Assembly: GCA_005792285.1 (NCBI GenBank)
Contig: SXSI01000020.1
Coordinates: 1,327 to 65,326, forward strand
Reading direction: 5' to 3'
From: Bacteroidota bacterium
GTDB taxonomy: Bacteria; Bacteroidota; Ignavibacteria; UBA10030; UBA8401
Length of the DNA stretch: 64,000 nt
Shown: piece by piece, positions 1 to 64,000 of the stretch
Layout of the letters: each line of letters starts with the position of its first letter
How positions within the stretch are numbered: position 1 is the first letter of the stretch
Position numbers and translations under genes: made by a program
The notes under the pieces: generated by a model
What the model saw: the letters and a program-made list of their open reading frames with translations, nothing else
Database searches by the model: none
Told to the model about the DNA's origin: nothing

Positions 1-1068
1 TTGTTTCAAAATTTCTTCTCTTAACAAAAACCATTTGCCTTGCCATGTTGCTGATGGTTTTAGAGATTCACGATATTCGGTTTCATCAAAATCGACTGGT
101 AATTTTTTTCCATGTTGTTGTTTATATTCATCAACAAAAGAATCTTGTAAACTTTTAACTAAAGATTCTGGAACTGGAAAATCATGATTTTTAATAATTT
201 CTTGAGTTAAATTATCTAAAAATTTATTTCGGCTTTGTTCGCTGTAATAATTTTCAAGATCTTTTTTTACATTTGAATTGAATTCTTCGACAGTTAACAT
301 TTTATCTTTTGTAACTTTTTTAACGAACTCATCATCAAAAGTTGGAAGTATAATATTTTCAATTCCTGTTACATTAAATTGTAAATGAATTTTATGTTCA
401 TGCTCAGCATGTTTATGATTAAACTTTGCAGAATAACTTCCATTAAGTTCAGCATGTTCAAGAGAGGTTTTTATTTCTTCTTCAGTCGAAGGTTCATTTA
501 AATAAATTTTAACACCTTCACGATTTCTGTCTAGTATTTCATTTTCAGATTCATCAAACTCTTTAATATTTGCAGTTACAACAAATTCTTTTCCATCAAC
601 TTTTTCTGCCGGATAATATATTGCGTGAATTCTTTGCAGACGACTTGCTTCTTCAGTAACATCTTTTTCACTGGTTGTAAAAATTGGTTTTTCTATTTTT
701 AATTGCTTGTACTGTTTTAATTCAATACTCGGTCGAACTTCATATTTAATTGTAAAAGAAAAAGGTGTTCCAGGTTTAAATTGCATATCGGTCATTTCTG
801 GTGTACCAATTGGAATTATATTTTTTTCTATTAACGCATTTCTAAAAGATTCATCGGCAATTTCTTGTAAAGCGTCATGTTGAATTGAAGACGCATAAAG
901 CTTTTTAACCATTGCGATCGGGACCTTCCCTTGTCGAAATCCATCAATTTTAATTGTTTTAGCAGCTTTTTTATAGGCTGATTCAAAATGTGGAGCAAGC
1001 TCTTCTTGCGTTAAGGTAATATCTATTTGCTGATCGCAGCCTGTTAGTGCTTGGTGTTTAATTTCCAT
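1..1068 (-). CDS. tig: Trigger factor, partial; the C-terminus runs off the window start
   Basis: Reverse-strand translation starts at the ATG at 1068 (MEIKHQALTGCDQQIDITLTQEEL...IDGFRQGKVPIAMVKKLY...) and carries the GFRxGKxP ribosome-binding signature of trigger factor. The frame stays open to position 1. Not in the ORF track because there is no in-window stop. Confidence 0.85.
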   Translation of the reverse strand, partial: MEIKHQALTGCDQQIDITLTQEELAPHFESAYKKAAKTIKIDGFRQGKVPIAMVKKLYASSIQHDALQEIADESFRNALIEKNIIPIGTPEMTDMQFKPGTPFSFTIKYEVRPSIELKQYKQLKIEKPIFTTSEKDVTEEASRLQRIHAIYYPAEKVDGKEFVVTANIKEFDESENEILDRNREGVKIYLNEPSTEEEIKTSLEHAELNGSYSAKFNHKHAEHEHKIHLQFNVTGIENIILPTFDDEFVKKVTKDKMLTVEEFNSNVKKDLENYYSEQSRNKFLDNLTQEIIKNHDFPVPESLVKSLQDSFVDEYKQQHGKKLPVDFDETEYRESLKPSATWQGKWFLLREEILKQ

Positions 1069-1215
1069 GATTATTCCGTAGGTGATAAAAAATTTGTTAC
1101 AAAATTAGTTGTCAAAAATACGAACATTGTATCAATTTTGGAACAGTATTCTTTGGCAACTGGTTGTGTTTATCGCTATTATTTATTACAATAATAAAAC
1201 TTTATAAGGATAAAC

Positions 1216-2928
1216 ATGAAAAAACATTTGTTACTATTAGTAATTATTATTTTACCATCACTTCTTTTTTGTGATACTTTTGCTTCACGTATTAAAATTA
1301 CAAATCCGAACGGATCTTTATTTGATGGAAATTTTAAAGATGGATCACTTGCTGCTGTAAGTTATATTTTAAATGATACAGCAGATAATGTAACTGTTAA
1401 AATAATTGACGAAGCTACAAATTCTTCAGTGGCATCAATTACAGCAGGGAAACAGAATCCGGGAACTAACACTTTAACTTGGGATGGAACAGGAAGTGTT
1501 ACAAATAAAAAATATTTTGCTCAAGTTTTAATTTCAAGAAAAACATATTCATCTACAAAATATACTTGCTACAGTTTTGTTAAAACTTACGAGACTTATT
1601 CAATTTATACTCGAGGTGTCGATGCAAACCGCGATCCAAACCATCAAAATTTTGGATACATTTATGCAGCTAATTCAGATGCAAGTGATGATGCATTAAA
1701 AACAGGAATTCTTCGTTATAATTCTAATTTGACTTATGCTGGGACAGATATTGGCCATCCGATACTTACAAATACTTTAGGTAATTTAAATTCAGGTGGG
1801 ACAATTGATTGGGGAGCAACTGCACCGTGGTATTCTACAATTGATTATTTGGGAAGAATATTTGCATCAGCCAACGGGAATGGAAATATTTTTAGAATGG
1901 ATAGTGATACTTCGAAACCAAAATTAGTTGTAAAAAAAATTAATCAACCTCGTGGTTTAGCAACATTCGGAAGCGGAACAAACTTTAGATTATTTATTGC
2001 AGCAGACACGATTGTACTTCGGGCAAAATTTGTAAATGCAGATACTGCAACTGCAGTTGAAACGGTTGCCGTTTTAAGTAATTACGTTCGCGATATAATT
2101 ATTGATGATGACGGAAATTTAATTGTTGGTTTACGCGCAGGAGCAATAGGAGGCGCCGGAATTGCAGTTGAAAAATATTCTCTCTCCGGACAATTGCCGG
2201 TTCGCCGAATTAATGCAATTTGGTCTGTAAGTTTTGGAACTGGCGGTTCGCCAATTGGTTTTGCTTTAAAACGAGGTTCGAATTTATCTTCTGCAAATGA
2301 CGATACTTTATATGTTTCGATTCGCGGTGTAAGTGGAACTGATACTACAAATATTGGTGTTCATGAGATTACTCAACTCAATGGATTTTTCCCTGAATCA
2401 AAATTAATTTTCAAGCCAACTCAGTTTCCAGGTTCAATTGGTGGAAATATAAGCACAAACGCTGATTTGACTATTGATTATGCTGGGAATATTATTTTAT
2501 TTGAAAATGGAAATGAGGAAATTTTTTCAGTTGCACCACCAAATAGTGCAAGCACACGAACAATTACAACTCGTGGTTTTGGATCTGTAACTGTTACAAC
2601 TTCATCAAGCAATGTAAATGAAAATTTAACTCCGAATGATTTTATACTTTTGCAGAATTACCCAAATCCATTTAATCCTTCAACCACAATTTCATTTCAT
2701 TCGCCATATTCAGCAAATGTGAAAATTATTATTTACGATCTCGTTGGTAATGAAGTTCGAAAATTATACGATAATGAATCTAAAAAAGGTTTTCATTCTG
2801 TTGTTTGGGACGGCAAAGGAAATAATGGTGAAGTTATTTCTTCCGGAATTTATTTGTACAGATTAATTACAAACTCATCAAAAAGTACTTCAAACACAAT
2901 TACTAAAAGAATGATTTTAATGAAATAA
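1216..2928 (+). CDS. Secreted T9SS cargo protein of unknown function
   Basis: N-terminal signal peptide (MKKHLLLLVIIILPSLLF). The C-terminal about 85 aa (LLQNYPNPFNPSTTISF...IIIYDLVGNEVRKLY...GFHSVVWDGKGNNGEVISSGIYLYRL) match the type-A T9SS sorting domain consensus. The body is Thr/Asn/Gly-rich and looks beta-rich. Confidence 0.8.
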   Translation: MKKHLLLLVIIILPSLLFCDTFASRIKITNPNGSLFDGNFKDGSLAAVSYILNDTADNVTVKIIDEATNSSVASITAGKQNPGTNTLTWDGTGSVTNKKYFAQVLISRKTYSSTKYTCYSFVKTYETYSIYTRGVDANRDPNHQNFGYIYAANSDASDDALKTGILRYNSNLTYAGTDIGHPILTNTLGNLNSGGTIDWGATAPWYSTIDYLGRIFASANGNGNIFRMDSDTSKPKLVVKKINQPRGLATFGSGTNFRLFIAADTIVLRAKFVNADTATAVETVAVLSNYVRDIIIDDDGNLIVGLRAGAIGGAGIAVEKYSLSGQLPVRRINAIWSVSFGTGGSPIGFALKRGSNLSSANDDTLYVSIRGVSGTDTTNIGVHEITQLNGFFPESKLIFKPTQFPGSIGGNISTNADLTIDYAGNIILFENGNEEIFSVAPPNSASTRTITTRGFGSVTVTTSSSNVNENLTPNDFILLQNYPNPFNPSTTISFHSPYSANVKIIIYDLVGNEVRKLYDNESKKGFHSVVWDGKGNNGEVISSGIYLYRLITNSSKSTSNTITKRMILMK

Positions 2929-2947
2929 TTATTTAAGAATATTTTAT

Positions 2948-3997
2948 ATGAAAAAATCAGTATTAAAAATTTTACCATTCACTTTGTCATACTCAATCCC
3001 GTTGATGACAATTTTAGCAATTAATAAGGGCGGATATTTATCTTATTTAACGCCTATAGTTATTTTTATAATTCTCCCTTTGATTGAATGGCTAATTGGA
3101 AAAAGTGAGGACAACTACTCTACTGAAGAAGAAGTTCTAATTAATAACAATACGTTATTTTCTTTACTTCTATACGGTCATTTAATTAGCGTTTATTTAG
3201 GACTGTATGTTTTTTTAAATGCAATTTCAACTCGCACCTTAAACATTTTTGAAATAATGGGAATGACAATTTCTATGGGTGTTCTTGCCGGCGCAGTTGG
3301 AATTACAGTTGCTCATGAATTATTTCATCGCTCAAATATTTTCGAGCAGTGGATTGGAAAATTATTACTGCTTGTAAATTGCTACATGCATTATTCAATT
3401 GAGCATGTTTATGGTCATCATCGTAATGTCGCCACATTTGATGATCCTGCTTCAGCTCGATTCGGCGAATCAATTTATAAATTTTTACCTCGAACTATTA
3501 TCGGAACCTATATTAGTGCCTGGAAAATAGAAGTTAGTAGACTACAAAAAAAAAATGAAAAATTTTTCTCAACCAAAAATGAAATGTTGTTATTTCAGTT
3601 TATAACAATTTTATTTCTATTTATTATTTATTTTGTATTTGGACTTAAAGCATTAATTGTTTTTTTATTTGTTGGATTTATTGGAGTAATTCAGTTGGAA
3701 ATAGTAAACTATATAGAGCATTACGGATTACAAAGAAATCACAATAAAGATGGCGACTACGAAAAAGTTGGAGTTGCACATTCGTGGAGTTCAAATAATT
3801 ATTTAAGCAGGTGGTTTTTATACGAATTAAATCGCCACTCAGATCATCATTTAAATGCATCTCGAAAATATCAAATATTGAGACACATTGATAAAAGCCC
3901 ACAACATCCGGCTGGTTACCCGGCAATGATACTATTAACTTTTATTCCTTTTTGGTGGAGATTTGTAATGGATAAACGAGCTTTAGAATATAAATAA
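2948..3997 (+). CDS. AlkB-type integral-membrane alkane 1-monooxygenase / fatty-acid desaturase superfamily hydroxylase
   Basis: Multiple TM helices. His box 1 HELFHR, His box 2 EHVYGHHRNV, HYG motif NYIEHYGL and His box 3 LNRHSDHHLN are all present in the order seen in AlkB alkane hydroxylases. Confidence 0.75.
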   Translation: MKKSVLKILPFTLSYSIPLMTILAINKGGYLSYLTPIVIFIILPLIEWLIGKSEDNYSTEEEVLINNNTLFSLLLYGHLISVYLGLYVFLNAISTRTLNIFEIMGMTISMGVLAGAVGITVAHELFHRSNIFEQWIGKLLLLVNCYMHYSIEHVYGHHRNVATFDDPASARFGESIYKFLPRTIIGTYISAWKIEVSRLQKKNEKFFSTKNEMLLFQFITILFLFIIYFVFGLKALIVFLFVGFIGVIQLEIVNYIEHYGLQRNHNKDGDYEKVGVAHSWSSNNYLSRWFLYELNRHSDHHLNASRKYQILRHIDKSPQHPAGYPAMILLTFIPFWWRFVMDKRALEYK

Positions 3998-4002
3998 ACT
4001 TT

Positions 4003-5220
4003 TTAATAAAGTTTTCTGTTCATATAAACATTCAACATTAATCCCGCCATTAACATATACGAACAAAGCGAAGATCCGCCGTAACTTAAAAATGGAAGTG
4101 GGATTCCAATTACAGGCATAAGTCCAATTACCATTCCAATGTTTACAATAATGTGAACTGCAAATAACGAAGTGATTCCCATTGCAAGTAAACTTCCAAA
4201 CCGATTGCGAGTTATTGAAGCAAGCCACAAACCTCTGTAAAGTAAATAGGCAAATAATCCGAGAATGATTATTGAACCGATAAATCCAAATTCTTCACCT
4301 GTTACACAAAAAATAAAATCAGTCCATTGTTTTGGAATGAAGCTAAGCCGAGTTTGAGAACCATTCATAAATCCTTTTCCGAATAAACCACCACTTCCAA
4401 TTGCAACTTTCGATTGAATAATATTATATCCTGCACCGAGTGGATCTGCTGATGGATCTAAAAAAGTCAAAATTCTTTTTTGTTGATAGAATGGGAGTAT
4501 ATTATAAATAATCTGAGTCATAATTCCGGAGATAACATTTATTCCAAACAAGACTGCGCTGATAAATATATCTTCCTTCAATAAAATAATTCCAATGCCA
4601 ACTAAAATAAGTGCAATTACAAAATATGTTGTTCCAAGTAAAGAAAGTATTGCAATTATAATCGGAGAAATTATTGCAACAATTAATGCGTTCGAAGATC
4701 CGGACCAATAAATAAGCGGAATAAAAAATCCAAGATAAGTTAATGCGGTTCCAAAATCTGGCTGAAGCATAATTAAAAATACCGGCGCGATTACAATACC
4801 GAAAACACCCAAAGTATCTTTTAGATTTGCAATTGAAGTTGTGCTTTTGCCAAGAAATGCTGAGACTGCAATAATGGTTGTAATTTTTACAAACTCAGAA
4901 GGTTGAATGCCAAATCCACCATAACCGAACCAACTTTTTGAACCATAAACTTTTTGTCCAGCAATTAAAACTAGTGCTAATATTATCAGCGAAAAGAAAT
5001 AAACAAAATATGAAGTTCGTTCAAGTTCTCTTAATGGGATAAACATTCCAATTAATAAAAGAATTAACCCAACTCCGCTCCATGCAAGTTGTCTGTAAAA
5101 AGTAAAATATTGTGGCGTGTCGGCTGTCGAACTATAAATAGAAACTAGACCAATTGTAATTAATACTAAAAAAGTAATTAAAAGCTTAAAGTCGAAATAT
5201 CCTTTAATATAAGTTGCCAT
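4003..5220 (-). CDS. rodA: Rod shape-determining protein RodA (SEDS family peptidoglycan glycosyltransferase)
   Basis: Polytopic membrane protein with the FtsW/RodA/SpoVE signature (...[30 protein letters not shown]...). It lies immediately downstream of the mrdA (PBP2) gene with a 1-nt overlap, the classic mreD-mrdA-rodA order. Confidence 0.85.
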
Positions 5221-7073
5221 TAGTTTATTCCGCTTTTTTGTTGAACGGCAACTTTACTTGAATCATTTTTATTTTCAGTTACTGATAATGTCTCAATTGT
5301 TTTATTAATTGGTAACGGGTGTAAATATCTGTCGATACATTTTCCAGCAATCGGTGCTGCGAATGCGCCACCATATCCAACATTTTCTACCAACACACAA
5401 ATTGCAATCGTTGGATTATCATAAGGTGCAAATCCAACAAACCACGCATGATCTTGGCCATGTGGATTTTGTGCAGTTCCGGTTTTTCCTGCAACAACAA
5501 TTTTTTTAACTCGTGCAGCGCTGGCAGTTCCACTAGTTTCCATTACAACTCTTCGCATTCCTTCACGAACAAGTTGCCAAGTTTTTTCAGAAATTTTAGT
5601 TTGTCTTTGAGAAATTTCCGGCAATTCTTTTTTCTTTGTATTTCTATCAAATGTATAATCGAGAATATGTGGCTGAAAATATTTTCCCTTGTTAGCTAAC
5701 ATCGCCGCGTAATTTGCCATTTGAATTGGTGTAACTCCTAATTCACCTTGCCCAATTCCAAGACTAATTAAATATCCTTGAGTCCATTTACCAACACCAT
5801 AAGTTTTGTTATAATAATTAGTTGTTGGAAGAAGGCCAGAGTTTTCTTCTAAAATATCTATTCCTGCAACTTCACCAAAACCAAATTCTTTTCCGTACTG
5901 ACTCCATTTATCGAGACCAACTTTTAACATTAGTTGATAAAAGAAAACGTTGCAAGATTTTTGAATTGCTTCTACAACATTTGTTGAACCATGAATATGA
6001 AGATCTTTGAAATATTTATTCCCAAATTGAAATCCACCTCGACATTGAACTCTCCAGTTTTCATCAATAATATTATTTTCTAACGCAGCAATTGCCAACA
6101 CCATTTTATAAGTTGAACCTGGCGGATATCGTGTTAGTGATGCCCGATTGAATAAAGGCTTAGTTGGATTTTTCAGCAATGAATTCCAAATTTCATTTGT
6201 TGTAATTCCACTAAATTCAGTTAAATCATAATCAGGTTTACTTGCGAATGCAATCACTCCTCCATTACGCGGATCTATTGCTACAACTGCTCCGCGATAA
6301 TCTGACAATAGAGATTCCGCCAAAGCCTGAACATTTGCATCAATTGAAAGATATAAATCGGCACCATCAATCGGAAGAATATCGCTGTTACCATTATTAA
6401 AAGTTCCAACTCGCTGCCCTTTTGAATTTTGAGAAATATATTCAAATCCCTTAATCCCTCTCAAATATTTCTCATACTTTGATTCGATACCATTATTACC
6501 GATCAAATCTCCCGGACGATAATATTCTTCGGAATTTTCGATTTGTCTTTTGGAAATTTCTTTTACATATCCAAGTGCATGAGACATTTTTGCATTTGTT
6601 ACATAAGTTCGCTTTGTTTCAGCTTCAACTTCTATGCCGCGAAGTTTTTTGCCGTACTCTTCTATATGAGCCATCTGCTCATAAGTTATATCTCTTTTCA
6701 AACGAGAAGGAATAAACCGATTATAAATTTTTGCTTTCCGTAGATTTTTTTTTACTTCTTCAGTTGGAATATTTAAAATATAGGAAACTAGCGGTATATT
6801 TTTTTCATCAAAATCTGAAGGAACAATCATTACTGTATAGGCTGGTTTATTATCAACCATCAAAATATTATTTCGGTCGTAAATGTATCCCCGTATTGGT
6901 TCTTGAATAACTGTCCGAATACTATTTTCTTTTGATCTTTTTCCAAACTCCTCATAGTAAACATATTGTAATTGAAAAAGCCGGAATACAATTATGGCAA
7001 AGCAAACAAATAATATTCTTTGAATTATTATTTTTCTTTCCTGAGAACCAAACTCTGAGCTGAATTGAAACAT
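5220..7073 (-). CDS. mrdA: Penicillin-binding protein 2 (peptidoglycan D,D-transpeptidase MrdA)
   Basis: N-terminal membrane anchor. Transpeptidase motifs are present: SxxK (GSTYKM), SxN (KSCNVFF) and KTG (KTGTA). It sits between mreD and rodA. Confidence 0.9.
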
Positions 7074-7086
7074 TTATTAAATAGTT

Positions 7087-7629
7087 TTAAGTTTGAATTC
7101 TTTTACGAAAATAGAAAAATGGAAGTAGTGCGGTTATCAAAGTATAAACAGTTGAAAATAAACCGCTTCTAATCATTGCAGACCAAAATGTCATTTCTGC
7201 TCCTTGAATAATAAAAAAAATATTAATTACATTATGTGCCAATGAAGAAAAAAATAGAATTAATAAAAACAGCAATTCGCCTGTTGCATAATTTCTTTTA
7301 TTTTCATTAAAAAAATAACCGGCAAGAAATCCGACTAATGTTTTAATAAACGCTGTTAATCCAATAACACCACTACTTAAAATGTCATCTAATAGTCCAA
7401 CTGAAAATCCTAAAATAGTTGCCGGAATTTGACCATAAACTAAAGAAATATATACAACCCAAATTAAAAGTATATCCGGGACTATACTAGAAACTGCTAA
7501 AAGTGGTACAAACGTTGTTTGAATTACTATAAATAATAAGCTTACTGAAACTAAAAAAACTATATCGCGAAAATTTATTTTATTCACCATGGTAACTGCA
7601 AAATTATCATAAATGTAGGGGACAAGCAA
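7087..7629 (-). CDS. mreD: Rod shape-determining protein MreD
   Basis: 180-aa polytopic membrane protein directly upstream of mrdA-rodA on the same strand. This is a position and size call; MreD is poorly conserved. Confidence 0.55.
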   Translation of the reverse strand: MLVPYIYDNFAVTMVNKINFRDIVFLVSVSLLFIVIQTTFVPLLAVSSIVPDILLIWVVYISLVYGQIPATILGFSVGLLDDILSSGVIGLTAFIKTLVGFLAGYFFNENKRNYATGELLFLLILFFSSLAHNVINIFFIIQGAEMTFWSAMIRSGLFSTVYTLITALLPFFYFRKRIQT

Positions 7630-7691
7630 TTATTTTCACATGAGAGATTAAACTTTGAGTTGCTTCATTTTACTCGTATTTTCTTACCCTC

Positions 7692-8102
7692 ATGAAGAGT
7701 TGTTTAGGAAGTTGGCTTATAATAATTTTAATGGTTGTGTTTTTCGGTTGCGATTCAGGAGTTTCTCCGGAAGATCTCGAAAAGATAGATCCAAAATTTA
7801 CCGCATTACAAAGTAATATTTTCGATTTAAGTTGTTCTACTAAAAGTTGTCACGGTTCAGATGGTGCCGGGAATCTCTTTTTAACAAAGGATAAATCTTA
7901 TGCAGCTATGGTAAACATTCGAAGTTCTCTTGATTCAAAATATTATATAGTTAAACCGGGGAATGCTGATTCAAGTTATTTATATTTAAAACTTACAAAT
8001 CCCCCTTCAGGAGTTTTAATGCCAAAAGGAAATCCAAAATTATCTGATGCAAAAATTGCAGCAGTTAAGGAATGGATTAATAATGGCGCACTAAATAATT
8101 AA
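7692..8102 (+). CDS. Lipoprotein with a PSCyt1-like (planctomycete cytochrome c) domain carrying a variant CX4CH motif
   Basis: Lipobox (VVFFGC). The C-terminal about 90 aa fit the PSCyt1 pattern (Cx..CHG...GG.L.L......Y....G.SG..V.PG.P..S.L...I...........MP......LS..E...L..WI..GA), but the haem-binding site reads CSTKSCH rather than CxxCH. Confidence 0.45.
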   Translation: MKSCLGSWLIIILMVVFFGCDSGVSPEDLEKIDPKFTALQSNIFDLSCSTKSCHGSDGAGNLFLTKDKSYAAMVNIRSSLDSKYYIVKPGNADSSYLYLKLTNPPSGVLMPKGNPKLSDAKIAAVKEWINNGALNN

Positions 8103-8132
8103 TTATATTCACAATTTTTTTTCTATAATAAA

Positions 8133-9977
8133 ATGATAACGCAACAATTAATAAGAAATATAGCAATTATCGCACACGTTGACCATGGCAAAACTACTTT
8201 GGTTGATTACATGCTACGACAAACAGGAACATTTCGAGATAACCAACAAGTCGCAACTCGCATAATGGATTCAAACGATCAGGAGCGAGAAAGAGGAATT
8301 ACAATTCTTGCTAAAAATACTGCGGTTCATTATACAAGTCTGAAAGATAAAAATAAATATAAAATTAATATTGTTGATACACCAGGTCACTCTGATTTTG
8401 CCGGTGAAGTTGAACGAACTTTAAAAATGGTTGATGGCGTTTTGTTGCTTGTTGATGCTTCTGAAGGACCACTTCCGGGAACAAAATTTGTTCTTAAAAA
8501 ATCTCTTGATTTAAATTTGCAGCCAATTGTCGTTATAAATAAAATTGATCGAAAAGATGCACGACCACACGAAGTGTTAGATGAAGTTTTCGAACTATTT
8601 CTTTCGCTCGGGGCAAATGATAAACAACTCGACTTCCCAATTATTTATGCAATTTCAAAACTAGGCATTGCAAAAAATGAATTGGAAATGGAAAGCACTT
8701 CACTTGATCCTTTATTTGAGGCAATTATTTCAAAAGTACCTCATCCAATTGGCAATCCAAACGATCCATTTCAAATGTTAGTTACAACAATCGATTACAA
8801 TGATTATCTCGGCCGATTAGGAATTGGAAAAATTCATCGTGGTACAATACAACTTGGCGAACCGATGGAAGTAATTCACAAAGATGGTTCAATTGAAGAT
8901 GCTCGTGTTTCAAAATTATATTCCTTTGAAGGATTAAAAAGAATTGAAGTTGCAAAAGCGAGTGTTGGAGATATTATTGCACTCGCGGGAATGGAAGATG
9001 TTGATATCGGCGAAACAATTGCATCGGTCAAAGATCCAACTCCACTTCCATTTGTTGCAATTGAAGAACCAACAATGTCAATGAATTTTATAGTTAATAA
9101 TTCTCCATTTGCCGGACAAGAGGGAAAATACGTAACAACAAGAAATTTGTCGGAACGATTACAAAAAGAACTTCGATCGAACGTAAGTTTAAAAGTTGAA
9201 TTTACAGATTCTCCTGATGTGTTTAAAATTAGTGGGCGCGGCGAACTTCATCTTTCGGTTTTAATTGAAAATATGAGACGCGAAAATTATGAACTTCAAG
9301 TTTCAAGGCCAGAAGTTATTCTTAAAAGAATTGATGATGTGGTTTGTGAACCAATTGAACATATTATAATTGATGTTCCAGATGAACATAATGGAATTGT
9401 AATAGAAAATCTTGGCAAACGAAAAGCTGAAATGAAGAATATGATGTCCTCGCAAGGAAATACTCGACTCGAATTTTTAGTTCCAGCTCGCGGACTTATC
9501 GGTTTCAGAAATGAATTTATGACACAAACAAAAGGAACCGGAATTCTTCATCATAATTTTCATGGTTATGAACCTCATAAAGGAGAAATGCAACAAAGGA
9601 CAAGAGGAGCATTGATTGCAATGGAAGGTGGTGAAGCGGTTGCATATGGTATGTGGAAATTACAAGAACGATCAATATTTTTTATTGAACCAGGAGCTCG
9701 TATTTATTCTGGAATGATTGTTGGTGAAAATACACGTGAACATGATATGACGGTAAATGTTTGTAAAACAAAACAACTCACAAATATGCGCGCCTCCGGT
9801 TCCGATACTGCTGTTCGTCTTGAGCCACCACATTTATTAACACTTGAGCAAGCAATTGAATGGGTTGGTGATGATGAATATGTTGAAATTACCCCTTCTT
9901 CAATTAGATTACGAAAAAAATATTTAGAACATAATGAGCGGAATAGAGCTACAAAGAAAAAAGTTATAGATATATGA
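8133..9977 (+). CDS. typA: Translational GTPase TypA/BipA
   Basis: G1 motif AIIAHVDHGKTTLVD and DTPGHSDF; about 610 aa with EF-G-like domain organisation. Size and sequence are typical of BipA. Confidence 0.9.
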   Translation: MITQQLIRNIAIIAHVDHGKTTLVDYMLRQTGTFRDNQQVATRIMDSNDQERERGITILAKNTAVHYTSLKDKNKYKINIVDTPGHSDFAGEVERTLKMVDGVLLLVDASEGPLPGTKFVLKKSLDLNLQPIVVINKIDRKDARPHEVLDEVFELFLSLGANDKQLDFPIIYAISKLGIAKNELEMESTSLDPLFEAIISKVPHPIGNPNDPFQMLVTTIDYNDYLGRLGIGKIHRGTIQLGEPMEVIHKDGSIEDARVSKLYSFEGLKRIEVAKASVGDIIALAGMEDVDIGETIASVKDPTPLPFVAIEEPTMSMNFIVNNSPFAGQEGKYVTTRNLSERLQKELRSNVSLKVEFTDSPDVFKISGRGELHLSVLIENMRRENYELQVSRPEVILKRIDDVVCEPIEHIIIDVPDEHNGIVIENLGKRKAEMKNMMSSQGNTRLEFLVPARGLIGFRNEFMTQTKGTGILHHNFHGYEPHKGEMQQRTRGALIAMEGGEAVAYGMWKLQERSIFFIEPGARIYSGMIVGENTREHDMTVNVCKTKQLTNMRASGSDTAVRLEPPHLLTLEQAIEWVGDDEYVEITPSSIRLRKKYLEHNERNRATKKKVIDI

Positions 9978-10603
9978 TAAATAATAAAAAATATTTCGTT
10001 GCAATTGCCGGAAATATTGGAAGCGGGAAATCCTCATTAACTACTCTTTTATCTAAAGAACTTGGCTTCTCCCCTTTTTATGAATCAGTAGATGATAATC
10101 CATATCTCTCGGATTTTTACGGAGATATGAAAAGATGGTCCTTCAATTTGCAGATATATTTTTTATCTCATCGATTTCAAATGCACAAAAAAATAGTTGA
10201 GTCGAGCCAAAGTGTAATTCAAGATCGAACTATTTACGAAGATGCGCAGATTTTCGCAAAAAATATTCATTCAATTAAAAGAATGGATGATCGCGATTAT
10301 AAAAATTATGTATCTCTATTTAATGCGATGATTCAATTTTTAAAACCTCCTGATCTTTTAATTTACTTGCGGGCAAATGTTGATACACTAACAAATCAAA
10401 TTAAAACACGTGGAAGAAGTTTTGAGAAAAGTATTGAAAAGAGTTACCTCGAACAACTTAACTTACTTTATGAAGATTGGATTAATAATTATAAAATTGG
10501 GAACTTACTTGTAATTGAAAGTGATGGAATTGATTTTGTAAACAGCAATTCGGATTTAAAAATAATCAAAGAAAAAATTTTAGCTAAACTTTCTACCATC
10601 TAA
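9974..10603 (+). CDS. Deoxynucleoside kinase (dAK/dGK/dCK family)
   Basis: P-loop IAGNIGSGKSSL, ...YESVDDNPYL..., and the DRxxYED-type motif (IQDRTIYEDAQIF) of deoxynucleoside kinases. 4-nt overlap with typA. Confidence 0.8.
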   Translation: MINNKKYFVAIAGNIGSGKSSLTTLLSKELGFSPFYESVDDNPYLSDFYGDMKRWSFNLQIYFLSHRFQMHKKIVESSQSVIQDRTIYEDAQIFAKNIHSIKRMDDRDYKNYVSLFNAMIQFLKPPDLLIYLRANVDTLTNQIKTRGRSFEKSIEKSYLEQLNLLYEDWINNYKIGNLLVIESDGIDFVNSNSDLKIIKEKILAKLSTI

Positions 10604-10625
10604 CAATAAATAATTAAGCTGATTT

Positions 10626-10749
10626 ATTGTTCCTTGTTAATTTTAAATTTCTTCCTCGCATAAACCTTTCCCGACACTTTAACTTTTGTTTGTGGCTTTC
10701 TATCCCACTTAATACGTGGTTTTAATTTTTTTTTAGCTTTCACTTTCAT
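10626..10749 (-). CDS. Possible small, highly basic protein (41 aa), unannotated
   Basis: ATG at 10749 to TAA at 10626 encodes MKVKAKKKLKPRIKWDRKPQTKVKVSGKVYARKKFKINKEQ. It lies 25 nt downstream of the YHS-protein gene on the same strand. Below the ORF-track length cut-off. It could equally be a chance ORF in AT-rich DNA. Confidence 0.2.
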
Positions 10750-10773
10750 CAGGTTCAACTAAAAAAATATTAA

Positions 10774-11025
10774 TTACTTTGAAGTTTCAACAAAAGTAGA
10801 GCCATCCGAACTAATATTTGAGGCATACTTAGTGGGATTTGCGCTAAACATTTTATCGCAGTCGGAACAACAAAATCCATAAACCTTACCCTCGTACTTA
10901 ACTGTAGTAATTTTCGCATCGACATCATCTCCGGAAATCGGGCATACTTTATTAAATGCAACTTCCTGCGTTGAACAGGAAAATGCAAATAGAAAAATAG
11001 CTAATATATATAATGTGTTTTTCAT
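10774..11025 (-). CDS. Secreted YHS/TRASH-like metal-binding domain protein
   Basis: Signal peptide, then CPISGDDVD...KYEGKVYGFCCSDCDKMF. This resembles the YHS-domain pattern (CPV.G..V......Y.G..Y.FC...C...F) found in copper-handling proteins. The overlapping ORF at 10770..10988 in another frame was rejected. Confidence 0.55.
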   Translation of the reverse strand: MKNTLYILAIFLFAFSCSTQEVAFNKVCPISGDDVDAKITTVKYEGKVYGFCCSDCDKMFSANPTKYASNISSDGSTFVETSK

Positions 11026-11345
11026 AAAACCTCCTACTCAATATTAGTTATCAAAATCCATTTAATCAAGTAAGTTTAAGGGGATTATTATTTTTTTGGT
11101 AAAAGTATTGCATTTAATTACTCAATTGTTTTAATTGTGTTGATAGTCTTGGAGTTTTCTGCTCTGTTTAACTGAATTTGTTTTGTTTGTAGAAATAATA
11201 ACTCAAACAATTTGAAAGGTTTAACATGCAATCAAGAGCTTCTCCGTAGTAAATAATTTTTTTATTAAAAAAAATATTATATGGAGAATCCAGAAAATCC
11301 AAAAAAGAGTATGGGGCGTTTCCGAAAAGCCAAACGAGTAGGATC

Positions 11346-12119
11346 ATGAAAAGAGGTAAAAGGATGAGTAATAATAATTATACATTTTTAGAAAACTTGT
11401 ACGACAAATATGTTACACCATGTCTCAATGAACTTGATTCAGGTGCATCATTTAAAAAATGGACGTACAGACTTCTTCAGCTTTATGCTTGGTATTGGCT
11501 AATTTATGGAGCCTATACTGTACTAATAGGATTATTTGGTGATACCGGTTATTTTACTAGTGGTGGTGCATCTGCAATGGAAGTTTTAGGGTCACTTGTA
11601 AGTATAGCAATGTCCCTATTTACAGTTTGGTATGTTTATTCCATAGTTAATAACAGAGCAGGAAAGTTGAATGGAGCAGAATATACTGGTGTAACCTATT
11701 ATGTGTTTGGAAGCATTGTGCCTGCCTCGGGGATAATTCTTGGAGAGGTATCGGCTTTAATTTTAATTGCAACAGGCGCAATCGGACTTTTAGGTACATT
11801 ATTAAACACAACAGTTTATGCACCAGTCGGTGCTTTTTATGGGGCGTGGGATTGCATGTTAACTTATTTTGTACAATACATTCCAATGTGGAATAGTGAT
11901 GATTATACAAACAATCTTGCCGCCTCAACTTTAGGAGGTTCATATTCAAACTTCTGGAGTGATATTTTGCTTCATTTAGGATTTATGTTAGGTGGCGGTT
12001 ATTTGTTAACAGCATATTATGTTGCTGTTGAAGTTTATAAATATCTATATAAACTTGCAGTTGCAGTACTTAATTGGATTCCTGAAATTTCTCTCAGATT
12101 TACAATTAAACAAAAATAA
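11346..12119 (+). CDS. Hypothetical polytopic membrane protein
   Basis: Four to five hydrophobic helices rich in Gly/Ala/Tyr; no recognisable catalytic motif. The true start may be the internal Met at 11361 (MSNNNYTF). Confidence 0.5.
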   Translation: MKRGKRMSNNNYTFLENLYDKYVTPCLNELDSGASFKKWTYRLLQLYAWYWLIYGAYTVLIGLFGDTGYFTSGGASAMEVLGSLVSIAMSLFTVWYVYSIVNNRAGKLNGAEYTGVTYYVFGSIVPASGIILGEVSALILIATGAIGLLGTLLNTTVYAPVGAFYGAWDCMLTYFVQYIPMWNSDDYTNNLAASTLGGSYSNFWSDILLHLGFMLGGGYLLTAYYVAVEVYKYLYKLAVAVLNWIPEISLRFTIKQK

Positions 12120-12145
12120 ACAAGTAGTAATAGATATAGTAAAAT

Positions 12146-12180
12146 AAAAACCCTGCCTTTGGTGGGGTTTTTGTTTTTTT
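12146..12180 (+). terminator. Rho-independent terminator after the 11346..12119 gene
   Basis: AAAAACCC / GGGTTTTT 8-bp stem (12146..12153 with 12165..12172) followed by a T-run (tttgttttttt) 26 nt after the stop codon. Confidence 0.55.
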
Positions 12181-12317
12181 GTGATCATCTTATTTATTGA
12201 CTTTGATCTACAATAATCTTAAATATGTACGATTGGGTTGCGGGAATTACAAATGAATAATTTAATAAAAGGGCGTTTTTCAGATTTATCAAAGATAATA
12301 AATAAAGGAGGAGTAAT

Positions 12318-12713
12318 ATGAAAAAAATATTTTTTCTAACTTTTTTAAGTTTACTTGTTTTGTGGTTGAATAATATTTCAAGTGAACTTAATGCACAAAA
12401 AAAATCTTTTCCAATTACAGGTGTGTATCGCGTTAATTCTTTTTCGGAAAAGGGAGTTAATTATAAGATTGATGCAGAAATTACTATCGATGAAGATAAA
12501 ATGTTGTGGGGTGGTTATCTTAAAATTGGAAAAGGCGAACCGTTGTATTTAAGAGGAATCGTGAAAAGAGATGAAGTAAAATATAAAATTCCAACATTAT
12601 TCGACGATTCAGAAAGTATAGAGTGGGGAATTGTTTATGGTTCTGAATTGCTATTTAAGAAAAGTCCAGATGCAAAGTATCGTGTAATTAGAATGGATAA
12701 ATTTAAAAAATAA
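12318..12713 (+). CDS. Hypothetical secreted protein
   Basis: Signal peptide (MKKIFFLTFLSLLVLWLNNISS); 131 aa; no recognisable domain. Confidence 0.45.
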   Translation: MKKIFFLTFLSLLVLWLNNISSELNAQKKSFPITGVYRVNSFSEKGVNYKIDAEITIDEDKMLWGGYLKIGKGEPLYLRGIVKRDEVKYKIPTLFDDSESIEWGIVYGSELLFKKSPDAKYRVIRMDKFKK

Positions 12714-12716
12714 AAT

Positions 12717-13940
12717 TTATCGTTTTGCTAACCATTCTTTTGGATTTAGTTTTTCTTTTTCTTTCCAAATTTCAAAATGTAATAAATCTCCATCAAGTGA
12801 TTCGCCACTTGTACCAATAATTTCACCTTCAGCTAATTGTTGCCCATCTATAACTGAAACTGTTTTTAAATTTGTATAAACCGTTCTCATATCATCCGAA
12901 TGTGTGATAATAACTAAATTTCCAAATGATGGAAGCCAATGCACCATACTAACTTCCCCAGTCGCGACCGATTTTACTAATGAACCATTCGGAACAGAAA
13001 TATCAATTCCATTATTTTGTGTAACAGTTTTTAAAACCGGGTGAACTTGATTCCCAAAACCAGCTGCAATTACACGAGAGTTAACTGGCCACCGTAGATT
13101 CCCTTTTACTGGAAAATCTTTGGACACTACACTTTTAGTTATTTCTTCAACCTTTTTCTTAGCGAGACGCTTTCGTTCTTCTTCTTTAACTTTTTCTTTT
13201 TTTCTTAGTTCTTCTTTACGAACTCTTTCACTTTCAATAAGATCAGAAATCAAATTTTCCATTTGCTTAATCGATTCAGTTTTACGATTAAGTTGGCTTA
13301 CTAATAATGTTTTATCTCTTCGAATTGACGATAAAAGTGTTTTTCTTTTTTCAGTTTTCTGTACTGTTTTATTTTCTTCATATTTTTTTTCAGTTAACAG
13401 TTTTTCTTCATCTTTTAATTGTATTAAAAGTAAGTTTTGTTGAACAGTAAGAGAGTCTCTGTTTAACTTAATTTTAGCTAAATCTTTTCGCCTTTGGTCA
13501 GCGAACCTTTTCAAATATTTCAACCGAATATAAAGTTGATTGATGCTTGATGATGAAAGAAGTGTTTCGAAATCGTAAGTTCTGCCGTTTGTGTAAATGC
13601 TAGAAACGTATTTTGAGTAATGATCTTTAAGTAAATTTATTTCTTTCTCGAGCGATATAATGTTTTCAACTGTTTTTAATATTGATTGTCTTAAATAAGA
13701 TTGCTTATTATTTAGTTCATCAATTAGTTCGTGCAGAAGTTTTGTTTGTCTTTCATAATTATCAAGTTGGTCGAGTGTTGTTTTTTCCTTTCGCTCATTT
13801 TCATCGATTTTTTTTTCATATTCCAAAATTTCATTTCTTAGTTTAACCAAATCCTTTTTTTTCTTTTGAATATCTTGCTGCTCCGAAATAACTATTGTGT
13901 ATGCACAAATTAACAAAGCAATAAAATATAATATTTTCAT
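12717..13940 (-). CDS. M23 family peptidase with a long N-terminal coiled coil (EnvC-like murein hydrolase activator)
   Basis: Signal peptide, then about 270 aa of Lys/Glu/Leu-rich heptad-like sequence. The C-terminal LytM/M23 domain reads ...HPVLKTVTQNNGIDI...GNLVIITHSDDMRTVYTNL...GDLLHFEIW. Confidence 0.75.
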   Translation of the reverse strand: MKILYFIALLICAYTIVISEQQDIQKKKKDLVKLRNEILEYEKKIDENERKEKTTLDQLDNYERQTKLLHELIDELNNKQSYLRQSILKTVENIISLEKEINLLKDHYSKYVSSIYTNGRTYDFETLLSSSSINQLYIRLKYLKRFADQRRKDLAKIKLNRDSLTVQQNLLLIQLKDEEKLLTEKKYEENKTVQKTEKRKTLLSSIRRDKTLLVSQLNRKTESIKQMENLISDLIESERVRKEELRKKEKVKEEERKRLAKKKVEEITKSVVSKDFPVKGNLRWPVNSRVIAAGFGNQVHPVLKTVTQNNGIDISVPNGSLVKSVATGEVSMVHWLPSFGNLVIITHSDDMRTVYTNLKTVSVIDGQQLAEGEIIGTSGESLDGDLLHFEIWKEKEKLNPKEWLAKR

Positions 13941-14692
13941 TTTGTAATTCTTTCAGCGGATTTATCAATATCGAATTCTAACCGCGGTAAGCTTACATTG
14001 TATTTTACAGATTCAAATGAAATAGTTAAACTTCTCTTTTCATTTAATGGTGTTAGTATTACAGAAGTCGGATATTCTGAAATTTCATTTCCGTAATAGT
14101 ATTTTTCTGTTAAAACAACTTTACTTTCCTTGTTATGCTTTATTAAAAGCAATCTCATATTATTTCTATCAATAGTAAATTCTGAGATTATTTCATTCAT
14201 AATAGATTTGAGTACAACAACTGAATCAGTTGTTTTATCTGTTTGCAGAATTGCATTTTGTGGAATTGTTCTTTTCCCCGAAAAAAATAAAAAGAGATTT
14301 TCCATATTTATAGATGACGGGAGTTGAATTGGAAGTTTATCCATTTCAATTTTTCCTTCCGTTACTAAATTTTCAAACTTGCTGTATAATAAATATGAAT
14401 TTTGCGTTATAATTGCATTCCCTAATTCAATTCCAAATGGACCGGAAATATTAATACGTAGAGAATCGGGATGCTTTAGAAATAATTCGAATGAAGCGGA
14501 AAAAGAAATTGAATCAAAATTTATATCAATTGTTCCGATTGCATTGCAGGTTTTTAGCGGAAATGCTTCATTATTTATTTTTGAAATTATTTCTTCAATA
14601 GCAATATTATTTGTGTAAATTTTATTCGAAGGAGTTTCTTTTACAGTTCCACATCCAATAAATATCAAAAGAGGAATTAAGACATTCCTCAT
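13937..14692 (-). CDS. Lipoprotein, DUF4292-like (LolB-like fold) of the M23-DUF4292-TPR envelope module
   Basis: Lipobox LLIFIGCG. 251 aa. Sandwiched between the M23 and TPR genes with 4-nt overlaps, matching the gene order I recall for Bacteroidota DUF4292 proteins. Confidence 0.45.
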   Translation of the reverse strand: MRNVLIPLLIFIGCGTVKETPSNKIYTNNIAIEEIISKINNEAFPLKTCNAIGTIDINFDSISFSASFELFLKHPDSLRINISGPFGIELGNAIITQNSYLLYSKFENLVTEGKIEMDKLPIQLPSSINMENLFLFFSGKRTIPQNAILQTDKTTDSVVVLKSIMNEIISEFTIDRNNMRLLLIKHNKESKVVLTEKYYYGNEISEYPTSVILTPLNEKRSLTISFESVKYNVSLPRLEFDIDKSAERITK

Positions 14693-16416
14693 AATCCTCC
14701 TCGAGAAATTTTTTCTTTAAGTAAAATATTTGCCTTATCTAATTCCAAAGCTTTACTCCACCACATTTTTGCTTTCTCTAATTCTTTTTTCTTTGCATAT
14801 ACATCTCCCAAATGTTCAAAAACAACAGCATTGGTTTCTCCATTTGAGATTGATTTTTGTATATAAAATTCTGCCAAATCATAATCACCTAATTTGAAAT
14901 AAATCCAACCAATTGTATCAAGAAATGAAGAGTTAGTTGAATCTTTTTGAAGTGATTGCTTTGACATCGACAATGCTTTTTGTAAATATTTTCCTCTTTC
15001 AGATAAACTATAAGCGTAATTATTTAAAACTGTAATATTTCCCGGATTAAGCATTAACACTTGCTCATATGCGCTATCTGATTTCGTAAATTGTTTTAAG
15101 TTGTCATATTCCAAACCTAATGCAGAAAGTATATTTAAATCTTTTGGATTTAACTCCCTCGCTTTTTCATAAGAATTAATAGCCAAATTATTTTTCTTCA
15201 ATTGAGAATATGCTATTCCAAGTAAATAATGAAGTCGAAAATCTTTTGGGACATATGTAATTGCTTTATTTAATATGTTCACCATCGGTTCATATTCTTT
15301 TCTATCAAAATAAATTGACCCAAGATATGACCACGCATCGCTATTCCATGTTGCGAGAGTAGTTACTTTTTCAAACATTTGCATCGCTAGCGAATCATTT
15401 TTTTCTGAGGCGTAAATTATTCCAAGATAAAATATTGCACGCCAATCTTTTGGTTCTTTAATTGAAAGAGTCGTTAAATATTTTTTCGTAATCGGCATAA
15501 TGGATATGTCTTCTTGTGCTTTTGTGAAATATACAAACGCCGCACGAAAACGATATTCAATCGAAACAGAATCACTTTCGATTATTTTTTGAAGATATGG
15601 AACGGCTTCATCCCATTTATTTTGTTTCAGATAAACATCAACTAATGCGGCTTGTGCATCAACTTCATCTGGATAGAGAATAATTAATTTTTTTAAGTGC
15701 GTAATTGCTTTATCATATTTCTCAGCACGAATGTACATATCAACAATTGTCTGCTTCAGCGATTTATTTTTGGTATCTATACTTAACATTTTCTCATAAA
15801 TCTCTGCGGCTTCTTCAAACTTTTTTTGAGAAATATAAAGTTTTCCCAATTCCATATAAACTTCCCACACCGACCCAGTTTTCTCAATTATTCTTTTATA
15901 CATATCAATTGCAACAAGTGGTTTCGATTGTTCTGTAATTTTTGCAATTGTATACATTGCGTCAACATTGTCAGGATCAATTCTTATAATGTTTTGTAAT
16001 TGAATAATTGCAGAATTATTTTCGGAAAGCTGAATGTAAACTTTTGCAAGCAACGAATAATATTCAGTTTTTGTGGAATCTTTTTTTATTGCGTTTTGAA
16101 GCATCTCCTTTGCTAAATCAAATTTTGATAACGCTTCATAATTTTTTGCTAATGCAAAATAAATTGCATGGTTGTCATCCAAACGGAGTGCATCAAGGTA
16201 TTCTATTATCGCTCCTGAAATATCTCCCTTGCTTTCTTTTTCAGAACCATTAATATAGTGTTGAAGTGATTTTGTTTGTTGTTCGGCTGAAAGCTCTTTC
16301 TTTTTACCAATGGATGTCTGAGCAGATTCTTTTTGTTGAGTTTTTATAACTCCGCATCCAAATAGTCCGAATGTAAAAATTATAACCGCGATTTTTAAAA
16401 CTAATATTTTTTTCAT
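14689..16416 (-). CDS. Tetratricopeptide-repeat lipoprotein
   Basis: Lipobox (LFGCG) followed by many 34-aa TPR-like units (W/LG/Y/A/F/A/P pattern, e.g. AEIYEKMLSIDTKNKSLKQTIVDMYIRAEKYDKAITHLKKLIILYPDE). Confidence 0.8.
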   Translation of the reverse strand: MKKILVLKIAVIIFTFGLFGCGVIKTQQKESAQTSIGKKKELSAEQQTKSLQHYINGSEKESKGDISGAIIEYLDALRLDDNHAIYFALAKNYEALSKFDLAKEMLQNAIKKDSTKTEYYSLLAKVYIQLSENNSAIIQLQNIIRIDPDNVDAMYTIAKITEQSKPLVAIDMYKRIIEKTGSVWEVYMELGKLYISQKKFEEAAEIYEKMLSIDTKNKSLKQTIVDMYIRAEKYDKAITHLKKLIILYPDEVDAQAALVDVYLKQNKWDEAVPYLQKIIESDSVSIEYRFRAAFVYFTKAQEDISIMPITKKYLTTLSIKEPKDWRAIFYLGIIYASEKNDSLAMQMFEKVTTLATWNSDAWSYLGSIYFDRKEYEPMVNILNKAITYVPKDFRLHYLLGIAYSQLKKNNLAINSYEKARELNPKDLNILSALGLEYDNLKQFTKSDSAYEQVLMLNPGNITVLNNYAYSLSERGKYLQKALSMSKQSLQKDSTNSSFLDTIGWIYFKLGDYDLAEFYIQKSISNGETNAVVFEHLGDVYAKKKELEKAKMWWSKALELDKANILLKEKISRGGL

Positions 16417-16554
16417 TTTTAAGCTTTTTGTCTAATTAGTGAATATATAAAAATATGCTTATTCTCCTTTTTATTCAACGAAAGATTTCAAAGTTCTTAT
16501 AATTAGTATTCTTCATTATTAAAATTTATTATCTTAACTAAAATGCTTAATTAA

Positions 16555-17637
16555 ATGCCAAATTTTACAGTTGATAAAAATATCTCGAAAGCTAAAACCA
16601 TTCATACTGATTTTTATACTTCTTCCAAAAATTACGAAGAAGCGAAAGAGAAAATATTTTCACGTTCCTGGCAGCTAATCGGTGATACCGATAAAGTAAA
16701 AAATAGTGGCGATTCTTTCCCATTTATGATTTTAGAAAATTATTTAAATGAACCTTTACTTCTTACTCGAGACAAAGAAGATAAACTACATTGCATTAGC
16801 AATGTTTGCACTCATCGTGGAAATTTACTGATAACTGAATCATGCAAAATAAATAATATAGTTTGTAAATATCATGGTCGGCAGTTTTCATTAAATGGAA
16901 AATTTTTATCGATGCCACAATTTAAAGAAGTAGAAAATTTTCCAACTGAGTCAGATAATTTACACTCATTACCGTTATTCAATTGGGGAAAATTATTGTT
17001 TACAAGTTTAAATAATGAAATTCCTGCAAACATTTTTTTTAGCGAAATTATGAAACGTATCGAATGGTTTCCAATGGAAAAATTGAATTACAGAGCTGAC
17101 CTTTCAAAAGAATATTCTGTTAAAGCTAATTGGGCACTTTATTGCGAAAATTATTTAGAGGGATTTCATATTCCATTTGTACATGCTGGTTTAAATTCTG
17201 TTCTTGATTTTGGAGAATACACAACTGAAATTTTTAAATATTCTAATTTACAAATTGGAATTGCTAAAAAAGGAGAAAGTTGTTTTGATTTACCAACTAC
17301 TTCTCCAGATTATGGAAAAAATATTGCTGCTTATTATTTTTGGGTCTTCCCAAATATGATGTTTAATTTTTATCCATGGGGATTATCTATAAATATTGTT
17401 AAACCAATCAACTCAAGTGAATCGAAAGTTGAGTTTCTAACTTATGTAAGTGACGAAAGTAAATTAAATTTTGGCGCCGGAAATGGTTTAGATGGAGTTG
17501 AAATGGAAGATGAGGAAGTTGTGGAAAATGTCCAAAAAGGAATTCGATCTCGTTTTTACAAACATGGTCGTTATTCCGTAACACGCGAACAAGGGGCTCA
17601 TCATTTTCATTCACTTCTTGCCAAATTTATTGGATAG
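16555..17637 (+). CDS. Rieske [2Fe-2S] non-haem iron oxygenase, alpha-subunit type
   Basis: Rieske motif CTHRG...(x16)...CKYHG. Mononuclear-iron 2-His motif EGFHIPFVHAG in the catalytic domain. 360 aa. Confidence 0.75.
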   Translation: MPNFTVDKNISKAKTIHTDFYTSSKNYEEAKEKIFSRSWQLIGDTDKVKNSGDSFPFMILENYLNEPLLLTRDKEDKLHCISNVCTHRGNLLITESCKINNIVCKYHGRQFSLNGKFLSMPQFKEVENFPTESDNLHSLPLFNWGKLLFTSLNNEIPANIFFSEIMKRIEWFPMEKLNYRADLSKEYSVKANWALYCENYLEGFHIPFVHAGLNSVLDFGEYTTEIFKYSNLQIGIAKKGESCFDLPTTSPDYGKNIAAYYFWVFPNMMFNFYPWGLSINIVKPINSSESKVEFLTYVSDESKLNFGAGNGLDGVEMEDEEVVENVQKGIRSRFYKHGRYSVTREQGAHHFHSLLAKFIG

Positions 17638-19049
17638 TGTCAGAATTTAAACGAACGATAAGTCCCGCTACAACAATTGCAATTATAGTTGGCGGTGTAA
17701 TTGGTTCAGGAATTTTTATGAAACCTGCGCTGATTGCATCACAGTTGGGCTCTCCATTATTATTATTAAGTGTGTGGGTTGTTGCCGGCTGCATTACATT
17801 ATTCGGCGCACTTTCAAATGCAGAAGTTGCAACATTATTTCCTGAAACCGGTGGGCAATATGTTTTCTTTAAAAAAATGTATGGCGATGCTTTTGCTTTT
17901 TTTTATGGCTGGGCTTCTTTTGCGGTTTTTAATACTGCAGGGAATGCTTCTATCGCATATGTTTTTTCTCAATACGCAAATTACTTTATTTTATTCCCAC
18001 GTTTTTCTTTAATTATTGAACAATCATTTTTAATTAATATTCCATTTGTTGGGACAATATTTCCATTACAAAATTTCGGCGTTAAACTTCTAACAATTTT
18101 AATAATATTATTATTCACTTTAATTAATTACAAAAGTGTAAAAAACGGAAGTGCATTACAAATATTTTTAACTGCTTTAAAAGTAATTGCACTTGTATTA
18201 TTAATTGGTGGAATATTTTTCTCAGGAAATGGATCGATTAATAATGTAATAACTTCTTCGGTTACAATGCCGCAAGGCTGGTCGCTCTTCGCAGTATACA
18301 TGGCAGCATTGGGTGGAGCGTTTTGGGCTTACGATGGTTGGAATAATATAACTTTTGTTGCAGGAGAAGTTATCGAACCTCAAAAAAATATTCCACGTAG
18401 TTTATTTTTAGGATTGTTTTTTTGTATAATAATTTATTCACTGATAAATCTTGCTTACTGTTATCTTCTTCCCATTACATCTTTAGCTTCATCCCAATTT
18501 GTTGCATCGGATGTTGCAACTGCTGCGTGGGGAATTATTGGTGGATCAATAATCGCACTTTTGGTAATGCTATCGACCCTTGGCACAACAAACGCAAATG
18601 TACTTGCAACTGCACGTGTTACTTATGCAATGAGCGATGAAAATAAATGGTTTAAATGGGCTGGAAAAGTTCATCCAAAATATCAAACACCGGGCAATGC
18701 GTTAATTTTAAATTCCGTTTGGAGTATAGTTTTAATTATAAGTGGTTCGTTTGATATGTTAACGGACATGTTGATTTTTGTAAGTTGGTTTTTTTATGGA
18801 ATGAGTGCATTGGGATTATTTATTCTTCGAAAGAAAATGAAAGAAGTAGAGCGTCCATATAAAGTTTGGGGATATCCTTTTGTTCCTCTCTTTTTTATTG
18901 TCTTCGTATTTTTCTTTTTATCAACCACTCTTTTCAATGATATAATAAATTACCAAAATGGTATTACGCCTATTATTAATTCGTTATTAGGAATTTTAAT
19001 TACTTCAGTTGGAATCCCTATTTATTATCTTTCAAGAAAAAGAAATTAA
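17637..19049 (+). CDS. APC-family amino acid / polyamine permease
   Basis: GTG start. 12-TM protein with the APC N-terminal signature (IAIIVGGVIGSGIFMKPA...). Overlaps the Rieske gene stop by 1 nt, suggesting co-transcription. Confidence 0.75.
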   Translation: MSEFKRTISPATTIAIIVGGVIGSGIFMKPALIASQLGSPLLLLSVWVVAGCITLFGALSNAEVATLFPETGGQYVFFKKMYGDAFAFFYGWASFAVFNTAGNASIAYVFSQYANYFILFPRFSLIIEQSFLINIPFVGTIFPLQNFGVKLLTILIILLFTLINYKSVKNGSALQIFLTALKVIALVLLIGGIFFSGNGSINNVITSSVTMPQGWSLFAVYMAALGGAFWAYDGWNNITFVAGEVIEPQKNIPRSLFLGLFFCIIIYSLINLAYCYLLPITSLASSQFVASDVATAAWGIIGGSIIALLVMLSTLGTTNANVLATARVTYAMSDENKWFKWAGKVHPKYQTPGNALILNSVWSIVLIISGSFDMLTDMLIFVSWFFYGMSALGLFILRKKMKEVERPYKVWGYPFVPLFFIVFVFFFLSTTLFNDIINYQNGITPIINSLLGILITSVGIPIYYLSRKRN

Positions 19050-19112
19050 TAAAACAATTTCTTCTATTTGTTTGCTACTATTCATATCTTAAAAAAAATT
19101 AAAGGAGTTTAA

Positions 19113-20345
19113 ATGTTGACATTAGATTTTATACAAACAGTTGCTTTTGCCGGGATAATGTTATTTGTTGGATATTTTATTTGTAAAAAAGTTGCGTTTT
19201 TATATCGATACAATATTCCTCCTGCGGTTGTTGGCGGATTACTGATTGCTATAATTTTTACTTTCTTTAAAAGTTATGATATCACTCCAATAACTTTCGA
19301 TAAGCAACTTGAAAAACCTTTGATGATTGCATTTTTTTGTTCGATTGGTTTTGGTGCAAGTTTTAAATTATTAAAAACCGGCGGACGACAAGTTGTTATA
19401 TTTTTTATTATTGCTACACTTGTTGCGGTCGGTCAAAATATTGTTGGCGCACTTGTTGCACCTATGTTTGGTCTTCATCCACTATTTGGTGTATTAAGTG
19501 GATCTGTAACTTTAACTGGCGGTCCTGCTACCGGATTAGCATTTGCTCCTTTATTTGAAAATGCAGGAGTTGGTGGAGCTGCAACAATTGCACTCGCTGC
19601 TGCAATGACGGGAATTATTTGTGGAGGTGTTTTTGGAGGACCAGTTGGAACTTATTTGATAAATAAATTTCAACTTCAAACTCCGGGAAAACTATCATCT
19701 TACCAAATTAATGTTACAGCTGAAAATATTGCTGAAGCACAAATGTCCGAACCTCAATTAGAATCTCCAAAAGGTGAAGACAAAGAATCTTTTTGGTTAA
19801 TTAAAAACTTCATTGCAATTCTTGTTGCAATTTGGTTTGGTGGATTATTGAGTAATTGGTTTAATAGTATTGGATTAACTTTGCCTGCAACAATTGGAGC
19901 AATGTTAGTTGCTTCAATTATTCGAAATATAGATGACACTACAAATTGGATTGGTCTATCACAAAACATTATTGACGATCTCGGAAATGCGGCTCTTTCA
20001 CTTTTCCTTGTAATGGCATTAATGACTTTAAAATTATGGGAACTTTCAGGTTTAGTTTTCCCATTAATTATAATTATGGTATTACAAATACTTTTAATTG
20101 TAGTTACTTCAATATTTATTGTTTTTAAATATATGGGAAAAGATTATGAAGCCGCCGTAATGACTTCTGGGTTTTTTGGTTTTATGCTCGGCACAACTGC
20201 AAACGCTATGGCAAATATGAGAGTTCTTGTTGATAGATACGGACCAGCTTATCGCGCTTTTTTGGTTGTACCAATGGTTGGCGCTTTTTTTATTGATTTT
20301 ACAAATGCATTAATAATAACATTCTGTCTTAATTTTTTTAAGTAG
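19113..20345 (+). CDS. gltS: Sodium/glutamate symporter GltS family
   Basis: About 400-aa polytopic protein with a GltS-like N-terminus (MLTLDFIQTVAFAGIMLFVGYFI) and two Gly-rich re-entrant-loop-like segments. Confidence 0.7.
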   Translation: MLTLDFIQTVAFAGIMLFVGYFICKKVAFLYRYNIPPAVVGGLLIAIIFTFFKSYDITPITFDKQLEKPLMIAFFCSIGFGASFKLLKTGGRQVVIFFIIATLVAVGQNIVGALVAPMFGLHPLFGVLSGSVTLTGGPATGLAFAPLFENAGVGGAATIALAAAMTGIICGGVFGGPVGTYLINKFQLQTPGKLSSYQINVTAENIAEAQMSEPQLESPKGEDKESFWLIKNFIAILVAIWFGGLLSNWFNSIGLTLPATIGAMLVASIIRNIDDTTNWIGLSQNIIDDLGNAALSLFLVMALMTLKLWELSGLVFPLIIIMVLQILLIVVTSIFIVFKYMGKDYEAAVMTSGFFGFMLGTTANAMANMRVLVDRYGPAYRAFLVVPMVGAFFIDFTNALIITFCLNFFK

Positions 20346-20360
20346 AATAATAATTTATTT

Positions 20361-21677
20361 TTAAGTTTTTTGTTGTTTTTTCTTTGCGGCTGGAAAAAGA
20401 ATATTATTCAAAATTATTCTGTACCCAGGAGAATTTTTGTGCAAATTTAAATCAGTCGGTGGATCGCCAACTGCATGCTGATAATCTTCCGGATCATGCC
20501 CAGCATAAAAAGTAAAAGTACCTCGTCCGTAATTTCCATGTAAATATTTTATTTCATCACTTCCCTGTCGTTCACCTAAAATAATTGCGTGTGGTTTAAT
20601 TACTTTCCTGTTGAATGCAGTTGTTTGTCCCATAAATCCTTTTACTAAATTTACATGATTCTGTGTTAACATTGTCGGGACGGGATCATGTTTGGCAGAA
20701 AATTCAAAAAGAGTAAAATAATCTGTTGAAGGATCGCGCATAGGAACGGGATCACTTTGTGGTAAATCAATATCCGAATATTCGTATCTGAATGGATTTG
20801 TATCAATTGTAAAATTTTGAAATACTAATGTTTCGTTAAAGTTTAATCTACTTTGAGCATTTCTGTCAACTCCATCTCCGTCAAAAACTACATCGCAAAT
20901 ATCAATTTTTGTCGCAGCAAGTGCAATGTCGTAACTATCAGTAGCTGAACACATAGCAAAAAGAAATCCACCGTTACCAACATAATCGCGAATTCTGTGT
21001 ACAATTTCATTTTTAACTTCGGAAACTTTTGTAAAACCAAGTTCGCGAGATTTTTTTTCGTAAAGTAATTGTTGTTCAATATACCAAGGGGCAGTATGTT
21101 GTGAAGCATAAAATTTTCCGTATTGCCCTGTAAAATCTTCGTGATGAAGATGAAGCCAATCATATTTTTTTAACGCGCCACTAATAACTTCTTCATCCCA
21201 AATTTTATCGTAATTTATTTCAGCATATTCCAAAGCCATTGTAACTGCATCGTCCCACGGTTTAAGATTTGGAGTAACATAAACTGCAATTTTTGGTACT
21301 TTCTCTAAAATAACAACTTCTGCATTTGAGGATTCGTTTCCAATTTCCGAATAAATTTTTGCTGCTTGTGAAATTGTTATTTCTTCAAAATAAATTCCTC
21401 TCACACGCATTTCTTTTTGAAGCAGTGAAATATTGTCGCATAAAAATGAACCCCCTCTATAATTCAATAACCATTCAATTTGTATATTTTTATTTAATGC
21501 GAAAAATGCAACACCGTAAGCTTTTAAATGATTTGTTTGTTTCAAATCCATCGGGACGAGTAATTTTTCCCGAGCTACTATTATTGTAGAAAATATAATT
21601 AATACTGCAAAAATATTTTTACTTTTTCTTAACATGTTAAATTGGCTCAGCACCAAATTTTGTATAAAGAATGTCAA
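20361..21677 (-). CDS. Hypothetical secreted protein
   Basis: Signal-anchor N-terminus; 438 aa; no motif I can assign with confidence. Confidence 0.5.
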   Translation of the reverse strand: MTFFIQNLVLSQFNMLRKSKNIFAVLIIFSTIIVAREKLLVPMDLKQTNHLKAYGVAFFALNKNIQIEWLLNYRGGSFLCDNISLLQKEMRVRGIYFEEITISQAAKIYSEIGNESSNAEVVILEKVPKIAVYVTPNLKPWDDAVTMALEYAEINYDKIWDEEVISGALKKYDWLHLHHEDFTGQYGKFYASQHTAPWYIEQQLLYEKKSRELGFTKVSEVKNEIVHRIRDYVGNGGFLFAMCSATDSYDIALAATKIDICDVVFDGDGVDRNAQSRLNFNETLVFQNFTIDTNPFRYEYSDIDLPQSDPVPMRDPSTDYFTLFEFSAKHDPVPTMLTQNHVNLVKGFMGQTTAFNRKVIKPHAIILGERQGSDEIKYLHGNYGRGTFTFYAGHDPEDYQHAVGDPPTDLNLHKNSPGYRIILNNILFPAAKKKQQKT

Positions 21678-23277
21678 GAATTATTTTTTCGCGTGGATCT
21701 ACTTCTTCTTTCTTCATCCCGTTTTCATGTGTGTTTATTATTTGAGGTATTTTTTTATCTTGAATAATCCCTTCAACGCGAAGATTGATATCAAATATTT
21801 CTTTTAATAATCCGGAAATAAATTCCCGATCTTTTTTAATTGCTGAAATATGAAATAATTCTTCGCATCCAAGTTGTAATACTACATCCGAAATTGCAAA
21901 AGGAGTAACATGCGAAAGAATGCTGCCTGTTGATACTTTTCTTTTATTGGCTTCCGTTACAACATCAACCCACTTCTCCTTTAATAATTCAATTGTAACT
22001 TCTGATTGAATTGTATTTTTTACTACAGGTTGAATTCCCTCTTTTATTTCTGTTAAAATAATTTTGGCGGAAACTACTGTTTTTGGTATGCGATTTTGTT
22101 GATTTACTTCGGTACTACTTTTTAATCGTTCAAAAAAAGGCTTTTTTTTTAACTCTTGCAATTCAGCAAGAATAGTTGAGATGTCCGATACCGATTCCAG
22201 CTTCGTCATCTGAACAAAAACCGCCTCTAATCTGAAACGTGGTTGAACGGCATATTTTAATCCCGTTTCTAATTTTCCTAAAAGTTGAATTACTCGTAAA
22301 ATATCAAACTCTGAAAATATTTTACTTTCTTCCTGATATTTTTTTCTGAAAAAATCTGAAACTGCTAATAACGACGGAGATGCGTTTGAATGAATTATTA
22401 ACATATTCCTGAAATGCTCAATAAGACCGGAAACAAATTCCTTTAAATCATATCCTTTTTGCATTACATCGTCAATCAAAGTTAAAACTTCTGAAGTGTT
22501 GCGTTGAGCTATAGCTTCCGAAACTCGGAAAAACATTTCCGTATCAATTAAATTTAGCGTCAACACAACTTGATCGGAAGTTATTGTAGAACCGCATGAA
22601 GAAATAACTTGATCTAACATACTTTGCGCATCTCGCATTGCGCCATCTGCTTTTTTTGCCAAAATAAGAAGTGATGGTTTATCAATTGAAATTTTTTCTT
22701 CCTTCGCAATTTGTTCCAACTTCATTACAATATCATCAACACTAATTCTTCTGAAGTCGTATCGTTGGCATCGTGATAAAATTGTTGTCGGAACTTTTTG
22801 AATTTCTGTAGTTGCAAAAATAAAAGCGATATGACTTGGTGGTTCTTCTAAAGTTTTCAAAAGTGCATTGAAAGCATGTTGCGTTAACATGTGAACTTCA
22901 TCAATTATGTAAACGCGATACTTCCCACGAGTTGGCATATATTTAACCCCTTCGCGGATTTTTTGAATTTCTTCCACACTTCTATTTGACGCACCATCAA
23001 TTTCAATTACATCCAGCGATCTTCCATCGGTAATTTCTTTACACGTGTCACAATTGTTACAGGGATTAAAATTTTGTTGTGAAGTGCAGTTAACTGCTTT
23101 TGCAAGAATTCGTGCAGTTGTAGTTTTTCCGGAACCTCTCCCACCGCTAAAAATATACGCGTGCGATAATCGATTAGAAGCAATTGCATTACGAAGCGTT
23201 GTTGTTATATGTTGCTGGCCAACTACATCTTCAAAAATTTGTGGTCTATATTTTCGAGCTGTTACTATGTACGACAT
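21637..23277 (-). CDS. dnaX: DNA polymerase III subunits gamma/tau
   Basis: RPQIFEDVVGQQHITTTL...SGGRGSGKTTTARILAKAVNC (Walker A), Zn-module CxxC..C..C, DEVHML box. It contains an A9 run at about two-thirds of its length; see findings. Confidence 0.9.
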   Translation of the reverse strand: MSYIVTARKYRPQIFEDVVGQQHITTTLRNAIASNRLSHAYIFSGGRGSGKTTTARILAKAVNCTSQQNFNPCNNCDTCKEITDGRSLDVIEIDGASNRSVEEIQKIREGVKYMPTRGKYRVYIIDEVHMLTQHAFNALLKTLEEPPSHIAFIFATTEIQKVPTTILSRCQRYDFRRISVDDIVMKLEQIAKEEKISIDKPSLLILAKKADGAMRDAQSMLDQVISSCGSTITSDQVVLTLNLIDTEMFFRVSEAIAQRNTSEVLTLIDDVMQKGYDLKEFVSGLIEHFRNMLIIHSNASPSLLAVSDFFRKKYQEESKIFSEFDILRVIQLLGKLETGLKYAVQPRFRLEAVFVQMTKLESVSDISTILAELQELKKKPFFERLKSSTEVNQQNRIPKTVVSAKIILTEIKEGIQPVVKNTIQSEVTIELLKEKWVDVVTEANKRKVSTGSILSHVTPFAISDVVLQLGCEELFHISAIKKDREFISGLLKEIFDINLRVEGIIQDKKIPQIINTHENGMKKEEVDPREKIILDILYTKFGAEPI

Positions 23278-25635
23278 TTAATTTTCTAATTTTTTAAATA
23301 AATAGATTGTTGCTTCTTCAATCTTTTGTATTGGAATTATACGAAGACCTTTCTTTACTTCAATATGTACTTCACTTAAATCTTTTTCATTTTCTTTTGG
23401 AATTAAAACAGTTGTAATTCCATTACGTTTTGCAGCAAGTAATTTTTCATTTAATCCACCAATTGCTAAAATTTTACCGCGTAAAGTTATTTCGCCAGTC
23501 ATTGCAACATCTGAACGAGCAGCAACCCCGGAAAGTGCAGATATCATTGCCATCGCCATTGTAATTCCTGCAGAAGGACCATCTTTTGGAATTGCTCCTT
23601 CGGGAACGTGAATATGAATTTCTTTATCGGAAAAAAAATCTGGTTTAATTTTAAATTTTTTTGCATTGGATCGAATATAACTTAATGCCGCTTGTGCAGA
23701 CTCTTTCATAATATCACCAAGTTGTCCGGTAAGTGTTAACTTTCCACTTCCTTTCATAACAGTAACTTCAATTGATAAAATATCTCCGCCCATACTTGTC
23801 CAAGCGAGTCCCGTAACAGAACCAATTTTAGATTTCAAATCGGTAGCACGATGTCTGTATTTTTGAACTCCCAGATAACTTGAAACTGATTTATCAGAAA
23901 TAGTTATTTTAGATTTTTTATTTTTACTTACAATTTCAGTTGCAATTTTTCTGCAGATTGTAGCAAGCTCCCGTTCAAGATTTCTCACTCCCGATTCTCT
24001 TGTGTAATATCTTATAACTTCTGAAAGAGATTTTTCCTCAAAATGTGTTTTGTTTTCTTTCAAGCCATGATTTTTTAGAAGTTTTGGAAGAATGTGTCTC
24101 TTTGCGATTTGAAGTTTTTCAAAATCGAGATAACTCGAGAGTTCAATTATTTCCATTCGATCTTGTAATGGAAGAGGAATGTGATAGCGAATATTTGCAG
24201 TTGTAATAAACATGACCTTTGAAAGATCGTAATCAACTTCAAGATAATGATCGTTGAAAGTTGAATTTTGTTCGGGATCGAGAACTTCTAATAATGCAGC
24301 ACTCGGATCTCCACGAAAGTCCATACTCATCTTATCAATTTCATCTAATAAAATTACAGGATTAATTGCTCCAGCCTTTTTCATTGCCTGAATAATTTTT
24401 CCCGGCATTGAACCAATATATGTTCGTCTATGACCACGGATTTCTGCTTCATCGCGAACTCCACCGAGCGACATGCGAACAAATTTTCTACCTAAAGCTC
24501 TTGCAATTGAACGAGCGAGTGAAGTTTTTCCAACTCCGGGAGGACCAACCAAACAGAGAATTTGCCCTTTCATTTCTTTAACAAGATTTAAAACTGCGAT
24601 GTATTCTATAATTCTCTCTTTTGTTTTTTTTAATCCAAAATGATCTTCATTAAGAATTTTTTTTACATGAGCAATTTTGAGAGTATCTTTTGTTTTTACA
24701 GACCAAGGAACATCTTTTAGCCAATCAAGATAATTTCGTATAACAGTAAATTCCGGAAACATTGATGGTGTTTTTTTTAGTTTATTAAATTCCTCAATCG
24801 CCCTATCATAAACTAACGGTGGCATTTTTGCCTCCTCGATTGTTTTTTTCAACTGAGCCATTTCTGGCGTTCCCTCTTCTTCGCCACCAAGATCAGATAA
24901 TTCCTCATTCAATATTTTCATCTGTTCTTGAATTATGAATTTCCGCTGTGTCTTTTGAATATTATCGTGAACTTTTATATCAATTTCCCGTTCGATCTTC
25001 AAAATATTTATTTCGCCTGTAAGTATTTTAATTATTTCTGTGAATTGTTCTTTTGGATTTTGAAGTTGAAGAAGCTTCTGCTTTACATCCACAGTTTGTA
25101 AAATATTTGCAGCAATAAAATATAATTTCCTGAGGGGGTCTGTAATAGTTTCAAATGCTCCAAAAACTTCTGGTGAAATATTTCTGTTGGATCTTGCATA
25201 CTCACTAAATAAACTTGATGAATGACGAATAAGCGCCGTCATTTCTTCAGATGATTCGATTTTTAGTTTAGTTAATGAAACTTCAGCCATCATAAATTCT
25301 TTTGGCTCAAGAAACGAATCAATCCTTCCTTGCATTAAACCATCCACCAAAACTTTTATAATATTATTTGGAAGTTTTACAAGTTGAATAATACTTGCAA
25401 TTGTTCCTTCGCGATGAATATCGTCATTTAATGGTTCATCTACACTTGAATCTTTTTGCGTTGCTAGAAAAATATATTTTTGGTGATTTAATGCATACTG
25501 CGCAACCTTCAAAGATGATGTTCGACCAACAAGTAGTGGAAATATCATATGTGGAAATATTACAATATCTCTTAGTGGAAGAACTGGTAAGATTTTTGGT
25601 ATTGATTTTTCTATTGAATATTCATGTTGACTCAT
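23278..25635 (-). CDS. lon: ATP-dependent Lon protease
   Basis: LON N-domain. AAA+ Walker A GPPGVGKTSLARSIA. Catalytic Ser in PKDGPSAGITMAMAMISAL and Lys in the proteolytic domain. 785 aa. Confidence 0.92.
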   Translation of the reverse strand: MSQHEYSIEKSIPKILPVLPLRDIVIFPHMIFPLLVGRTSSLKVAQYALNHQKYIFLATQKDSSVDEPLNDDIHREGTIASIIQLVKLPNNIIKVLVDGLMQGRIDSFLEPKEFMMAEVSLTKLKIESSEEMTALIRHSSSLFSEYARSNRNISPEVFGAFETITDPLRKLYFIAANILQTVDVKQKLLQLQNPKEQFTEIIKILTGEINILKIEREIDIKVHDNIQKTQRKFIIQEQMKILNEELSDLGGEEEGTPEMAQLKKTIEEAKMPPLVYDRAIEEFNKLKKTPSMFPEFTVIRNYLDWLKDVPWSVKTKDTLKIAHVKKILNEDHFGLKKTKERIIEYIAVLNLVKEMKGQILCLVGPPGVGKTSLARSIARALGRKFVRMSLGGVRDEAEIRGHRRTYIGSMPGKIIQAMKKAGAINPVILLDEIDKMSMDFRGDPSAALLEVLDPEQNSTFNDHYLEVDYDLSKVMFITTANIRYHIPLPLQDRMEIIELSSYLDFEKLQIAKRHILPKLLKNHGLKENKTHFEEKSLSEVIRYYTRESGVRNLERELATICRKIATEIVSKNKKSKITISDKSVSSYLGVQKYRHRATDLKSKIGSVTGLAWTSMGGDILSIEVTVMKGSGKLTLTGQLGDIMKESAQAALSYIRSNAKKFKIKPDFFSDKEIHIHVPEGAIPKDGPSAGITMAMAMISALSGVAARSDVAMTGEITLRGKILAIGGLNEKLLAAKRNGITTVLIPKENEKDLSEVHIEVKKGLRIIPIQKIEEATIYLFKKLEN

Positions 25636-25640
25636 TTTAA

Positions 25641-26327
25641 TTACGCTGCTCCCTGAAATTTATTAATTGCCGCAACTCCACCTTGTTCGTATAAATCGCA
25701 CATTCTATTTTCTGCACCAACATTATAATTATAAGTTGGGATGTTTATTTTTTTAGAAGAATATTTTTTTAATAACGCTTTCATTAATTCATAATCTTCT
25801 GCAAATTGTACGTTTGGAAATCCATTTTCTTTATCTAAATATTTTTTGTAAATAAATAATGTACCAGCCATCAGACAATCTTGCAGATGAATTTTTTTTC
25901 CGGGACGTTCAACATCGGGAGCGTAATGCTTATTCTTCGGACCGATACAATTAATCCCGCCATATAGAAAATCTACTTTAGTATTTTTCAATTCATCTAT
26001 TCTTTTTGAAATATGCTCTTCTTCTAAAGTATCATCCGAATCCAAAAAAGTTACAATTTCTCCACTTGCCAATTGAAGTCCAGTATTTCTTGCAACCGCA
26101 GGTCCTCGGTTTGGTTGCGAAACATAAATAATATTTTTATATAATTTAATAAACGGTTCCAATATTTCGTGAGTGTTGTCTTTACTTCCATCATCTACAA
26201 TAACTAATTCCCACTTTTTATAATTTTGATTAATTACAGATTGAACTGCCTTTTTCAAATATTTCGCTCTATTATAAGTACATAAAATAATCGAAACTTG
26301 GGGATTTGTTTTTCTGTTTTTCACCAC
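25641..26327 (-). CDS. Family 2 glycosyltransferase
   Basis: VSIILCTYNRAKYL...VIVDDGSKDNT...TFLDSDD: GT-A fold with DxD motifs. Confidence 0.8.
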   Translation of the reverse strand: MVKNRKTNPQVSIILCTYNRAKYLKKAVQSVINQNYKKWELVIVDDGSKDNTHEILEPFIKLYKNIIYVSQPNRGPAVARNTGLQLASGEIVTFLDSDDTLEEEHISKRIDELKNTKVDFLYGGINCIGPKNKHYAPDVERPGKKIHLQDCLMAGTLFIYKKYLDKENGFPNVQFAEDYELMKALLKKYSSKKINIPTYNYNVGAENRMCDLYEQGGVAAINKFQGAA

Positions 26328-26354
26328 TGAATATAGGAAAAAATGGAACTTGGA

Positions 26355-26690
26355 TTATAGTTGTTTTCTATTGTGCAGCAAAGAAGAAATAAATGAAATT
26401 ATTATTTCTGCATCTTTTATTGGTTCAACGCTTGGCGAATTAAAGTTTTTATCAAGTCGTTTTAATAATCTATTTGCAGCATCGCGGACAATTGTTTTTG
26501 ATTCTGGATGTTCGGCTATAATGTTCAATGCAGAAATTGCATCTGTTATTTTTTGGTTTGCAGGATTTTGTTTTTGCAATTCTATAACTCCTTGCAATAC
26601 AATTCTTCTTGCCGCTACTCTAATTTTCCCTGGATTTTCACTTCGTAATGCGCGAGATTTTTCTATTTCTATTTCTTCGAGCCAACTCAT
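26355..26690 (-). CDS. Hypothetical protein
   Basis: 111-aa ORF with protein-like composition and a 4-nt overlap (ATGA) with the upstream gene on the same strand. The fully overlapping plus-strand ORF at 26350..26697 is Cys/Phe-rich and was judged spurious. Confidence 0.4.
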   Translation of the reverse strand: MSWLEEIEIEKSRALRSENPGKIRVAARRIVLQGVIELQKQNPANQKITDAISALNIIAEHPESKTIVRDAANRLLKRLDKNFNSPSVEPIKDAEIIISFISSLLHNRKQL

Positions 26691-28180
26691 TTGTTAATAT
26701 TAAATATTTTTCTTCCGACTTCACAGTCCAAACATTTTTCTTTTAAGCAATATTGTTCATTTAGATCGATTAACGCTTGTTGCTGAAGTGGTGATGTTAA
26801 ATTAAATTTTTGTTTTATTAATTGATTTTCCATTTTACGGAGTACTGAATTTGTTTCCATCAGCGGTAAGTTATCCATTAATTCCCAAACTTTTTTGGCT
26901 AATTCTGGTTTTGAAAATAATTTTGAATAAAGTAAGATTAATGGTAAAAATATATTTACAATAATATCCAATCGCCTTGATTTACCAATCAGTGAGTGAC
27001 TTGTTTCAGAAGGTGAATTAAAGTTCCAATAATTTGACCAATATGAATCGTATGAAACAGTTAAAAGTAAATCATATTTATAATATTGCTCATCGGTTGA
27101 ATCAGACATTTCTAAAATTAATATAACTTCTCGGAATAATTTTTCCTTCAAAATCTTTATCAATAAATAACTAGAAGCTGCAATTCTTATAGAAGGATGA
27201 TTTGCCGGTCTTGTTGGAAAAATAATCCAGCTATTTTCTGGAATTGTCTCTCCATTCCAAAGTTTGCGAATGGGTTTCAATGACTGTTGTAAACTATAAC
27301 AAAATATTTTTGTTGGTTGATCTTTTACTTTCGTCGGCTTTAATCCTGAAACTGCAAACAATAATGATTGTAATTCTGTAATTCCTAATTTATCTTTATC
27401 TGTATTTTGAAATAATGAAGGATAAATTATTTCTGAAAGTTTTCGCATTTGAGTTCTGTGTTGCGAGTAGCCCAAGGCATCACACAAATTAGAAAAAAGT
27501 AAATCTTCCCAAATAATACTGCATCGAATTAGCTTATTTGTAGTTGTATTTTCTAAAGAGTTAAATGGTAAATTTTGTTCGGCAACTTGGTTACTGTTTT
27601 TAATATTTCTTTTTGTAAATCTATCAATCCAATAATAAAGTTCCTCTTTCATAAAACTAACTTTCCGATCGAACCTTTCTTTTGCAAGCTGGGGAAGCAT
27701 GTTCAATATTAATTTTTTACCAACACCTTCATTTTTTGTGTAGCAAGGAATATGATTGAATACTTTTTTTCCCTCATCTCGTAGTAGTTGCTCGGTAATA
27801 TTTGAAATATTTTCTGAGAGATGTTTTTCCAAAATAACTGTCGGAATAACCCTTTTACCTTCTGATTGAATTGTAATATTTTTGTTTCCCTTTAACACAA
27901 TGTGAAGTATTGTCGTGTTGAATTGTTTATTTGTGCTGTGTAAATGTGAATGCCAATCGTTTGCATCACGATGGAATTCTATATTCCCATAAAATCGAAT
28001 ACCATTTATTTTTATTTCAGCATTTTGAAAGTCTGGCCCGAATCCATTATGCAATTCTCCAAACTTTTTAACGTTAATCTCCTCCCCGGTTGTACTTATA
28101 AATTTATTTGTAATAAGATATTTCTGATTCCATAAATGGCGAAGCAGATTTTCGGAGAGATTTAGTTCTCTCAGTTTCAT
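26687..28180 (-). CDS. Conserved hypothetical protein, possibly DUF2851 family
   Basis: 497 aa. The N-terminal region (...GELHNGFGPDFQNAEIKINGIRFYGNIEFHRDANDWHSHLHS...) resembles, as I recall it, the conserved start of Bacteroidota/Chlorobi DUF2851 proteins. I cannot verify the family without a search. Confidence 0.45.
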   Translation of the reverse strand: MKLRELNLSENLLRHLWNQKYLITNKFISTTGEEINVKKFGELHNGFGPDFQNAEIKINGIRFYGNIEFHRDANDWHSHLHSTNKQFNTTILHIVLKGNKNITIQSEGKRVIPTVILEKHLSENISNITEQLLRDEGKKVFNHIPCYTKNEGVGKKLILNMLPQLAKERFDRKVSFMKEELYYWIDRFTKRNIKNSNQVAEQNLPFNSLENTTTNKLIRCSIIWEDLLFSNLCDALGYSQHRTQMRKLSEIIYPSLFQNTDKDKLGITELQSLLFAVSGLKPTKVKDQPTKIFCYSLQQSLKPIRKLWNGETIPENSWIIFPTRPANHPSIRIAASSYLLIKILKEKLFREVILILEMSDSTDEQYYKYDLLLTVSYDSYWSNYWNFNSPSETSHSLIGKSRRLDIIVNIFLPLILLYSKLFSKPELAKKVWELMDNLPLMETNSVLRKMENQLIKQKFNLTSPLQQQALIDLNEQYCLKEKCLDCEVGRKIFNINK

Positions 28181-28192
28181 CTTATAATGGGA

Positions 28193-28996
28193 TTACATTC
28201 TATATTTTAATATTTCTACAGCAAGCTTAATTGTTTCTTTTCTTGCAGCAATTGCAAAATCTTTCCCAGTTGATGCATATAAAACACTTCGGCTAACATT
28301 TATAATTGCAAAATTATTTTTTATTGTTGATCCATGTTTTACTGCATCTCGTAAATTTCCACCTTGCGCTCCGACTCCAGGAATTAAAAATGGAGATTTG
28401 GGGGCTAACTTCCGAAGTTCTTTTAATTGTGAACTTTTTGTCGCACCAACTACAAATCCAATATTATTATTTTTATTCCACTTTAAAGAAGTTTTTACAA
28501 CATGTTTATAAAGTGGTAGCTTCCCGACTTTCAAAAACTGAAAATCATATGCCCCTTTATTTGAAGTTACAGCAAGTAAAAATATTCCTTTATTTTTATA
28601 ATTCAAAAATGGTTCAACTGAATCGTATCCCATATATGGATTAACAGTTACTGCATCAAATCCAAAATCATCAAAAAGCGATTTAGCATATTGCGATGCA
28701 GTATTTCCAATATCGCCACGTTTGCCATCACCGATTGTAATAATATTTTTCGGAATTGCTTTCAATGTTTGTTTTAAAATATGCCAACCTTCTTTCCCAA
28801 GTGATTCATAAAAAGCGAGATTTATTTTATATGCACAAACGAAATCTTTTGTTGAATTAATAATTGCTTTGTTAAATAAAATAATTCCATTTTTATTTTT
28901 ACGAAGGTGGATTGGTAGTTTTGCTTGATCTGTATCTAATCCAACACATAGCAGTGAATTTTTCTGCGCTTTAATAAGTTTAGAATTAAAGTTCAT
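28193..28996 (-). CDS. pyrF: Orotidine 5'-phosphate decarboxylase (long, type 2 form)
   Basis: LCVGLDTD...ITIGDGKRGDIGNTA...VTVNPYMG. About 267 aa, typical of the type-2 OMPdecase found in Bacteroidota and Actinobacteria. Confidence 0.8.
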   Translation of the reverse strand: MNFNSKLIKAQKNSLLCVGLDTDQAKLPIHLRKNKNGIILFNKAIINSTKDFVCAYKINLAFYESLGKEGWHILKQTLKAIPKNIITIGDGKRGDIGNTASQYAKSLFDDFGFDAVTVNPYMGYDSVEPFLNYKNKGIFLLAVTSNKGAYDFQFLKVGKLPLYKHVVKTSLKWNKNNNIGFVVGATKSSQLKELRKLAPKSPFLIPGVGAQGGNLRDAVKHGSTIKNNFAIINVSRSVLYASTGKDFAIAARKETIKLAVEILKYRM

Positions 28997-29041
28997 TTGA
29001 TTTATATAATTTAGCTGGAAAATAATCAGTTATGAAATAAA

Positions 29042-29070
29042 TTAAGGGGGAAGTTCTTTTCCTCCCTTAA
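29042..29070 (-). terminator. Candidate intrinsic terminator downstream of the TonB-dependent receptor gene
   Basis: Minus-strand hairpin TTAAGGGAGG...CCCCCTTAA (7-9 bp stem) followed by a T-rich tail (tttatttcat), 15 nt past the stop at 29085. Confidence 0.35.
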
Positions 29071-29084
29071 TAAAGTAATTTAAT

Positions 29085-31310
29085 TTAAATCCTCCACCTC
29101 AATCCCATATAATAGAGTCGGCCATAAATCGGCCCCCAAATAATTGAGGAGTCGAAATATTGGTTTGTGGGATTGTTGTGACTCACAATTGGGTGCTCTT
29201 GCATGAAATTAAAAATATTTTCAATTCCCAAATACAAATCAAAACCCTCATAAAAAGAACGGGTTATTTGCGAGTTCGCTAATGCAAATCCGGGAGAATA
29301 TTCTTTTACTTGATATTCAGTCGGACTATTTTTTGTTTCCGGTAATCGCTTTGGAGAAAACCACTGCAAAGTAATATCGTAAAGCATTTGCGCATCTTCA
29401 CTTGATTCTCTTTCTGAAGTGAAAGCTAAATTAATAAACAGACGATGCTCGGCAACAAATGGTTTCTTAATCCAACTGTCATTAATTTTTTGCTTTACAT
29501 CTAAATAACGATATGCGATTCTGGTATCGAACATATCAATTGGTTGAAAATTAATTTCCATTTGGAAACTATTTGAGTACGATCCATTCTTCAGCGATAT
29601 AAATTCAATTTCATTTGCATTATCGAGATTTGCAACTATTTGATGCTCGAAGTTTGTTCGGTAAAAATCAATTGCAAAGTTTCCATCTCTATCATTAAAA
29701 ATAAAATAGCGCGTTAAATTAATTCCATAATTCCACGCAACTTCATTTTCAAATCCGTAACCATAATCAGAATTTGCGTTTGTAATTTTATAATTTCTGT
29801 TACTCATGAAGTAAGAAATATTTTCCGAAAATATATTTTGCGAACGAGTTCCTTTCCCTGAAATTAATCTGATCACAAAATCCTCACTCAGTTTGTAACG
29901 GATGTGAATTCTTGGTGTAACAAATAGCCCATATAAATTATGGTTATCTGCGCGAAGTCCGGCAACAACCGAAACTTCTTTTTCGTTATCGAAAGTATAT
30001 TCAAAAAATGCTCCCGGAACATTTTCGGTTCGCTTGAAATTTACTTTATCAAATGTTTCATCAAACTCATCGTAAAGTAAACTTAAGCCAGTGCGGAATT
30101 TATGATATGTATTATCAATTATTGATTGATAAATTAAATTAATGTATCCGGTTTTTTCATTTCCTAAATAATTCCTTGAACCAAGATTTGAGTTTTGTTG
30201 ATACTCTGTTAATGACCATTGAAGCCCAATGCTTTGATATTGTTTTGCGGGAAAAATATATCCCATTTTTCCGTACAAACGAAATTGCTTTGAATTTAAA
30301 TTCACAAGAAATGAATTTGAGTTATTTGTGCCAGCTTTTTTTTCATCATTTACATATTGTATTCCGAGTTGTCCTTCAAGACCAGTCAAATTTGAAAAAT
30401 AAAATCGCTGAAAAATATTTGTTGTGTTGTAAGTTGGCATATCCAAAAATGAATCTCCATTCATATCAATTTTTTTTGTCTGCCCCGAAGTGTGTAGAAG
30501 TGTCATCGAAGAAATATTGTCGGTAATTTTCTGCCGATAATTAAAATTACCTTCCATGCGATAATCTTTATTACCAAATAAATTTAAAAACATTTTCGAT
30601 TCTTCTTCATTTTGTGGTTTTCGGAGTTCAACATTAATTTGCCCCGTTATCGATTCATATCCATTTGCAACTGAGCCGACTCCTTTTGCAACTTGAATAT
30701 TTTCAATCCACGTTCCGGGAATATAAGTAAGCCCAACATTTGAAGTAAGCCCACGTATTGATGGAAGATTTTCGGTTGTAATTTGTGTGTACGAGCCCGC
30801 AAGTCCGAGCATTTCAATCTGTTTAGTCCCCGTAATCGCATCGCTAAATGAAACATCGATTGATGGATTAGTTTCAAAACTTTCCGATAAATTACAACAT
30901 GCAGCTTTGAAAAGTTCCTTCTCGGTCATAATCAAAAATTTTTGCGGAGTTAAATAACTTACCTTTGTTGACTGCACGCTCCCTTCAATTACAACTTCAG
31001 CAATTTTTTTTGGATCGGATTTAAGAATTACATTTAATTTTGTCTGATCATCAATTTCTAAAGTATCGGGAAGATAACCGATGTACGCAACAACTAATTT
31101 ATTGCTTTTATTATTTGGTTGAAGTTTAAAAACTCCATGTTCATCTGAAATTGTACCACTTGTTGTACCAAGCCAGTAAACGCTGGCACCAATAAGTGGC
31201 GTAAATTCCCCTGTTTCGTTTTTTTCAATAACAACGCCTGTTAAAGTTTTATCTTGTGCATTAAGCGCTGAAATAAAAAGAACAAAAAGGAGAATAATAA
31301 ACATTCTCAT
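29085..31310 (-). CDS. TonB-dependent outer-membrane receptor with an N-terminal carboxypeptidase-regulatory-like domain
   Basis: Signal peptide. CarbD_reg-like start (TLTGVVIEKNETGEF...GASVYWLGTTSGTISDEHGVFKL). Plug and 22-strand barrel features; 741 aa. Confidence 0.75.
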   Translation of the reverse strand: MRMFIILLFVLFISALNAQDKTLTGVVIEKNETGEFTPLIGASVYWLGTTSGTISDEHGVFKLQPNNKSNKLVVAYIGYLPDTLEIDDQTKLNVILKSDPKKIAEVVIEGSVQSTKVSYLTPQKFLIMTEKELFKAACCNLSESFETNPSIDVSFSDAITGTKQIEMLGLAGSYTQITTENLPSIRGLTSNVGLTYIPGTWIENIQVAKGVGSVANGYESITGQINVELRKPQNEEESKMFLNLFGNKDYRMEGNFNYRQKITDNISSMTLLHTSGQTKKIDMNGDSFLDMPTYNTTNIFQRFYFSNLTGLEGQLGIQYVNDEKKAGTNNSNSFLVNLNSKQFRLYGKMGYIFPAKQYQSIGLQWSLTEYQQNSNLGSRNYLGNEKTGYINLIYQSIIDNTYHKFRTGLSLLYDEFDETFDKVNFKRTENVPGAFFEYTFDNEKEVSVVAGLRADNHNLYGLFVTPRIHIRYKLSEDFVIRLISGKGTRSQNIFSENISYFMSNRNYKITNANSDYGYGFENEVAWNYGINLTRYFIFNDRDGNFAIDFYRTNFEHQIVANLDNANEIEFISLKNGSYSNSFQMEINFQPIDMFDTRIAYRYLDVKQKINDSWIKKPFVAEHRLFINLAFTSERESSEDAQMLYDITLQWFSPKRLPETKNSPTEYQVKEYSPGFALANSQITRSFYEGFDLYLGIENIFNFMQEHPIVSHNNPTNQYFDSSIIWGPIYGRLYYMGLRWRI

Positions 31311-31342
31311 TTTAATCCTCCTTTATTTTTTAATTAAGTCGT

Positions 31343-31672
31343 TTAGTGTTCTTCAACGGTTCGATACAAACAACATCCGGGAAGTTCGTTGTAAACTTCG
31401 TCCTTTGCTTTGTAATGTTCTGTATCGTAACCAACAGCGGCAATTCTTTTTTCAAGAGAGTCGAGCGAAATACTTTTTTCGTTATAAACAACCGAAAGCA
31501 TTTTACTTTTTTTATCCCATTTTGAATTATAAACCTCTTTTATTTTAAGAGATTTTTCGATTTTCTTTTTACACATTCCACAATTACCAAATACTTTGAT
31601 TTCCTTTTTTTCTTTTGGAATAACTAATGTTGAAAAAAGTATTGTTAAAACTAAAAATAATTTGATTTTCAT
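31343..31672 (-). CDS. Periplasmic heavy-metal-associated (HMA) domain protein
   Basis: Signal peptide, then VFGNCGMCKKKIEKSLK (the MxCxxC metal-binding loop of HMA/MerP-like ferredoxin-fold domains) and a C-terminal GCC pair. Confidence 0.6.
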   Translation of the reverse strand: MKIKLFLVLTILFSTLVIPKEKKEIKVFGNCGMCKKKIEKSLKIKEVYNSKWDKKSKMLSVVYNEKSISLDSLEKRIAAVGYDTEHYKAKDEVYNELPGCCLYRTVEEH

Positions 31673-31739
31673 TTTATACCTCTAAATTTTTTTTGATTAA
31701 TAAATTAGTTAATTAAAAAAACTACTAAATCAAAAAATT

Positions 31740-32123
31740 TTAAATGAGGTATGTGCAGTATAGCTTTTGCAGCGAGGCGAGTTTTGTTGGAGTGTTTTTT
31801 TCTAAAAATAAAACTTGTGAATATTGTCGAAAGAAATTGTTGGAGTGTTCAGTAGAAATCTTGCGAACACTTTTTTTATCAAAAGTTAAATTCTGCTTAT
31901 CATTCTTTTTTTGTTCAGTATCGAGCTTAAAGTTTTTGAATTCATTTTGGCAACAATTATCTTTTTCACTCTCCTCGTCGCAGCCACAACTTATAGTATC
32001 GGAGTTTGAAGTATGAAATTTAATCGATGAAATTTCCCCAGCACATAAATGTGTAGAAATTAAATAACCAATACTTGTTGTTGTATAAAAAACTAAAACT
32101 AATGCTGAAATTAACTTATTCAT
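31740..32123 (-). CDS. Secreted Cys-rich hypothetical protein
   Basis: Signal peptide. Cys cluster HLCAGE...CGCDEESEKDNCCQNE. First gene of a same-strand trio with the HMA protein and the TonB receptor. The plus-strand ORF at 31744..32016 was rejected. Confidence 0.4.
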   Translation of the reverse strand: MNKLISALVLVFYTTTSIGYLISTHLCAGEISSIKFHTSNSDTISCGCDEESEKDNCCQNEFKNFKLDTEQKKNDKQNLTFDKKSVRKISTEHSNNFFRQYSQVLFLEKNTPTKLASLQKLYCTYLI

Positions 32124-32223
32124 TTCTGTACAAATGTAATTAACTATTGTTTAAAAGTAAAGCACTCCTACAATGAGCAGTTAACAATAAACAATTAGCA
32201 ATTAACATTTTTATTAGTGCAAG

Positions 32224-32330
32224 ATTGCTTCATCCCGATAAATCGGGATTCGCAATGACACTCTTCGACAGGCTCAGAGTGACACATTATAATCGTCATG
32301 CTGAGCTTGTCGCCTGCCTGCCTCAGGCGG
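32224..32330 (-). other. GC-rich structured element (three consecutive hairpins). Candidate terminator, 5'-leader RNA or REP-like element
   Basis: Hairpin A 32224..32256: attgc-(ttc)-atcccg-ataaat-cgggat-(tc)-gcaat. Hairpin B 32266..32312: 18-bp imperfect inverted repeat cgacaggctcagagtgac / gtcatgctgagcttgtcg with an 11-nt loop. Hairpin C 32311..32329: cgcctg-cctgcct-caggcg. About 55% GC in a roughly 33% GC genome. Confidence 0.35.
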
Positions 32331-32407
32331 TAAGCATTACTTCATCAAAACTAATTTTTGTGTTATTGTTTCTTCATTTGTTTTAAGAATACAGAAATAT
32401 ATTCCTT

Positions 32408-32941
32408 TTAAAAATTTTTCCACATCATCGACTCGATTGGTTTTTTAGAGAGGTGGTTATATTTTGCATTTTTCTTTTTGTTATACGAAACCTCTACTTC
32501 TCCACTTACTTCAAAATAAATTAACTGGCCAATCGGCATCCCGGCATAAACACGAACAGGTTGCTTTACAGAAATTTCTAAAGTCCAGTAATTACAAAAA
32601 CCAACATCACCTTTCCCTGCGGTTGCGTGAATATCAATTCCTAATCTCCCGATTGAACTTTTCCCTTCTAAAAAAGGGACATGCTCATGTGTCTCAGTAT
32701 ATTCTTCTGTAACTCCGAGATATAACATATGTGGTTGAAGTATAAATCCATCTTTTGTAATTTGGAAGTGTTTAATCTTATTATGTTTTTTTGAATCCAA
32801 AATTTCATCTTTATAAACAGCTAAATTTTTTCCCAAATGAACATCGTAACTATTTGAGCCAAGAAATTTCCTATTAAATGGCGAAATAATAATTGTTCCT
32901 TTTTTTATTTCTGTTAATATTTGTTTATCTGTTAGAATCAT
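32408..32941 (-). CDS. dcd: dCTP deaminase
   Basis: MILTDKQILTEIKKGTIIISPFNRKFLGSNSYDVHLG... matches the Dcd/dUTPase-fold N-terminus; 177 aa. Confidence 0.85.
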   Translation of the reverse strand: MILTDKQILTEIKKGTIIISPFNRKFLGSNSYDVHLGKNLAVYKDEILDSKKHNKIKHFQITKDGFILQPHMLYLGVTEEYTETHEHVPFLEGKSSIGRLGIDIHATAGKGDVGFCNYWTLEISVKQPVRVYAGMPIGQLIYFEVSGEVEVSYNKKKNAKYNHLSKKPIESMMWKNF

Positions 32942-33078
32942 TTTTTAATTATTGTATTTAATTTACATTTTAACCAAAGTAGGAAAATATTTTTCGGTAT
33001 CTATGTTTTTTCTATTTTGGCTGACTCCTTCACCAAGTATTTATAAATGCTTTGTGAGGGATAGGTTCGTTTATACTT

Positions 33079-36000
33079 ATGGCTAAATCAATTTTATCAA
33101 CACTATCTCATTCTGAACAATTCAAGAAATTAACAGAAAATATACCTTCTGCTGAAAAGCCATTTACAATTTCGGGCGTTTGCGGTTCGCTTTGGGCTTT
33201 GATAACAGCGCAATTATTCAAAGAATTTCAACAAAAAATAATTGTAGTTTCTGCCGAAAGAGAATCTGCGGAAATAATTAGAGATGATCTTGCAACATTA
33301 GTTGGCTCTGCAAATGTTTTCTTTTCATCTTACGAACCAAAATTAGCAACCGAGTCGTTTGATATGACAGGCGAAATAAGTCAAATTGAATCTCTGCAAA
33401 AATTAATTTCTCCCAATCCAATAATAATTGTAACATACATTGCGGCGATTACTACAAAGGTTCCTGCTCCTGATTTAATAAAATCGAAAATGATTTCGAT
33501 ATATCGTGGTTCTGAATTACAATACGAAAACTTTATTTCAATATTAACAGAGAATGGTTTTACAAGAAAAAATTTTATTGAAACCTACGGCGATTTTGCA
33601 GTTCGTGGTGGGATAATTGATCTTTTTCCAATTACCGGCGAACATCCGTATCGGTTGGAATTTTGGGGAGATATGGTTGAGTCGATTCGTGAATTCGATA
33701 TTTTTTCGCAGAGATCAATCCGTGAAGTTGGTGAAATATTTATTCTTCCGAAATTCGAACCTTCATCATCAACGAGTACAATCTTCGATTACATTAACAA
33801 TGAAGCAATTATTTTTTACGATGATCCGATAAAACTTTCTAAGGAACTTGATGAACTTCAATCGGAAGGGATTCCAACCGATTTATCGATGAATGATTTT
33901 TTAAAATTAATTTTACAACAAAAAAGAATTGAACATAAAATTTTTAATACTTCAAATGTAGATATAAATTTTTCTGCCATTTCTCAACCGGCTTCTCATG
34001 GGAGTATGAAAACTTTAAATCATCAACTTGAGGAGTGTAATCGCAAAGGATTCGAAATCTGGATTTATTCCGAAACCAAAGAGGAATCAACTCGTCTTCA
34101 GGAATTATTAAATACAACTGATCTTGTTGAGGAAAATGAAAATTCAAATGAGCAATTAAAAAAATTTATTAATGAACTTCATTTTGTAACTGGCGAGTTC
34201 CATGAAGGATTTATTTATCCAAACTCGAATGTTGCTTTATTTACCGAACATCAAATTTTCGGCAGGATTAAACAGCATAAAAATCCGAAACGAAAACGAT
34301 TTAAAGGGATTTCGCAAAAAGAATTACACGTTTTAAAGGGTGGCGATTTTGTAGTTCATATTGATCATGGTATTGGTAAATATTTTGGAATGAAATATAT
34401 TTCTGTCGGTGGAAATCAACAGGAAGTTGTAAAATTAGAGTATGCAAATAGTGGGACTCTTTTTGTAAATGTTAATTTTATAAATCGCATTCAAAAATAT
34501 TCTTCTGCGGAAGGACATATTCCAACATTAAACACTCTCGGTGGAAAAGAGTGGGACAGAACTAAACAACGTGCTAAGAAAAAAATAAAAGATATTGCAC
34601 GCGATTTAATTAAACTTTATGCGTTAAGAAAAAATTCTACCGGATTTGCTTTTTCAGCCGATACGCCATGGCAAAAAGAAATGGAAGCTTCTTTTATGTA
34701 CGACGATACTCCAGATCAGGCAACTGCAACTTTATTTGTAAAACAGGATATGGAAAGTTCGAGTCCGATGGACAGATTAATTTGTGGAGATGTTGGATTT
34801 GGAAAAACTGAAGTTGCAGTTCGTGCTGCATTTAAATCTGTAATGAGCGGAAAACAAGTTGCAGTTCTTGTGCCAACTACAATACTGGCACGGCAACATG
34901 GCAATACATTTTTAGATCGGCTCGGAAGATATTCTACGCGGATCGAAGTTCTTTCCCGATTTCGTTCTGCAAAAGAAATTAAAAATGCAATTGCACAAAT
35001 TGCAATTGGGCAAGTTGATATTGTGATTGGAACTCATCGATTACTTTCCAAAGATATAAATTTTAAAGATCTCGGCTTACTTATAATAGATGAAGAACAA
35101 CGCTTCGGAGTTTCGGCAAAAGAAAAACTTCGTTCGTTAAAAAATTCTGTTGATACATTAACACTTACCGCAACACCAATTCCGAGAACTTTACAATTTT
35201 CATTAATGGGTTCGCGCGACTTGTCAATTATTTCAACTCCGCCACGAAATCGTTATCCAATTCATACAGAAATTGCCGTCTTTGATAAAACAATTATTCG
35301 CGAAGCAATAATTCGGGAAATTCATCGCGGTGGACAAGTTTATATTGTTCACGACCGAATTAGTTCGATTGAACAAATTGTTTCAATGATTCAGGATTTT
35401 GTTCCGGAGGCCAGATTTTGTGTTGCTCATGGACAAATGAATGCGCATAAATTGGAAAAAGTTATGATAGATTTTATGGAAAGAAAATATAACGTGCTTG
35501 TCTCTACAAAAATAATTGAATCGGGAATTGATATTCCGAGTGTGAATACAATAATAATTAATCGCGCAGATAGATTTGGAATGGCGGAATTATATCAACT
35601 TCGTGGTCGTGTTGGAAGAAGTAATATTCAGGCATATGCATATTTATTGATTCCTCCATTCGCTTCACTTTCAAAAGAAACTTTACGAAGATTACAAGCT
35701 GTTGAAGAATTTACAGAACTTGGCTCGGGATTTAATTTGGCGATGCGCGATCTTGAAATTAGAGGTGCAGGAAATTTACTTGGTTCGGAACAAAGTGGTT
35801 TCGTTGCTGATATGGGTTTTGAAATGTATCAGCGACTTGTTAATGAAGCTGTTGCAGAATTGAAAGATGAAGAATTTCAAGAAGTTAATTCAGATTCATC
35901 CAAAAAAGAAATTGATGCTGTTGTTGAAGTTGATGTTGATGCATTTATTTCAGATGAATATGTTACTGATAATTCAGAACGCTTGGATTTGTACAGAAGA

Positions 36001-36387
36001 ATTGCACGAACAAAAAATGAAAAAGAAATTGATCTGTTTTATGTTGAACTTCGCGACAGATTCGGCGAACTCCCGATTGAAACAAATAATCTTTTAATAG
36101 TCGCACGATTAAGATTACTGCTTTCAAATATTCAATTACAAAAATTAATTATCCGCGGAGATAATGCAACTTTTTATTTCCCCTCAAAAGAAAATGTTTC
36201 TTTTTACGAAGGTGGTTTTTTTCAAAAATTTATTGCTGTAATCCCTACTTTATCACATAAGTTATTTTTTAAGGAAGAAAACAAGAAATCAGTTTTATAT
36301 GGTAAAATTAAATCCGCCAGCAACGAAGAACGTTTGCAGCAAATAATATTTTTATTGAAAGATATTTCAGACAAAATTGAACTTTAA
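33079..36387 (+). CDS. mfd: Transcription-repair coupling factor
   Basis: 1102 aa. UvrB-homology N-terminal region, RNAP-interaction domain, superfamily-2 translocase motifs (GDVGFGKTEVAVRAAF, LIIDEEQRFGV, ...QLRGRVGRS) and a TRCF C-terminal domain. Confidence 0.92.
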   Translation: MAKSILSTLSHSEQFKKLTENIPSAEKPFTISGVCGSLWALITAQLFKEFQQKIIVVSAERESAEIIRDDLATLVGSANVFFSSYEPKLATESFDMTGEISQIESLQKLISPNPIIIVTYIAAITTKVPAPDLIKSKMISIYRGSELQYENFISILTENGFTRKNFIETYGDFAVRGGIIDLFPITGEHPYRLEFWGDMVESIREFDIFSQRSIREVGEIFILPKFEPSSSTSTIFDYINNEAIIFYDDPIKLSKELDELQSEGIPTDLSMNDFLKLILQQKRIEHKIFNTSNVDINFSAISQPASHGSMKTLNHQLEECNRKGFEIWIYSETKEESTRLQELLNTTDLVEENENSNEQLKKFINELHFVTGEFHEGFIYPNSNVALFTEHQIFGRIKQHKNPKRKRFKGISQKELHVLKGGDFVVHIDHGIGKYFGMKYISVGGNQQEVVKLEYANSGTLFVNVNFINRIQKYSSAEGHIPTLNTLGGKEWDRTKQRAKKKIKDIARDLIKLYALRKNSTGFAFSADTPWQKEMEASFMYDDTPDQATATLFVKQDMESSSPMDRLICGDVGFGKTEVAVRAAFKSVMSGKQVAVLVPTTILARQHGNTFLDRLGRYSTRIEVLSRFRSAKEIKNAIAQIAIGQVDIVIGTHRLLSKDINFKDLGLLIIDEEQRFGVSAKEKLRSLKNSVDTLTLTATPIPRTLQFSLMGSRDLSIISTPPRNRYPIHTEIAVFDKTIIREAIIREIHRGGQVYIVHDRISSIEQIVSMIQDFVPEARFCVAHGQMNAHKLEKVMIDFMERKYNVLVSTKIIESGIDIPSVNTIIINRADRFGMAELYQLRGRVGRSNIQAYAYLLIPPFASLSKETLRRLQAVEEFTELGSGFNLAMRDLEIRGAGNLLGSEQSGFVADMGFEMYQRLVNEAVAELKDEEFQEVNSDSSKKEIDAVVEVDVDAFISDEYVTDNSERLDLYRRIARTKNEKEIDLFYVELRDRFGELPIETNNLLIVARLRLLLSNIQLQKLIIRGDNATFYFPSKENVSFYEGGFFQKFIAVIPTLSHKLFFKEENKKSVLYGKIKSASNEERLQQIIFLLKDISDKIEL

Positions 36388-36411
36388 TCTTAATTATTGT
36401 AAATTATTTCT

Positions 36412-36675
36412 ATGAAAGAATTAATAACTTGGCTCTTCGGAATAAGCTTGTTGGTAAACGCTGGATTATTTATCCCTCAAATAATAAAAATATTGAAAAC
36501 CAAAAGTGCAAAAGATTTTTCTATTTTAACCTTTGGTGGATTTAATGTCCTGCAAATAGTAGGCATTTTGTACGGATACATCCAAAATGACTTTACCTTA
36601 ATGTGGGGTATGGTTGTAAGTTTAATTGCGTGCGGCTCGGTAACATTGCTCGCATTTATTTATCGCAAAAATTAA
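36412..36675 (+). CDS. PQ-loop / SemiSWEET-like small membrane transporter
   Basis: 87 aa with three predicted TM helices and a PQ motif in TM1 (LFIPQIIKILKTKSAKDFS). Size and topology match bacterial SemiSWEETs. Confidence 0.5.
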   Translation: MKELITWLFGISLLVNAGLFIPQIIKILKTKSAKDFSILTFGGFNVLQIVGILYGYIQNDFTLMWGMVVSLIACGSVTLLAFIYRKN

Positions 36676-37027
36676 TAGTGATAATGTTTGGAATAAAACT
36701 CACTTACTAAGTGGAAATTTATTTATATGGGCATCTTCCGTGATGCTTATTGGGATTTTCGTAGAACCTTTCTATTCTTTTATTTTAATTATTTCAAGCA
36801 TTTCGATTGTTCAATGTTCTTTTCCTGTAATACAAAAAATGGAACAGGCACGTTAATTGATTTTATACGAAAATGATAAATACCATACTTACAGTTGGTT
36901 AGACCCTGAAGGGGACTTGGAGTTCAAGCAATAGTTAAATATAAGTGGACAACGAAAAACGAGAAAATAGAGTTTTCTTTGCATCAGAAAACGAAGCTAT
37001 TAAAAACGACAATCGACATCGAAAACA

Positions 37028-37660
37028 TTGTTTGAAAACAGAATACAAAAAATGGATTTATTTAACAACAAAATAGACTTTTTAGAAAATTTATTACCTA
37101 AAGATGGTATAATAAATTATTACGGGAAGTTGCTGACAAACAAAGAAGCAAATCACTATTTCGACAGTTTAATGAAGACAATCGAATGGAAAAATGACCA
37201 GGCTATTATATACGGAAAACTGATAGTAACAAAACGAAAAGTAGCTTGGTATGGCGACACTAATTTTGAATACAAATATTCTAACACAACTAAACGAGCC
37301 TTAACTTGGACAACTGAATTATTAGATTTAAAATCAATCGTCCAAGAAAAAACAGGCGAAAAGTTTAATTCCTGTTTGCTTAACTTATACCACACTGGCG
37401 AAGAAGGAATGGCGTGGCATAGTGATGCTGAAAAAGTTTTAAAGAAAAATGGAGCAATTGGATCATTGAGTTTTGGGGCAGAACGCAAATTTGCATTCAA
37501 GCATAAAAAAACAAAAGAAACTATTTCATTAATTCTAGAACACGGAAGTTTATTGGTAATGAAAGATATTACACAAACGAATTGGCTACATCGACTTCCA
37601 CCGACAAAGCTCACCAACAAACCAAGAATAAACTTAACTTTTAGGACAATTGTTCTCTGA
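37028..37660 (+). CDS. alkB: Alpha-ketoglutarate/Fe(II)-dependent dioxygenase AlkB (alkylated DNA/RNA repair)
   Basis: 2OG-Fe(II) oxygenase facial triad HxD...H (WHSDAE...HGSLLVM) and the R..L(N)LTFR C-terminal 2OG-binding motif (RINLTFRTI). About 210 aa. Confidence 0.8.
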   Translation: MFENRIQKMDLFNNKIDFLENLLPKDGIINYYGKLLTNKEANHYFDSLMKTIEWKNDQAIIYGKLIVTKRKVAWYGDTNFEYKYSNTTKRALTWTTELLDLKSIVQEKTGEKFNSCLLNLYHTGEEGMAWHSDAEKVLKKNGAIGSLSFGAERKFAFKHKKTKETISLILEHGSLLVMKDITQTNWLHRLPPTKLTNKPRINLTFRTIVL

Positions 37661-37983
37661 ATTGCACGTCAACCGAGGAAGAAAATCAGCCCATAACACG
37701 TGCTTGGCAAAGATGAGAAATAAAAAAAATGAAACTCTTAAAGTTATGCAAAACAATAATAAACAGAAAAATTATAACCAAAAAAATTGACTAATTACTC
37801 CATCGTCCCTCAATTGATAGTTGCTTTATCAATAGCACATGTCTGGATATTTCGTTTTGATAATATCGTAAAAGAATTTACCAAATATGATTTGAATAAC
37901 TTAACTCCTAATTCAGTGGGAAGCCGGGCAAATATTTACATATTGACGGAGGAATGTATATTTTCAAAACCTCACAAAATTAC

Positions 37984-38700
37984 ATGACCGATACTTTCTT
38001 ATCAGCCCGTTGGGAAAATTTGATTATGGCAAACTATGCCATTGATCCTGAAATATTAAAACCATATTTGCCTAAAGGTGTTGAATTGGATTTTTACGAT
38101 GATAAAACATATGTTAGTCTTGTTGGTTTTATGTTTAAAAAAACAAGCCTGTTCCATATACCCATTCCGTTTTTAGGAACCTTTGAAGAAATCAATCTGC
38201 GTTTTTATGTAAAAAGAATTGAAGGAAATTCCATAAAAAGAGGTGTGGTATTTATCAACGAAACTGTTCCCTATAAAGCCGTAGCCTGGCTTGCCAATAA
38301 ATTATATAAAGAACATTACATCGCTATTCCTACAAAAAATAAAATAGCTATTACCAATAGTTCAAAGAAGATAAAGTATGAATGGAAAATAAAAAATGAA
38401 TGGAATCATATTGCAGTAAATACCGGTGTGGAAAAAGAACAAATGCAACTTGGCAGTATAGAAGAATTCATTTTTGAACATTACTACGGGTACACTAAAG
38501 TCAACAATCAACATTCACAAGAATACAAAGTGAACCATCCAAGGTGGCAGGTGAATAAAGTGCTTGACTATGAAATTAATTGCAACTTTGAGGCAATGTA
38601 TGGTGCTGACTTTTCTTTTTTAAAAAATGTACAAGCAAAATCGGTTATTGTTGCTGAGGGCTCACCTATTACTGTAAATTGGAGACGAATTTCATTTTAA
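37984..38700 (+). CDS. DUF2071-like (YqjF-like) conserved hypothetical protein
   Basis: ...FLSARWENLIMANYAIDPEILKPYLPKGVELD... fits the N-terminal W.NL.M.NY...P..L...LP.G.ELD pattern I associate with DUF2071. The ORF-track start at 37954 is possible; the Met at 37984 matches family starts better. Confidence 0.45.
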   Translation: MTDTFLSARWENLIMANYAIDPEILKPYLPKGVELDFYDDKTYVSLVGFMFKKTSLFHIPIPFLGTFEEINLRFYVKRIEGNSIKRGVVFINETVPYKAVAWLANKLYKEHYIAIPTKNKIAITNSSKKIKYEWKIKNEWNHIAVNTGVEKEQMQLGSIEEFIFEHYYGYTKVNNQHSQEYKVNHPRWQVNKVLDYEINCNFEAMYGADFSFLKNVQAKSVIVAEGSPITVNWRRISF

Positions 38701-38709
38701 AAATTCAAT

Positions 38710-38982
38710 TTGATGGAACAAAAAGATATTGACAGAATCATTGAAATGGCATGGGAAGACAGAACACCTTTTGAAGCCATAAAAATACAATTTGATTTTT
38801 CAGAAGCAGATGTAATTGCACTTATGCGAAGAGAATTAAAGCACAGCAGTTTTAATTTATGGCGAAAGAGAGTAAACAGTGGTGTTAGCCAAAAGCATGC
38901 ACAAAAAAGAAATCCTAAGATAGAACGTTTTAAATCCAGCTTGCAAAAATCCATTTCTATGAATAAAATTAGCAAGTGGTAA
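38710..38982 (+). CDS. TIGR03643/DUF2805-like small protein (usual partner of CRY-DASH photolyase genes)
   Basis: MAWEDRTPFEAIKIQFDFSEADVIALMRRELKHSSFNLWRKRV... matches the conserved core of that family as I recall it. It ends 1 nt before the photolyase-family gene. Confidence 0.55.
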   Translation: MMEQKDIDRIIEMAWEDRTPFEAIKIQFDFSEADVIALMRRELKHSSFNLWRKRVNSGVSQKHAQKRNPKIERFKSSLQKSISMNKISKW

Positions 38983-38983
38983 A

Positions 38984-40084
38984 ATGAAAGCCAATTTTGC
39001 AAGTGATTACAAAACTATTCTCCAAAAAATTGATCAAGTTAATCCGGTTCAGTATGGCAAAACCAGGAATTATCTTAATGGAGCAGTTACCTATTTATCA
39101 CCCTACATATCACGAGGTGTTATCAGTACCAAACAGGTGCTTAACCAGATGTTAGTAAAGGGATTTGAATTGCATCAGATAGAACAATTTGCAAAGGAGT
39201 TATGCTGGCGGGATTATTTTCAGAGAGTAGGACAACATAAAGATTTACACAAAGATATCCGACAACAACAGCAAAGAGTGTCGAATAATGAATTGCCTAT
39301 TCAGGTTTTAAATGCAAGCATAGGAATTGAAGGAATTGATAACGCCATTCAACAATTATACGACACCGGATACATGCACAATCACTGCAGAATGTATACA
39401 GCTTCGTTAGTATGTAATATTGCCCAATCACATTGGTATAAGCCCGCGCAATGGATGTATTACTACTTGCTTGATGGAGATTGGGCTAGTAACTATTGCA
39501 GTTGGCAATGGGTAGCAGGCACCAATAGCAGTAAAAAATATTATGCCAATCAGGAAAACATCAACAAGTTCACTGCAACCAATCAATCTAACACCTACCT
39601 CGATAAACCATATGAATTTTTGGAAACAATGGATACCCCTACTCCATTATTGACCACTCAAAATTTTGAACCTAAAATAAATTTGCCTGTAGCTTCAGCA
39701 ATAAACATAAATGAGGCACTGCCAGCTTTTATTTACAATTACTATAATCTCGATCCGCTTTGGCATAAAGATGAACAAGGCAACAGAATTTTATTGATTG
39801 AACCCGATTTTTTTTCAAAATATCCAGTAAGTAAAACCTGTATAGAATTTATGCTGGCATTGAGCAAAAATATTCCTGGCATACAAGTATTTGTTGGTTC
39901 TTTTCAATCCTTTGCCAACAGGTACAACTTAAGAACTATTTATTACAAAGAACATCCACTTAATATCGGCTACATAGGAAATGAAGAACCAAGGGAATGG
40001 ATTGCCGAAAATGTTACGGAATACTATCCATCATTTTTTGGATATTGGAAAAAAGTAGAGAAGCAATTAAACACATTTAAATAA
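38984..40084 (+). CDS. Photolyase/cryptochrome-superfamily protein with inverted domain order (NewPHL-like): FAD-binding domain N-terminal, alpha/beta domain C-terminal
   Basis: The N-terminal 200 aa carry the photolyase FAD-binding-domain signatures (TYLSPYISRGVIS; ELCWRDYFQ; DTGYMHNHCRMYTASLVCN...WYKPAQWMYYYLLDGDWASNYCSWQWVAGTNSS). The C-terminal about 150 aa (NRILLIEPDFF...FMLALSKNIPGIQVFVGSF...YKEHPLN) fit the pattern of the photolyase N-terminal alpha/beta domain. No room exists upstream for a canonical N-domain. Confidence 0.6.
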   Translation: MKANFASDYKTILQKIDQVNPVQYGKTRNYLNGAVTYLSPYISRGVISTKQVLNQMLVKGFELHQIEQFAKELCWRDYFQRVGQHKDLHKDIRQQQQRVSNNELPIQVLNASIGIEGIDNAIQQLYDTGYMHNHCRMYTASLVCNIAQSHWYKPAQWMYYYLLDGDWASNYCSWQWVAGTNSSKKYYANQENINKFTATNQSNTYLDKPYEFLETMDTPTPLLTTQNFEPKINLPVASAININEALPAFIYNYYNLDPLWHKDEQGNRILLIEPDFFSKYPVSKTCIEFMLALSKNIPGIQVFVGSFQSFANRYNLRTIYYKEHPLNIGYIGNEEPREWIAENVTEYYPSFFGYWKKVEKQLNTFK

Positions 40085-40088
40085 ACAA

Positions 40089-40697
40089 ATGCTAATTCGT
40101 AAAAAAGAAATAGAACAATTAGAGCAGCGTTATAGAACAGCATTTATCAACTCATTAGCAGGTTTTAGACAAGCGGTATTGGTAGGAACTAAATCAATTG
40201 ACGGAAATAACAATTTAGCTATCTTTAATTCACTTATTCATTTAGGCGCTAATCCAGCATTATTTGGTTTAATAAACCGACCTGATAGCGTGCAGAGAGA
40301 TACACTCCAAAATATATTAGATACCAAAGAGTATACCCTAAATTTTGTGAATGCTGAAGCTTACAAAAAAGCACATCAAACTTCGGCTAGGTATGAGAAA
40401 GGAGTTTCTGAATTTGAAAAAGTTGGCTTAACGCCTCAATATCAGGAAGCTTGTAGTGCTCCATTTGTAGGAGAAGCTGTGGTAAAAATCGCAATGAAAT
40501 TAGAAGAAATAATTCCAATAAAAATTAACGGAACGATACTTATTGTGGGTAGTATTATGGAGGTAAATTTAAGTGATGAACTTGTTGGCGATGATGGATT
40601 TGTAAATTTATCTGCAGCGGATGTTTTAATTAGTCAGGGATTAGACGCCTATTATACTTCCAACCCGATTGGCCGATTGCCATATGCAAAACCATAA
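40089..40697 (+). CDS. Flavin reductase-like (FMN-binding split-barrel) protein
   Basis: 202 aa. ...AFINSLAGFRQAVLVGTKS...NLAIFNSL... resembles the PF01613 flavin-reductase core. 4-nt gap from the upstream gene. Confidence 0.6.
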   Translation: MLIRKKEIEQLEQRYRTAFINSLAGFRQAVLVGTKSIDGNNNLAIFNSLIHLGANPALFGLINRPDSVQRDTLQNILDTKEYTLNFVNAEAYKKAHQTSARYEKGVSEFEKVGLTPQYQEACSAPFVGEAVVKIAMKLEEIIPIKINGTILIVGSIMEVNLSDELVGDDGFVNLSAADVLISQGLDAYYTSNPIGRLPYAKP

Positions 40698-40726
40698 ACG
40701 AATAAATAAACTCCTCTTCCTTAACA

Positions 40727-40876
40727 ATGAAAAAGATTAAAAAAGAATTTTTACCTCAAAAGATTTGTGTAGTTTGTAAAAGATCTTTTAGCTGGCGTAA
40801 AAAATGGGAAAAGGTTTGGGATGAAGTAAAATATTGTAGTGATAAATGTAGAATGAATAAAAAACAACATGAGTAA
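40727..40876 (+). CDS. DUF2256 zinc-ribbon small protein (49 aa), unannotated in the ORF track
   Basis: [49 protein letters not shown]. The CxxC...WRKKW...YCSxxCR pattern is characteristic of DUF2256, a family that co-occurs with photolyase genes. Confidence 0.6.
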
Positions 40877-41561
40877 AACAGGTATTGTATTTCCACATCA
40901 ATTGTTTGAGCAAAATATTTTGGCATCAACATGCAATACGATATATCTGATAGAAGAGTGGCTCTACTTCAGGCAATATAATTTTCACAAAAGGAAAATT
41001 GCCTTTCATAGATCCAGTATGAAGTTTTATGAAAGTTATTTACAGTCAAAAAAAATAAAAGTAGTATACATTGATGCATTTAATGAATCTATTTTAAAAG
41101 CTACTGGGAAATATTGGGAAAAATGGTTTTCTATAATTTTAAAAGTCGGCGGTAAAAAACTTTCTCGCCAGGAAATAGTTTTAGTTCTACATAAATATTT
41201 AAAGGGGACAGGTTGGTGGGAACAGATGATTACTGTTCAATTCGATAAAAAATATAAGAATAGAGCTTTATATCAATCTGGTAAAACTTTTAAAGTTTCT
41301 ATCAGCAAAGTATTTAATTTTCCAATCGAAAGAGTTTTTGATAGCTGGATAAATAAACCAGTAATTTCAAAATGGCTTACAAATAAAAGTTTTACTATTC
41401 GAAAATCAACTTCCCAAAAATCACTTCGGTTAATTTGGGTTGATTATAAAACATTCGTAGATGTTGACTTTTATGTAAAAGCAAAGGGGAAACAACTGTC
41501 GTTGTGCAATTTTCAAAACTACCTTCTGCAGATGAATGTGAAAAGAAAAAGGTGTTTATGA
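40869..41561 (+). CDS. Chimeric ORF: N-terminal remnant of a COG3046 (FeS-BCP / 6-4-photolyase-related) gene fused in-frame to an SRPBCC-domain protein (likely start of the intact part at M120, nt 41226)
   Basis: Residues 1-75 ([11 protein letters not shown]...[34 protein letters not shown]...[10 protein letters not shown]) match the N-terminal alpha/beta domain of the COG3046 family as I recall it (LVL.LGDQL...HKKKIAF..SAMRHF...YR.RY.R.DD). From MITVQ... onward ([26 protein letters not shown]...) it reads as an SRPBCC/AHSA1-like domain. No FAD-binding domain follows. Confidence 0.4.
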
Positions 41562-41605
41562 AACGAGCAAACTATAAATTAGAAAAGTTGCTTTCAAAAT
41601 AAAAT

Positions 41606-42196
41606 ATGATAACTCGAAATCAAGCTATAGAACTTCTTCATTCAAAAATGAGCAGTGTTAATTTACGCCGACATTGTTATGCAGTTGAAACTTCAATGCG
41701 AGCACTTTATAATACTTTGGAAGTTCCATCGCTTGGATATAATTCTGAAAGAGAAGAAGTTTGGGCAATCACTGGATTGTTACATGATGGTGATTATGAA
41801 TTTGTACAAAAAGATTTAACTCGCCACACTCATCAAATTGTTGAATGGCTAATTCCACTTGGTGCTTCAGAAGAAATAACTCATGCAATACTTTCCCATG
41901 GTTGGCAATATATCGATGGAAATCCTGAACCATCAACATTACTTGAATGGTCTTTATATTGTTGCGATGAATTAACAGGATTAATTGTTGCAGTTGCGCT
42001 TGTCAAGCCTGATAAAAAATTGAATTCGGTAACTTTAGAGTCTGTCCAAAATAAATGGAATGCAAAAGGATTTGCTGCCGGCGCGAAAAGATCGCAAATA
42101 GAATTGTGTGAAGAGAAGTTAAAAATTCCACTTCGTGATTTTATTGCAATCGTACTTCAGTCAATGCAAAAAATATCCAGCGATATTGGTTTGTAG
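41606..42196 (+). CDS. HD-domain phosphohydrolase
   Basis: H...HD metal-binding motif (RRHCYAVETSMRALY ... ITGLLHDGDYE) and a later D (CCDELTG); 196 aa. Confidence 0.6.
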   Translation: MITRNQAIELLHSKMSSVNLRRHCYAVETSMRALYNTLEVPSLGYNSEREEVWAITGLLHDGDYEFVQKDLTRHTHQIVEWLIPLGASEEITHAILSHGWQYIDGNPEPSTLLEWSLYCCDELTGLIVAVALVKPDKKLNSVTLESVQNKWNAKGFAAGAKRSQIELCEEKLKIPLRDFIAIVLQSMQKISSDIGL

Positions 42197-42298
42197 TTTT
42201 GCAAACAGCTCTATTTTGTTGTTACTAAAATAATTTTGATATATTTTCTTTTCTATTATAATTCTAAATAATCATAAACTACAATTAAGGAGTATTTA

Positions 42299-44155
42299 AT
42301 GAAAAAGTTATTATTTATAATTTGTCTCTCTTCTGTAACAATTCTTTATTCACAACAGTTTGACGTTAAACAACATTACAATAAAAAAGAATTTATGATT
42401 ACGATGAGGGATGGAGTAAAACTTTTTACTTCTGTTTATACTCCAAAAGATTCAACTCAACAATTTCCCATAATGTTTAATCGAACACCATATAGCGTTG
42501 CGCCTTACGGTGAAGATAAATATCGCGGAATGGTTGGTCCAACACAATTATTTGCAGATGAAAAATATATTTTTGTTCATCAAGATGTACGTGGTCGATA
42601 TATGTCTGAAGGTGATTTTGAAATGATGCGCGCACAAAAGAAAAATAAAACTTCTAAAAATGATATTGATGAAAGTTCCGATACTTACGATGCGATTGAT
42701 TGGTTGGTTAAAAATATTCCAAACAATAATGGTAAAGTTGGTATGTGGGGAATTTCTTTTCCTGGTTTTTATTCCGCTGTTGGGACTTTAAGCAATCATC
42801 CCGCTTTAATTGCAACTTCTCCGCAAGCACCAATGAACGACACTTATCTTGGTGATGACTTTCATCATAATGGTGTGTTTTTTCTTCCACATGCATTTGG
42901 ATTTTTGAATGGATTTAAAAGAGAAAGAAGTGGACCAACTCAACAATACAAACCTGGAATTCAATTTGGAACTGAAGATGGATATAAATTTTTTCTTGAA
43001 ATGGGTGCACTGAAAAATGCAAATAAAAAATATTTTCACGACTCGTTATCAATTTGGAATGAACAGATGGCACATGGCAATTATGATGATTATTGGAAAA
43101 GCCAAAATGTTGCAGCACACTTTAATAATTTTAAACCGGTGACTATGATTGTTGGCGGTTGGTACGATTCAGAAGATTTGTACGGTCCATTAAAACTTTA
43201 TGAAGCTGGCGAAAAATCTGTTCCACAAAATACCTATATAGTAATGGGACCTTGGACGCATGGTGGTTGGGCAAGAAGTAATGGCGATACGCTCGGAGAT
43301 ATTCGATGGGAACAAAAAGCTTCTTTGTGGTTTAGAGAAAATATTGAACTTCCATTCTTCAATTATTATTTAAAAGGAAAAGGAACAAACCCTCTTGCGG
43401 AAGCAACTATTTTTGAAACTGGTGGTTACAAGTGGCATAGGTTTAATGAATATCCTCCTGCAAATAGTAAATCAGAAAATTTTTATTTGCAATCTGATGG
43501 CTCAATTTCAAAAACAGCTTCAAAAAATAAAAATTCTTTTTCTGAATATGTTAATGATCCAAATAAGCCGGTCCCATTTACTCAAGATATTTCAATTAGT
43601 ATGGGAACCTTATACAAAGTTGAAGATCAGAGATTTGCTTCGCGTCGACCGGATGTAATTACTTTTCAAACAGAAATATTAAACGATGAATTAACTTTTG
43701 TGGGAGCAATTACTGCACATATTTCCGGTTCAACAAGTGGAACAGATTGCGATTGGGTCGTAAAAGTTATTGATGTTTATCCCGATTCTGCAAAAGATAC
43801 AAAACCAAATCCGAGAAAAGCTAAAATGAGCGGATATCAACAACTTGTACGCGCTGAAATTATGCGTTCAAAATATCGCGATGGAAATTGGTCAAATCCA
43901 AAAGCTATGATTCCAAATAAAATCACCAAAGTTGAATTTGAGTTGCAAGATATAATGCACACATTCAAACGTGGTCACAGACTAATGATTCAAATACAAA
44001 GTAGTTGGTTCCCGATTGCAGATAGAAACCCCGGTAAGTTTTTAGATATTTATAATGCTGATGATAGTGATTTTCAGAAAACCACTCAACGAGTTTATCA
44101 TTCAACAGAAAATCAAACGTACATTTCTGTGCGTACAATGAAGTTAGATAAATAA
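42299..44155 (+). CDS. Secreted S15-family peptidase / CocE-NonD family hydrolase (Xaa-Pro dipeptidyl-peptidase-like)
   Basis: Signal peptide. Alpha/beta-hydrolase part with a GxSxxG nucleophile elbow (VGMWGISFPGFYSA). Large C-terminal beta-sandwich typical of the CocE/NonD family. 618 aa. Confidence 0.6.
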   Translation: MKKLLFIICLSSVTILYSQQFDVKQHYNKKEFMITMRDGVKLFTSVYTPKDSTQQFPIMFNRTPYSVAPYGEDKYRGMVGPTQLFADEKYIFVHQDVRGRYMSEGDFEMMRAQKKNKTSKNDIDESSDTYDAIDWLVKNIPNNNGKVGMWGISFPGFYSAVGTLSNHPALIATSPQAPMNDTYLGDDFHHNGVFFLPHAFGFLNGFKRERSGPTQQYKPGIQFGTEDGYKFFLEMGALKNANKKYFHDSLSIWNEQMAHGNYDDYWKSQNVAAHFNNFKPVTMIVGGWYDSEDLYGPLKLYEAGEKSVPQNTYIVMGPWTHGGWARSNGDTLGDIRWEQKASLWFRENIELPFFNYYLKGKGTNPLAEATIFETGGYKWHRFNEYPPANSKSENFYLQSDGSISKTASKNKNSFSEYVNDPNKPVPFTQDISISMGTLYKVEDQRFASRRPDVITFQTEILNDELTFVGAITAHISGSTSGTDCDWVVKVIDVYPDSAKDTKPNPRKAKMSGYQQLVRAEIMRSKYRDGNWSNPKAMIPNKITKVEFELQDIMHTFKRGHRLMIQIQSSWFPIADRNPGKFLDIYNADDSDFQKTTQRVYHSTENQTYISVRTMKLDK

Positions 44156-44173
44156 ATATTTTTTAATTTGGAA

Positions 44174-44875
44174 CTATTTTTTATTCCGCCAACTGCGAAA
44201 TGTTACTTCGCCATGTGGCATGTCTCCTTCCGGGATATGAAAACTTTCTTTCATCTCTTTCCAGAATCCCGGATTGTACTTCATATTAATTAATGCAATA
44301 ATAATCATTGTAAGAACCGCACCCCCTCCAGCGAGTAACATATCTTTTTGCGAATCCCAAATATCTCCCTGACTTCCAAGAAATGCAATCCCGGCAGATG
44401 GTTCTGCAATTGAAGCAACTAACCACTCAATAATTTCAAACAAAGCGGAAAGAGAAAGTGTGAGATCCAAAGGAAGATAATAAGCCCAAATTCCTTTTAC
44501 GGTTGCAAGACGGACAAAAACTTCTCGAACTGGATATGCGAGTAAAAATCCAAATAAAAAATGGACGAGGCGATCGTACATATTTCTATTTGAGCCGAAC
44601 CAAGCTTGTAATGTGTAACCAAATGGAACTTCGGCATAAGTGTAATGAGAACCGACAACATGGAGTATCATAAAAATTGTTATTAACGTGTAAGAAGAAT
44701 TTGAAAAACGAAAATATTTTCCCGTTAGCAAAATAATTGGAGTAAAAATAAAAACAAGATAATTTTCTAACAACCAATCTCCAGGATGTTTGGGATTTAT
44801 TGCCGCCCATAACCAAACTCCAAGAAATGAATAAAGTAATATTTGCTGATAGACGGATGGAATATATTTTTTCAT
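44174..44875 (-). CDS. Inner-membrane protein, possibly DUF2238 (YjdF-like)
   Basis: 233 aa, 5-6 TM helices, conserved-looking HVVGSHYTYAEVPFG segment; family assignment from memory only. Confidence 0.35.
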   Translation of the reverse strand: MKKYIPSVYQQILLYSFLGVWLWAAINPKHPGDWLLENYLVFIFTPIILLTGKYFRFSNSSYTLITIFMILHVVGSHYTYAEVPFGYTLQAWFGSNRNMYDRLVHFLFGFLLAYPVREVFVRLATVKGIWAYYLPLDLTLSLSALFEIIEWLVASIAEPSAGIAFLGSQGDIWDSQKDMLLAGGGAVLTMIIIALINMKYNPGFWKEMKESFHIPEGDMPHGEVTFRSWRNKK

Positions 44876-45061
44876 AATAGCCTCCGATTATTTACAAAAA
44901 CAACCTGTTTAATTATAATTTTAACAGGATTTAATATTCTATTTAAGCTTAACCAATTTTCATAAAAGTAGTCAACTAAAAATTAGATCATAATTATACT
45001 TGGAAATGAAGCATTATCAGTAGAAATTCATCTTCAAAATTATAAACGAAAGAAAATAAAA

Positions 45062-47197
45062 ATGTTAACCAAAATTATTTTATTAATAATATTGTTCACA
45101 AACTTTTCAAGCGGTGGTGAAATTTTAAAACCAATACCAACTTCTGTGAAACCAATAATAGATGGGAATTTAGATGACGATGTTTGGAAGAATGCAGTAA
45201 TGGTTACTGGCTTCAGAACATTTATTCCTGATTTTGGAAAAGTAATGCCGGAATCAACTGTTGTATTAACTTCGTACGACAAAGAAAATTTATATTTTGC
45301 CTTTAAATGTTTCGATCCAGATCCAAAAACAATTAAAGCAGAAATTACAAATAGAGATAATTTGCGACCTCATGATTGGGTTTGTATAAATCTTGATTCA
45401 TTTAACGATAAACAAACTATTTATGGGTTTTATGTAAATCCACTTGGAATTCAAGCAGATAGCAAATTTGCAGCACAAGCGGAAGATCATGGCGTAGATT
45501 TTGTTTGGTACAGTGCCGGGAAAATTCATAACGAAGGTTATAATATTGAAATCCAAATTCCATTTAAAAGTATTAGATATAAAGATACAAATCCAGTTAC
45601 AATGTCAGTGGTTTTTGAAAGAAGAGTAAGTCGCAGATCTGAACAAGCAACTTACCCAGCGCTCGATCCGAAAAAAGGATATCAATTTTTAATTCAAATG
45701 TTACCGATGGAATTTTCTGATATTGAGCATTACACTTTGTTCGAGTTAATTCCTTCAACAACATTAAATAATAAATTTAAATCAGTTAATAATAATTTGG
45801 TAAAAGATTTTTCTAAAAATGAAATTAGCTTAACATCAAAATATGGGATTACTTCGGATTTAATTTTAGATGCAACTTACAATCCCGATTTCAGTCAAGT
45901 CGAAGCTGACGCCGGACAAGTAGATTTAAATTTACGTTACGGATTATTTTTTCCTGAAAAGCGTCCATTTTTTTTAGAAGGATCAGAAATTTTTAATCTC
46001 GCTGGAACTTCTCACGATCGTATGGCTGTTCACACAAGAACCATTGTTAATCCGAAAGTTGGCTTAAAACTTACAGGAAAACTTTCCGATAAATCTACAA
46101 TTGCATCTATTTTTGCTGTTGATGAATTATTAGATGCAAACTCAAACACAACTGGCAGCACTGCAACTTTCCCAATAATTCGATATAAATATTCGTTAGA
46201 AGATGACAGCTATTTGGGTGGAATTTATACAGGCAGAGAAATGGATAATCACTATAATAGAGTTGCAGGAGTTGATGGAATGATTCGTGTTACGCCATCA
46301 AGTTTCGCTACTTATCAAACATTATTTTCTGAAACTAAATTGAACGATTCAACTCAAAATAGTTTTGGCAATTCGTATCTATTAAGTTATAGATATACAA
46401 CTCGAGATTTGGATTATCATATTGCCGCCTCGAATGTTTCAAAAAATTATTCTGCTGAAGCCGGATATCAAACACGTACAGGTATTTTTTCTATTTCTGG
46501 TGGATACACTCCAAAATTTTATACTTCTTCAGCGTTGGTGAAAAGATTTGATCTTGATTTTTATTCGGTACAGACTAAAGATTCATTTTCTGATCTTTGG
46601 GAATATTATAATTCAATTAATATTAAATTGTTTGTACTTAATAATTTAAATTTTTCAACACGGTTTAATTATTCAACGGAAATATTTAATTCTAAAAAAT
46701 TTGAAACAAGTGGCTTTAATGTGACTGGTGGGGGACAATTTACAAAACAGTTGAATGTTTCACTTAATTATAGAATTAGTAAATCAATTAATTATTCGGA
46801 GTCTTATCAGGGTTATAATAGTAGAATTAATACAAATATAACTTTTCAACCTTGGAATCAACTCGATGTAAATTTGAATGCAACACATGTTGCCTTTTAC
46901 AAAACAGCAGATAATTCTAAAATTTATGAGTATCCAATTTTCCGTGGAAAATTAACATACCAACTGAACCAATATTTCTTTTTGCGCGGGATCACTGAAT
47001 ACAACGATTACAAACGAACTTTACTTACTGATTTTTTAAGTTCATTCACATATATTCCTTTTACAACTTTATATGTTGGTTATGGTTCTTTATATCAAAA
47101 AAATGTTGATGATGTAAATAATAATTATTCTTCAACTGAATTTTTGGAAATGAAAAGAGGGTTGTTTATTAAAGCTTCGTATTTGTGGAGAATGTAA
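45062..47197 (+). CDS. Secreted/outer-membrane protein with an N-terminal CBM9-like domain and a beta-rich C-terminal region (DUF5916-like)
   Basis: Signal peptide. IDGNLDDDVWKNAVMVTGF... matches the CBM9-like start. The C-terminal 400 aa are rich in alternating Tyr/Ser/Asn/Thr strands and end in an aromatic-rich segment (ASYLWRM), suggesting an outer-membrane barrel. Confidence 0.4.
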   Translation: MLTKIILLIILFTNFSSGGEILKPIPTSVKPIIDGNLDDDVWKNAVMVTGFRTFIPDFGKVMPESTVVLTSYDKENLYFAFKCFDPDPKTIKAEITNRDNLRPHDWVCINLDSFNDKQTIYGFYVNPLGIQADSKFAAQAEDHGVDFVWYSAGKIHNEGYNIEIQIPFKSIRYKDTNPVTMSVVFERRVSRRSEQATYPALDPKKGYQFLIQMLPMEFSDIEHYTLFELIPSTTLNNKFKSVNNNLVKDFSKNEISLTSKYGITSDLILDATYNPDFSQVEADAGQVDLNLRYGLFFPEKRPFFLEGSEIFNLAGTSHDRMAVHTRTIVNPKVGLKLTGKLSDKSTIASIFAVDELLDANSNTTGSTATFPIIRYKYSLEDDSYLGGIYTGREMDNHYNRVAGVDGMIRVTPSSFATYQTLFSETKLNDSTQNSFGNSYLLSYRYTTRDLDYHIAASNVSKNYSAEAGYQTRTGIFSISGGYTPKFYTSSALVKRFDLDFYSVQTKDSFSDLWEYYNSINIKLFVLNNLNFSTRFNYSTEIFNSKKFETSGFNVTGGGQFTKQLNVSLNYRISKSINYSESYQGYNSRINTNITFQPWNQLDVNLNATHVAFYKTADNSKIYEYPIFRGKLTYQLNQYFFLRGITEYNDYKRTLLTDFLSSFTYIPFTTLYVGYGSLYQKNVDDVNNNYSSTEFLEMKRGLFIKASYLWRM

Positions 47198-47215
47198 TTT
47201 TATTCTGTAGATGTT

Positions 47216-48097
47216 TTATTTCTTAATTAACTTCTTCAGAATTTTCATATTCTCAACATCATCGAGCATGTCTTCTTCTTTTGGGGTTTCAAGAATTTTT
47301 GGAATATGATCGAATCGTTCATCGTTCATCAAAAGTTTAAATCCCAACAAACCAATTTCGCCTTTGCCAATATGTTCATGCCGATCAACTTTTGAAGCGA
47401 GTCCTTTTTTTGAATCATTCACATGAAAGGCGACTAACTTTTCTAATCCAACAATCTCTTCAAATTCTTTAAAGGTTTTTTCATAACCCTTCTCAGTTGA
47501 AATATCATATCCAGCCGCAAAAATATGGCAAGTGTCAATACAAACTGCCATTCTATTTTTTTGTTGGACTCCGGTAATTATTTTATTTATCTGTTCAAAT
47601 TTATAACCAAGAGTTGTTCCTTGCCCGGCAGTAACCTCAACAACACTTAAAACTTTAAAGTTTTTTGTTTTGTCATGAATAATATCGAGACTTTCAATAA
47701 TTTTTTTAAGCCCTTCTTCTTCACCTGCACCAACATGCGCACCAGGATGAAAATTCAAATATGGAATTCCAAGAAGTTCGCACCTTTCAAGTTCGTCTTG
47801 AAATGAAGCTCGCGATTTTTTTAAAATATCTGAATTTGCTGCACAAAGATTTATTAAATAAGAATCATGGGAAACTACACCGCTTAGATCCGCGTCTCCA
47901 ATATTCTTTCTATAATTTTCAATAACTTCATCTTCTAATTTTTTAGCAAACCACTGATTATTATTTTTTGTAAATAATTGCAGAGCTGTACATCCAATTG
48001 AAACAGCTCTTTCTACGGCTTTATGCACACCTCCAGCCGACGACATATGAGCTCCAAGTAATATTTTTTTCTTTTCTTTTTTGGTTTTAACTTTCAT
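47216..48097 (-). CDS. nfo: Endonuclease IV (AP endonuclease family 2)
   Basis: ...LLGAHMSSAGGVHKAVERAVSIGCTALQLFTKNNNQW..., HPGAH, and the metal-binding His/Asp/Glu pattern of Nfo. 293 aa with a Lys-rich N-terminal extension. Confidence 0.85.
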   Translation of the reverse strand: MKVKTKKEKKKILLGAHMSSAGGVHKAVERAVSIGCTALQLFTKNNNQWFAKKLEDEVIENYRKNIGDADLSGVVSHDSYLINLCAANSDILKKSRASFQDELERCELLGIPYLNFHPGAHVGAGEEEGLKKIIESLDIIHDKTKNFKVLSVVEVTAGQGTTLGYKFEQINKIITGVQQKNRMAVCIDTCHIFAAGYDISTEKGYEKTFKEFEEIVGLEKLVAFHVNDSKKGLASKVDRHEHIGKGEIGLLGFKLLMNDERFDHIPKILETPKEEDMLDDVENMKILKKLIKK

Positions 48098-48127
48098 AAT
48101 TATTTAACATAATAGCAAATAACTATA

Positions 48128-49306
48128 ATGGCAACTCTCTCTGAACTTATAAAAAAAAATAATAAAATTGTTGTTGGGTTAATGTCCGGAACATCTGTAG
48201 ATGGTATTGATGCTGCTGTTATTTCGATAAAGGGAAAGGGTGTTTCTACAAAATTTAAACTTCTCTCTTTTGAAACTGTTACCTATCCAAAAAAAATAAA
48301 AGAACTAATTTTATTAAATTCAACTCCTGGGAAAGGGACTGTTGATATTATAAGTTCATTGAATGTTGTTGTTGCTCATTATTTTTCTGATGCTGTAAAA
48401 AAAGCTGTTCATTCTGCGGGGCTTTCAATGAAACAGATTGACTTAATCGGTTCTCATGGTCAGACAATTCATCACATTCCAAATGGAAAAAATATTGGTG
48501 GAAAACTTTACAGATCAACTTTACAAATTGGTGACCCTTCAACAATTGCAAAATTAACCGACGTAACTACTATTGGAGATTTTCGTGTTGCTGATATGGC
48601 TCTCGGTGGACAAGGAGCTCCATTGGTTCCATATTTTGATTGGATAGTTTTCAAATCTAATTTCTCAAACAGAGCGTTGCTTAATATAGGAGGGATTGCG
48701 AACATCACGCTTCTTCCAAAAAAATGTAAAGTTAATGAAGTGCTTGCTTTTGATACTGGTCCCGGGAATATGGTACTTGATGCGTTGATGAAAAGATTTT
48801 TTAATAAAAATTTTGATGACGGCGGGAAAGTTGCTTTTCGTGGTGACATTATTCTTCCATTATTAAATGAATTAAAAAAGCATTCCTATTTCAATCGATT
48901 ATTGCCAAAATCTACCGGTCGTGAAGAATTTGGAATAAAGTTTGTCGAAAAAATAATTCTTAGTTCAAAAGGTTATTCTAAAGAAGATATTATAGCAACT
49001 GTAGCTGATTTAACTGCTTTTACTATTTACGACCAATATAAAAGATTTGCTGAAAAATTTTGTACGATCAATGAGTTGATTGTAAGTGGCGGAGGTGCAA
49101 ATAATTTATTTATTATGAAAAGATTAAAATTTTATTTTTCTAAATCAAAAGTTTTAACTTCAATTTCATTTGGAGTTAATATTGAAACTAAAGAAGCAAT
49201 TTGTTTTGCTCTTCTTGCGAACGAAACAATTTCCGGAAACCCATCAAACATTCCGAATGTAACTGGTGCAAGTAAATCAACTATACTTGGAAAAATTTGC
49301 TTATAA
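48128..49306 (+). CDS. anmK: Anhydro-N-acetylmuramic acid kinase
   Basis: VVGLMSGTSVDGIDAAVISI (AnmK N-terminal signature) and an ASKHA-fold kinase length of 392 aa. Confidence 0.85.
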   Translation: MATLSELIKKNNKIVVGLMSGTSVDGIDAAVISIKGKGVSTKFKLLSFETVTYPKKIKELILLNSTPGKGTVDIISSLNVVVAHYFSDAVKKAVHSAGLSMKQIDLIGSHGQTIHHIPNGKNIGGKLYRSTLQIGDPSTIAKLTDVTTIGDFRVADMALGGQGAPLVPYFDWIVFKSNFSNRALLNIGGIANITLLPKKCKVNEVLAFDTGPGNMVLDALMKRFFNKNFDDGGKVAFRGDIILPLLNELKKHSYFNRLLPKSTGREEFGIKFVEKIILSSKGYSKEDIIATVADLTAFTIYDQYKRFAEKFCTINELIVSGGGANNLFIMKRLKFYFSKSKVLTSISFGVNIETKEAICFALLANETISGNPSNIPNVTGASKSTILGKICL

Positions 49307-49319
49307 TATTCTAAATAAA

Positions 49320-50138
49320 ATGAAGAATAATAAAGATTATTTTCTTGGAACTGATTTAACAGAATTAGAGAGATTAAAACTTCAACACGATATTTGGAAG
49401 CCGTATGTGTTGGAGGCTTGGAAGAGATCAGGAATTTCTTCCGGAAGTAAAGTTATAGATATTGGAGCGGGACCTGGCTACGCTTCTTTTGATCTTTCAC
49501 AAATTGTTGGAGAAGCTGGAGAAGTTTATTCAATCGAACGGTCTGTAAATTTTACAAATTATATTTCAAAAATTAAAGAAGAACAAAATTTGCAAAATTT
49601 AAATGTTTACAATCTTGATTTGATTGCAGATGATTTCCCAAATATAACTGCCCATGCAGCGTGGTGTCGTTGGGTTGCGTGTTTTGTTTCAGATCCAAAA
49701 TTATTAATTGATAAAATTAATAAATCACTTAGAAACGGTGGAGTTGCAATATTTTATGAATACATAAACTATGAATCGTTTAGACTTGTACCACAAAGTA
49801 ATGCTTTAATAACATTTGTAGAAAATGTAGTTAAGAACTGGCGAGAATCTGGTGGCGAGCCAAATATTGCAAATGTTTTGCCAACACTTTTAGCGGAAAA
49901 TGGTTTTAAAATTACTTCAACCAAACCACACGTTTTTAGTGCAACTCCAAGTGATTTAATTTGGCAGTGGCCTTTCACTTTTGTTTATACTCATGTCGAT
50001 AGATTATTTGAACTTGGAAAAGTTTCAAAAGAATGGGTTTCAAATGTTAGAAGTGAATTAATAAATGCACAAAATAACCCTGAATCGTTTTTTATTACAC
50101 CAACTGTTTTGGAAATTATAGCAGAAAAAATAAAATGA
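49320..50138 (+). CDS. Class I SAM-dependent methyltransferase
   Basis: Motif I VIDIGAGPGYASFDL and the acidic motif II. Start moved to the Met at 49320, because the ORF-track start at 49266 overlaps the anmK 3' end. Confidence 0.6.
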   Translation: MKNNKDYFLGTDLTELERLKLQHDIWKPYVLEAWKRSGISSGSKVIDIGAGPGYASFDLSQIVGEAGEVYSIERSVNFTNYISKIKEEQNLQNLNVYNLDLIADDFPNITAHAAWCRWVACFVSDPKLLIDKINKSLRNGGVAIFYEYINYESFRLVPQSNALITFVENVVKNWRESGGEPNIANVLPTLLAENGFKITSTKPHVFSATPSDLIWQWPFTFVYTHVDRLFELGKVSKEWVSNVRSELINAQNNPESFFITPTVLEIIAEKIK

Positions 50139-50166
50139 TAAATCGTTGCTTATTAAAAAATATAAA

Positions 50167-50631
50167 ATGAATATTTTTATCCGTAAAGCACTTATAAATG
50201 ATTCCGAAAGTATAAATTCATTTAATAAAGCAATGGCGTTTGAAACAGAAAATATTACACTTAATGAAACTATTGCAAAAAATGGTGTGCATAATCTTTT
50301 CAACAACCCAAACTACGGTTATTATATTGTTGCAGAAATTGACGCTGTTGTTGTTGGACAATTAATGATTACTTACGAATGGAGTGATTGGAGAAATGGA
50401 CTTTTTCTTTGGATTCAGAGTGTTTATGTTTTACCTGAATTTCGCAATAAAGGAATTTATCGCAAATTATATAATTACGTTTTAGATGAATCTAAAAAGA
50501 ATAGTAATGTTTGTGGAATTAGGTTGTATGTTGAAAGAAATAATAAAAATGCAAGAGAAGTTTATGCTAAACTCGGGATGGAAGAGTCCGATTATACAAT
50601 GTATGAAACTGATTTTGTAATAAAACGATGA
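50167..50631 (+). CDS. GNAT family N-acetyltransferase
   Basis: ...YYIVAEIDAVVVGQLMITYEW...VLPEFRNKGIYRKLYNYV... acetyl-CoA binding motif A (R/Q-x-x-G-x-G/A-like). ATG at 50167 preferred over the TTG at 50146. Confidence 0.6.
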   Translation: MNIFIRKALINDSESINSFNKAMAFETENITLNETIAKNGVHNLFNNPNYGYYIVAEIDAVVVGQLMITYEWSDWRNGLFLWIQSVYVLPEFRNKGIYRKLYNYVLDESKKNSNVCGIRLYVERNNKNAREVYAKLGMEESDYTMYETDFVIKR

Positions 50632-51059
50632 AAAGAAAAACTAATATTTCCAAAAGTCCATTTGATGTAGTTTTAAAATGGATAACTTACTTTAATCAAC
50701 ATGATGCGAATGGACTTGCAACGCTTTATGCCACAAATGCTGTGAATGATCAAGTGGCTGAAAAACCAGTCAAAGGGAAAAAGAGAATTCAGATAATGCT
50801 TGAAGATACTTTTTATACTTTCCCGGATATGACTTGCATCCCTATAAATATTTTACAAGATGGTGAATGGGTTGCTCTTGAGTGGAGTGGTTGGTCAACA
50901 ATGATGAAACCAATTGGAAAAATTAAACCAACTAAAAAGAAATCTTATCAACGTGGTTGTGGATTTTTTAAAATTCAAAAAGGAAAAATTGTTTTACAGC
51001 ATGGCTATTGGGATAAATTAAGTTGGTATAAACAAATTGGAGTAAAAATTGAAAACTAA
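50628..51059 (+). CDS. SnoaL-like / NTF2-fold protein
   Basis: ...VVLKWITYFNQHDANGLATLYATNAV... is the typical start of SnoaL-like polyketide-cyclase/NTF2 domains. 143 aa. Confidence 0.5.
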   Translation: MKRKTNISKSPFDVVLKWITYFNQHDANGLATLYATNAVNDQVAEKPVKGKKRIQIMLEDTFYTFPDMTCIPINILQDGEWVALEWSGWSTMMKPIGKIKPTKKKSYQRGCGFFKIQKGKIVLQHGYWDKLSWYKQIGVKIEN

Positions 51060-52350
51060 ATTAATTTTAATTTTTTTAGTATTTGTTTATAATTTAAACT
51101 CGCAAACTAGTTCTACAAATTTAATATTAATTAAAGTGGGAAAATTAATTGATGTTCGATCGGGAAAAGTTCTTGAATCGCAAGGAATTTTAATTGAAGG
51201 TGAAAAAATTAAAGAGGTTGGCCCTCTTGAAGTTATTTCTAAAACAATCCTAGCCAATACAAAAATAATTGATCTCTCAAATTTTACAGTTCTTCCCGGA
51301 TTAATTGATTGCCACACACATATCGTATTTCAGCCGGAAAATTATTTAAATGATATTTTTAGAAAATCACCAATTGATCATGCGGTAACTGCGCATATTT
51401 ATGCAAGGAAAACTCTTGAAGCTGGATTTACAACTATTCGCGATCTTGGCGCCGGAGAATATGTTGATGTTGCTTTGCGAAATGCAGTGAACTCAGGAAA
51501 AATTATTGGTCCCCGAATGCAAGTTGCAACATTGGCTGTTGGTTCAACTGGTGGCCATGGCGACTTGACTGGATTTTCACCATACATACATTTTAATAAT
51601 TTTGATGGGATTGCAGATGGTGTTGATGAAATTAAAAAACTTATCAGAACAGAAATTAAAAATGGAGCTGATGTTATAAAAATGATTGCAACGGCCGGAG
51701 TCCTTTCCGAAGAAGAATCTGTCGGCGCTCCACAATATTCACAGGAAGAAATGAATGCTGTTGTACAAGAGGCAGCAATGTGGGGAAAAAAAGTTGCAGC
51801 ACATGCACATGGTGCAGAAGGAATTAAGCGTGCAATTAAATCCGGAGTTGCTTCAATTGATCATGGAAGTTTAATTGACGATGAAGGAATTCAGATGATG
51901 ATTAAACGTGGTACATATTTAGTTGCCGATGTTTATAACGACGATTATATTTTAGCAGAATTTTCAACAATGGGTTATCCGCAAAAAATAATTGAAAAAG
52001 AAAGATTGATCGGCAGACTGCAAAGAGAAAATTTTAAAAAAGCTGTGCTTGCGGGAGTTAAAATTGCTTACGGAACAGATGCCGGTGTTTATCCGCATGG
52101 CTGGAATGGAAAACAATTTTTTCACATGGTTCGTTGGGGATTGACGCCGATGCAAGCAATTCAATCCGCAACAATTAATGCTGCTGATCTTCTTGGTTGG
52201 GATGATCGTGTCGGAACAATAGAATCTGGTAAATTTGCAGACATTGTTGCAGTAAGAAATGATCCACTAGTTAATATTTCCGAATTGGAAAATATTAATT
52301 TTGTAATGAAGGGTGGAAGTGTTATTAAAAACGAAACCAATAAAAAATAA
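51049..52350 (+). CDS. Secreted amidohydrolase-superfamily metal-dependent hydrolase
   Basis: Signal peptide. PGLIDCHTHIVF (HxH metal site), later His/Asp ligands (AAHAHGAEG..., YGTDAG). 433 aa. Confidence 0.75.
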   Translation: MKTKLILIFLVFVYNLNSQTSSTNLILIKVGKLIDVRSGKVLESQGILIEGEKIKEVGPLEVISKTILANTKIIDLSNFTVLPGLIDCHTHIVFQPENYLNDIFRKSPIDHAVTAHIYARKTLEAGFTTIRDLGAGEYVDVALRNAVNSGKIIGPRMQVATLAVGSTGGHGDLTGFSPYIHFNNFDGIADGVDEIKKLIRTEIKNGADVIKMIATAGVLSEEESVGAPQYSQEEMNAVVQEAAMWGKKVAAHAHGAEGIKRAIKSGVASIDHGSLIDDEGIQMMIKRGTYLVADVYNDDYILAEFSTMGYPQKIIEKERLIGRLQRENFKKAVLAGVKIAYGTDAGVYPHGWNGKQFFHMVRWGLTPMQAIQSATINAADLLGWDDRVGTIESGKFADIVAVRNDPLVNISELENINFVMKGGSVIKNETNKK

Positions 52351-52381
52351 ATAATTCACTTCAATAATTAAAAAGGAAGAT

Positions 52382-53995
52382 ATGCAAATAATAAATTCAT
52401 GTTTAATAATTAGTTGTTTAATTGCTGGACTAGCCAATGCTCAAAATAGAGACATAAGCTATATGTCCTCTGGTGGAAAATTAAATCCATTGCAAGCCAT
52501 TATGGATATTAGGCATTACACTCTTGTTTTAGATGTTGATATTGAAAACAAAAAAATTGAAGGAAGTAACACAATTGAGTTAGTCCTTTCAAAAAACACA
52601 GATACTTTACTTTTTAATTTGGTTTATTTATTAGAAGTGAAAAAAATTAAAGTAAATGATAAACAAGTAAGTTTTACTCATGCTAATGATAAAATTTATA
52701 TCATTGGTTCAAGTCCTTTTAAAGTGGGAAAACAAATTGTTAAAATTGAATATGGTGGAGAACCTCCTGTTGCTGTGAAGCCGCCGTGGACTGGTGGTTT
52801 TACATGGACAAAAGATAGTTCTGGAAATCCTTGGGTTGCAATAAATTGCCAGAAAGAAGGAGGTGGAATATATTTTCCCTGTAAAGATCATCCGAGTGAC
52901 GAGCCAAATGAAGGGGTTGATATGTTCATAACGGTTCCTGAAAATTTAGTTGTTGCCGGGCCAGGCCTTTTGAAAAAAGTAACTAACAAAAAAAATAAAA
53001 AAACGTACCACTGGAAAACAAATTACACTATTAGCAATTATTGTATCCTCTTCAATATTGGAAAATATAAAGTCGTAAGTAAAGATTATACAACTATTAA
53101 TGGGAATGTAGTCCCAATTCAGTTTTATGTTTTAGAAGAAGATTTTGAGCATGCTCAAAAATTAATTGAATTAAAAGAAAGAGATTCTCGAGTATTAGAA
53201 AAATATTTTGGAGAATATCCATGGGTAAAAGAAAAAATTGGAATAGCAGAAGTTCCCAATTCAGGTATGGAACATCAAACTATGATAACTTTTCAAAATA
53301 AATTTAATTACACCAAAATTGGAGGACATGATTATTCTGCAAATTTGTTTCATGAGTACGCACACGAATGGTGGGCAAATAAAGTAACCAATAAGGATTG
53401 GGCTCATTTGTGGATTCAAGAAGGAATTGCAACTTACTCCGAAGCACTTATCTATTATGAATTAGGTGGTCAAGCGGCTTACGATGAAATTATAGATGGT
53501 CATAAAAGAGGTATAAAATATAAAAAACCAATGGTTGGTGGAGATGAAATGTCCGAAGATGAAACCTATAGTGGTAATGATATTTATACCAAAGGTTCAT
53601 TTTTCATGCATAGTTTACGATACATAATTGGGGATGAAATATTTTTACCAACTATCAAACAATTAGCAACTGATCCAAAATATACTTACGACAATTTTGT
53701 AACCACATCTGATGTTGAGCAATTATTTAGTTCGACAACTAAACAAAACTTAAAACCACTGTTTGATTTTTATACACGAACTACGGATGTATTAGATATT
53801 TCAATTAAACAAACTGGATTTAAAAAATATATTATTAAAATAAATAATTTTTTTATGCCACTACCTTTCGAGGTAACAACTAACAACGTTACTAATAAAG
53901 TTATCATCGACAAAGATGGAATTACTGTAAATAGCACACTTCCTCCTCAAGTAGATGCAAAGGGTTACTATTTAAAAAAGATTCAACTGCAATAA
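52382..53995 (+). CDS. Secreted M1-family (gluzincin) aminopeptidase
   Basis: Signal peptide. HEXXH-(18)-E zinc site FHEYAHEWWANKVT...WIQEGIATY. Exopeptidase GxMEH-like GMEHQTM. Confidence 0.8.
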   Translation: MQIINSCLIISCLIAGLANAQNRDISYMSSGGKLNPLQAIMDIRHYTLVLDVDIENKKIEGSNTIELVLSKNTDTLLFNLVYLLEVKKIKVNDKQVSFTHANDKIYIIGSSPFKVGKQIVKIEYGGEPPVAVKPPWTGGFTWTKDSSGNPWVAINCQKEGGGIYFPCKDHPSDEPNEGVDMFITVPENLVVAGPGLLKKVTNKKNKKTYHWKTNYTISNYCILFNIGKYKVVSKDYTTINGNVVPIQFYVLEEDFEHAQKLIELKERDSRVLEKYFGEYPWVKEKIGIAEVPNSGMEHQTMITFQNKFNYTKIGGHDYSANLFHEYAHEWWANKVTNKDWAHLWIQEGIATYSEALIYYELGGQAAYDEIIDGHKRGIKYKKPMVGGDEMSEDETYSGNDIYTKGSFFMHSLRYIIGDEIFLPTIKQLATDPKYTYDNFVTTSDVEQLFSSTTKQNLKPLFDFYTRTTDVLDISIKQTGFKKYIIKINNFFMPLPFEVTTNNVTNKVIIDKDGITVNSTLPPQVDAKGYYLKKIQLQ

Positions 53996-55626
53996 TGAAA
54001 ATCAAACATTATTTTTTATTTATTGTTTTACTATTATCAGCAAGAAATATTTTTGCAGATAACTATCCTCGCAATTATTCAATTGATATAATTCATTACT
54101 CTTTTAAATTAAATTTATTTGATAATACAGATGAAATTATAGGCAGCGCTTTTATTTCAATTTTGTTTAAAAAAAATGACATTAAACAAGTAAGACTCGA
54201 TTTAATAAATAAAAGCGAACAAAGACAAGGAATGGGAATGTCGGTAGAATCAGTTACTTGCAATAATCAAAGCATTCCTTATACACATACTCGCGATGAA
54301 TTAATAATTCAGGTTGCAACTCTAGTTGAAAAAGATAAAATATTAACTTTTGTAATTCAATATAAAGGGAAACCTGCAGATGGTTTGAAAATAGGTCCAA
54401 CAAAATTTGGGGATCGAAGTTTTTTTTGTGAGAATTGGCCGAATAGAACTAGGCATTGGTTGCCAACAGTAGATCATCCATATGATAAAGCAACTTCCGA
54501 ATTCATTGTGAAAGCGCCGGCTCATTATAAAGTAGTATCAAATGGATTATTAATTGAAGAATCTATGATTGATCAAAACACAAAACTAACTCATTGGAAA
54601 CAATCTGTTCCAGTTTCATGTTGGTTATTTGTTTTAGGTGTGGCTGAATTTGCAGTTCAATATGTCGATGATTTTAATGGGAAATCAATTCAAACGTGGG
54701 TTTATCCAAAAGATAGAGAAGCTGGATTTTATGATTTTGCTGAACCAACTAAACAAATATTGCAATTTTATTCGGATTATGTAGGTCCTTATGTTTATGA
54801 AAAACTTGCCAATATTCAATCTCCAAGTGTTGGTGGAGGAATGGAAACTTCATCTGCAATTTTTTATGGTGAAAATTTAATCAATGGAAAAAGAACTGAA
54901 AGATTAAGAAATATAGTTATACACGAAGTAGCTCATCAATGGTTTGGAAACGCAATTACCGAATCAACTTGGGATGATGCGTGGCTAAGTGAAGGTTTTG
55001 CAACTTATTTTACTTTATTATTTATTGAAAACGCTTATGGCTATGAAGAGTATCTTAAGGGAATAAAAAATGCAAAAAAATCAGTTTATGATTACAACAA
55101 AAAAGATTCCACATTTAGCATTGTAAGTAATCGAACAGCCGAAACTGATCCAGTAACAAGTTCTATTACATATCAAAAAGGTGCGTGGGTGTTACATATG
55201 TTAAGGGATTTAATTGGCCATGAGAATTTTAGAAAAGGGATTCAAGCATACTATAAAAAGTTTATGAATTTAAATGTTACTACTGGTGATTTTATTGATG
55301 AGATGGAAAAAGTTTCCAGTAAAAATCTAAAACCATTTTTTAATCAGTGGCTAAATAATTCGGTGGCTTTAAAGATAAAAGGGAGCTGGGATTATGATGC
55401 TACTTCAAAAAATATAATTATCAAGCTACAACAAACTCAGTCATCTGGATTTATTTTTGATGTCCCTGTTGAAATTGTTATTTATGATAATGGTGCGATT
55501 CCTAAAAACTTAAAATATACATTAAATACAAAACAGACAGAATACAGAATTCCAGCAGAAGTAAAACCAAGTTTAATATTACTCGATCCCCGAACTGTAT
55601 TATTGGCAGAAATTGATTTTAAATAA
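53995..55626 (+). CDS. Secreted M1-family (gluzincin) aminopeptidase, paralogue
   Basis: Signal peptide. IHEVAHQWFGNAIT...WLSEGFATY zinc site. GGMETS exopeptidase motif. Start overlaps the upstream M1 gene stop. Confidence 0.8.
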   Translation: MKIKHYFLFIVLLLSARNIFADNYPRNYSIDIIHYSFKLNLFDNTDEIIGSAFISILFKKNDIKQVRLDLINKSEQRQGMGMSVESVTCNNQSIPYTHTRDELIIQVATLVEKDKILTFVIQYKGKPADGLKIGPTKFGDRSFFCENWPNRTRHWLPTVDHPYDKATSEFIVKAPAHYKVVSNGLLIEESMIDQNTKLTHWKQSVPVSCWLFVLGVAEFAVQYVDDFNGKSIQTWVYPKDREAGFYDFAEPTKQILQFYSDYVGPYVYEKLANIQSPSVGGGMETSSAIFYGENLINGKRTERLRNIVIHEVAHQWFGNAITESTWDDAWLSEGFATYFTLLFIENAYGYEEYLKGIKNAKKSVYDYNKKDSTFSIVSNRTAETDPVTSSITYQKGAWVLHMLRDLIGHENFRKGIQAYYKKFMNLNVTTGDFIDEMEKVSSKNLKPFFNQWLNNSVALKIKGSWDYDATSKNIIIKLQQTQSSGFIFDVPVEIVIYDNGAIPKNLKYTLNTKQTEYRIPAEVKPSLILLDPRTVLLAEIDFK

Positions 55627-55631
55627 AAAAA

Positions 55632-56648
55632 TTAATTTACACTTCTTCCTACAGCAGTAGCAATTGGTTTTATATCTTTTACTAATTGTGAAAACGAATC
55701 AAAGCGTATTGATTGGTCGCCATCAGATTCCGCTTTTTCGGGGCGTGGATGAACTTCGATAATTAAACCGTCGGCACCGCAAGCAATTGCTGCTCTACTC
55801 ATTGGCATCACCAAATCACTTTTACCTGTTGCGTGACTCGGATCTGCAATAATTGGTAAATGCGAAAGTTGTTTTATAACCGGAATAATATTTAGATCAA
55901 AAGTATTTCGAGTGTATTCAACAAAAGTACGAATTCCCCTTTCGCATAAAATTACCTGATCATTTCCACCTGAAAGAAGATATTCGGCAGCCATTAAAAA
56001 TTCCAAAAGAGTTGCAGAAAAATTTCGCTTTAATAAAATTGGTTTTTTTATTTTAGAAAGTGTTCGAAGTAATCTTGTGTTTTGCATATTACGCGCGCCT
56101 ACTTGAATTAAATCTGCATAATCAGCAACCAAATCAACGTCATCGGATTCCATAACTTCTGTAACAATTTTTAATCCCGTTTTTTCTTTTGCTTTTCGAA
56201 GAAGTTTTAATCCATCCTCACCGAGTCCTTGAAATGAATATGGACTTGTTCGTGGTTTATAAGCACCACCTCGTAGAATTTTTGCTCCCCCTTTTTTTAC
56301 TGCTTCAGCGGTTGAAATAATTTGCTTTTCGTTTTCCACAGAACATGGTCCAGCCATAATTATTATTTCGTTCCCGCCAACTTTAACTTCTTCTATATTA
56401 ACAACTGTATTTTCTTTTTTAAATTCTCTGCTAACAAGTTTATATGGTTTTAATATGGGAATAACATTTTCAACTTTGGGAAGTAATGCAAACTGTTCTC
56501 GGGATATTTTTCTTTCATCGCCAATAACCCCGATAATAGTACGTTCTACTCCCTTTGAAATGTGTGCTTGAAAACCAAGTTGCTCAATTTTTTCAACAAC
56601 ATGTTGAATGTCTTGTTTGCTTGCCAGTGGTTGAAAAACTATTATCAT
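55632..56648 (-). CDS. 3-deoxy-7-phosphoheptulonate (DAHP) synthase, class I-beta, with an N-terminal regulatory domain
   Basis: Catalytic (beta/alpha)8 region with ...IMAGPCSVE...KILRGGAYKPRTSPYSFQGLG...ERGIRTF.... About 75-aa ferredoxin-like N-terminal extension as in Thermotoga-type DAH7PS. Confidence 0.7.
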   Translation of the reverse strand: MIIVFQPLASKQDIQHVVEKIEQLGFQAHISKGVERTIIGVIGDERKISREQFALLPKVENVIPILKPYKLVSREFKKENTVVNIEEVKVGGNEIIIMAGPCSVENEKQIISTAEAVKKGGAKILRGGAYKPRTSPYSFQGLGEDGLKLLRKAKEKTGLKIVTEVMESDDVDLVADYADLIQVGARNMQNTRLLRTLSKIKKPILLKRNFSATLLEFLMAAEYLLSGGNDQVILCERGIRTFVEYTRNTFDLNIIPVIKQLSHLPIIADPSHATGKSDLVMPMSRAAIACGADGLIIEVHPRPEKAESDGDQSIRFDSFSQLVKDIKPIATAVGRSVN

Positions 56649-56680
56649 TTATATTTTCGCTTTATTTAGTGAGAAATAAA

Positions 56681-58288
56681 TTAATGCCCGCCCCCAATTT
56701 GATTATCAAAATCAATTCCTTGGGTTTTTAATACATTTTTAAATCTGTTTGCAATCCACGCAAGGAAAATAAAACAAACTACCGCAACAAAATATGAATT
56801 GTGAATTCCAATATTTGTATCGGCAATTGCGCCTTGCAATGGTGGAATAATTGCTGCACCAAGTATCATCATAATTAAAAATGCAGAACCTTCGGAAGTA
56901 TATTTTCCTAAACCGGCAATACCGAGTGAAAAAATACTTGGCCACATAATCGAACAAAATAATCCGCTGGCAAGTAGTGCATAAATTGCAACAAATCCAC
57001 TAGTAAAAATTCCAATCAACATTGCAACGGTTGCTAAAATCGAAAGTGTAAATAAAGTTTTTACTGGTTTATCTTGTCCGTAAAAAATACCTGCAATTAA
57101 AACTGCAATGCAAATAACATATGAATACAAACTACTCATATCGTTTCCACGACCATTATTTACAAGTATGATTATTCCAAATGCAACAAATGGAACAACA
57201 ACGGTTAGAATTTGTTTTAGTTTTTTTGATAAATTAAAAACCGAAATTGCTGCTGTCCATCTTCCAATCATTAAACTTCCCCAATAAAGAGAAATAAAAT
57301 GAGACATATTTGATTCATCATACGAACCAAACTCCGGAGTTTTTAATAATGCGCCAAGATTACTTTGGATTGTAACTTCAACTCCGACATAAGTAAAAAT
57401 GCCAAGCATGCCTAAAATTAGTTGCGGATATTTCATCGCTCCCCAACCTTCGCCATTTTTTGTCGCTGAGTTATATGAATAAAAGAGGATTAAAATCACT
57501 GCAAATAAAGCAATTAATGTAAGTTGTAGTTTGCTTAAAATATCTGTTTGACCAATTATTGAAATTAAAATTAATACAGCCGTTAAAGTAGTTAAACTCA
57601 TTAATGCTTTTGGGCTGGATTCAACATGTTCATCAAAATTTGATGCTGGTAGATTTTTTGAAAAAATAAAAATTAACGCAGCAAGTAAAAATACTCCGCC
57701 AACAATCATGTATAACATTTTAATTTGATTTATGTCTGCATCGGCGCTACCACCAGCTTGGATTGTTCCAAAAAGTGCCATGCTAACAATCAGTGGTCCG
57801 ACAGTTGTACCAAATGAATTTACACTTCCACCTAAATTTAATCTGTGCGAACCGGTTGAAGGATCGCCAAGTGAAATTGCAAATGGTTGCGCTGAGGTTT
57901 GTTGAAGTGAAAATCCTAATGCAATTACAAAAAATGCTGAAAGTATAAAATAAAATGATGCAGAATCAACCGCGGGGATCATTAAAATTGCGCCAAGAAT
58001 CGAAATAAATAGACCGATAATAATTCCTTTTTTATATCCGATTTTATTTAGAAGATCAATTTTTGTTAATGCTGTACTTAAAAAAAGTAAATAAGAGCCA
58101 ATGTAATATGCTCCATAAAATGCAGTGTCAATTAATTGCGATTGAAACTGGGTGAGATTAAAAAATTTTTTGCAAAATGGAATAAAAATTCCATTTGATG
58201 CTGCAATAAATCCCCAGAAAAAAAATACTGTAACCAATGTACTTAACGCTCTATAGTTGGTCGACTGTTTAGTGTTTGAGTTTGTCAT
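56681..58288 (-). CDS. MFS sugar transporter, FucP-like
   Basis: 12-TM. N-terminal FFFWGFIAASNGIFIP...IDTAFYGAYYIG matches the L-fucose/glucose-galactose permease family pattern. Confidence 0.65.
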   Translation of the reverse strand: MTNSNTKQSTNYRALSTLVTVFFFWGFIAASNGIFIPFCKKFFNLTQFQSQLIDTAFYGAYYIGSYLLFLSTALTKIDLLNKIGYKKGIIIGLFISILGAILMIPAVDSASFYFILSAFFVIALGFSLQQTSAQPFAISLGDPSTGSHRLNLGGSVNSFGTTVGPLIVSMALFGTIQAGGSADADINQIKMLYMIVGGVFLLAALIFIFSKNLPASNFDEHVESSPKALMSLTTLTAVLILISIIGQTDILSKLQLTLIALFAVILILFYSYNSATKNGEGWGAMKYPQLILGMLGIFTYVGVEVTIQSNLGALLKTPEFGSYDESNMSHFISLYWGSLMIGRWTAAISVFNLSKKLKQILTVVVPFVAFGIIILVNNGRGNDMSSLYSYVICIAVLIAGIFYGQDKPVKTLFTLSILATVAMLIGIFTSGFVAIYALLASGLFCSIMWPSIFSLGIAGLGKYTSEGSAFLIMMILGAAIIPPLQGAIADTNIGIHNSYFVAVVCFIFLAWIANRFKNVLKTQGIDFDNQIGGGH

Positions 58289-58680
58289 AATATTAATCTG
58301 ATCCGTGAATAAAATGAATAATTAACAACATTAGTTCTGCAAGATATTAAAATAAAATATAGCTGGAAAGAATTGTTTTGATAAATGTTTTTGTTTAATT
58401 CTAAACGTTGGAAATATAAATTTATTTATTTCTGTTGAATGTTAGGAACGCCTTTTATTGCAAGATTATTCCAAAGCTTGTAGCAAGTTTGATAATTTAA
58501 AAGCATTCCTATCTGCCTTTAAATAGTTAATGATTTATGTAAATAATTGTGCGGAGGGATCAACTAAACGATCAAACTTTATTTGTATGTTACTGTCAAA
58601 CAATAAAGAGTTTAAAATGACAAACAATCGAGAGTGGTTATTTTGGTTTTAACGGACTTTTACTTGGCATTGTAATTGCA

Positions 58681-59307
58681 TTGGGAGGTAGTTTAATTAT
58701 CCCATTCAGAAAAAGTTTTTTATTAGTTATTCTTGTTCAGCCAATTGTCATTATAATAATCGGGATTTTTATAAATACTTTCGAGGGAACAAGATTTTCA
58801 GTTTTAGTTTTCCCATTTAATATTACAGTACTCTCAATTTTATTTGTTTTAAAGTTACGCGAAGGGATTACAAGTTTAATCCCAATTTACTTTTTACCTG
58901 GTTCACCGGAAGAAAATTTTTTCTATCATTTTAACAGAACAAATCGATTTAAAAAGTTTAGATATTTATTCGCCGAACTTCCTTTTTTTGGTAAATGGAA
59001 AACCTCGCAAGGAGTAAATGGCAAATATACTCATAATAATCAATGGCGGAACGCACTTGATTTTATTGTTTGCGATGAAAATGGAAAAGAGTTTTCCGGA
59101 AACGGAAATACTCTTTTCGATTATTATTGCTATCGTCTTCCTATGGTTGCAACAATTGATGGTGTAGTAGTAAAAGTAATCGATTCAATCCCAAACAATC
59201 CTATTGGCAAAATTAATGTCAAACAAAATTGGGGAACCACAATTGTTTTAAATCATAGTGCCGGACTTTTTTCATCAGTTTCGCATTTAGAGCCACGCTC
59301 GGCGTAA
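58681..59307 (+). CDS. Membrane-anchored M23-peptidase-like protein, C-terminally truncated or degenerate
   Basis: TTG start. Hydrophobic N-terminus, then ...NWGTTIVLNHSAGLFSSVSHLE resembles the M23 G..V.I.H..G..T.Y.HL segment. The ORF stops right there, without the GxxGxSTGPHLHFE tail, and the HxxxD motif is not recognisable. Confidence 0.3.
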   Translation: MGGSLIIPFRKSFLLVILVQPIVIIIIGIFINTFEGTRFSVLVFPFNITVLSILFVLKLREGITSLIPIYFLPGSPEENFFYHFNRTNRFKKFRYLFAELPFFGKWKTSQGVNGKYTHNNQWRNALDFIVCDENGKEFSGNGNTLFDYYCYRLPMVATIDGVVVKVIDSIPNNPIGKINVKQNWGTTIVLNHSAGLFSSVSHLEPRSA

Positions 59308-59338
59308 GTGTAAAATTGGATTTGTAAAAAATTATTTT

Positions 59339-60049
59339 TTAATGCATAGTATGGTAAACTGACTGCACATCATCATCTTCTTCTAAAGCATTAAGTAGTA
59401 AATTTATTTCATCTTGCTGAATTTGTGGTATTTCTTTTGTAGTTGTAGGAATATACTGAAGCTCTGTACTTACGGGTTCAATTCTTTTTTCTTCCAACGC
59501 CTTTTGCATTAAACCAAAATCATGAAAAGAAGTATAGAGATAAATAAATTCATCATCACCAGTAAGATCGTCTAAACCATGATCTATAAGATCGAGTTCA
59601 AATGTATCAATATCCTGAATTAATTCTTTTTTAATTTTAAACAAACCTTTTCTATCGAACATAAAAGCTATCAAACCAGTTTGTCCGAGAGATCCGCCAT
59701 ATTCTTTAAATAAATGACGAACATTCGCAACAGTTCGGGTTGGATTATCGGTTGCACATTCCACTATAACAGCAATGCCGTGGGGTGCATATCCTTCATA
59801 AACAATTTCAGAATAGTTACTTGTATCTTTTAGAGTTGCACGTTTTATTGCAGCGTCAACTCGATCTTTTGGCATGTTCACGCTTTTTCCGTTTTGTATT
59901 GCAATTCGTAATCTTGGATTTAGTTTAGGATCACTGCCGCCACCTTTAACAGCAATTACAATTTCTCTGCCGATACGATTAAATGCTTTAGACATTTTCG
60001 CAAACCGCGCGAACATTTTATATTTTCGTTTTTCAAATATTCTGCCCAT
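59339..60049 (-). CDS. YebC/PmpR family DNA-binding transcriptional regulator
   Basis: MFARFAKMSKAFNRIGREIVIAVKGGGSDPKLNPRLRIAIQNGKSVNMPKD... is the conserved YebC N-terminus. 236 aa. Confidence 0.85.
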   Translation of the reverse strand: MGRIFEKRKYKMFARFAKMSKAFNRIGREIVIAVKGGGSDPKLNPRLRIAIQNGKSVNMPKDRVDAAIKRATLKDTSNYSEIVYEGYAPHGIAVIVECATDNPTRTVANVRHLFKEYGGSLGQTGLIAFMFDRKGLFKIKKELIQDIDTFELDLIDHGLDDLTGDDEFIYLYTSFHDFGLMQKALEEKRIEPVSTELQYIPTTTKEIPQIQQDEINLLLNALEEDDDVQSVYHTMH

Positions 60050-60057
60050 TTTATTTC

Positions 60058-60912
60058 CTATAAATTAATTGCACGTGCAATAATTAACCCGGTGAATTTT
60101 GAGTTGTTTTTTATATAATCAACTAATGATTGTTTTGTTATCGAAACTCTTTCGCCAACATTTGGAGCGTGAAGTAGTTTTAATATTCCATCTTCATCAC
60201 GATAAGCAATGCCTGTATGTGCAACATCTAATCCTTTAACATTTGTAGTAAATCCAAGAAAATCTCCCGAAAGAATGTTTGCTTCGAATTCCTTTAATTC
60301 AACTTTTGGTAAATAATAAATATTTCGTTTTGAAAGTATATCTTCAAAAAACATCATCTTCGCGAATTGTTCGTTATTGGAAAGTCCATTATACAAATCA
60401 CGGTGAGTTGTCATATAATCCAGCGGCATAGGAATTTTAACAACTATATCCACCGGCGCAACATCTCGAGTTACTAATTTTAGAATTCCCTTTTCCTGAT
60501 TATTATAAAAATAATCACTTGTGTAATGTAGCCTGCTTGAGTAGCCATCTATTTTTCCATTGCGGTATCTTATTAGTTGCAACTCCTTTTTATATTCTTC
60601 AAATGAATATTTTTTTTGTTTAATGCAACGTGCAAGAGCCAAAGTGTTTTCATAAAATGAAACGCAATCCAATACCCGAAGATTAATAATTAAAGATTCC
60701 GTTTCTTTAACTTCAAGTGTGTTAGCTTCATACGGCGTTCCAATAAAAGTTTTTCCGAGTTCAGTAATTATTTTATTTATCGGAAGCGTGTGAAGTGTTT
60801 CGGAAACTGCAAATGCAAATTTTTCATTGCAAATAGTTTCATCATCAATTGCCATTCTATGTTGCGATAGTAATTGCGAAAAGCTAAAAAATAAAATTAA
60901 TAATATTTTCAT
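60058..60912 (-). CDS. Secreted DUF1460-like protein (amidase/transglutaminase-like fold)
   Basis: Signal peptide. ...YEANTLEVKETESLIINLRVLDCVSFYENTLALARC... fits the N-terminal pattern (L.V.L..FDC.TFVE..LAL) I associate with DUF1460. Confidence 0.4.
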   Translation of the reverse strand: MKILLILFFSFSQLLSQHRMAIDDETICNEKFAFAVSETLHTLPINKIITELGKTFIGTPYEANTLEVKETESLIINLRVLDCVSFYENTLALARCIKQKKYSFEEYKKELQLIRYRNGKIDGYSSRLHYTSDYFYNNQEKGILKLVTRDVAPVDIVVKIPMPLDYMTTHRDLYNGLSNNEQFAKMMFFEDILSKRNIYYLPKVELKEFEANILSGDFLGFTTNVKGLDVAHTGIAYRDEDGILKLLHAPNVGERVSITKQSLVDYIKNNSKFTGLIIARAINL

Positions 60913-60927
60913 TAAATTATTTTTTTA

Positions 60928-62427
60928 TTACTCTATCGGTGCCGATGAACTCATGTCATTAAATGAAGGCATTGCTTCATTTTCAAATTTAGCATATTGC
61001 TTTATGAAGCGTAAATTAACAGTCCCAGTTGGACCATTTCGTTGTTTACTTAAAATAATTTCTGCTGCACCTTCGGTTGATTGTCCTTCAACTTCTGTAA
61101 TTCCATAACGCTCCGGTCGATGAACAAAAATTACAACGTCGGCATCCTGCTCAATTGCGCCAGATTCTCTTAAATCTGCAAGTTGCGGTCGCTTATCAGT
61201 TCTCGCTTCAACTGCACGATTCATTTGTGAAAGTGCCACAACCGGAATATTTAATTCCTTCGCAAGTGCTTTTAATGATCTTGAAATACTGGAGATTTCT
61301 TGTTCGCGACTTTGCGTACTTTTTGGGCCTTGCATTAATTGTAAATAATCAACAATTACCATTCCGACATTATGTTCGACTTTTAGTCGTCTTGCTTTTG
61401 CGCGAAGTTCCAGAATTCCTAATCCGGGAGTGTCGTCAATAAAAATTTTCGCTTGATATAATTTTCCAATTCTTGTACTAAGTTGACGCCATTGATCTTC
61501 TGGCAACCTTCCTGTGCGAACACTTTGTGCATCAACTCTTGCTTCTGCACAAATTAAACGCAACACTAGTTGTTGCGCAGACATTTCCAAACTAAAAAAT
61601 GCAACTGGTATACTGTGATCGATTGCTGCATTTCGTGCTGCGGATAATACAAGTGCGGTTTTTCCCATACTCGGTCTTCCTGCAATAATAATTAAATCGG
61701 ATTTTTGAAATCCTCCGGTTAAATTATCAATTCGTGTAAATCCTGATGGAATTCCTGTAACTCCATCGTGCTTGCCATGTATACTTTCTAATAATTCCAT
61801 TGTCTGAAAAATCGCCTCCCCCATTTGAAGCGAACTTTTTTTCATTCTCTTTTCGGAAATGGAAAATATTTTTTGCTCAGCCTCATCAAGTAGATCAAGT
61901 GCGTCTTCGGACGCAGCGTATGACCGTTTAGAAATTTCAGATGTTGTGGTAATTAAACTTCGTAAAATATATTTTTCAAGAATAATTTTTGCATGATACT
62001 CCACATTTGCAGCTGAGCTTACAGAAACAGTGAGGTCGGCAATATAAGATGGTCCACCAATTTCATCCAACTCTCCACGTCTTCGAAGTTCTTCAACAAC
62101 AGTAATAGCATCAATCGCTTCGCTTCTTTCGAAAAGTGCACTCATTGCTAAAAATATTTTACGGTGCGCTGGTTTATAAAATGCTTCTTCGTCGAGCAAA
62201 TCAATTGTTTTTGTAATTGCTTCTTTTTCCAACAACATTGCACCAATAACTGCCATTTCAATATCAATCGCTTGCGGCGGAACCCTTCCTTCGAAACCTG
62301 TTATTTGTGTACTTCTTGATTCTAGTTCTGGCATAAGTTCCTCAATTATTTTTATTTGTTTGCGTTCTTCATTTCGTCGTAAAGCGCTCTGAATTTTTTT
62401 AAATCTTCCCAAGTTGGTCTTTTCCAA
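60928..62427 (-). CDS. dnaB: Replicative DNA helicase DnaB
   Basis: VPPQAIDIEMAVIGAML N-terminal motif, Walker A GRPSMGKTALVLS, H2/H3/H4 RecA-like motifs. Length shows no intein. The true start is probably the Met at 62334 (MPELESR...), which removes the 76-nt overlap with the UDG gene. Confidence 0.9.
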   Translation of the reverse strand: MEKTNLGRFKKIQSALRRNEERKQIKIIEELMPELESRSTQITGFEGRVPPQAIDIEMAVIGAMLLEKEAITKTIDLLDEEAFYKPAHRKIFLAMSALFERSEAIDAITVVEELRRRGELDEIGGPSYIADLTVSVSSAANVEYHAKIILEKYILRSLITTTSEISKRSYAASEDALDLLDEAEQKIFSISEKRMKKSSLQMGEAIFQTMELLESIHGKHDGVTGIPSGFTRIDNLTGGFQKSDLIIIAGRPSMGKTALVLSAARNAAIDHSIPVAFFSLEMSAQQLVLRLICAEARVDAQSVRTGRLPEDQWRQLSTRIGKLYQAKIFIDDTPGLGILELRAKARRLKVEHNVGMVIVDYLQLMQGPKSTQSREQEISSISRSLKALAKELNIPVVALSQMNRAVEARTDKRPQLADLRESGAIEQDADVVIFVHRPERYGITEVEGQSTEGAAEIILSKQRNGPTGTVNLRFIKQYAKFENEAMPSFNDMSSSAPIE

Positions 62428-63071
62428 TGTGGGTTCCGCAATAATGCTGCTGGATGATATGTAACCATTAAACTAATTCCTCTGTAGGTGTGAACTTTTT
62501 GTCGCAATGTAGTTAATGTCTCATTCGATTTTAATAATGTTTGTCCAGAGATGCGGCCTAAACATAAAATTAATTTTGGATTTATTATTTCAATTTGTTT
62601 TTGCAAATATGGTTCACAGGTTTGCATTTCATTTGGAAGTGGATCTCTGTTGTTTGGAGGTCTGCATTTTAAAATATTACAAATAAATACTTCTTCTCTT
62701 TTAAAGTTTATTGATTCAATTATTTTTGTGAGAAGTTGTCCGGCTCTTCCGACAAAAGGTAATCCCTGGATGTCTTCTTCAGCTCCCGGAGCTTCGCCAA
62801 TAAACATAACATCTGCTTTTGGATTTCCTGAACCAAATACAAAATTTTTTCTAGTTGAACCAAGTTCGCACTTTTGACAATTACAGATTTTATCATTCAA
62901 ATCATTTAAGGTTGTGGCGCTTGCCCACTCTTCACTATAATTTGTTTCGCTTTCTTTTACAACTGATGAAGTGGTTTTTTCTGTATATAATAAATTTCCA
63001 AATAAATTTTTATGGTGCTTTAAAATCGATTCGGCTTGTTCAACCGGATTATGTTTAATGTTTTTTGGCAT
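62352..63071 (-). CDS. Family 4 uracil-DNA glycosylase
   Basis: CxxC...GEAPGAEEDIQGLPFVGRAGQLL...HPAALLRNP motifs of 4Fe-4S family-4 UDGs, with an about 60-aa N-terminal extension. Confidence 0.8.
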   Translation of the reverse strand: MPKNIKHNPVEQAESILKHHKNLFGNLLYTEKTTSSVVKESETNYSEEWASATTLNDLNDKICNCQKCELGSTRKNFVFGSGNPKADVMFIGEAPGAEEDIQGLPFVGRAGQLLTKIIESINFKREEVFICNILKCRPPNNRDPLPNEMQTCEPYLQKQIEIINPKLILCLGRISGQTLLKSNETLTTLRQKVHTYRGISLMVTYHPAALLRNPHWKRPTWEDLKKFRALYDEMKNANK

Positions 63072-64000
63072 CTGGTTTTTTTATTAATCTGACAACTCTT
63101 TCCAATATTTCTTCAGCAACATTATATTTCGACATTAAAGAAAGTTCTTCAATGCTTTTATTACGATCGATTATTGTAACTTTATTTGTATCTCTCCCGA
63201 AACCAGCACCTTTATCGCGGAGAGAATTTAAAATAATCATATCTACATTTTTATGTAGAAGTTTATTTGTTGCATTAACTACTTCGTTTTCGGTTTCTAA
63301 TGCAAAACCGACAAGAAACGCTTTTTTATTCTTACTTCTCAATGAAGCTAAAATATCTGTAGTTTCTTTTAACGAAAGGCTAAAGTTTTTTTTATTTTTT
63401 TTAATTTTATTAAGCTCGGTTTTTTCAGGAGTATAGTCTGCAACTGCAGCGGACATAAAAATTATTTGGTTTTTCTTTACTCCGGAAAATACCGCTTTTG
63501 TCATTTCAACAGAAGTTGTTACATCAATTCTTTTTACATTTTTTGGGGTTTGTAAAGAAACTGGTCCACTGATTAATGTAACATTTGCTCCTCTTTGTGA
63601 TGCAACTCGAGCTAATGCAAATCCCATTTTACCACTTGAATGATTACCAATAAATCGAACTGGATCAATTGGTTCGTGCGTTGGTCCAGCTGTAACTAAT
63701 ATGTTTTTCCCTTTTAAATCTAAATGTTTTCCACTTATTACTGTTCGCAAAAACTCAACTAATTTTTCAGGTTCTGGAAGACGACCAACTCCTTTTAATC
63801 CACTTGCAAGCTCACCTTCTTCTGGAGGAATTATGAAGTAACCCATTTCTTTTAAATAAGAAATATTTTTTTGGGTTAATTCATTTTGGTACATATCAAC
63901 ATCCATCGCGGGAGCAATTATTAAAGGACAGCGAAGTGATAAAACTGTTACGCCGATAATATCGCTCGCCATTCCATTTGTGAGTTTTGAAATTGTGTGC
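63055..64000 (-). CDS. coaBC: Bifunctional phosphopantothenoylcysteine decarboxylase / phosphopantothenate-cysteine ligase, partial; the N-terminus lies beyond the window end
   Basis: CoaB domain (NILVTAGPTHEPIDPVRFIGNHSSGKMG...FMSAAVADY) and the end of the CoaC flavoprotein domain (PLIIAPAMDVDMY). The reading frame stays open upstream of the listed Met to nt 64000. Confidence 0.8.
   Translation of the reverse strand, partial: HTISKLTNGMASDIIGVTVLSLRCPLIIAPAMDVDMYQNELTQKNISYLKEMGYFIIPPEEGELASGLKGVGRLPEPEKLVEFLRTVISGKHLDLKGKNILVTAGPTHEPIDPVRFIGNHSSGKMGFALARVASQRGANVTLISGPVSLQTPKNVKRIDVTTSVEMTKAVFSGVKKNQIIFMSAAVADYTPEKTELNKIKKNKKNFSLSLKETTDILASLRSKNKKAFLVGFALETENEVVNATNKLLHKNVDMIILNSLRDKGAGFGRDTNKVTIIDRNKSIEELSLMSKYNVAEEILERVVRLIKKPDAKKH

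Follow-up and report, generated by a model that had tools for sequence, protein, structure and literature searches.

In the 64-kb window, by which we mean the whole stretch of DNA analysed here, positions 36816–41080 very probably constitute a horizontally acquired, strain-variable islet that carries a compacted Bacteroidota photolyase operon and was inserted by illegitimate recombination. The islet, a feature without strand, measures 4265 bp and stands in place of 90 bp of the island-less allele. We regard it as a clean yet fairly ordinary case of gene-cluster transfer, in which one photolyase would have been lost and one host gene broken.

Occupied and empty alleles of the locus

The boundaries of the islet and its presence/absence polymorphism can be read directly from a conspecific contig, L089. 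When this contig is compared to the window by blastn, its positions 1–3904 match 32918–36815 at 98.6% identity and its positions 3995–7790 match 41081–44875 at 99.0%, and between these roughly 99% identical flanks there are 90 bp at the site where the window has 4265 bp. Its genes run in the order Mfd, PQ-loop, P0121, HD and PepS15. A genus-level outgroup, L099, whose Mfd is 70% identical, keeps Mfd, PQ, X, HD, PepS15, DUF2238 and DUF5916, with no photolyase genes at the corresponding locus, and L097 is island-less at the same spot; the evidence for the island-less allele consists of the single 7.8-kb Logan contig (L089) and the outgroup. Because only 90 bp are found between 99%-identical flanks, and because the block is absent from the outgroup, we consider the islet to be acquired and strain-variable, which agrees with the suspicion of an acquired segment in the original prediction. 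Synteny is in line with this, as the gene order recurs in Bacteroidota and the block is absent from both L089 and L099. Composition had also been proposed as a mark of foreign origin, but the region is not set apart from its flanks: GC is 0.331 in the islet and 0.321 elsewhere, GC3 is only slightly higher, and neither measure gives a signal that separates the islet from the rest. The unusually long non-coding stretches previously thought to fit such an origin do exist, but they are not empty, as 36676–37051 contains the left junction and 37661–37983 a truncated DoxX_2 gene.

Junctions and the truncated photolyase

The left junction (36811–36816, no strand) is the end of host identity, 136–141 nt downstream of the stop of the PQ-loop gene, where the sequence is ...GATTGTT|GCAATTATTTCC in the host and ...GATTGTT|CAATGTTCTTTTCC in the window. 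The right junction (41081–41088, no strand) is an 8-nt microhomology, TAATGAAT, that is common to donor-type photolyase genes and the host gene and makes an in-frame fusion of the two; relatives read ...GATGCATT[C/T]AATGAATTAGCC and the host L089 ...AGTAATGAATCTATT, and DNA homology to the photolyase genes of about ten relatives ends at 41077–41080.

On the islet side of this junction is the 5′ part of a gene for a photolyase of the DPRP family (FeS-BCP/CryPro-type), some 70–73 codons at 40869–41088 on the plus strand. It is a remnant, since only positions 2–83 of the 224 in the PF04244 profile are covered; it is 81% identical to residues 1–73 of the 491-aa protein of L022, and relatives encode this protein intact, with DPRP and FAD_binding_7 domains. 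The loss of the partner photolyase was not a gradual decay but a truncation at the insertion junction, so that the degradation suggested earlier holds as far as the truncation itself goes. The name FeS-BCP given to it is probably a misnomer, judging from L022, the one protein inspected: it has no cysteines beyond residue 375, and the four-Cys [4Fe-4S] motif, whose positions we take to be those of PhrB and CryB, is therefore seemingly absent.

On the host side, the plus-strand homologue of P0121 (41081–41602) now lacks its promoter and its initial 8 codons. The intact P0121, of 181 aa, is weakly DUF4287/AHSA1-like (E=0.02 for DUF4287 and 0.054 for AHSA1, neither reaching the cut-off), so of the photolyase N-domain remnant fused to SRPBCC that had been predicted, the remnant stands while the SRPBCC label is weakly supported by these scores. 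In the fused gene, one nucleotide missing from an A5 run (41477–41480) causes a frameshift; the annotated open reading frame ends at 41561, the ancestral stop would fall at 41600–41602, and three loci carry a nonsense allele, Q183*. Gene 7 thus reads as a decaying chimera, not as a designed fusion.

We propose that the islet entered an Ignavibacteria-like host (a class taken from the submitters' MAG labels) by illegitimate recombination, at a site flanked by the PQ-loop gene and a small gene of the host, with the right crossover at TAATGAAT. The insertion would have displaced 90 bp of host DNA comprising the promoter and first 8 codons of that gene, severed the arriving DPRP photolyase gene about 70 codons from its start and joined it in frame to the host gene, which would have decayed later, by a frameshift that is shared and a nonsense allele present in some strains.

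It might be objected that the islet is an assembly chimera, a Chitinophagaceae fragment joined into an Ignavibacteria contig, given that every sequence comes from a MAG or a metagenome contig and that samples of these kinds often contain Chitinophagaceae whose cluster is 80% similar. We find this scarcely credible: host sequence flanks the insert on both sides, the same junctions are recovered in at least nine assemblies from several samples and runs and from different pipelines (ENA, NCBI and Logan), the two coding sequences are fused in frame at a microhomology, and strain-level SNPs are present within the islet, among them a 12-SNP patch at 38098–38184 in the DUF2071 gene.

The cluster could also be ancestral at this site, lost by L089, L097 and the outgroup, with a separate deletion of most of the DPRP gene in the window lineage. 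The locus is indeed a hotspot of rearrangement, for which strains with an identical HD protein show three alleles, the GC of the islet is like that of the host, and pseudogene remnants inside it suggest residence for some time. Nevertheless, this history is improbable, as it needs at least three independent events (the window deletion and two losses, one in the lineage of L099 and a precise one in L089), and the loss in L089 must restore an intact P0121 including its own start and upstream region. A single insertion would be expected to give just such a junction, in frame at a microhomology and leading from the donor-type photolyase sequence to host codon 9. The phylogenetic signals also diverge, with the NewPHL photolyase placed in a Chitinophagaceae-dominated clade and host Mfd at most 55% identical outside the genus.

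Transfer from a Bacteroidota lineage, the reading we prefer, is consistent with these identities. Host Mfd has just two relatives at 70–72% identity, all others being at or below 55%. NewPHL is 81% identical to that of L098 and 78% to that of a Lacibacter MAG, and a neighbour-joining tree places it inside the Chitinophagaceae-dominated clade. The islet DNA is 80% identical to L007 over 3 kb; we infer the donor lineage from such comparisons, in which the best DNA match is only 80–83%.

A conserved core gene cluster

The core gene order, DUF2071, TIGR03643, NewPHL, flavin reductase, DUF2256 and DPRP-type photolyase, recurs in dozens of Bacteroidota genomes, with same-strand neighbours at fixed offsets (80 genomes). 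At the informative loci of these 80 genomes, the same-strand, tightly spaced neighbours of NewPHL include TIGR03643 in 68%, flavin reductase in 68%, DUF2071, on the upstream side, in 46% and DUF2256 in 45%, which upholds the earlier view of TIGR03643 and DUF2256 as companions in photolyase operons. The intact islet genes all point the same way and are separated by 9, 1, 4 and 29 nt, with one overlap of 8 nt, a layout that suggests a tight, co-transcribed operon.

Domain matches confirm the earlier assignments of AlkB (2OG/Fe(II)), DUF2071, TIGR03643, the inverted photolyase, the flavin reductase and DUF2256; the starts of the first three were corrected to 37052, 37984 and 38713, respectively, using alignment to relatives and the gene calls. 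All core genes lie on the plus strand. The first encodes a DUF2071 protein of 238 aa (37984–38700; PF09844, E=3.9e-51), followed by a small protein of 89 aa (38713–38982) that ends 1 nt before the NewPHL start and scores 108.2 bits against the NCBIfam cut-off of 66.55 for TIGR03643, while also matching DUF2805 (PF10985). Downstream of NewPHL, DUF2256 is a four-Cys zinc-ribbon protein of 49 aa (40727–40876; PF10013, E=1.5e-21). These three are conserved accessory proteins. The flavin reductase, a split-barrel protein of 202 aa (40089–40697; PF01613 Flavin_Reduct, E=1.7e-15; PDB ID: 3fge, E=2.6e-60), starts 4 nt past the NewPHL stop, and on a plasmid of Vibrio pelagius an orthologous flavin reductase is found together with TIGR03643 and a canonical photolyase. 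We speculate that it serves the flavin of the photolyase, which it would either reduce or provide in reduced form. We found no published description of NewPHL with this arrangement of companions; full-text searches gave no paper on TIGR03643, and the few that name DUF2256 or DUF2805 are unrelated to photolyase clusters.

The NewPHL photolyase

[quoted passage not shown] Residues E72, W75, N133, M137, W151, N170, W174 and W176 correspond in the alignment to catalytic residues of class I and are invariant in 75 homologues, except for M137 (at least 90%). A Ruegeria protein that has the GFF motif, and whose numbering is that of DsNewPHL with an offset of 2, shares 31% identity with it. Architecture and catalytic residues support membership of the NewPHL group, though AlphaFold modelled the catalytic domain poorly and a fold search gave no significant match. 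No other photolyase is present within the 64-kb window, and the proposal that NewPHL replaced a CRY-DASH finds no corresponding event in this lineage, NewPHL being the resident member of the operon throughout the clade. By analogy with two proteobacterial NewPHLs shown to cleave cyclobutane pyrimidine dimers (CPDs), preferentially in single-stranded DNA (PMC7736829), the protein would most likely use blue or near-UV light and FADH- to split CPDs with the same preference.

Genes at the edges of the islet

The original prediction saw one light- and DNA-damage island of nine plus-strand genes in 37028–42196, where we count eight open reading frames. It is very unlikely that eight or nine genes, starting with AlkB and ending with the HD hydrolase, form one co-regulated island whose members are all linked in function to light or to the repair of lesions, even though the genes are all co-directional and closely spaced, and AlkB, NewPHL and the nearby Mfd are all DNA-repair proteins. 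ALKBH3-type enzymes favour single-stranded substrates. The preference of NewPHL (PMC7736829) is the same, which is another point for a joint function. The HD-superfamily hydrolase (196 aa; 41606–42196, plus strand) is a host gene outside the islet, and both it and the SRPBCC-like gene remain at the locus, the former beside PepS15, in L089, L097 and L099, which have no photolyase genes there; the adjacency of Mfd is an accident of the insertion site, and gene 7 is the chimera described above. Across 80 NewPHL loci, an HD-like protein is nearby in none and AlkB in two (L034 and L036, 5–7 kb upstream, 70–72% identity). Taken by itself, the protein of the window does not pass as an HD protein (Pfam HD, E=0.19); the assignment holds at the level of its family, with PF01966 found in 25 of 30 relatives and the family profile matching YqeK-type HD hydrolases in the PDB.

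AlkB (202 aa; 37052–37660, plus strand) lies inside the insert, yet is not a conserved partner of the cluster. It is an ALKBH2/3-like Fe(II)/2OG dioxygenase (PF13532 2OG-FeII_Oxy_2, E=4.8e-33), with ALKBH3 and ALKBH2 as best PDB matches (E about 1e-30), and its predicted role, the removal of alkyl lesions, would be independent of the photolyase genes. Next to it is the remnant of a DoxX_2 gene (37720–37924, plus strand), comprising the upstream region and codons 1–46 of about 114, with TTG replacing ATG; by tblastn it matches an L061 protein, itself a PF13564 match, at 65% identity over 46 aa (E=1e-16), and DNA homology covers 37720–37905 at 76.6%. This left part, AlkB and the DoxX remnant, could have a history separate from that of the core.

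Comparison with known systems

Like islets made by illegitimate recombination, the one in the window shows presence/absence between 99%-identical strains and microhomology at a junction. A likeness to IS-bounded composite transposons is seen in L098, the closest relative for NewPHL, whose cluster lies between two 100%-identical IS copies of 1749 bp with 21-bp terminal inverted repeats, whereas at the islet in the window we found no IS, integrase, transposase, tRNA target or flanking direct repeats.

FeS-BCP/CryPro (6-4) photolyases such as Agrobacterium tumefaciens PhrB and Rhodobacter sphaeroides CryB have the N-terminal DPRP domain (PF04244) matched by the remnant, but the window keeps only about 70 codons and the full-length relative in L022 apparently lacks the four-Cys [4Fe-4S] motif. 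With the AlkB/ALKBH2/ALKBH3 demethylases, AlkB of the window shares the 2OG-FeII_Oxy_2 fold and readable HxD...H and R..R motifs, though it differs from E. coli-type AlkB in scoring 27.7 bits against the NCBIfam equivalog cut-off of 267 bits.

The NewPHL photolyases of Emmerich et al. (2020, NAR; PMC7736829), DsNewPHL (UniProt A8LJA9) and MmNewPHL, resemble the window protein in having no N-terminal antenna domain, with the FAD/catalytic domain first, a C-terminal domain of about 165 aa that is predicted alpha/beta, conserved active-site residues for CPD repair, and conserved proximal and medial tryptophans with none aligning with the classical distal one. Both the window protein and a roseobacterial NewPHL-type protein carry the signatures HNH.RM and ASN.CSW.WVAG. 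The window protein differs in that identity over the catalytic domain is only about 31%, its Z domain is not alignable by BLASTP, and its C-terminal motif is SFF.YW, not GFF. A second photolyase accompanies NewPHL in 96% of species (PMC7736829), as in relatives of the window protein; in the window genome it is truncated.

The gene neighbourhood of NewPHL is not treated in that study, and the closest parallel to the arrangement seen here is with photolyase/cryptochrome clusters of Bacteroidota and Proteobacteria, where the same small companions, TIGR03643 and DUF2256, adjoin photolyase-family genes. In the window, however, neither CRY-DASH nor a class I photolyase but NewPHL is the central enzyme; DUF2071 and the split-barrel flavin reductase are regular members of the NewPHL version.

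An island-free allele of the locus

Gene 7 is a fused ORF, and a word-indexed search with its C-terminal part returned only two near-identical proteins and no family. In this way we found P0121, an intact host protein of 181 aa that is 93% identical to the non-photolyase part of gene 7, on the contig L089. The gene order of L089 (Mfd, PQ-loop, P0121, HD, PepS15, DUF2238) is that of the window flanks without any photolyase gene. By blastn, L089 1-3904 corresponds to window 32918-36815 at 98.6% identity and L089 3995-7790 to window 41081-44875 at 99.0%, leaving 4265 bp in the window (36816-41080), here termed the islet, where L089 has a 90-bp segment made up of the upstream region and the first eight codons of P0121. 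A more distant, genus-level relative (contig L099; Mfd 70% identical) carries Mfd, PQ, SdpI-like, HD, PepS15, DUF2238, DUF5916, AP endonuclease and AnmK, with no photolyase genes at the same locus. With L099 as outgroup, L089 establishes a presence/absence polymorphism between close strains, and the acquisition suspected in the original prediction is borne out by the lack of photolyase genes between the ~99%-identical flanks of L089, and likewise in L099.

A third allele of the site (L097:1-1457) was found in strains whose HD protein is identical; its breakpoint is at window 41460. Of the P0121-like gene only the 3' end is left, and a PhzF-family gene and an 80-aa chimeric ORF stand upstream of it instead. 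As L089 and L099 are island-less and L097 represents a third allele, the site is variable and the island-free state ancestral, and the interval between the PQ-loop and HD genes is a hotspot for rearrangement. Elsewhere on L099 (2923-6138), a few kb upstream of the Mfd region, lie carotenoid genes (phytoene desaturase-like, Caroten_synth, Lycopene_cyc), where the retrieved loci of the window's population have different genes.

The unit had been drawn as nine consecutive plus-strand genes for photoreactivation and DNA damage at 37028-42196. We count eight plus-strand ORFs in this interval, and the unit is wrong at both ends as well as in its logic: the host owns the HD gene and the SRPBCC-like piece, and AlkB is a passenger, not a conserved partner.

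Junctions and the truncated photolyase

At the right junction, three sequences can be compared: ...ATTGATGCATT[C/T]AATGAATTAGCC... in the photolyase genes of relatives, ...AGTAATGAATCTATT... in the host gene and ...ATTGATGCATTTAATGAATCTATT... in the window. This three-way reading places a crossover in the shared TAATGAAT at 41081-41088, with both genes left in frame. About ten relatives share DNA homology with the islet up to 41077-41080, and no flanking direct or inverted repeats were found at the islet ends. Further in, a 15-nt exact direct repeat (AATACAAAAAATGGA) is present at 36829-36843, 14 nt inside the left junction, and at 37042-37056, over the start codon and ribosome-binding region of AlkB; chance in AT-rich DNA or an earlier rearrangement could account for it. 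The left junction also cuts an open frame with hydrophobic, TM-like sequence that directly follows the stop of the PQ-loop (SemiSWEET-like) gene (window 36677-36850; L089:3766-3963). In L089 this frame reads ...LFIWASSVMLIGIFVEPFYSFILIISSISIVAIISVVYSYLFFLKEKNSALK*, and it was called by no gene caller.

The photolyase gene at the right junction survives in a 230-aa ORF, which matches the N-terminal domain of DPRP (FeS-BCP/CryPro) over its first ~85 residues only. The match covers positions 2-83 of the 224 in the profile, the full two-domain protein of ~500 aa being absent, and homology to the photolyase genes of relatives stops at 41080-41088. In those relatives the gene is intact (491 aa, DPRP plus FAD_binding_7) and matches the window ORF over only its first ~30%. 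The remnant had been taken for a degraded FeS-BCP; it is instead a truncation at the junction, and its source family is probably one without an Fe-S cluster. In the one full-length relative inspected (a 491-aa DPRP protein, L022:11881-13356, from a contig carrying the NewPHL cluster), cysteines occur only at positions 22, 110, 359 and 375, such that the four-Cys [4Fe-4S] motif of FeS-BCPs is apparently absent there, and the corresponding region is missing in the window. The DPRP partner in L022 may thus belong to an Fe-S-free subgroup.

The fused host gene has decayed since. Compared to L089, every island-bearing strain has lost one nucleotide from an A5 run at 41477-41480, which shifts the frame of the gene, and Q183* is added in three of nine loci. 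The window itself is identical to none of the retrieved assemblies (L001-L005 and L090-L095, including GCA_005778925.1 contig SXLK01000008.1), differing from them at 15-24 positions over about 12.6-14 kb. Within DUF2071, window 38098-38184 holds twelve SNPs in 87 bp against six other island-bearing assemblies, both synonymous and non-synonymous, compared to 0-1.4 differences per kb in the flanking host genes; this cluster resembles a short tract brought in by recombination from a diverged islet allele.

Gene content of the region

The gene families originally named are mostly supported by Pfam and NCBIfam matches. Both assignments on which the island idea leaned hold: TIGR03643 scores 108.2 bits against an NCBIfam curated cut-off of 66.55 (the same protein also matches DUF2805), and DUF2256 scores 76.6 bits against a Pfam gathering threshold of 25, with a CxxC...CxxxC pattern readable as a four-Cys ribbon. 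The Flavin_Reduct and DUF2071 domains are matched in Pfam by their respective ORFs, and for DUF2071 no PDB relative was found by sequence. Comparison with relatives revised the starts of AlkB, DUF2071 and TIGR03643 to 37052, 37984 and 38713, respectively. The AlkB-type protein matches Pfam 2OG-FeII_Oxy_2, has human ALKBH3 and ALKBH2 as its nearest solved structures, and lies far below the NCBIfam equivalog cut-offs for E. coli-type AlkB (27.7 versus 267 bits and 24.3 versus 231 bits); it is a member of the wider 2OG-FeII_Oxy_2 / ALKBH2-3 group. Upstream of it we considered a remnant of an Ada-type zinc domain at 36865-37076 ('ENRVFFASENEAIKN..RKHC'), and rejected it: Pfam gave no match even at E<=1-10, and no such ORF precedes the AlkB homologues on two contigs of relatives (L034 and L036).

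The two long stretches described as non-coding are not empty: 36676-37051 contains the left junction of the islet, and 37661-37983 a DoxX_2 remnant (E=1e-16), in which the upstream region is followed by codons 1-46. Scans of the region for tRNAs and Rfam families found nothing, and a scan for sigma-70 promoters and terminators, of a type unsuited to Bacteroidota-type promoters, gave fewer sites than shuffled sequence.

The HD gene at 41606-42196 could be assigned only through its family. The protein alone has no Pfam match (HD E=0.19). A search of 1.84 billion representatives gave 1611 relatives, of which 30 were aligned; 25 of these match PF01966, and the family profile matches YqeK-type hydrolases in the PDB (PDB IDs: 8jja; 2ogi). 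H23, H60, D61 and H98 are invariant in the alignment and D121 is conserved in at least 90% of members. By these sequence criteria the family clearly belongs to the HD superfamily, with the H...HD...D metal motif present.

A conserved gene cluster in Bacteroidota

A scan of one genome per species gave 572 NewPHL loci, from which the best 80 were kept; most are from Chitinophagaceae, Sphingobacteriales and Flavobacteriales, and one is from a MAG with the label Ignavibacteria. In these 80, tblastn and ORF clustering place the core genes on the same strand and at fixed offsets from NewPHL. Counting only those of the best 80 loci long enough to be informative, TIGR03643 (at about -270 nt) and the flavin reductase (at about +1100 nt) are each present in 68%, a DPRP-type photolyase downstream in 67%, DUF2071 (at about -1000 nt) in 46% and DUF2256 downstream in 45%. 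An SDR, one or two DoxX_2 genes, an amine oxidase and a second, class-I-like photolyase also occur nearby, less regularly. An HD-like gene is found in none of the best 80 loci, and AlkB in two, 5-7 kb upstream. We found no papers on TIGR03643, nor on DUF2256 together with photolyase; the papers that we found on DUF2256 alone, on DUF2805 and on photolyase with flavin reductase do not describe the NewPHL cluster.

Two of the retrieved loci have further features. In a Chitinophagaceae MAG (L061, about 6400-8200), rhodopsin-like and Blh-like (beta-carotene dioxygenase) genes, labels read off the sequence by eye, lie between the DoxX genes and DUF2071 at offsets of -3575 to -1827 from NewPHL. On a 268-kb plasmid of the Cytophagales bacterium Chondrinema litorale (L101, NZ_CP111049.1, 5530-9592), a NewPHL homologue of 50% identity lies between an SDR and a DPRP-type cryptochrome/photolyase gene, whose product is 60% identical to the L022 protein.

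Origin and possible vehicle

The host, labelled 'Ignavibacteria bacterium' or 'Bacteroidota bacterium' by the MAG submitters, has an Mfd with two relatives at 70-72% identity and all others at or below 55%. NewPHL has thousands of relatives, hundreds of them at 62-82% identity, and the window protein is 81% identical to that of L098 and 78% to that of a Lacibacter MAG. By neighbour joining it is nested among Lacibacter, Ferruginibacter and other Chitinophagaceae, and this tree, read with taxon labels from MAG submitters, indicates that the islet is phylogenetically incongruent with the host genes. At the DNA level, the islet is 80% identical over 3 kb to L007, another contig with the cluster. 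Composition is not atypical (GC 0.331 in the islet versus 0.321 elsewhere); GC, GC3 and skew give no useful signal of foreign origin, as the nearest relatives are equally AT-rich.

A possible vehicle is seen in L098 (7825-16520), which carries the cluster closest to that of the window and where TIGR03643, NewPHL, flavin reductase, an amine oxidase and a 491-aa DPRP photolyase lie between two direct, 100% identical IS copies of 1749 bp, with 21-bp terminal inverted repeats and DDE_Tnp_1/DUF772 ORFs. It resembles a composite transposon with photolyases as cargo, which could plausibly have served for the transfer. Such IS flanking of the cluster was found only in L098; in the window islet, no IS, integrase, tRNA or flanking repeats were found.

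The photolyase is a predicted NewPHL

[quoted passage not shown] Further marks of the group are a cluster of its own in a sequence-similarity network (E<1e-70), FAD binding and light-dependent CPD repair in single-stranded DNA. In the 366-aa window protein, PF03441 covers residues 69-194, and Pfam gives no match to the N-terminal alpha/beta antenna domain (PF00875). Residues 24-185 align to 227-400 of a class I photolyase (PDB ID: 1tez), placing E72, W75, N133, M137, W151, N170, W174 and W176 on catalytic or electron-transfer positions; across 75 homologues all eight are invariant except M137 (at least 90%). The proximal and medial tryptophans are kept (W174 and W151), and no tryptophan aligns in the region of the distal one.

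The Z domain (residues about 200-366) is conserved in the 75 homologues. With these sequences, AlphaFold modelled residues 240-366 as alternating strands and helices at pLDDT 83-96 and the catalytic core poorly; Foldseek gave no significant match to the model. DsNewPHL was represented by a 410-aa protein from the megaplasmid of Ruegeria TM1040, which follows the published numbering with a constant offset of 2. The window protein is 31% identical to it (E=2e-25). E72, W75, N133 and W176, invariant in two alignments (A1 and A3), correspond to E83, W86, N153 and W196 in the Ruegeria protein and to E283, W286, N349 and W392 in 1tez; the active-site residues of DsNewPHL are E81, W84, N151 and W194 (PMC7736829). 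The Z domain of NewPHLs has a conserved GFF motif and one conserved tryptophan (PMC7736829). The Ruegeria protein carries the motif (AGFFKVKK), and in the equivalent position the window protein has a similar, not identical, C-terminal motif, S350-F351-F352-G-Y354-W355 (SFF.YW). We file the window photolyase as a divergent NewPHL of a Bacteroidota type, with predicted activity.

Proposed function

The surviving islet genes are separated by gaps of 9, 1, 4 and 29 nt, then an 8-nt overlap, and run in the same direction as the surrounding host genes; given this tight packing and shared direction they are likely to be co-transcribed. By analogy with the two enzymes studied in PMC7736829, NewPHL would use light to repair CPDs, preferentially in single-stranded DNA, and the partner that would act on other lesions or double-stranded DNA has been lost. 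No other photolyases were found within the 64-kb window, the only surviving one being an enzyme expected to act on single-stranded DNA.

The flavin reductase, a split-barrel protein like 3FGE (PDB ID: 3fge; E=2.6e-60), starts 4 nt after NewPHL. A similar arrangement is found on a plasmid of Vibrio pelagius (L104, p_1, NZ_CP090616.1, 2760-6663), where a TIGR03643 gene and a canonical 493-aa photolyase are accompanied by an orthologue of the flavin reductase, immediately downstream of the photolyase and 47% identical to that of the window. Photolyase and this flavin reductase are therefore linked beyond NewPHL, and outside Bacteroidota as well; three other gammaproteobacterial loci that we checked have no nearby photolyase. 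From synteny, we consider it a tentative and rather unlikely reading that the reductase is a dedicated photolyase partner, which would keep the flavin as FADH- without light or deliver reduced flavin. We know of no cellular reductant identified for the photolyase flavin, and if the reading is true the enzyme would be a candidate for it. NewPHL could need such help because its tryptophan chain is incomplete and its photoreduction weak (PMC7736829).

Comparison with known systems

Each component of the islet is of a known family, and it is nothing unusual for a small repair operon to be transferred. The window shows with unusual clarity how a photoreactivation operon has passed between distant lineages: we have both alleles, can place the junctions at base level, with crossover on microhomology, and can see the damage to the host gene. 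The value of the locus lies in this clean two-allele junction, in the conserved operon context of NewPHL and in the flavin reductase lead. NewPHL, described in 2020 without genomic context, is now placed in a conserved Bacteroidota operon whose members (flavin reductase, DUF2071, TIGR03643, DUF2256 and the DPRP-type photolyase) are concrete candidates for partners, the flavin reductase being the most obvious. The window NewPHL and the Ruegeria protein have in common the signatures HNH.RM and ASN.CSW.WVAG, whereas class I enzymes are without them.

Follow-up and report, generated by a model that had tools for sequence, protein, structure and literature searches.

A photolyase-family gene that encodes only 366 amino acids and lacks the domain with which canonical photolyases begin raises the question of whether it is the remnant of a larger gene or an intact representative of a distinct class and, in the latter case, what its product does. 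Such a gene is found in a 64,000-nucleotide stretch of DNA (hereafter, the window) from a member of the Bacteroidota. An earlier reading of this sequence, hereafter the original prediction, had described a photolyase-family protein of inverted domain order encoded next to a DUF2805/TIGR03643-like gene. Both open reading frames involved, 38710..38982 and 38984..40084, are present in the window and all quoted peptide signatures were found.

The two genes are indeed separated by a 1-nt spacer, as read directly from the sequence: the TAA stop codon at 38980-38982 is followed by a single A and then by the ATG at 38984. The nearest upstream in-frame stop, at 38960, is located 8 codons before this ATG, so that an N-terminal domain cannot hide in the frame of the 366-aa ORF, and the upstream frames are taken up by the DUF2805 and DUF2071 genes. 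Furthermore, the gene is identical in all four independent assemblies (one of them being GCA_005778925.1, contig SXLK01000008.1), which, along with the in-frame stop, upholds the claim that there is neither a hidden N-terminal domain nor a 5′ truncation. In a word-indexed database search, 5945 proteins matched the query at E ≤ 1e-5, and the best 120 of these are 361-376 aa long and 66-100% identical to it, with 98-100% query coverage. An exhaustive search against 50%-identity representatives yielded 4474 proteins when E was limited to 1e-3 and 184 when it was limited to 1e-30; many of the proteins retrieved are 355-390 aa long and match over their full length. Given the 5945 matches, the full length of the best 120 and the identical gene in four assemblies, the inverted architecture is not an annotation accident. 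Our scan of species-representative genomes recovered 80 loci, nearly all from Bacteroidota, with a minority from Acidobacteriota, Verrucomicrobiota, and Ignavibacteria/Kapaibacteria; the genomes closest at the photolyase locus are those of Chitinophagaceae, including a Lacibacter MAG at 78% identity. The features of the locus are listed in Table 1.

Table 1 Genes, protein domains and mapped residues of the photolyase locus (coordinates are those of the window; residue correspondences are given as E. coli PhrB = 366-aa protein)
Feature	Coordinates	Strand	Evidence and remarks
mfd, transcription-repair coupling factor gene	33079..36387	+	Pfam TRCF, UvrB_inter, CarD_TRCF_RID and helicase domains
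AlkB-like 2OG-Fe(II) oxygenase gene	37028..37660	+	2OG-FeII_Oxy_2, E 4.8e-33; weak AlkB matches
DUF2071 gene, first of the likely operon	37954..38700	+	Pfam E 3.9e-51; syntenic in many related loci
DUF2805/TIGR03643 gene, 89 aa	38713..38982	+	DUF2805, E 7.8e-33 (Pfam); TIGR03643, 108 bits vs cut-off 66.6
Photolyase gene, very probably of NewPHL/SPL type	38984..40084	+	366 aa, intact
All-helical FAD/catalytic domain, residues 1-225	38984..39658	+	Residue map vs E. coli PhrB; PDB matches 1TEZ, 1DNP
Substrate residues			E274=E72, W277=W75, N341=N133, M345=M137, W384=W176
FAD and other residues			R344=R136, D372=D164, D374=D166, N378=N170
Electron-transfer Trp residues			W382=W174, W359=W151; W306 replaced by Q95
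Z-domain, residues 226-366	39659..40081	+	Five-stranded alpha/beta in the predicted fold; final helix with SFFGYW
Flavin-reductase-like gene (PF01613)	40089..40697	+	4 nt past the photolyase gene; Pfam E 1.7e-15
DUF2256 gene, 49 aa	40727..40876	+	8-nt overlap with next ORF; Pfam E 1.5e-21; called in all four assemblies
FeS-BCP (6-4) photolyase remnant	40869..41561	+	Pfam DPRP over residues 6-86 only

The N-terminal part of the protein gives a strong match to FAD_binding_7 in Pfam (E 1e-21), albeit over residues 69-194 and thus over a narrower range than the expected residues ~15-200, and PF00875, for which at most a weak match had been foreseen, is absent even at E ≤ 1. In the NCBIfam models for photolyases and CRY-DASH, the region matched by residues 5-199 is ~201-416, indicating that the protein begins inside the domain that is normally C-terminal in photolyases. 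Consistently, the nearest solved structures by sequence are the class I photolyases 1TEZ/1OWL and 1DNP, of which only the C-terminal halves could be aligned; sequence search of the PDB retrieved no solved NewPHL structure. When mapped onto E. coli PhrB, the catalytic and FAD-contact residues of CPD photolyases are complete in the 366-aa protein except for A377 and G381, replaced by S169 and S173, respectively, and R342 is replaced by His. These three substitutions are common to the NewPHL-type protein of Ruegeria sp. TM1040 and, judging from the alignment, are therefore probably class traits. Two of the three electron-transfer tryptophans are kept, W174 and W151 forming a dyad from which the distal Trp is missing (Q95). 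Among 45 relatives, E72, W75, N133, M137, and W176 are invariant or at least 90% conserved. The C-x2-C-x(3-8)-C motif of Fe-S cysteines was found in none of 175 relatives; a Deinococcus homologue carries the cysteine motif CAGCPLADAEC.

The class to which this combination of features points was named NewPHL by Emmerich et al. (2020, NAR 48:12845, PMC7736829), with DsNewPHL (A8LJA9) and MmNewPHL (M7YZC8) as members, and is the same as the SPL class of Xu et al. (2021, MBE 38:4505, PMC8476157). NewPHL proteins have no N-terminal antenna domain, and their N-terminal catalytic domain, with a strictly conserved CPD active site and a Trp dyad, is followed by a C-terminal Z-domain of ~150 aa that contains one conserved Trp and a GFF motif and seals the FAD site (PMC7736829). 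NewPHL and CRY-DASH show near-exclusive occurrence, and NewPHL is accompanied in the genome by a class I or (6-4) photolyase and usually by no CRY-DASH; the NewCRY group, in turn, is defined by the loss of the CPD substrate-contact residues (PMC7736829). The NewPHL of D. shibae and M. mesophilicum bind FAD alone and perform light-dependent CPD repair in oligo(dT), not in duplex (PMC7736829), and the description of the class given in the original prediction (inverted order, CPD repair in ssDNA, replacement of CRY-DASH) agrees with that report. The SPL, for which the conserved substrate and FAD residues have been listed and are matched by the map in Table 1 apart from A377 and G381, are divided into subgroups A, C, Be, Ba, and Ac, four Fe-S cysteines being present only in C and Ac; subgroup Ba, represented by CmSPL of Cyclobacterium marinum, has 20 of its 24 members in Bacteroidetes (PMC8476157). 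By 2026, the class was cited as established knowledge.

All traits compared, namely the absence of PF00875, the CPD active site, the Trp dyad, and a Z-domain with the (G/S)FF motif, were found in the 366-aa protein, which on this evidence is very probably a NewPHL/SPL member, in line with the assignment made earlier. As a stand-in for SPL subgroup A, we used a 410-aa protein encoded on the Ruegeria sp. TM1040 megaplasmid and annotated as "FAD-binding domain-containing protein," in which E83, W86, N153, W171, W194, and W196 are spaced as E81, W84, N151, W169, W192, and W194 of DsNewPHL. Pairwise identity between this protein and the 366-aa protein is 31% and confined to the FAD domain, and profile-profile comparison (HHalign) of the respective families, with the Ruegeria protein leading the second profile, aligned residues 3-353 at E 2e-72. 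We also built a similarity network, with scores calculated as by the EFI tool, from a small and biased sample of ~170 sequences that did not include the published NewPHL members or possible intermediates; the published NewPHL clusters were obtained at a pairwise threshold of E < 1e-70. In this sample, at a score of at least 70, the component containing the 366-aa protein consisted of 70 short proteins and included neither Ruegeria-type nor Deinococcus-type sequences; at 60 and above, it joined the Deinococcus type and proteins of 400-445 aa; at 30 and above, the Ruegeria type joined, and canonical photolyases did so only at a score of at least 20. The order of these mergers indicates that the 366-aa protein belongs with the short, inverted photolyases.

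The AlphaFold2 model of the 366-aa protein, built on a 62-sequence alignment, consists of two packed domains (mean pLDDT 96.6, pTM 0.93). The Z-domain (141 aa) is modelled with pLDDT of ~95-97, and residues 248-365 are arranged as strand, strand, helices, strand, helix, strand, strand, and long helix, so that the Rossmann-like alpha/beta domain anticipated for the C-terminal ~150 residues is present in the predicted structure. In the motif R337-E-W339-x11-S350-F-F, the residues are spaced as in RDW-x11-GFF of the Ruegeria protein, and the resulting R(D/E)W-x11-(G/S)FF signature corresponds to the published GFF motif. A [GSN]F[FSM] pattern is found within the last 60 residues of 164 of the 175 close and mid-distance relatives; the 400-445-aa relatives have instead SFS or SFT followed by two aromatic residues. 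When the Z-profile was compared by HHalign with that of the 400-445-aa NewPHL-like group (Ruegeria protein as first row), the two were matched with a probability of 97% (E 8.7e-11).

The original prediction had gone further and attributed the pattern of the photolyase antenna domain to this region. The alpha/beta fold stands, as seen in the model; kinship with the antenna domain is moderately supported, with no significant match in either Foldseek or HHalign. Indeed, no PDB entry was significantly similar to the Z-domain in a Foldseek search (best match, a universal stress protein with E 0.066), and HHalign comparison of the Z-profile with the N-terminal domains of canonical class-I-like photolyases and of FeS-BCP yielded non-significant E-values of 0.03 and 0.45, respectively. 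The alignment registers of these comparisons did land in the N-terminal domain of canonical photolyases. Compared with the canonical antenna domain of crystal structures, the Z-domain appears to lack the helices that follow strands 1 and 4, a loss that would fit the reported lack of an antenna chromophore. The proposal that the Z-domain is a relocated and reduced antenna domain, and the class an inverted version of the canonical one, is tentative, and we put it at somewhat less than even odds. If true, NewPHL/SPL would have arisen from a canonical two-domain photolyase whose domain order became inverted, and would not represent the ancestral minimal photolyase, the status favoured for them in both PMC7736829 and PMC8476157.

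The genes around the photolyase gene follow the order mfd, SemiSWEET, AlkB-like oxygenase, DUF2071, DUF2805, NewPHL, flavin-reductase-like, DUF2256, and FeS-BCP remnant, and from DUF2071 to the remnant, they overlap or are separated by gaps of 1-30 nt. Neighbours were counted in 75 related genome loci with sufficient flanking sequence: in 47 of them, the NewPHL gene is directly preceded by DUF2805, and in 26 it is directly followed by the flavin-reductase-like gene; an FeS-BCP gene is encoded at most 3 kb downstream of NewPHL in 32 of 61 related loci. The arrangement of DUF2071, DUF2805, NewPHL, flavin-reductase-like, DUF2256, and FeS-BCP (6-4) photolyase genes is thus a cluster conserved in Bacteroidota, probably dedicated to light/UV repair, and the photolyase gene probably shares a transcript with DUF2071, DUF2805, the flavin-reductase-like gene and DUF2256 (in relatives, also with the (6-4) photolyase gene). 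An additional two-domain photolyase is encoded in 20 of the 75 loci, and none of the three that were tested reaches the DASH cut-off. Rfam search of the window found nothing, and promoter- and terminator-like sites are no commoner in it than in shuffled sequence.

The FeS-BCP gene of this locus is truncated. After its ~74 N-terminal codons (40869-41090), the frame continues into unrelated sequence; full-length relatives, of ~492 aa, can be aligned to 40866-41087 of the window and no further, and the 156-residue tail of the chimeric ORF matches no Pfam family and nothing in the 80 related loci. The truncation is the same in the four assemblies, one of which has the product shortened to 182 aa. 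The DPRP match in this region belongs to this separate ORF. Besides the gene for the 366-aa protein and the 74-codon remnant, no further photolyase-like genes are encoded within the 64-kb window. A small membrane-protein gene upstream is also truncated and, together with the FeS-BCP remnant, it signals some gene decay in this genome region.

The partner upstream of the photolyase gene is a small, basic, and strongly conserved protein for which sequence search found no relative of solved structure, and it matches both DUF2805 and TIGR03643 (Table 1). Its ORF opens with a TTG at 38710 directly before the ATG at 38713, and the latter is the likelier start because the 89-aa product is called in four independent assemblies. 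The expectation that CRY-DASH usually follows TIGR03643 was not borne out in that form: in a DUF2805-centred survey of 58 evaluable metagenomic loci with close DUF2805 relatives, the gene was followed by NewPHL at 27 loci (within 40 bp at 25 of these) and by a two-domain photolyase-family protein, nearest to one encoded on a Vibrio pelagius plasmid, at 2 loci. This plasmid protein lacks the WQW motif, and we take it to be VcCry2/NewCRY-like. No photolyase was found directly downstream of DUF2805 at the remaining 29 loci, several of which have a flavin-reductase-like gene or an SDR gene in this position. Genuine CRY-DASH was confirmed only at locus L136 (449 bits vs cut-off 317), where the gene order is CRY-DASH, FeS-BCP, DUF2805 and NewPHL is absent; by BLAST pattern, loci L138 and L140 look alike. 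The TIGR03643 gene is also plasmid-borne: it adjoins DUF2256 and FeS-BCP genes in Acinetobacter, and in Vibrio pelagius it is located near the photolyase-family gene, which is itself adjoined by a relative of the flavin-reductase-like gene.

Since DUF2805 accompanies NewPHL, DASH, FeS-BCP, and plasmid photolyases, it marks photolyase clusters in general. The loci nevertheless still fit the view that NewPHL and DASH fill the same slot: the two appear in alternative versions of one cluster, in agreement with the published idea of mutual substitution. As DUF2805 is found together with FeS-BCP and either NewPHL or CRY-DASH, the DUF2805 and flavin-reductase-like proteins may be dedicated partners of ssDNA photolyases, a suggestion that we hold as tentatively as the relocation of the antenna domain.

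By analogy with the characterised members of the class, the 366-aa protein is likely, with a probability of roughly 0.8, to be a flavin photolyase that splits cyclobutane pyrimidine dimers (CPD) in single-stranded or unwound DNA. [quoted passage not shown] Photoreduction of FAD would proceed via the two-Trp chain W174 to W151, and upon absorption of blue or UV-A light, an electron would be transferred from FADH− to the dimer, which would then be split. The protein has neither the interdomain linker nor the phosphate-binding loop with which canonical enzymes hold and kink the duplex, and its activity is therefore most likely restricted, as in CRY-DASH, to DNA that is single-stranded or unwound. 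This specificity is extrapolated from characterised NewPHL/SPL proteins that are only ~30-35% identical to the 366-aa protein, in the FAD domain alone. RfSPL also repairs CPDs, yet its deletion did not significantly change photoreactivation in vivo (PMC8476157), a result that counts against the repair reading.

Three other readings have to be weighed against CPD repair in single-stranded DNA. Truncation of two neighbouring genes of the cluster might suggest that the photolyase gene is likewise a decaying fragment of a canonical one, or else a frameshift or assembly artefact. However, the ORF recurs unchanged in four independent assemblies and has thousands of homologues of the same length and architecture, the best 120 of which match at 66-100% identity over 98-100% of the query; the fold is predicted confidently along the whole protein; and the in-frame stop 8 codons upstream is found where DUF2805 and DUF2071 occupy the upstream frames. 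We thus consider this reading as having next to no chance of being correct, frameshift and truncation being rejected by the homologue lengths, the four assemblies, and the in-frame stop. Xu et al. raised for SPLs the idea of a sensory role, given that most have C-terminal extensions and that deletion of RfSPL barely mattered (PMC8476157), and the 366-aa protein could accordingly be imagined as a light sensor (bacterial cryptochrome) signalling, instead of repairing DNA, via its C-terminal domain or via DUF2805, which is small, basic, strongly conserved, and coupled to the photolyase gene by the 1-nt spacer. This seems unlikely because all CPD substrate-contact residues (E72, W75, N133, M137, and W176) are kept and (nearly) invariant in the family, whereas their loss defines the NewCRY group; N170 (Ec N378) is a photolyase-type residue; the genomic context is one of DNA repair (FeS-BCP, AlkB-like, mfd); and three class members, DsNewPHL, MmNewPHL, and RfSPL, repair CPDs in vitro.

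It is also conceivable, if quite improbable, that the substrate is different or broader, such as CPDs located in RNA or in a transcription bubble, or else (6-4) photoproducts, the repair of which would compensate for the truncated neighbour. Such a reading could draw on the location of mfd 2.6 kb upstream, the truncation of the adjoining FeS-BCP gene in this genome, and the fact that the proteins characterised in PMC7736829 and PMC8476157, DsNewPHL, MmNewPHL, and RfSPL, come from outside subgroup Ba. Yet the active site is of the CPD type, with N133 and M137 in the places that are occupied by a pair of histidines in eukaryotic (6-4) enzymes (HHLARH motif), and in relatives NewPHL coexists with intact FeS-BCP (32 of 61 loci), so that the two are not redundant.

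As the class dates from 2020-2021 and is routinely cited by 2026, one more member alone changes little. The class, its inverted topology, the bacteroidetal subgroup, and the biochemical activity are already published, and the 366-aa protein adds a new member known from its sequence; only the fold-level hint of a relocated antenna-type Z-domain and the account of the conserved cluster of genes go beyond the NewPHL/SPL papers. Nevertheless, metagenomes are very rich in the bacteroidetal subgroup, of which the 366-aa protein, with its confident model, is a reasonable representative, and the recurrent cluster of DUF2805, NewPHL, flavin-reductase-like, DUF2256, and FeS-BCP genes, along with its CRY-DASH counterpart, points to candidate accessory factors of photoreactivation.

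How, then, does the protein compare with known photolyases? With CRY-DASH it shares the predicted repair of CPDs in ssDNA and a comparable cluster context (FeS-BCP and DUF2805), whereas CRY-DASH has the canonical order, with an N-terminal MTHF-binding antenna preceding the FAD domain, and a Trp triad, neither of which is found here; the CRY-DASH model TIGR02765 scores 72.5 bits against a cut-off of 317 and is matched only at positions 227-416. The class I CPD photolyase models NF007955 and TIGR03556 likewise remain far below their cut-offs (70.6 bits vs 506 and 62.6 vs 885, respectively), and in contrast to class I enzymes (E. coli PhrB, 1DNP; Synechococcus, 1TEZ), the 366-aa protein lacks the N-terminal domain, the interdomain linker, and the distal Trp and has an alpha/beta domain at the C-terminus instead. 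It is not an FeS-BCP either, since both DPRP (PF04244) and the cysteine motif are absent. These three identities are ruled out by the scores below cut-off, the absence of PF00875, and the absence of DPRP and the Cys motif. With NewPHL/SPL subgroup A, by contrast, it has in common the lack of an N-terminal antenna, the N-terminal FAD domain, the full CPD active site, the Trp dyad, an ordered Z-domain of ~140-150 aa with (G/S)FF near its end, and, among the relatives of the 366-aa protein, an accompanying (6-4)/FeS-BCP photolyase. It differs in being shorter than the ~405-410 aa of subgroup A proteins, in having SFF instead of GFF, and in a Z-domain the relatedness of which to that of subgroup A is detectable only by profile comparison. 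Correspondence extends to SPL subgroup Ba, of which the 366-aa protein is, by its sequence, very probably a member: it is of Bacteroidota origin, has no four-cysteine Fe-S motif and carries the same substrate and FAD residues, and its homologues from Cyclobacteriaceae, Flexithrix, Dyadobacter, Chondrinema, and Persicobacter are 43-51% identical to it over the full length.

The (6-4) photolyase gene of the FeS-BCP type, which in relatives encodes a protein of ~492 aa downstream of the NewPHL cluster, is reduced to a remnant in the window, where 156 residues are fused in frame after the ~74 codons that are left. This 156-residue tail belongs to no Pfam family and is unmatched in the 80 related loci. 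Assembly error as the source of the truncation can be ruled out, because the identical truncation is present in four independent assemblies, in one of which the remnant is cut further, to 182 aa. The truncation is thus a case of real gene decay. A small membrane-protein gene, likewise truncated to a remnant, also adjoins the NewPHL cluster; an intact version of 117 aa is found in another locus (L124), and residues 20-117 of that protein are matched in three more (L001, L028, and L033).

Genes at and around the NewPHL cluster
Feature	Location	Strand	Remark
mfd (transcription-repair coupling factor), SemiSWEET-like transporter, AlkB-like 2OG-Fe(II) oxygenase	window 33079-37660	+	
Small membrane-protein gene remnant	window 37844-37924, within ORF 37787-37987	+	~27 recognisable residues
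Flavin-reductase-like gene (PF01613)	window 40089-40697	+	recurs beside photolyase genes
DUF2256 gene	window 40727-40876	+	49 aa; 8-nt overlap with start of FeS-BCP remnant
FeS-BCP (6-4) photolyase remnant	window 40869-41561	+	~74 N-terminal codons left
Flavin-reductase-like gene (PF01613)	L092 (Vibrio pelagius plasmid) 322-1011		
CRY-DASH, FeS-BCP, DUF2805 cluster without NewPHL	L136 (metagenomic locus) 993-4261		L138 and L140 similar by BLAST pattern

The DUF2256 gene adjoins FeS-BCP both in the window and on an Acinetobacter plasmid (L091), where it also adjoins TIGR03643, which suggests that the small DUF2256 protein is conserved as a partner of the (6-4) photolyases of bacteria. Of 75 loci, 26 have the flavin-reductase-like gene directly downstream of NewPHL; this gene also directly follows DUF2805 in some loci devoid of NewPHL (L113, L150, L156) and adjoins a two-domain photolyase-family gene on the Vibrio pelagius plasmid. 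Its product could conceivably help to maintain the flavin of the photolyase in the reduced state. Directly 5′ of the photolyase cluster and on the same strand are the mfd, SemiSWEET-like, and AlkB-like genes; an AlkB-like gene is also located within a few kilobases of the photolyase cluster in three other loci (L010, L011, and L069).

A canonical two-domain photolyase/cryptochrome gene is found beside or near the NewPHL gene in a quarter of the related loci (20/80, including L020, L026, L043, L047, L052, L059, L062, L063, and L075). None of the three such neighbouring proteins tested reached an NCBIfam equivalog or DASH cut-off, and these neighbours are possibly class III or NewCRY-like. An ABC1/UbiB-family kinase gene is located directly 3′ of the NewPHL-type gene of Ruegeria sp. 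TM1040 (L085, 5140-6489), and in L136 the CRY-DASH gene is closely preceded by an ABC1-kinase fragment (131-742); this shared neighbourhood may be a coincidence. The CRY-DASH, FeS-BCP, and DUF2805 cluster of L136 mirrors the DUF2805, NewPHL, and FeS-BCP cluster of the window.
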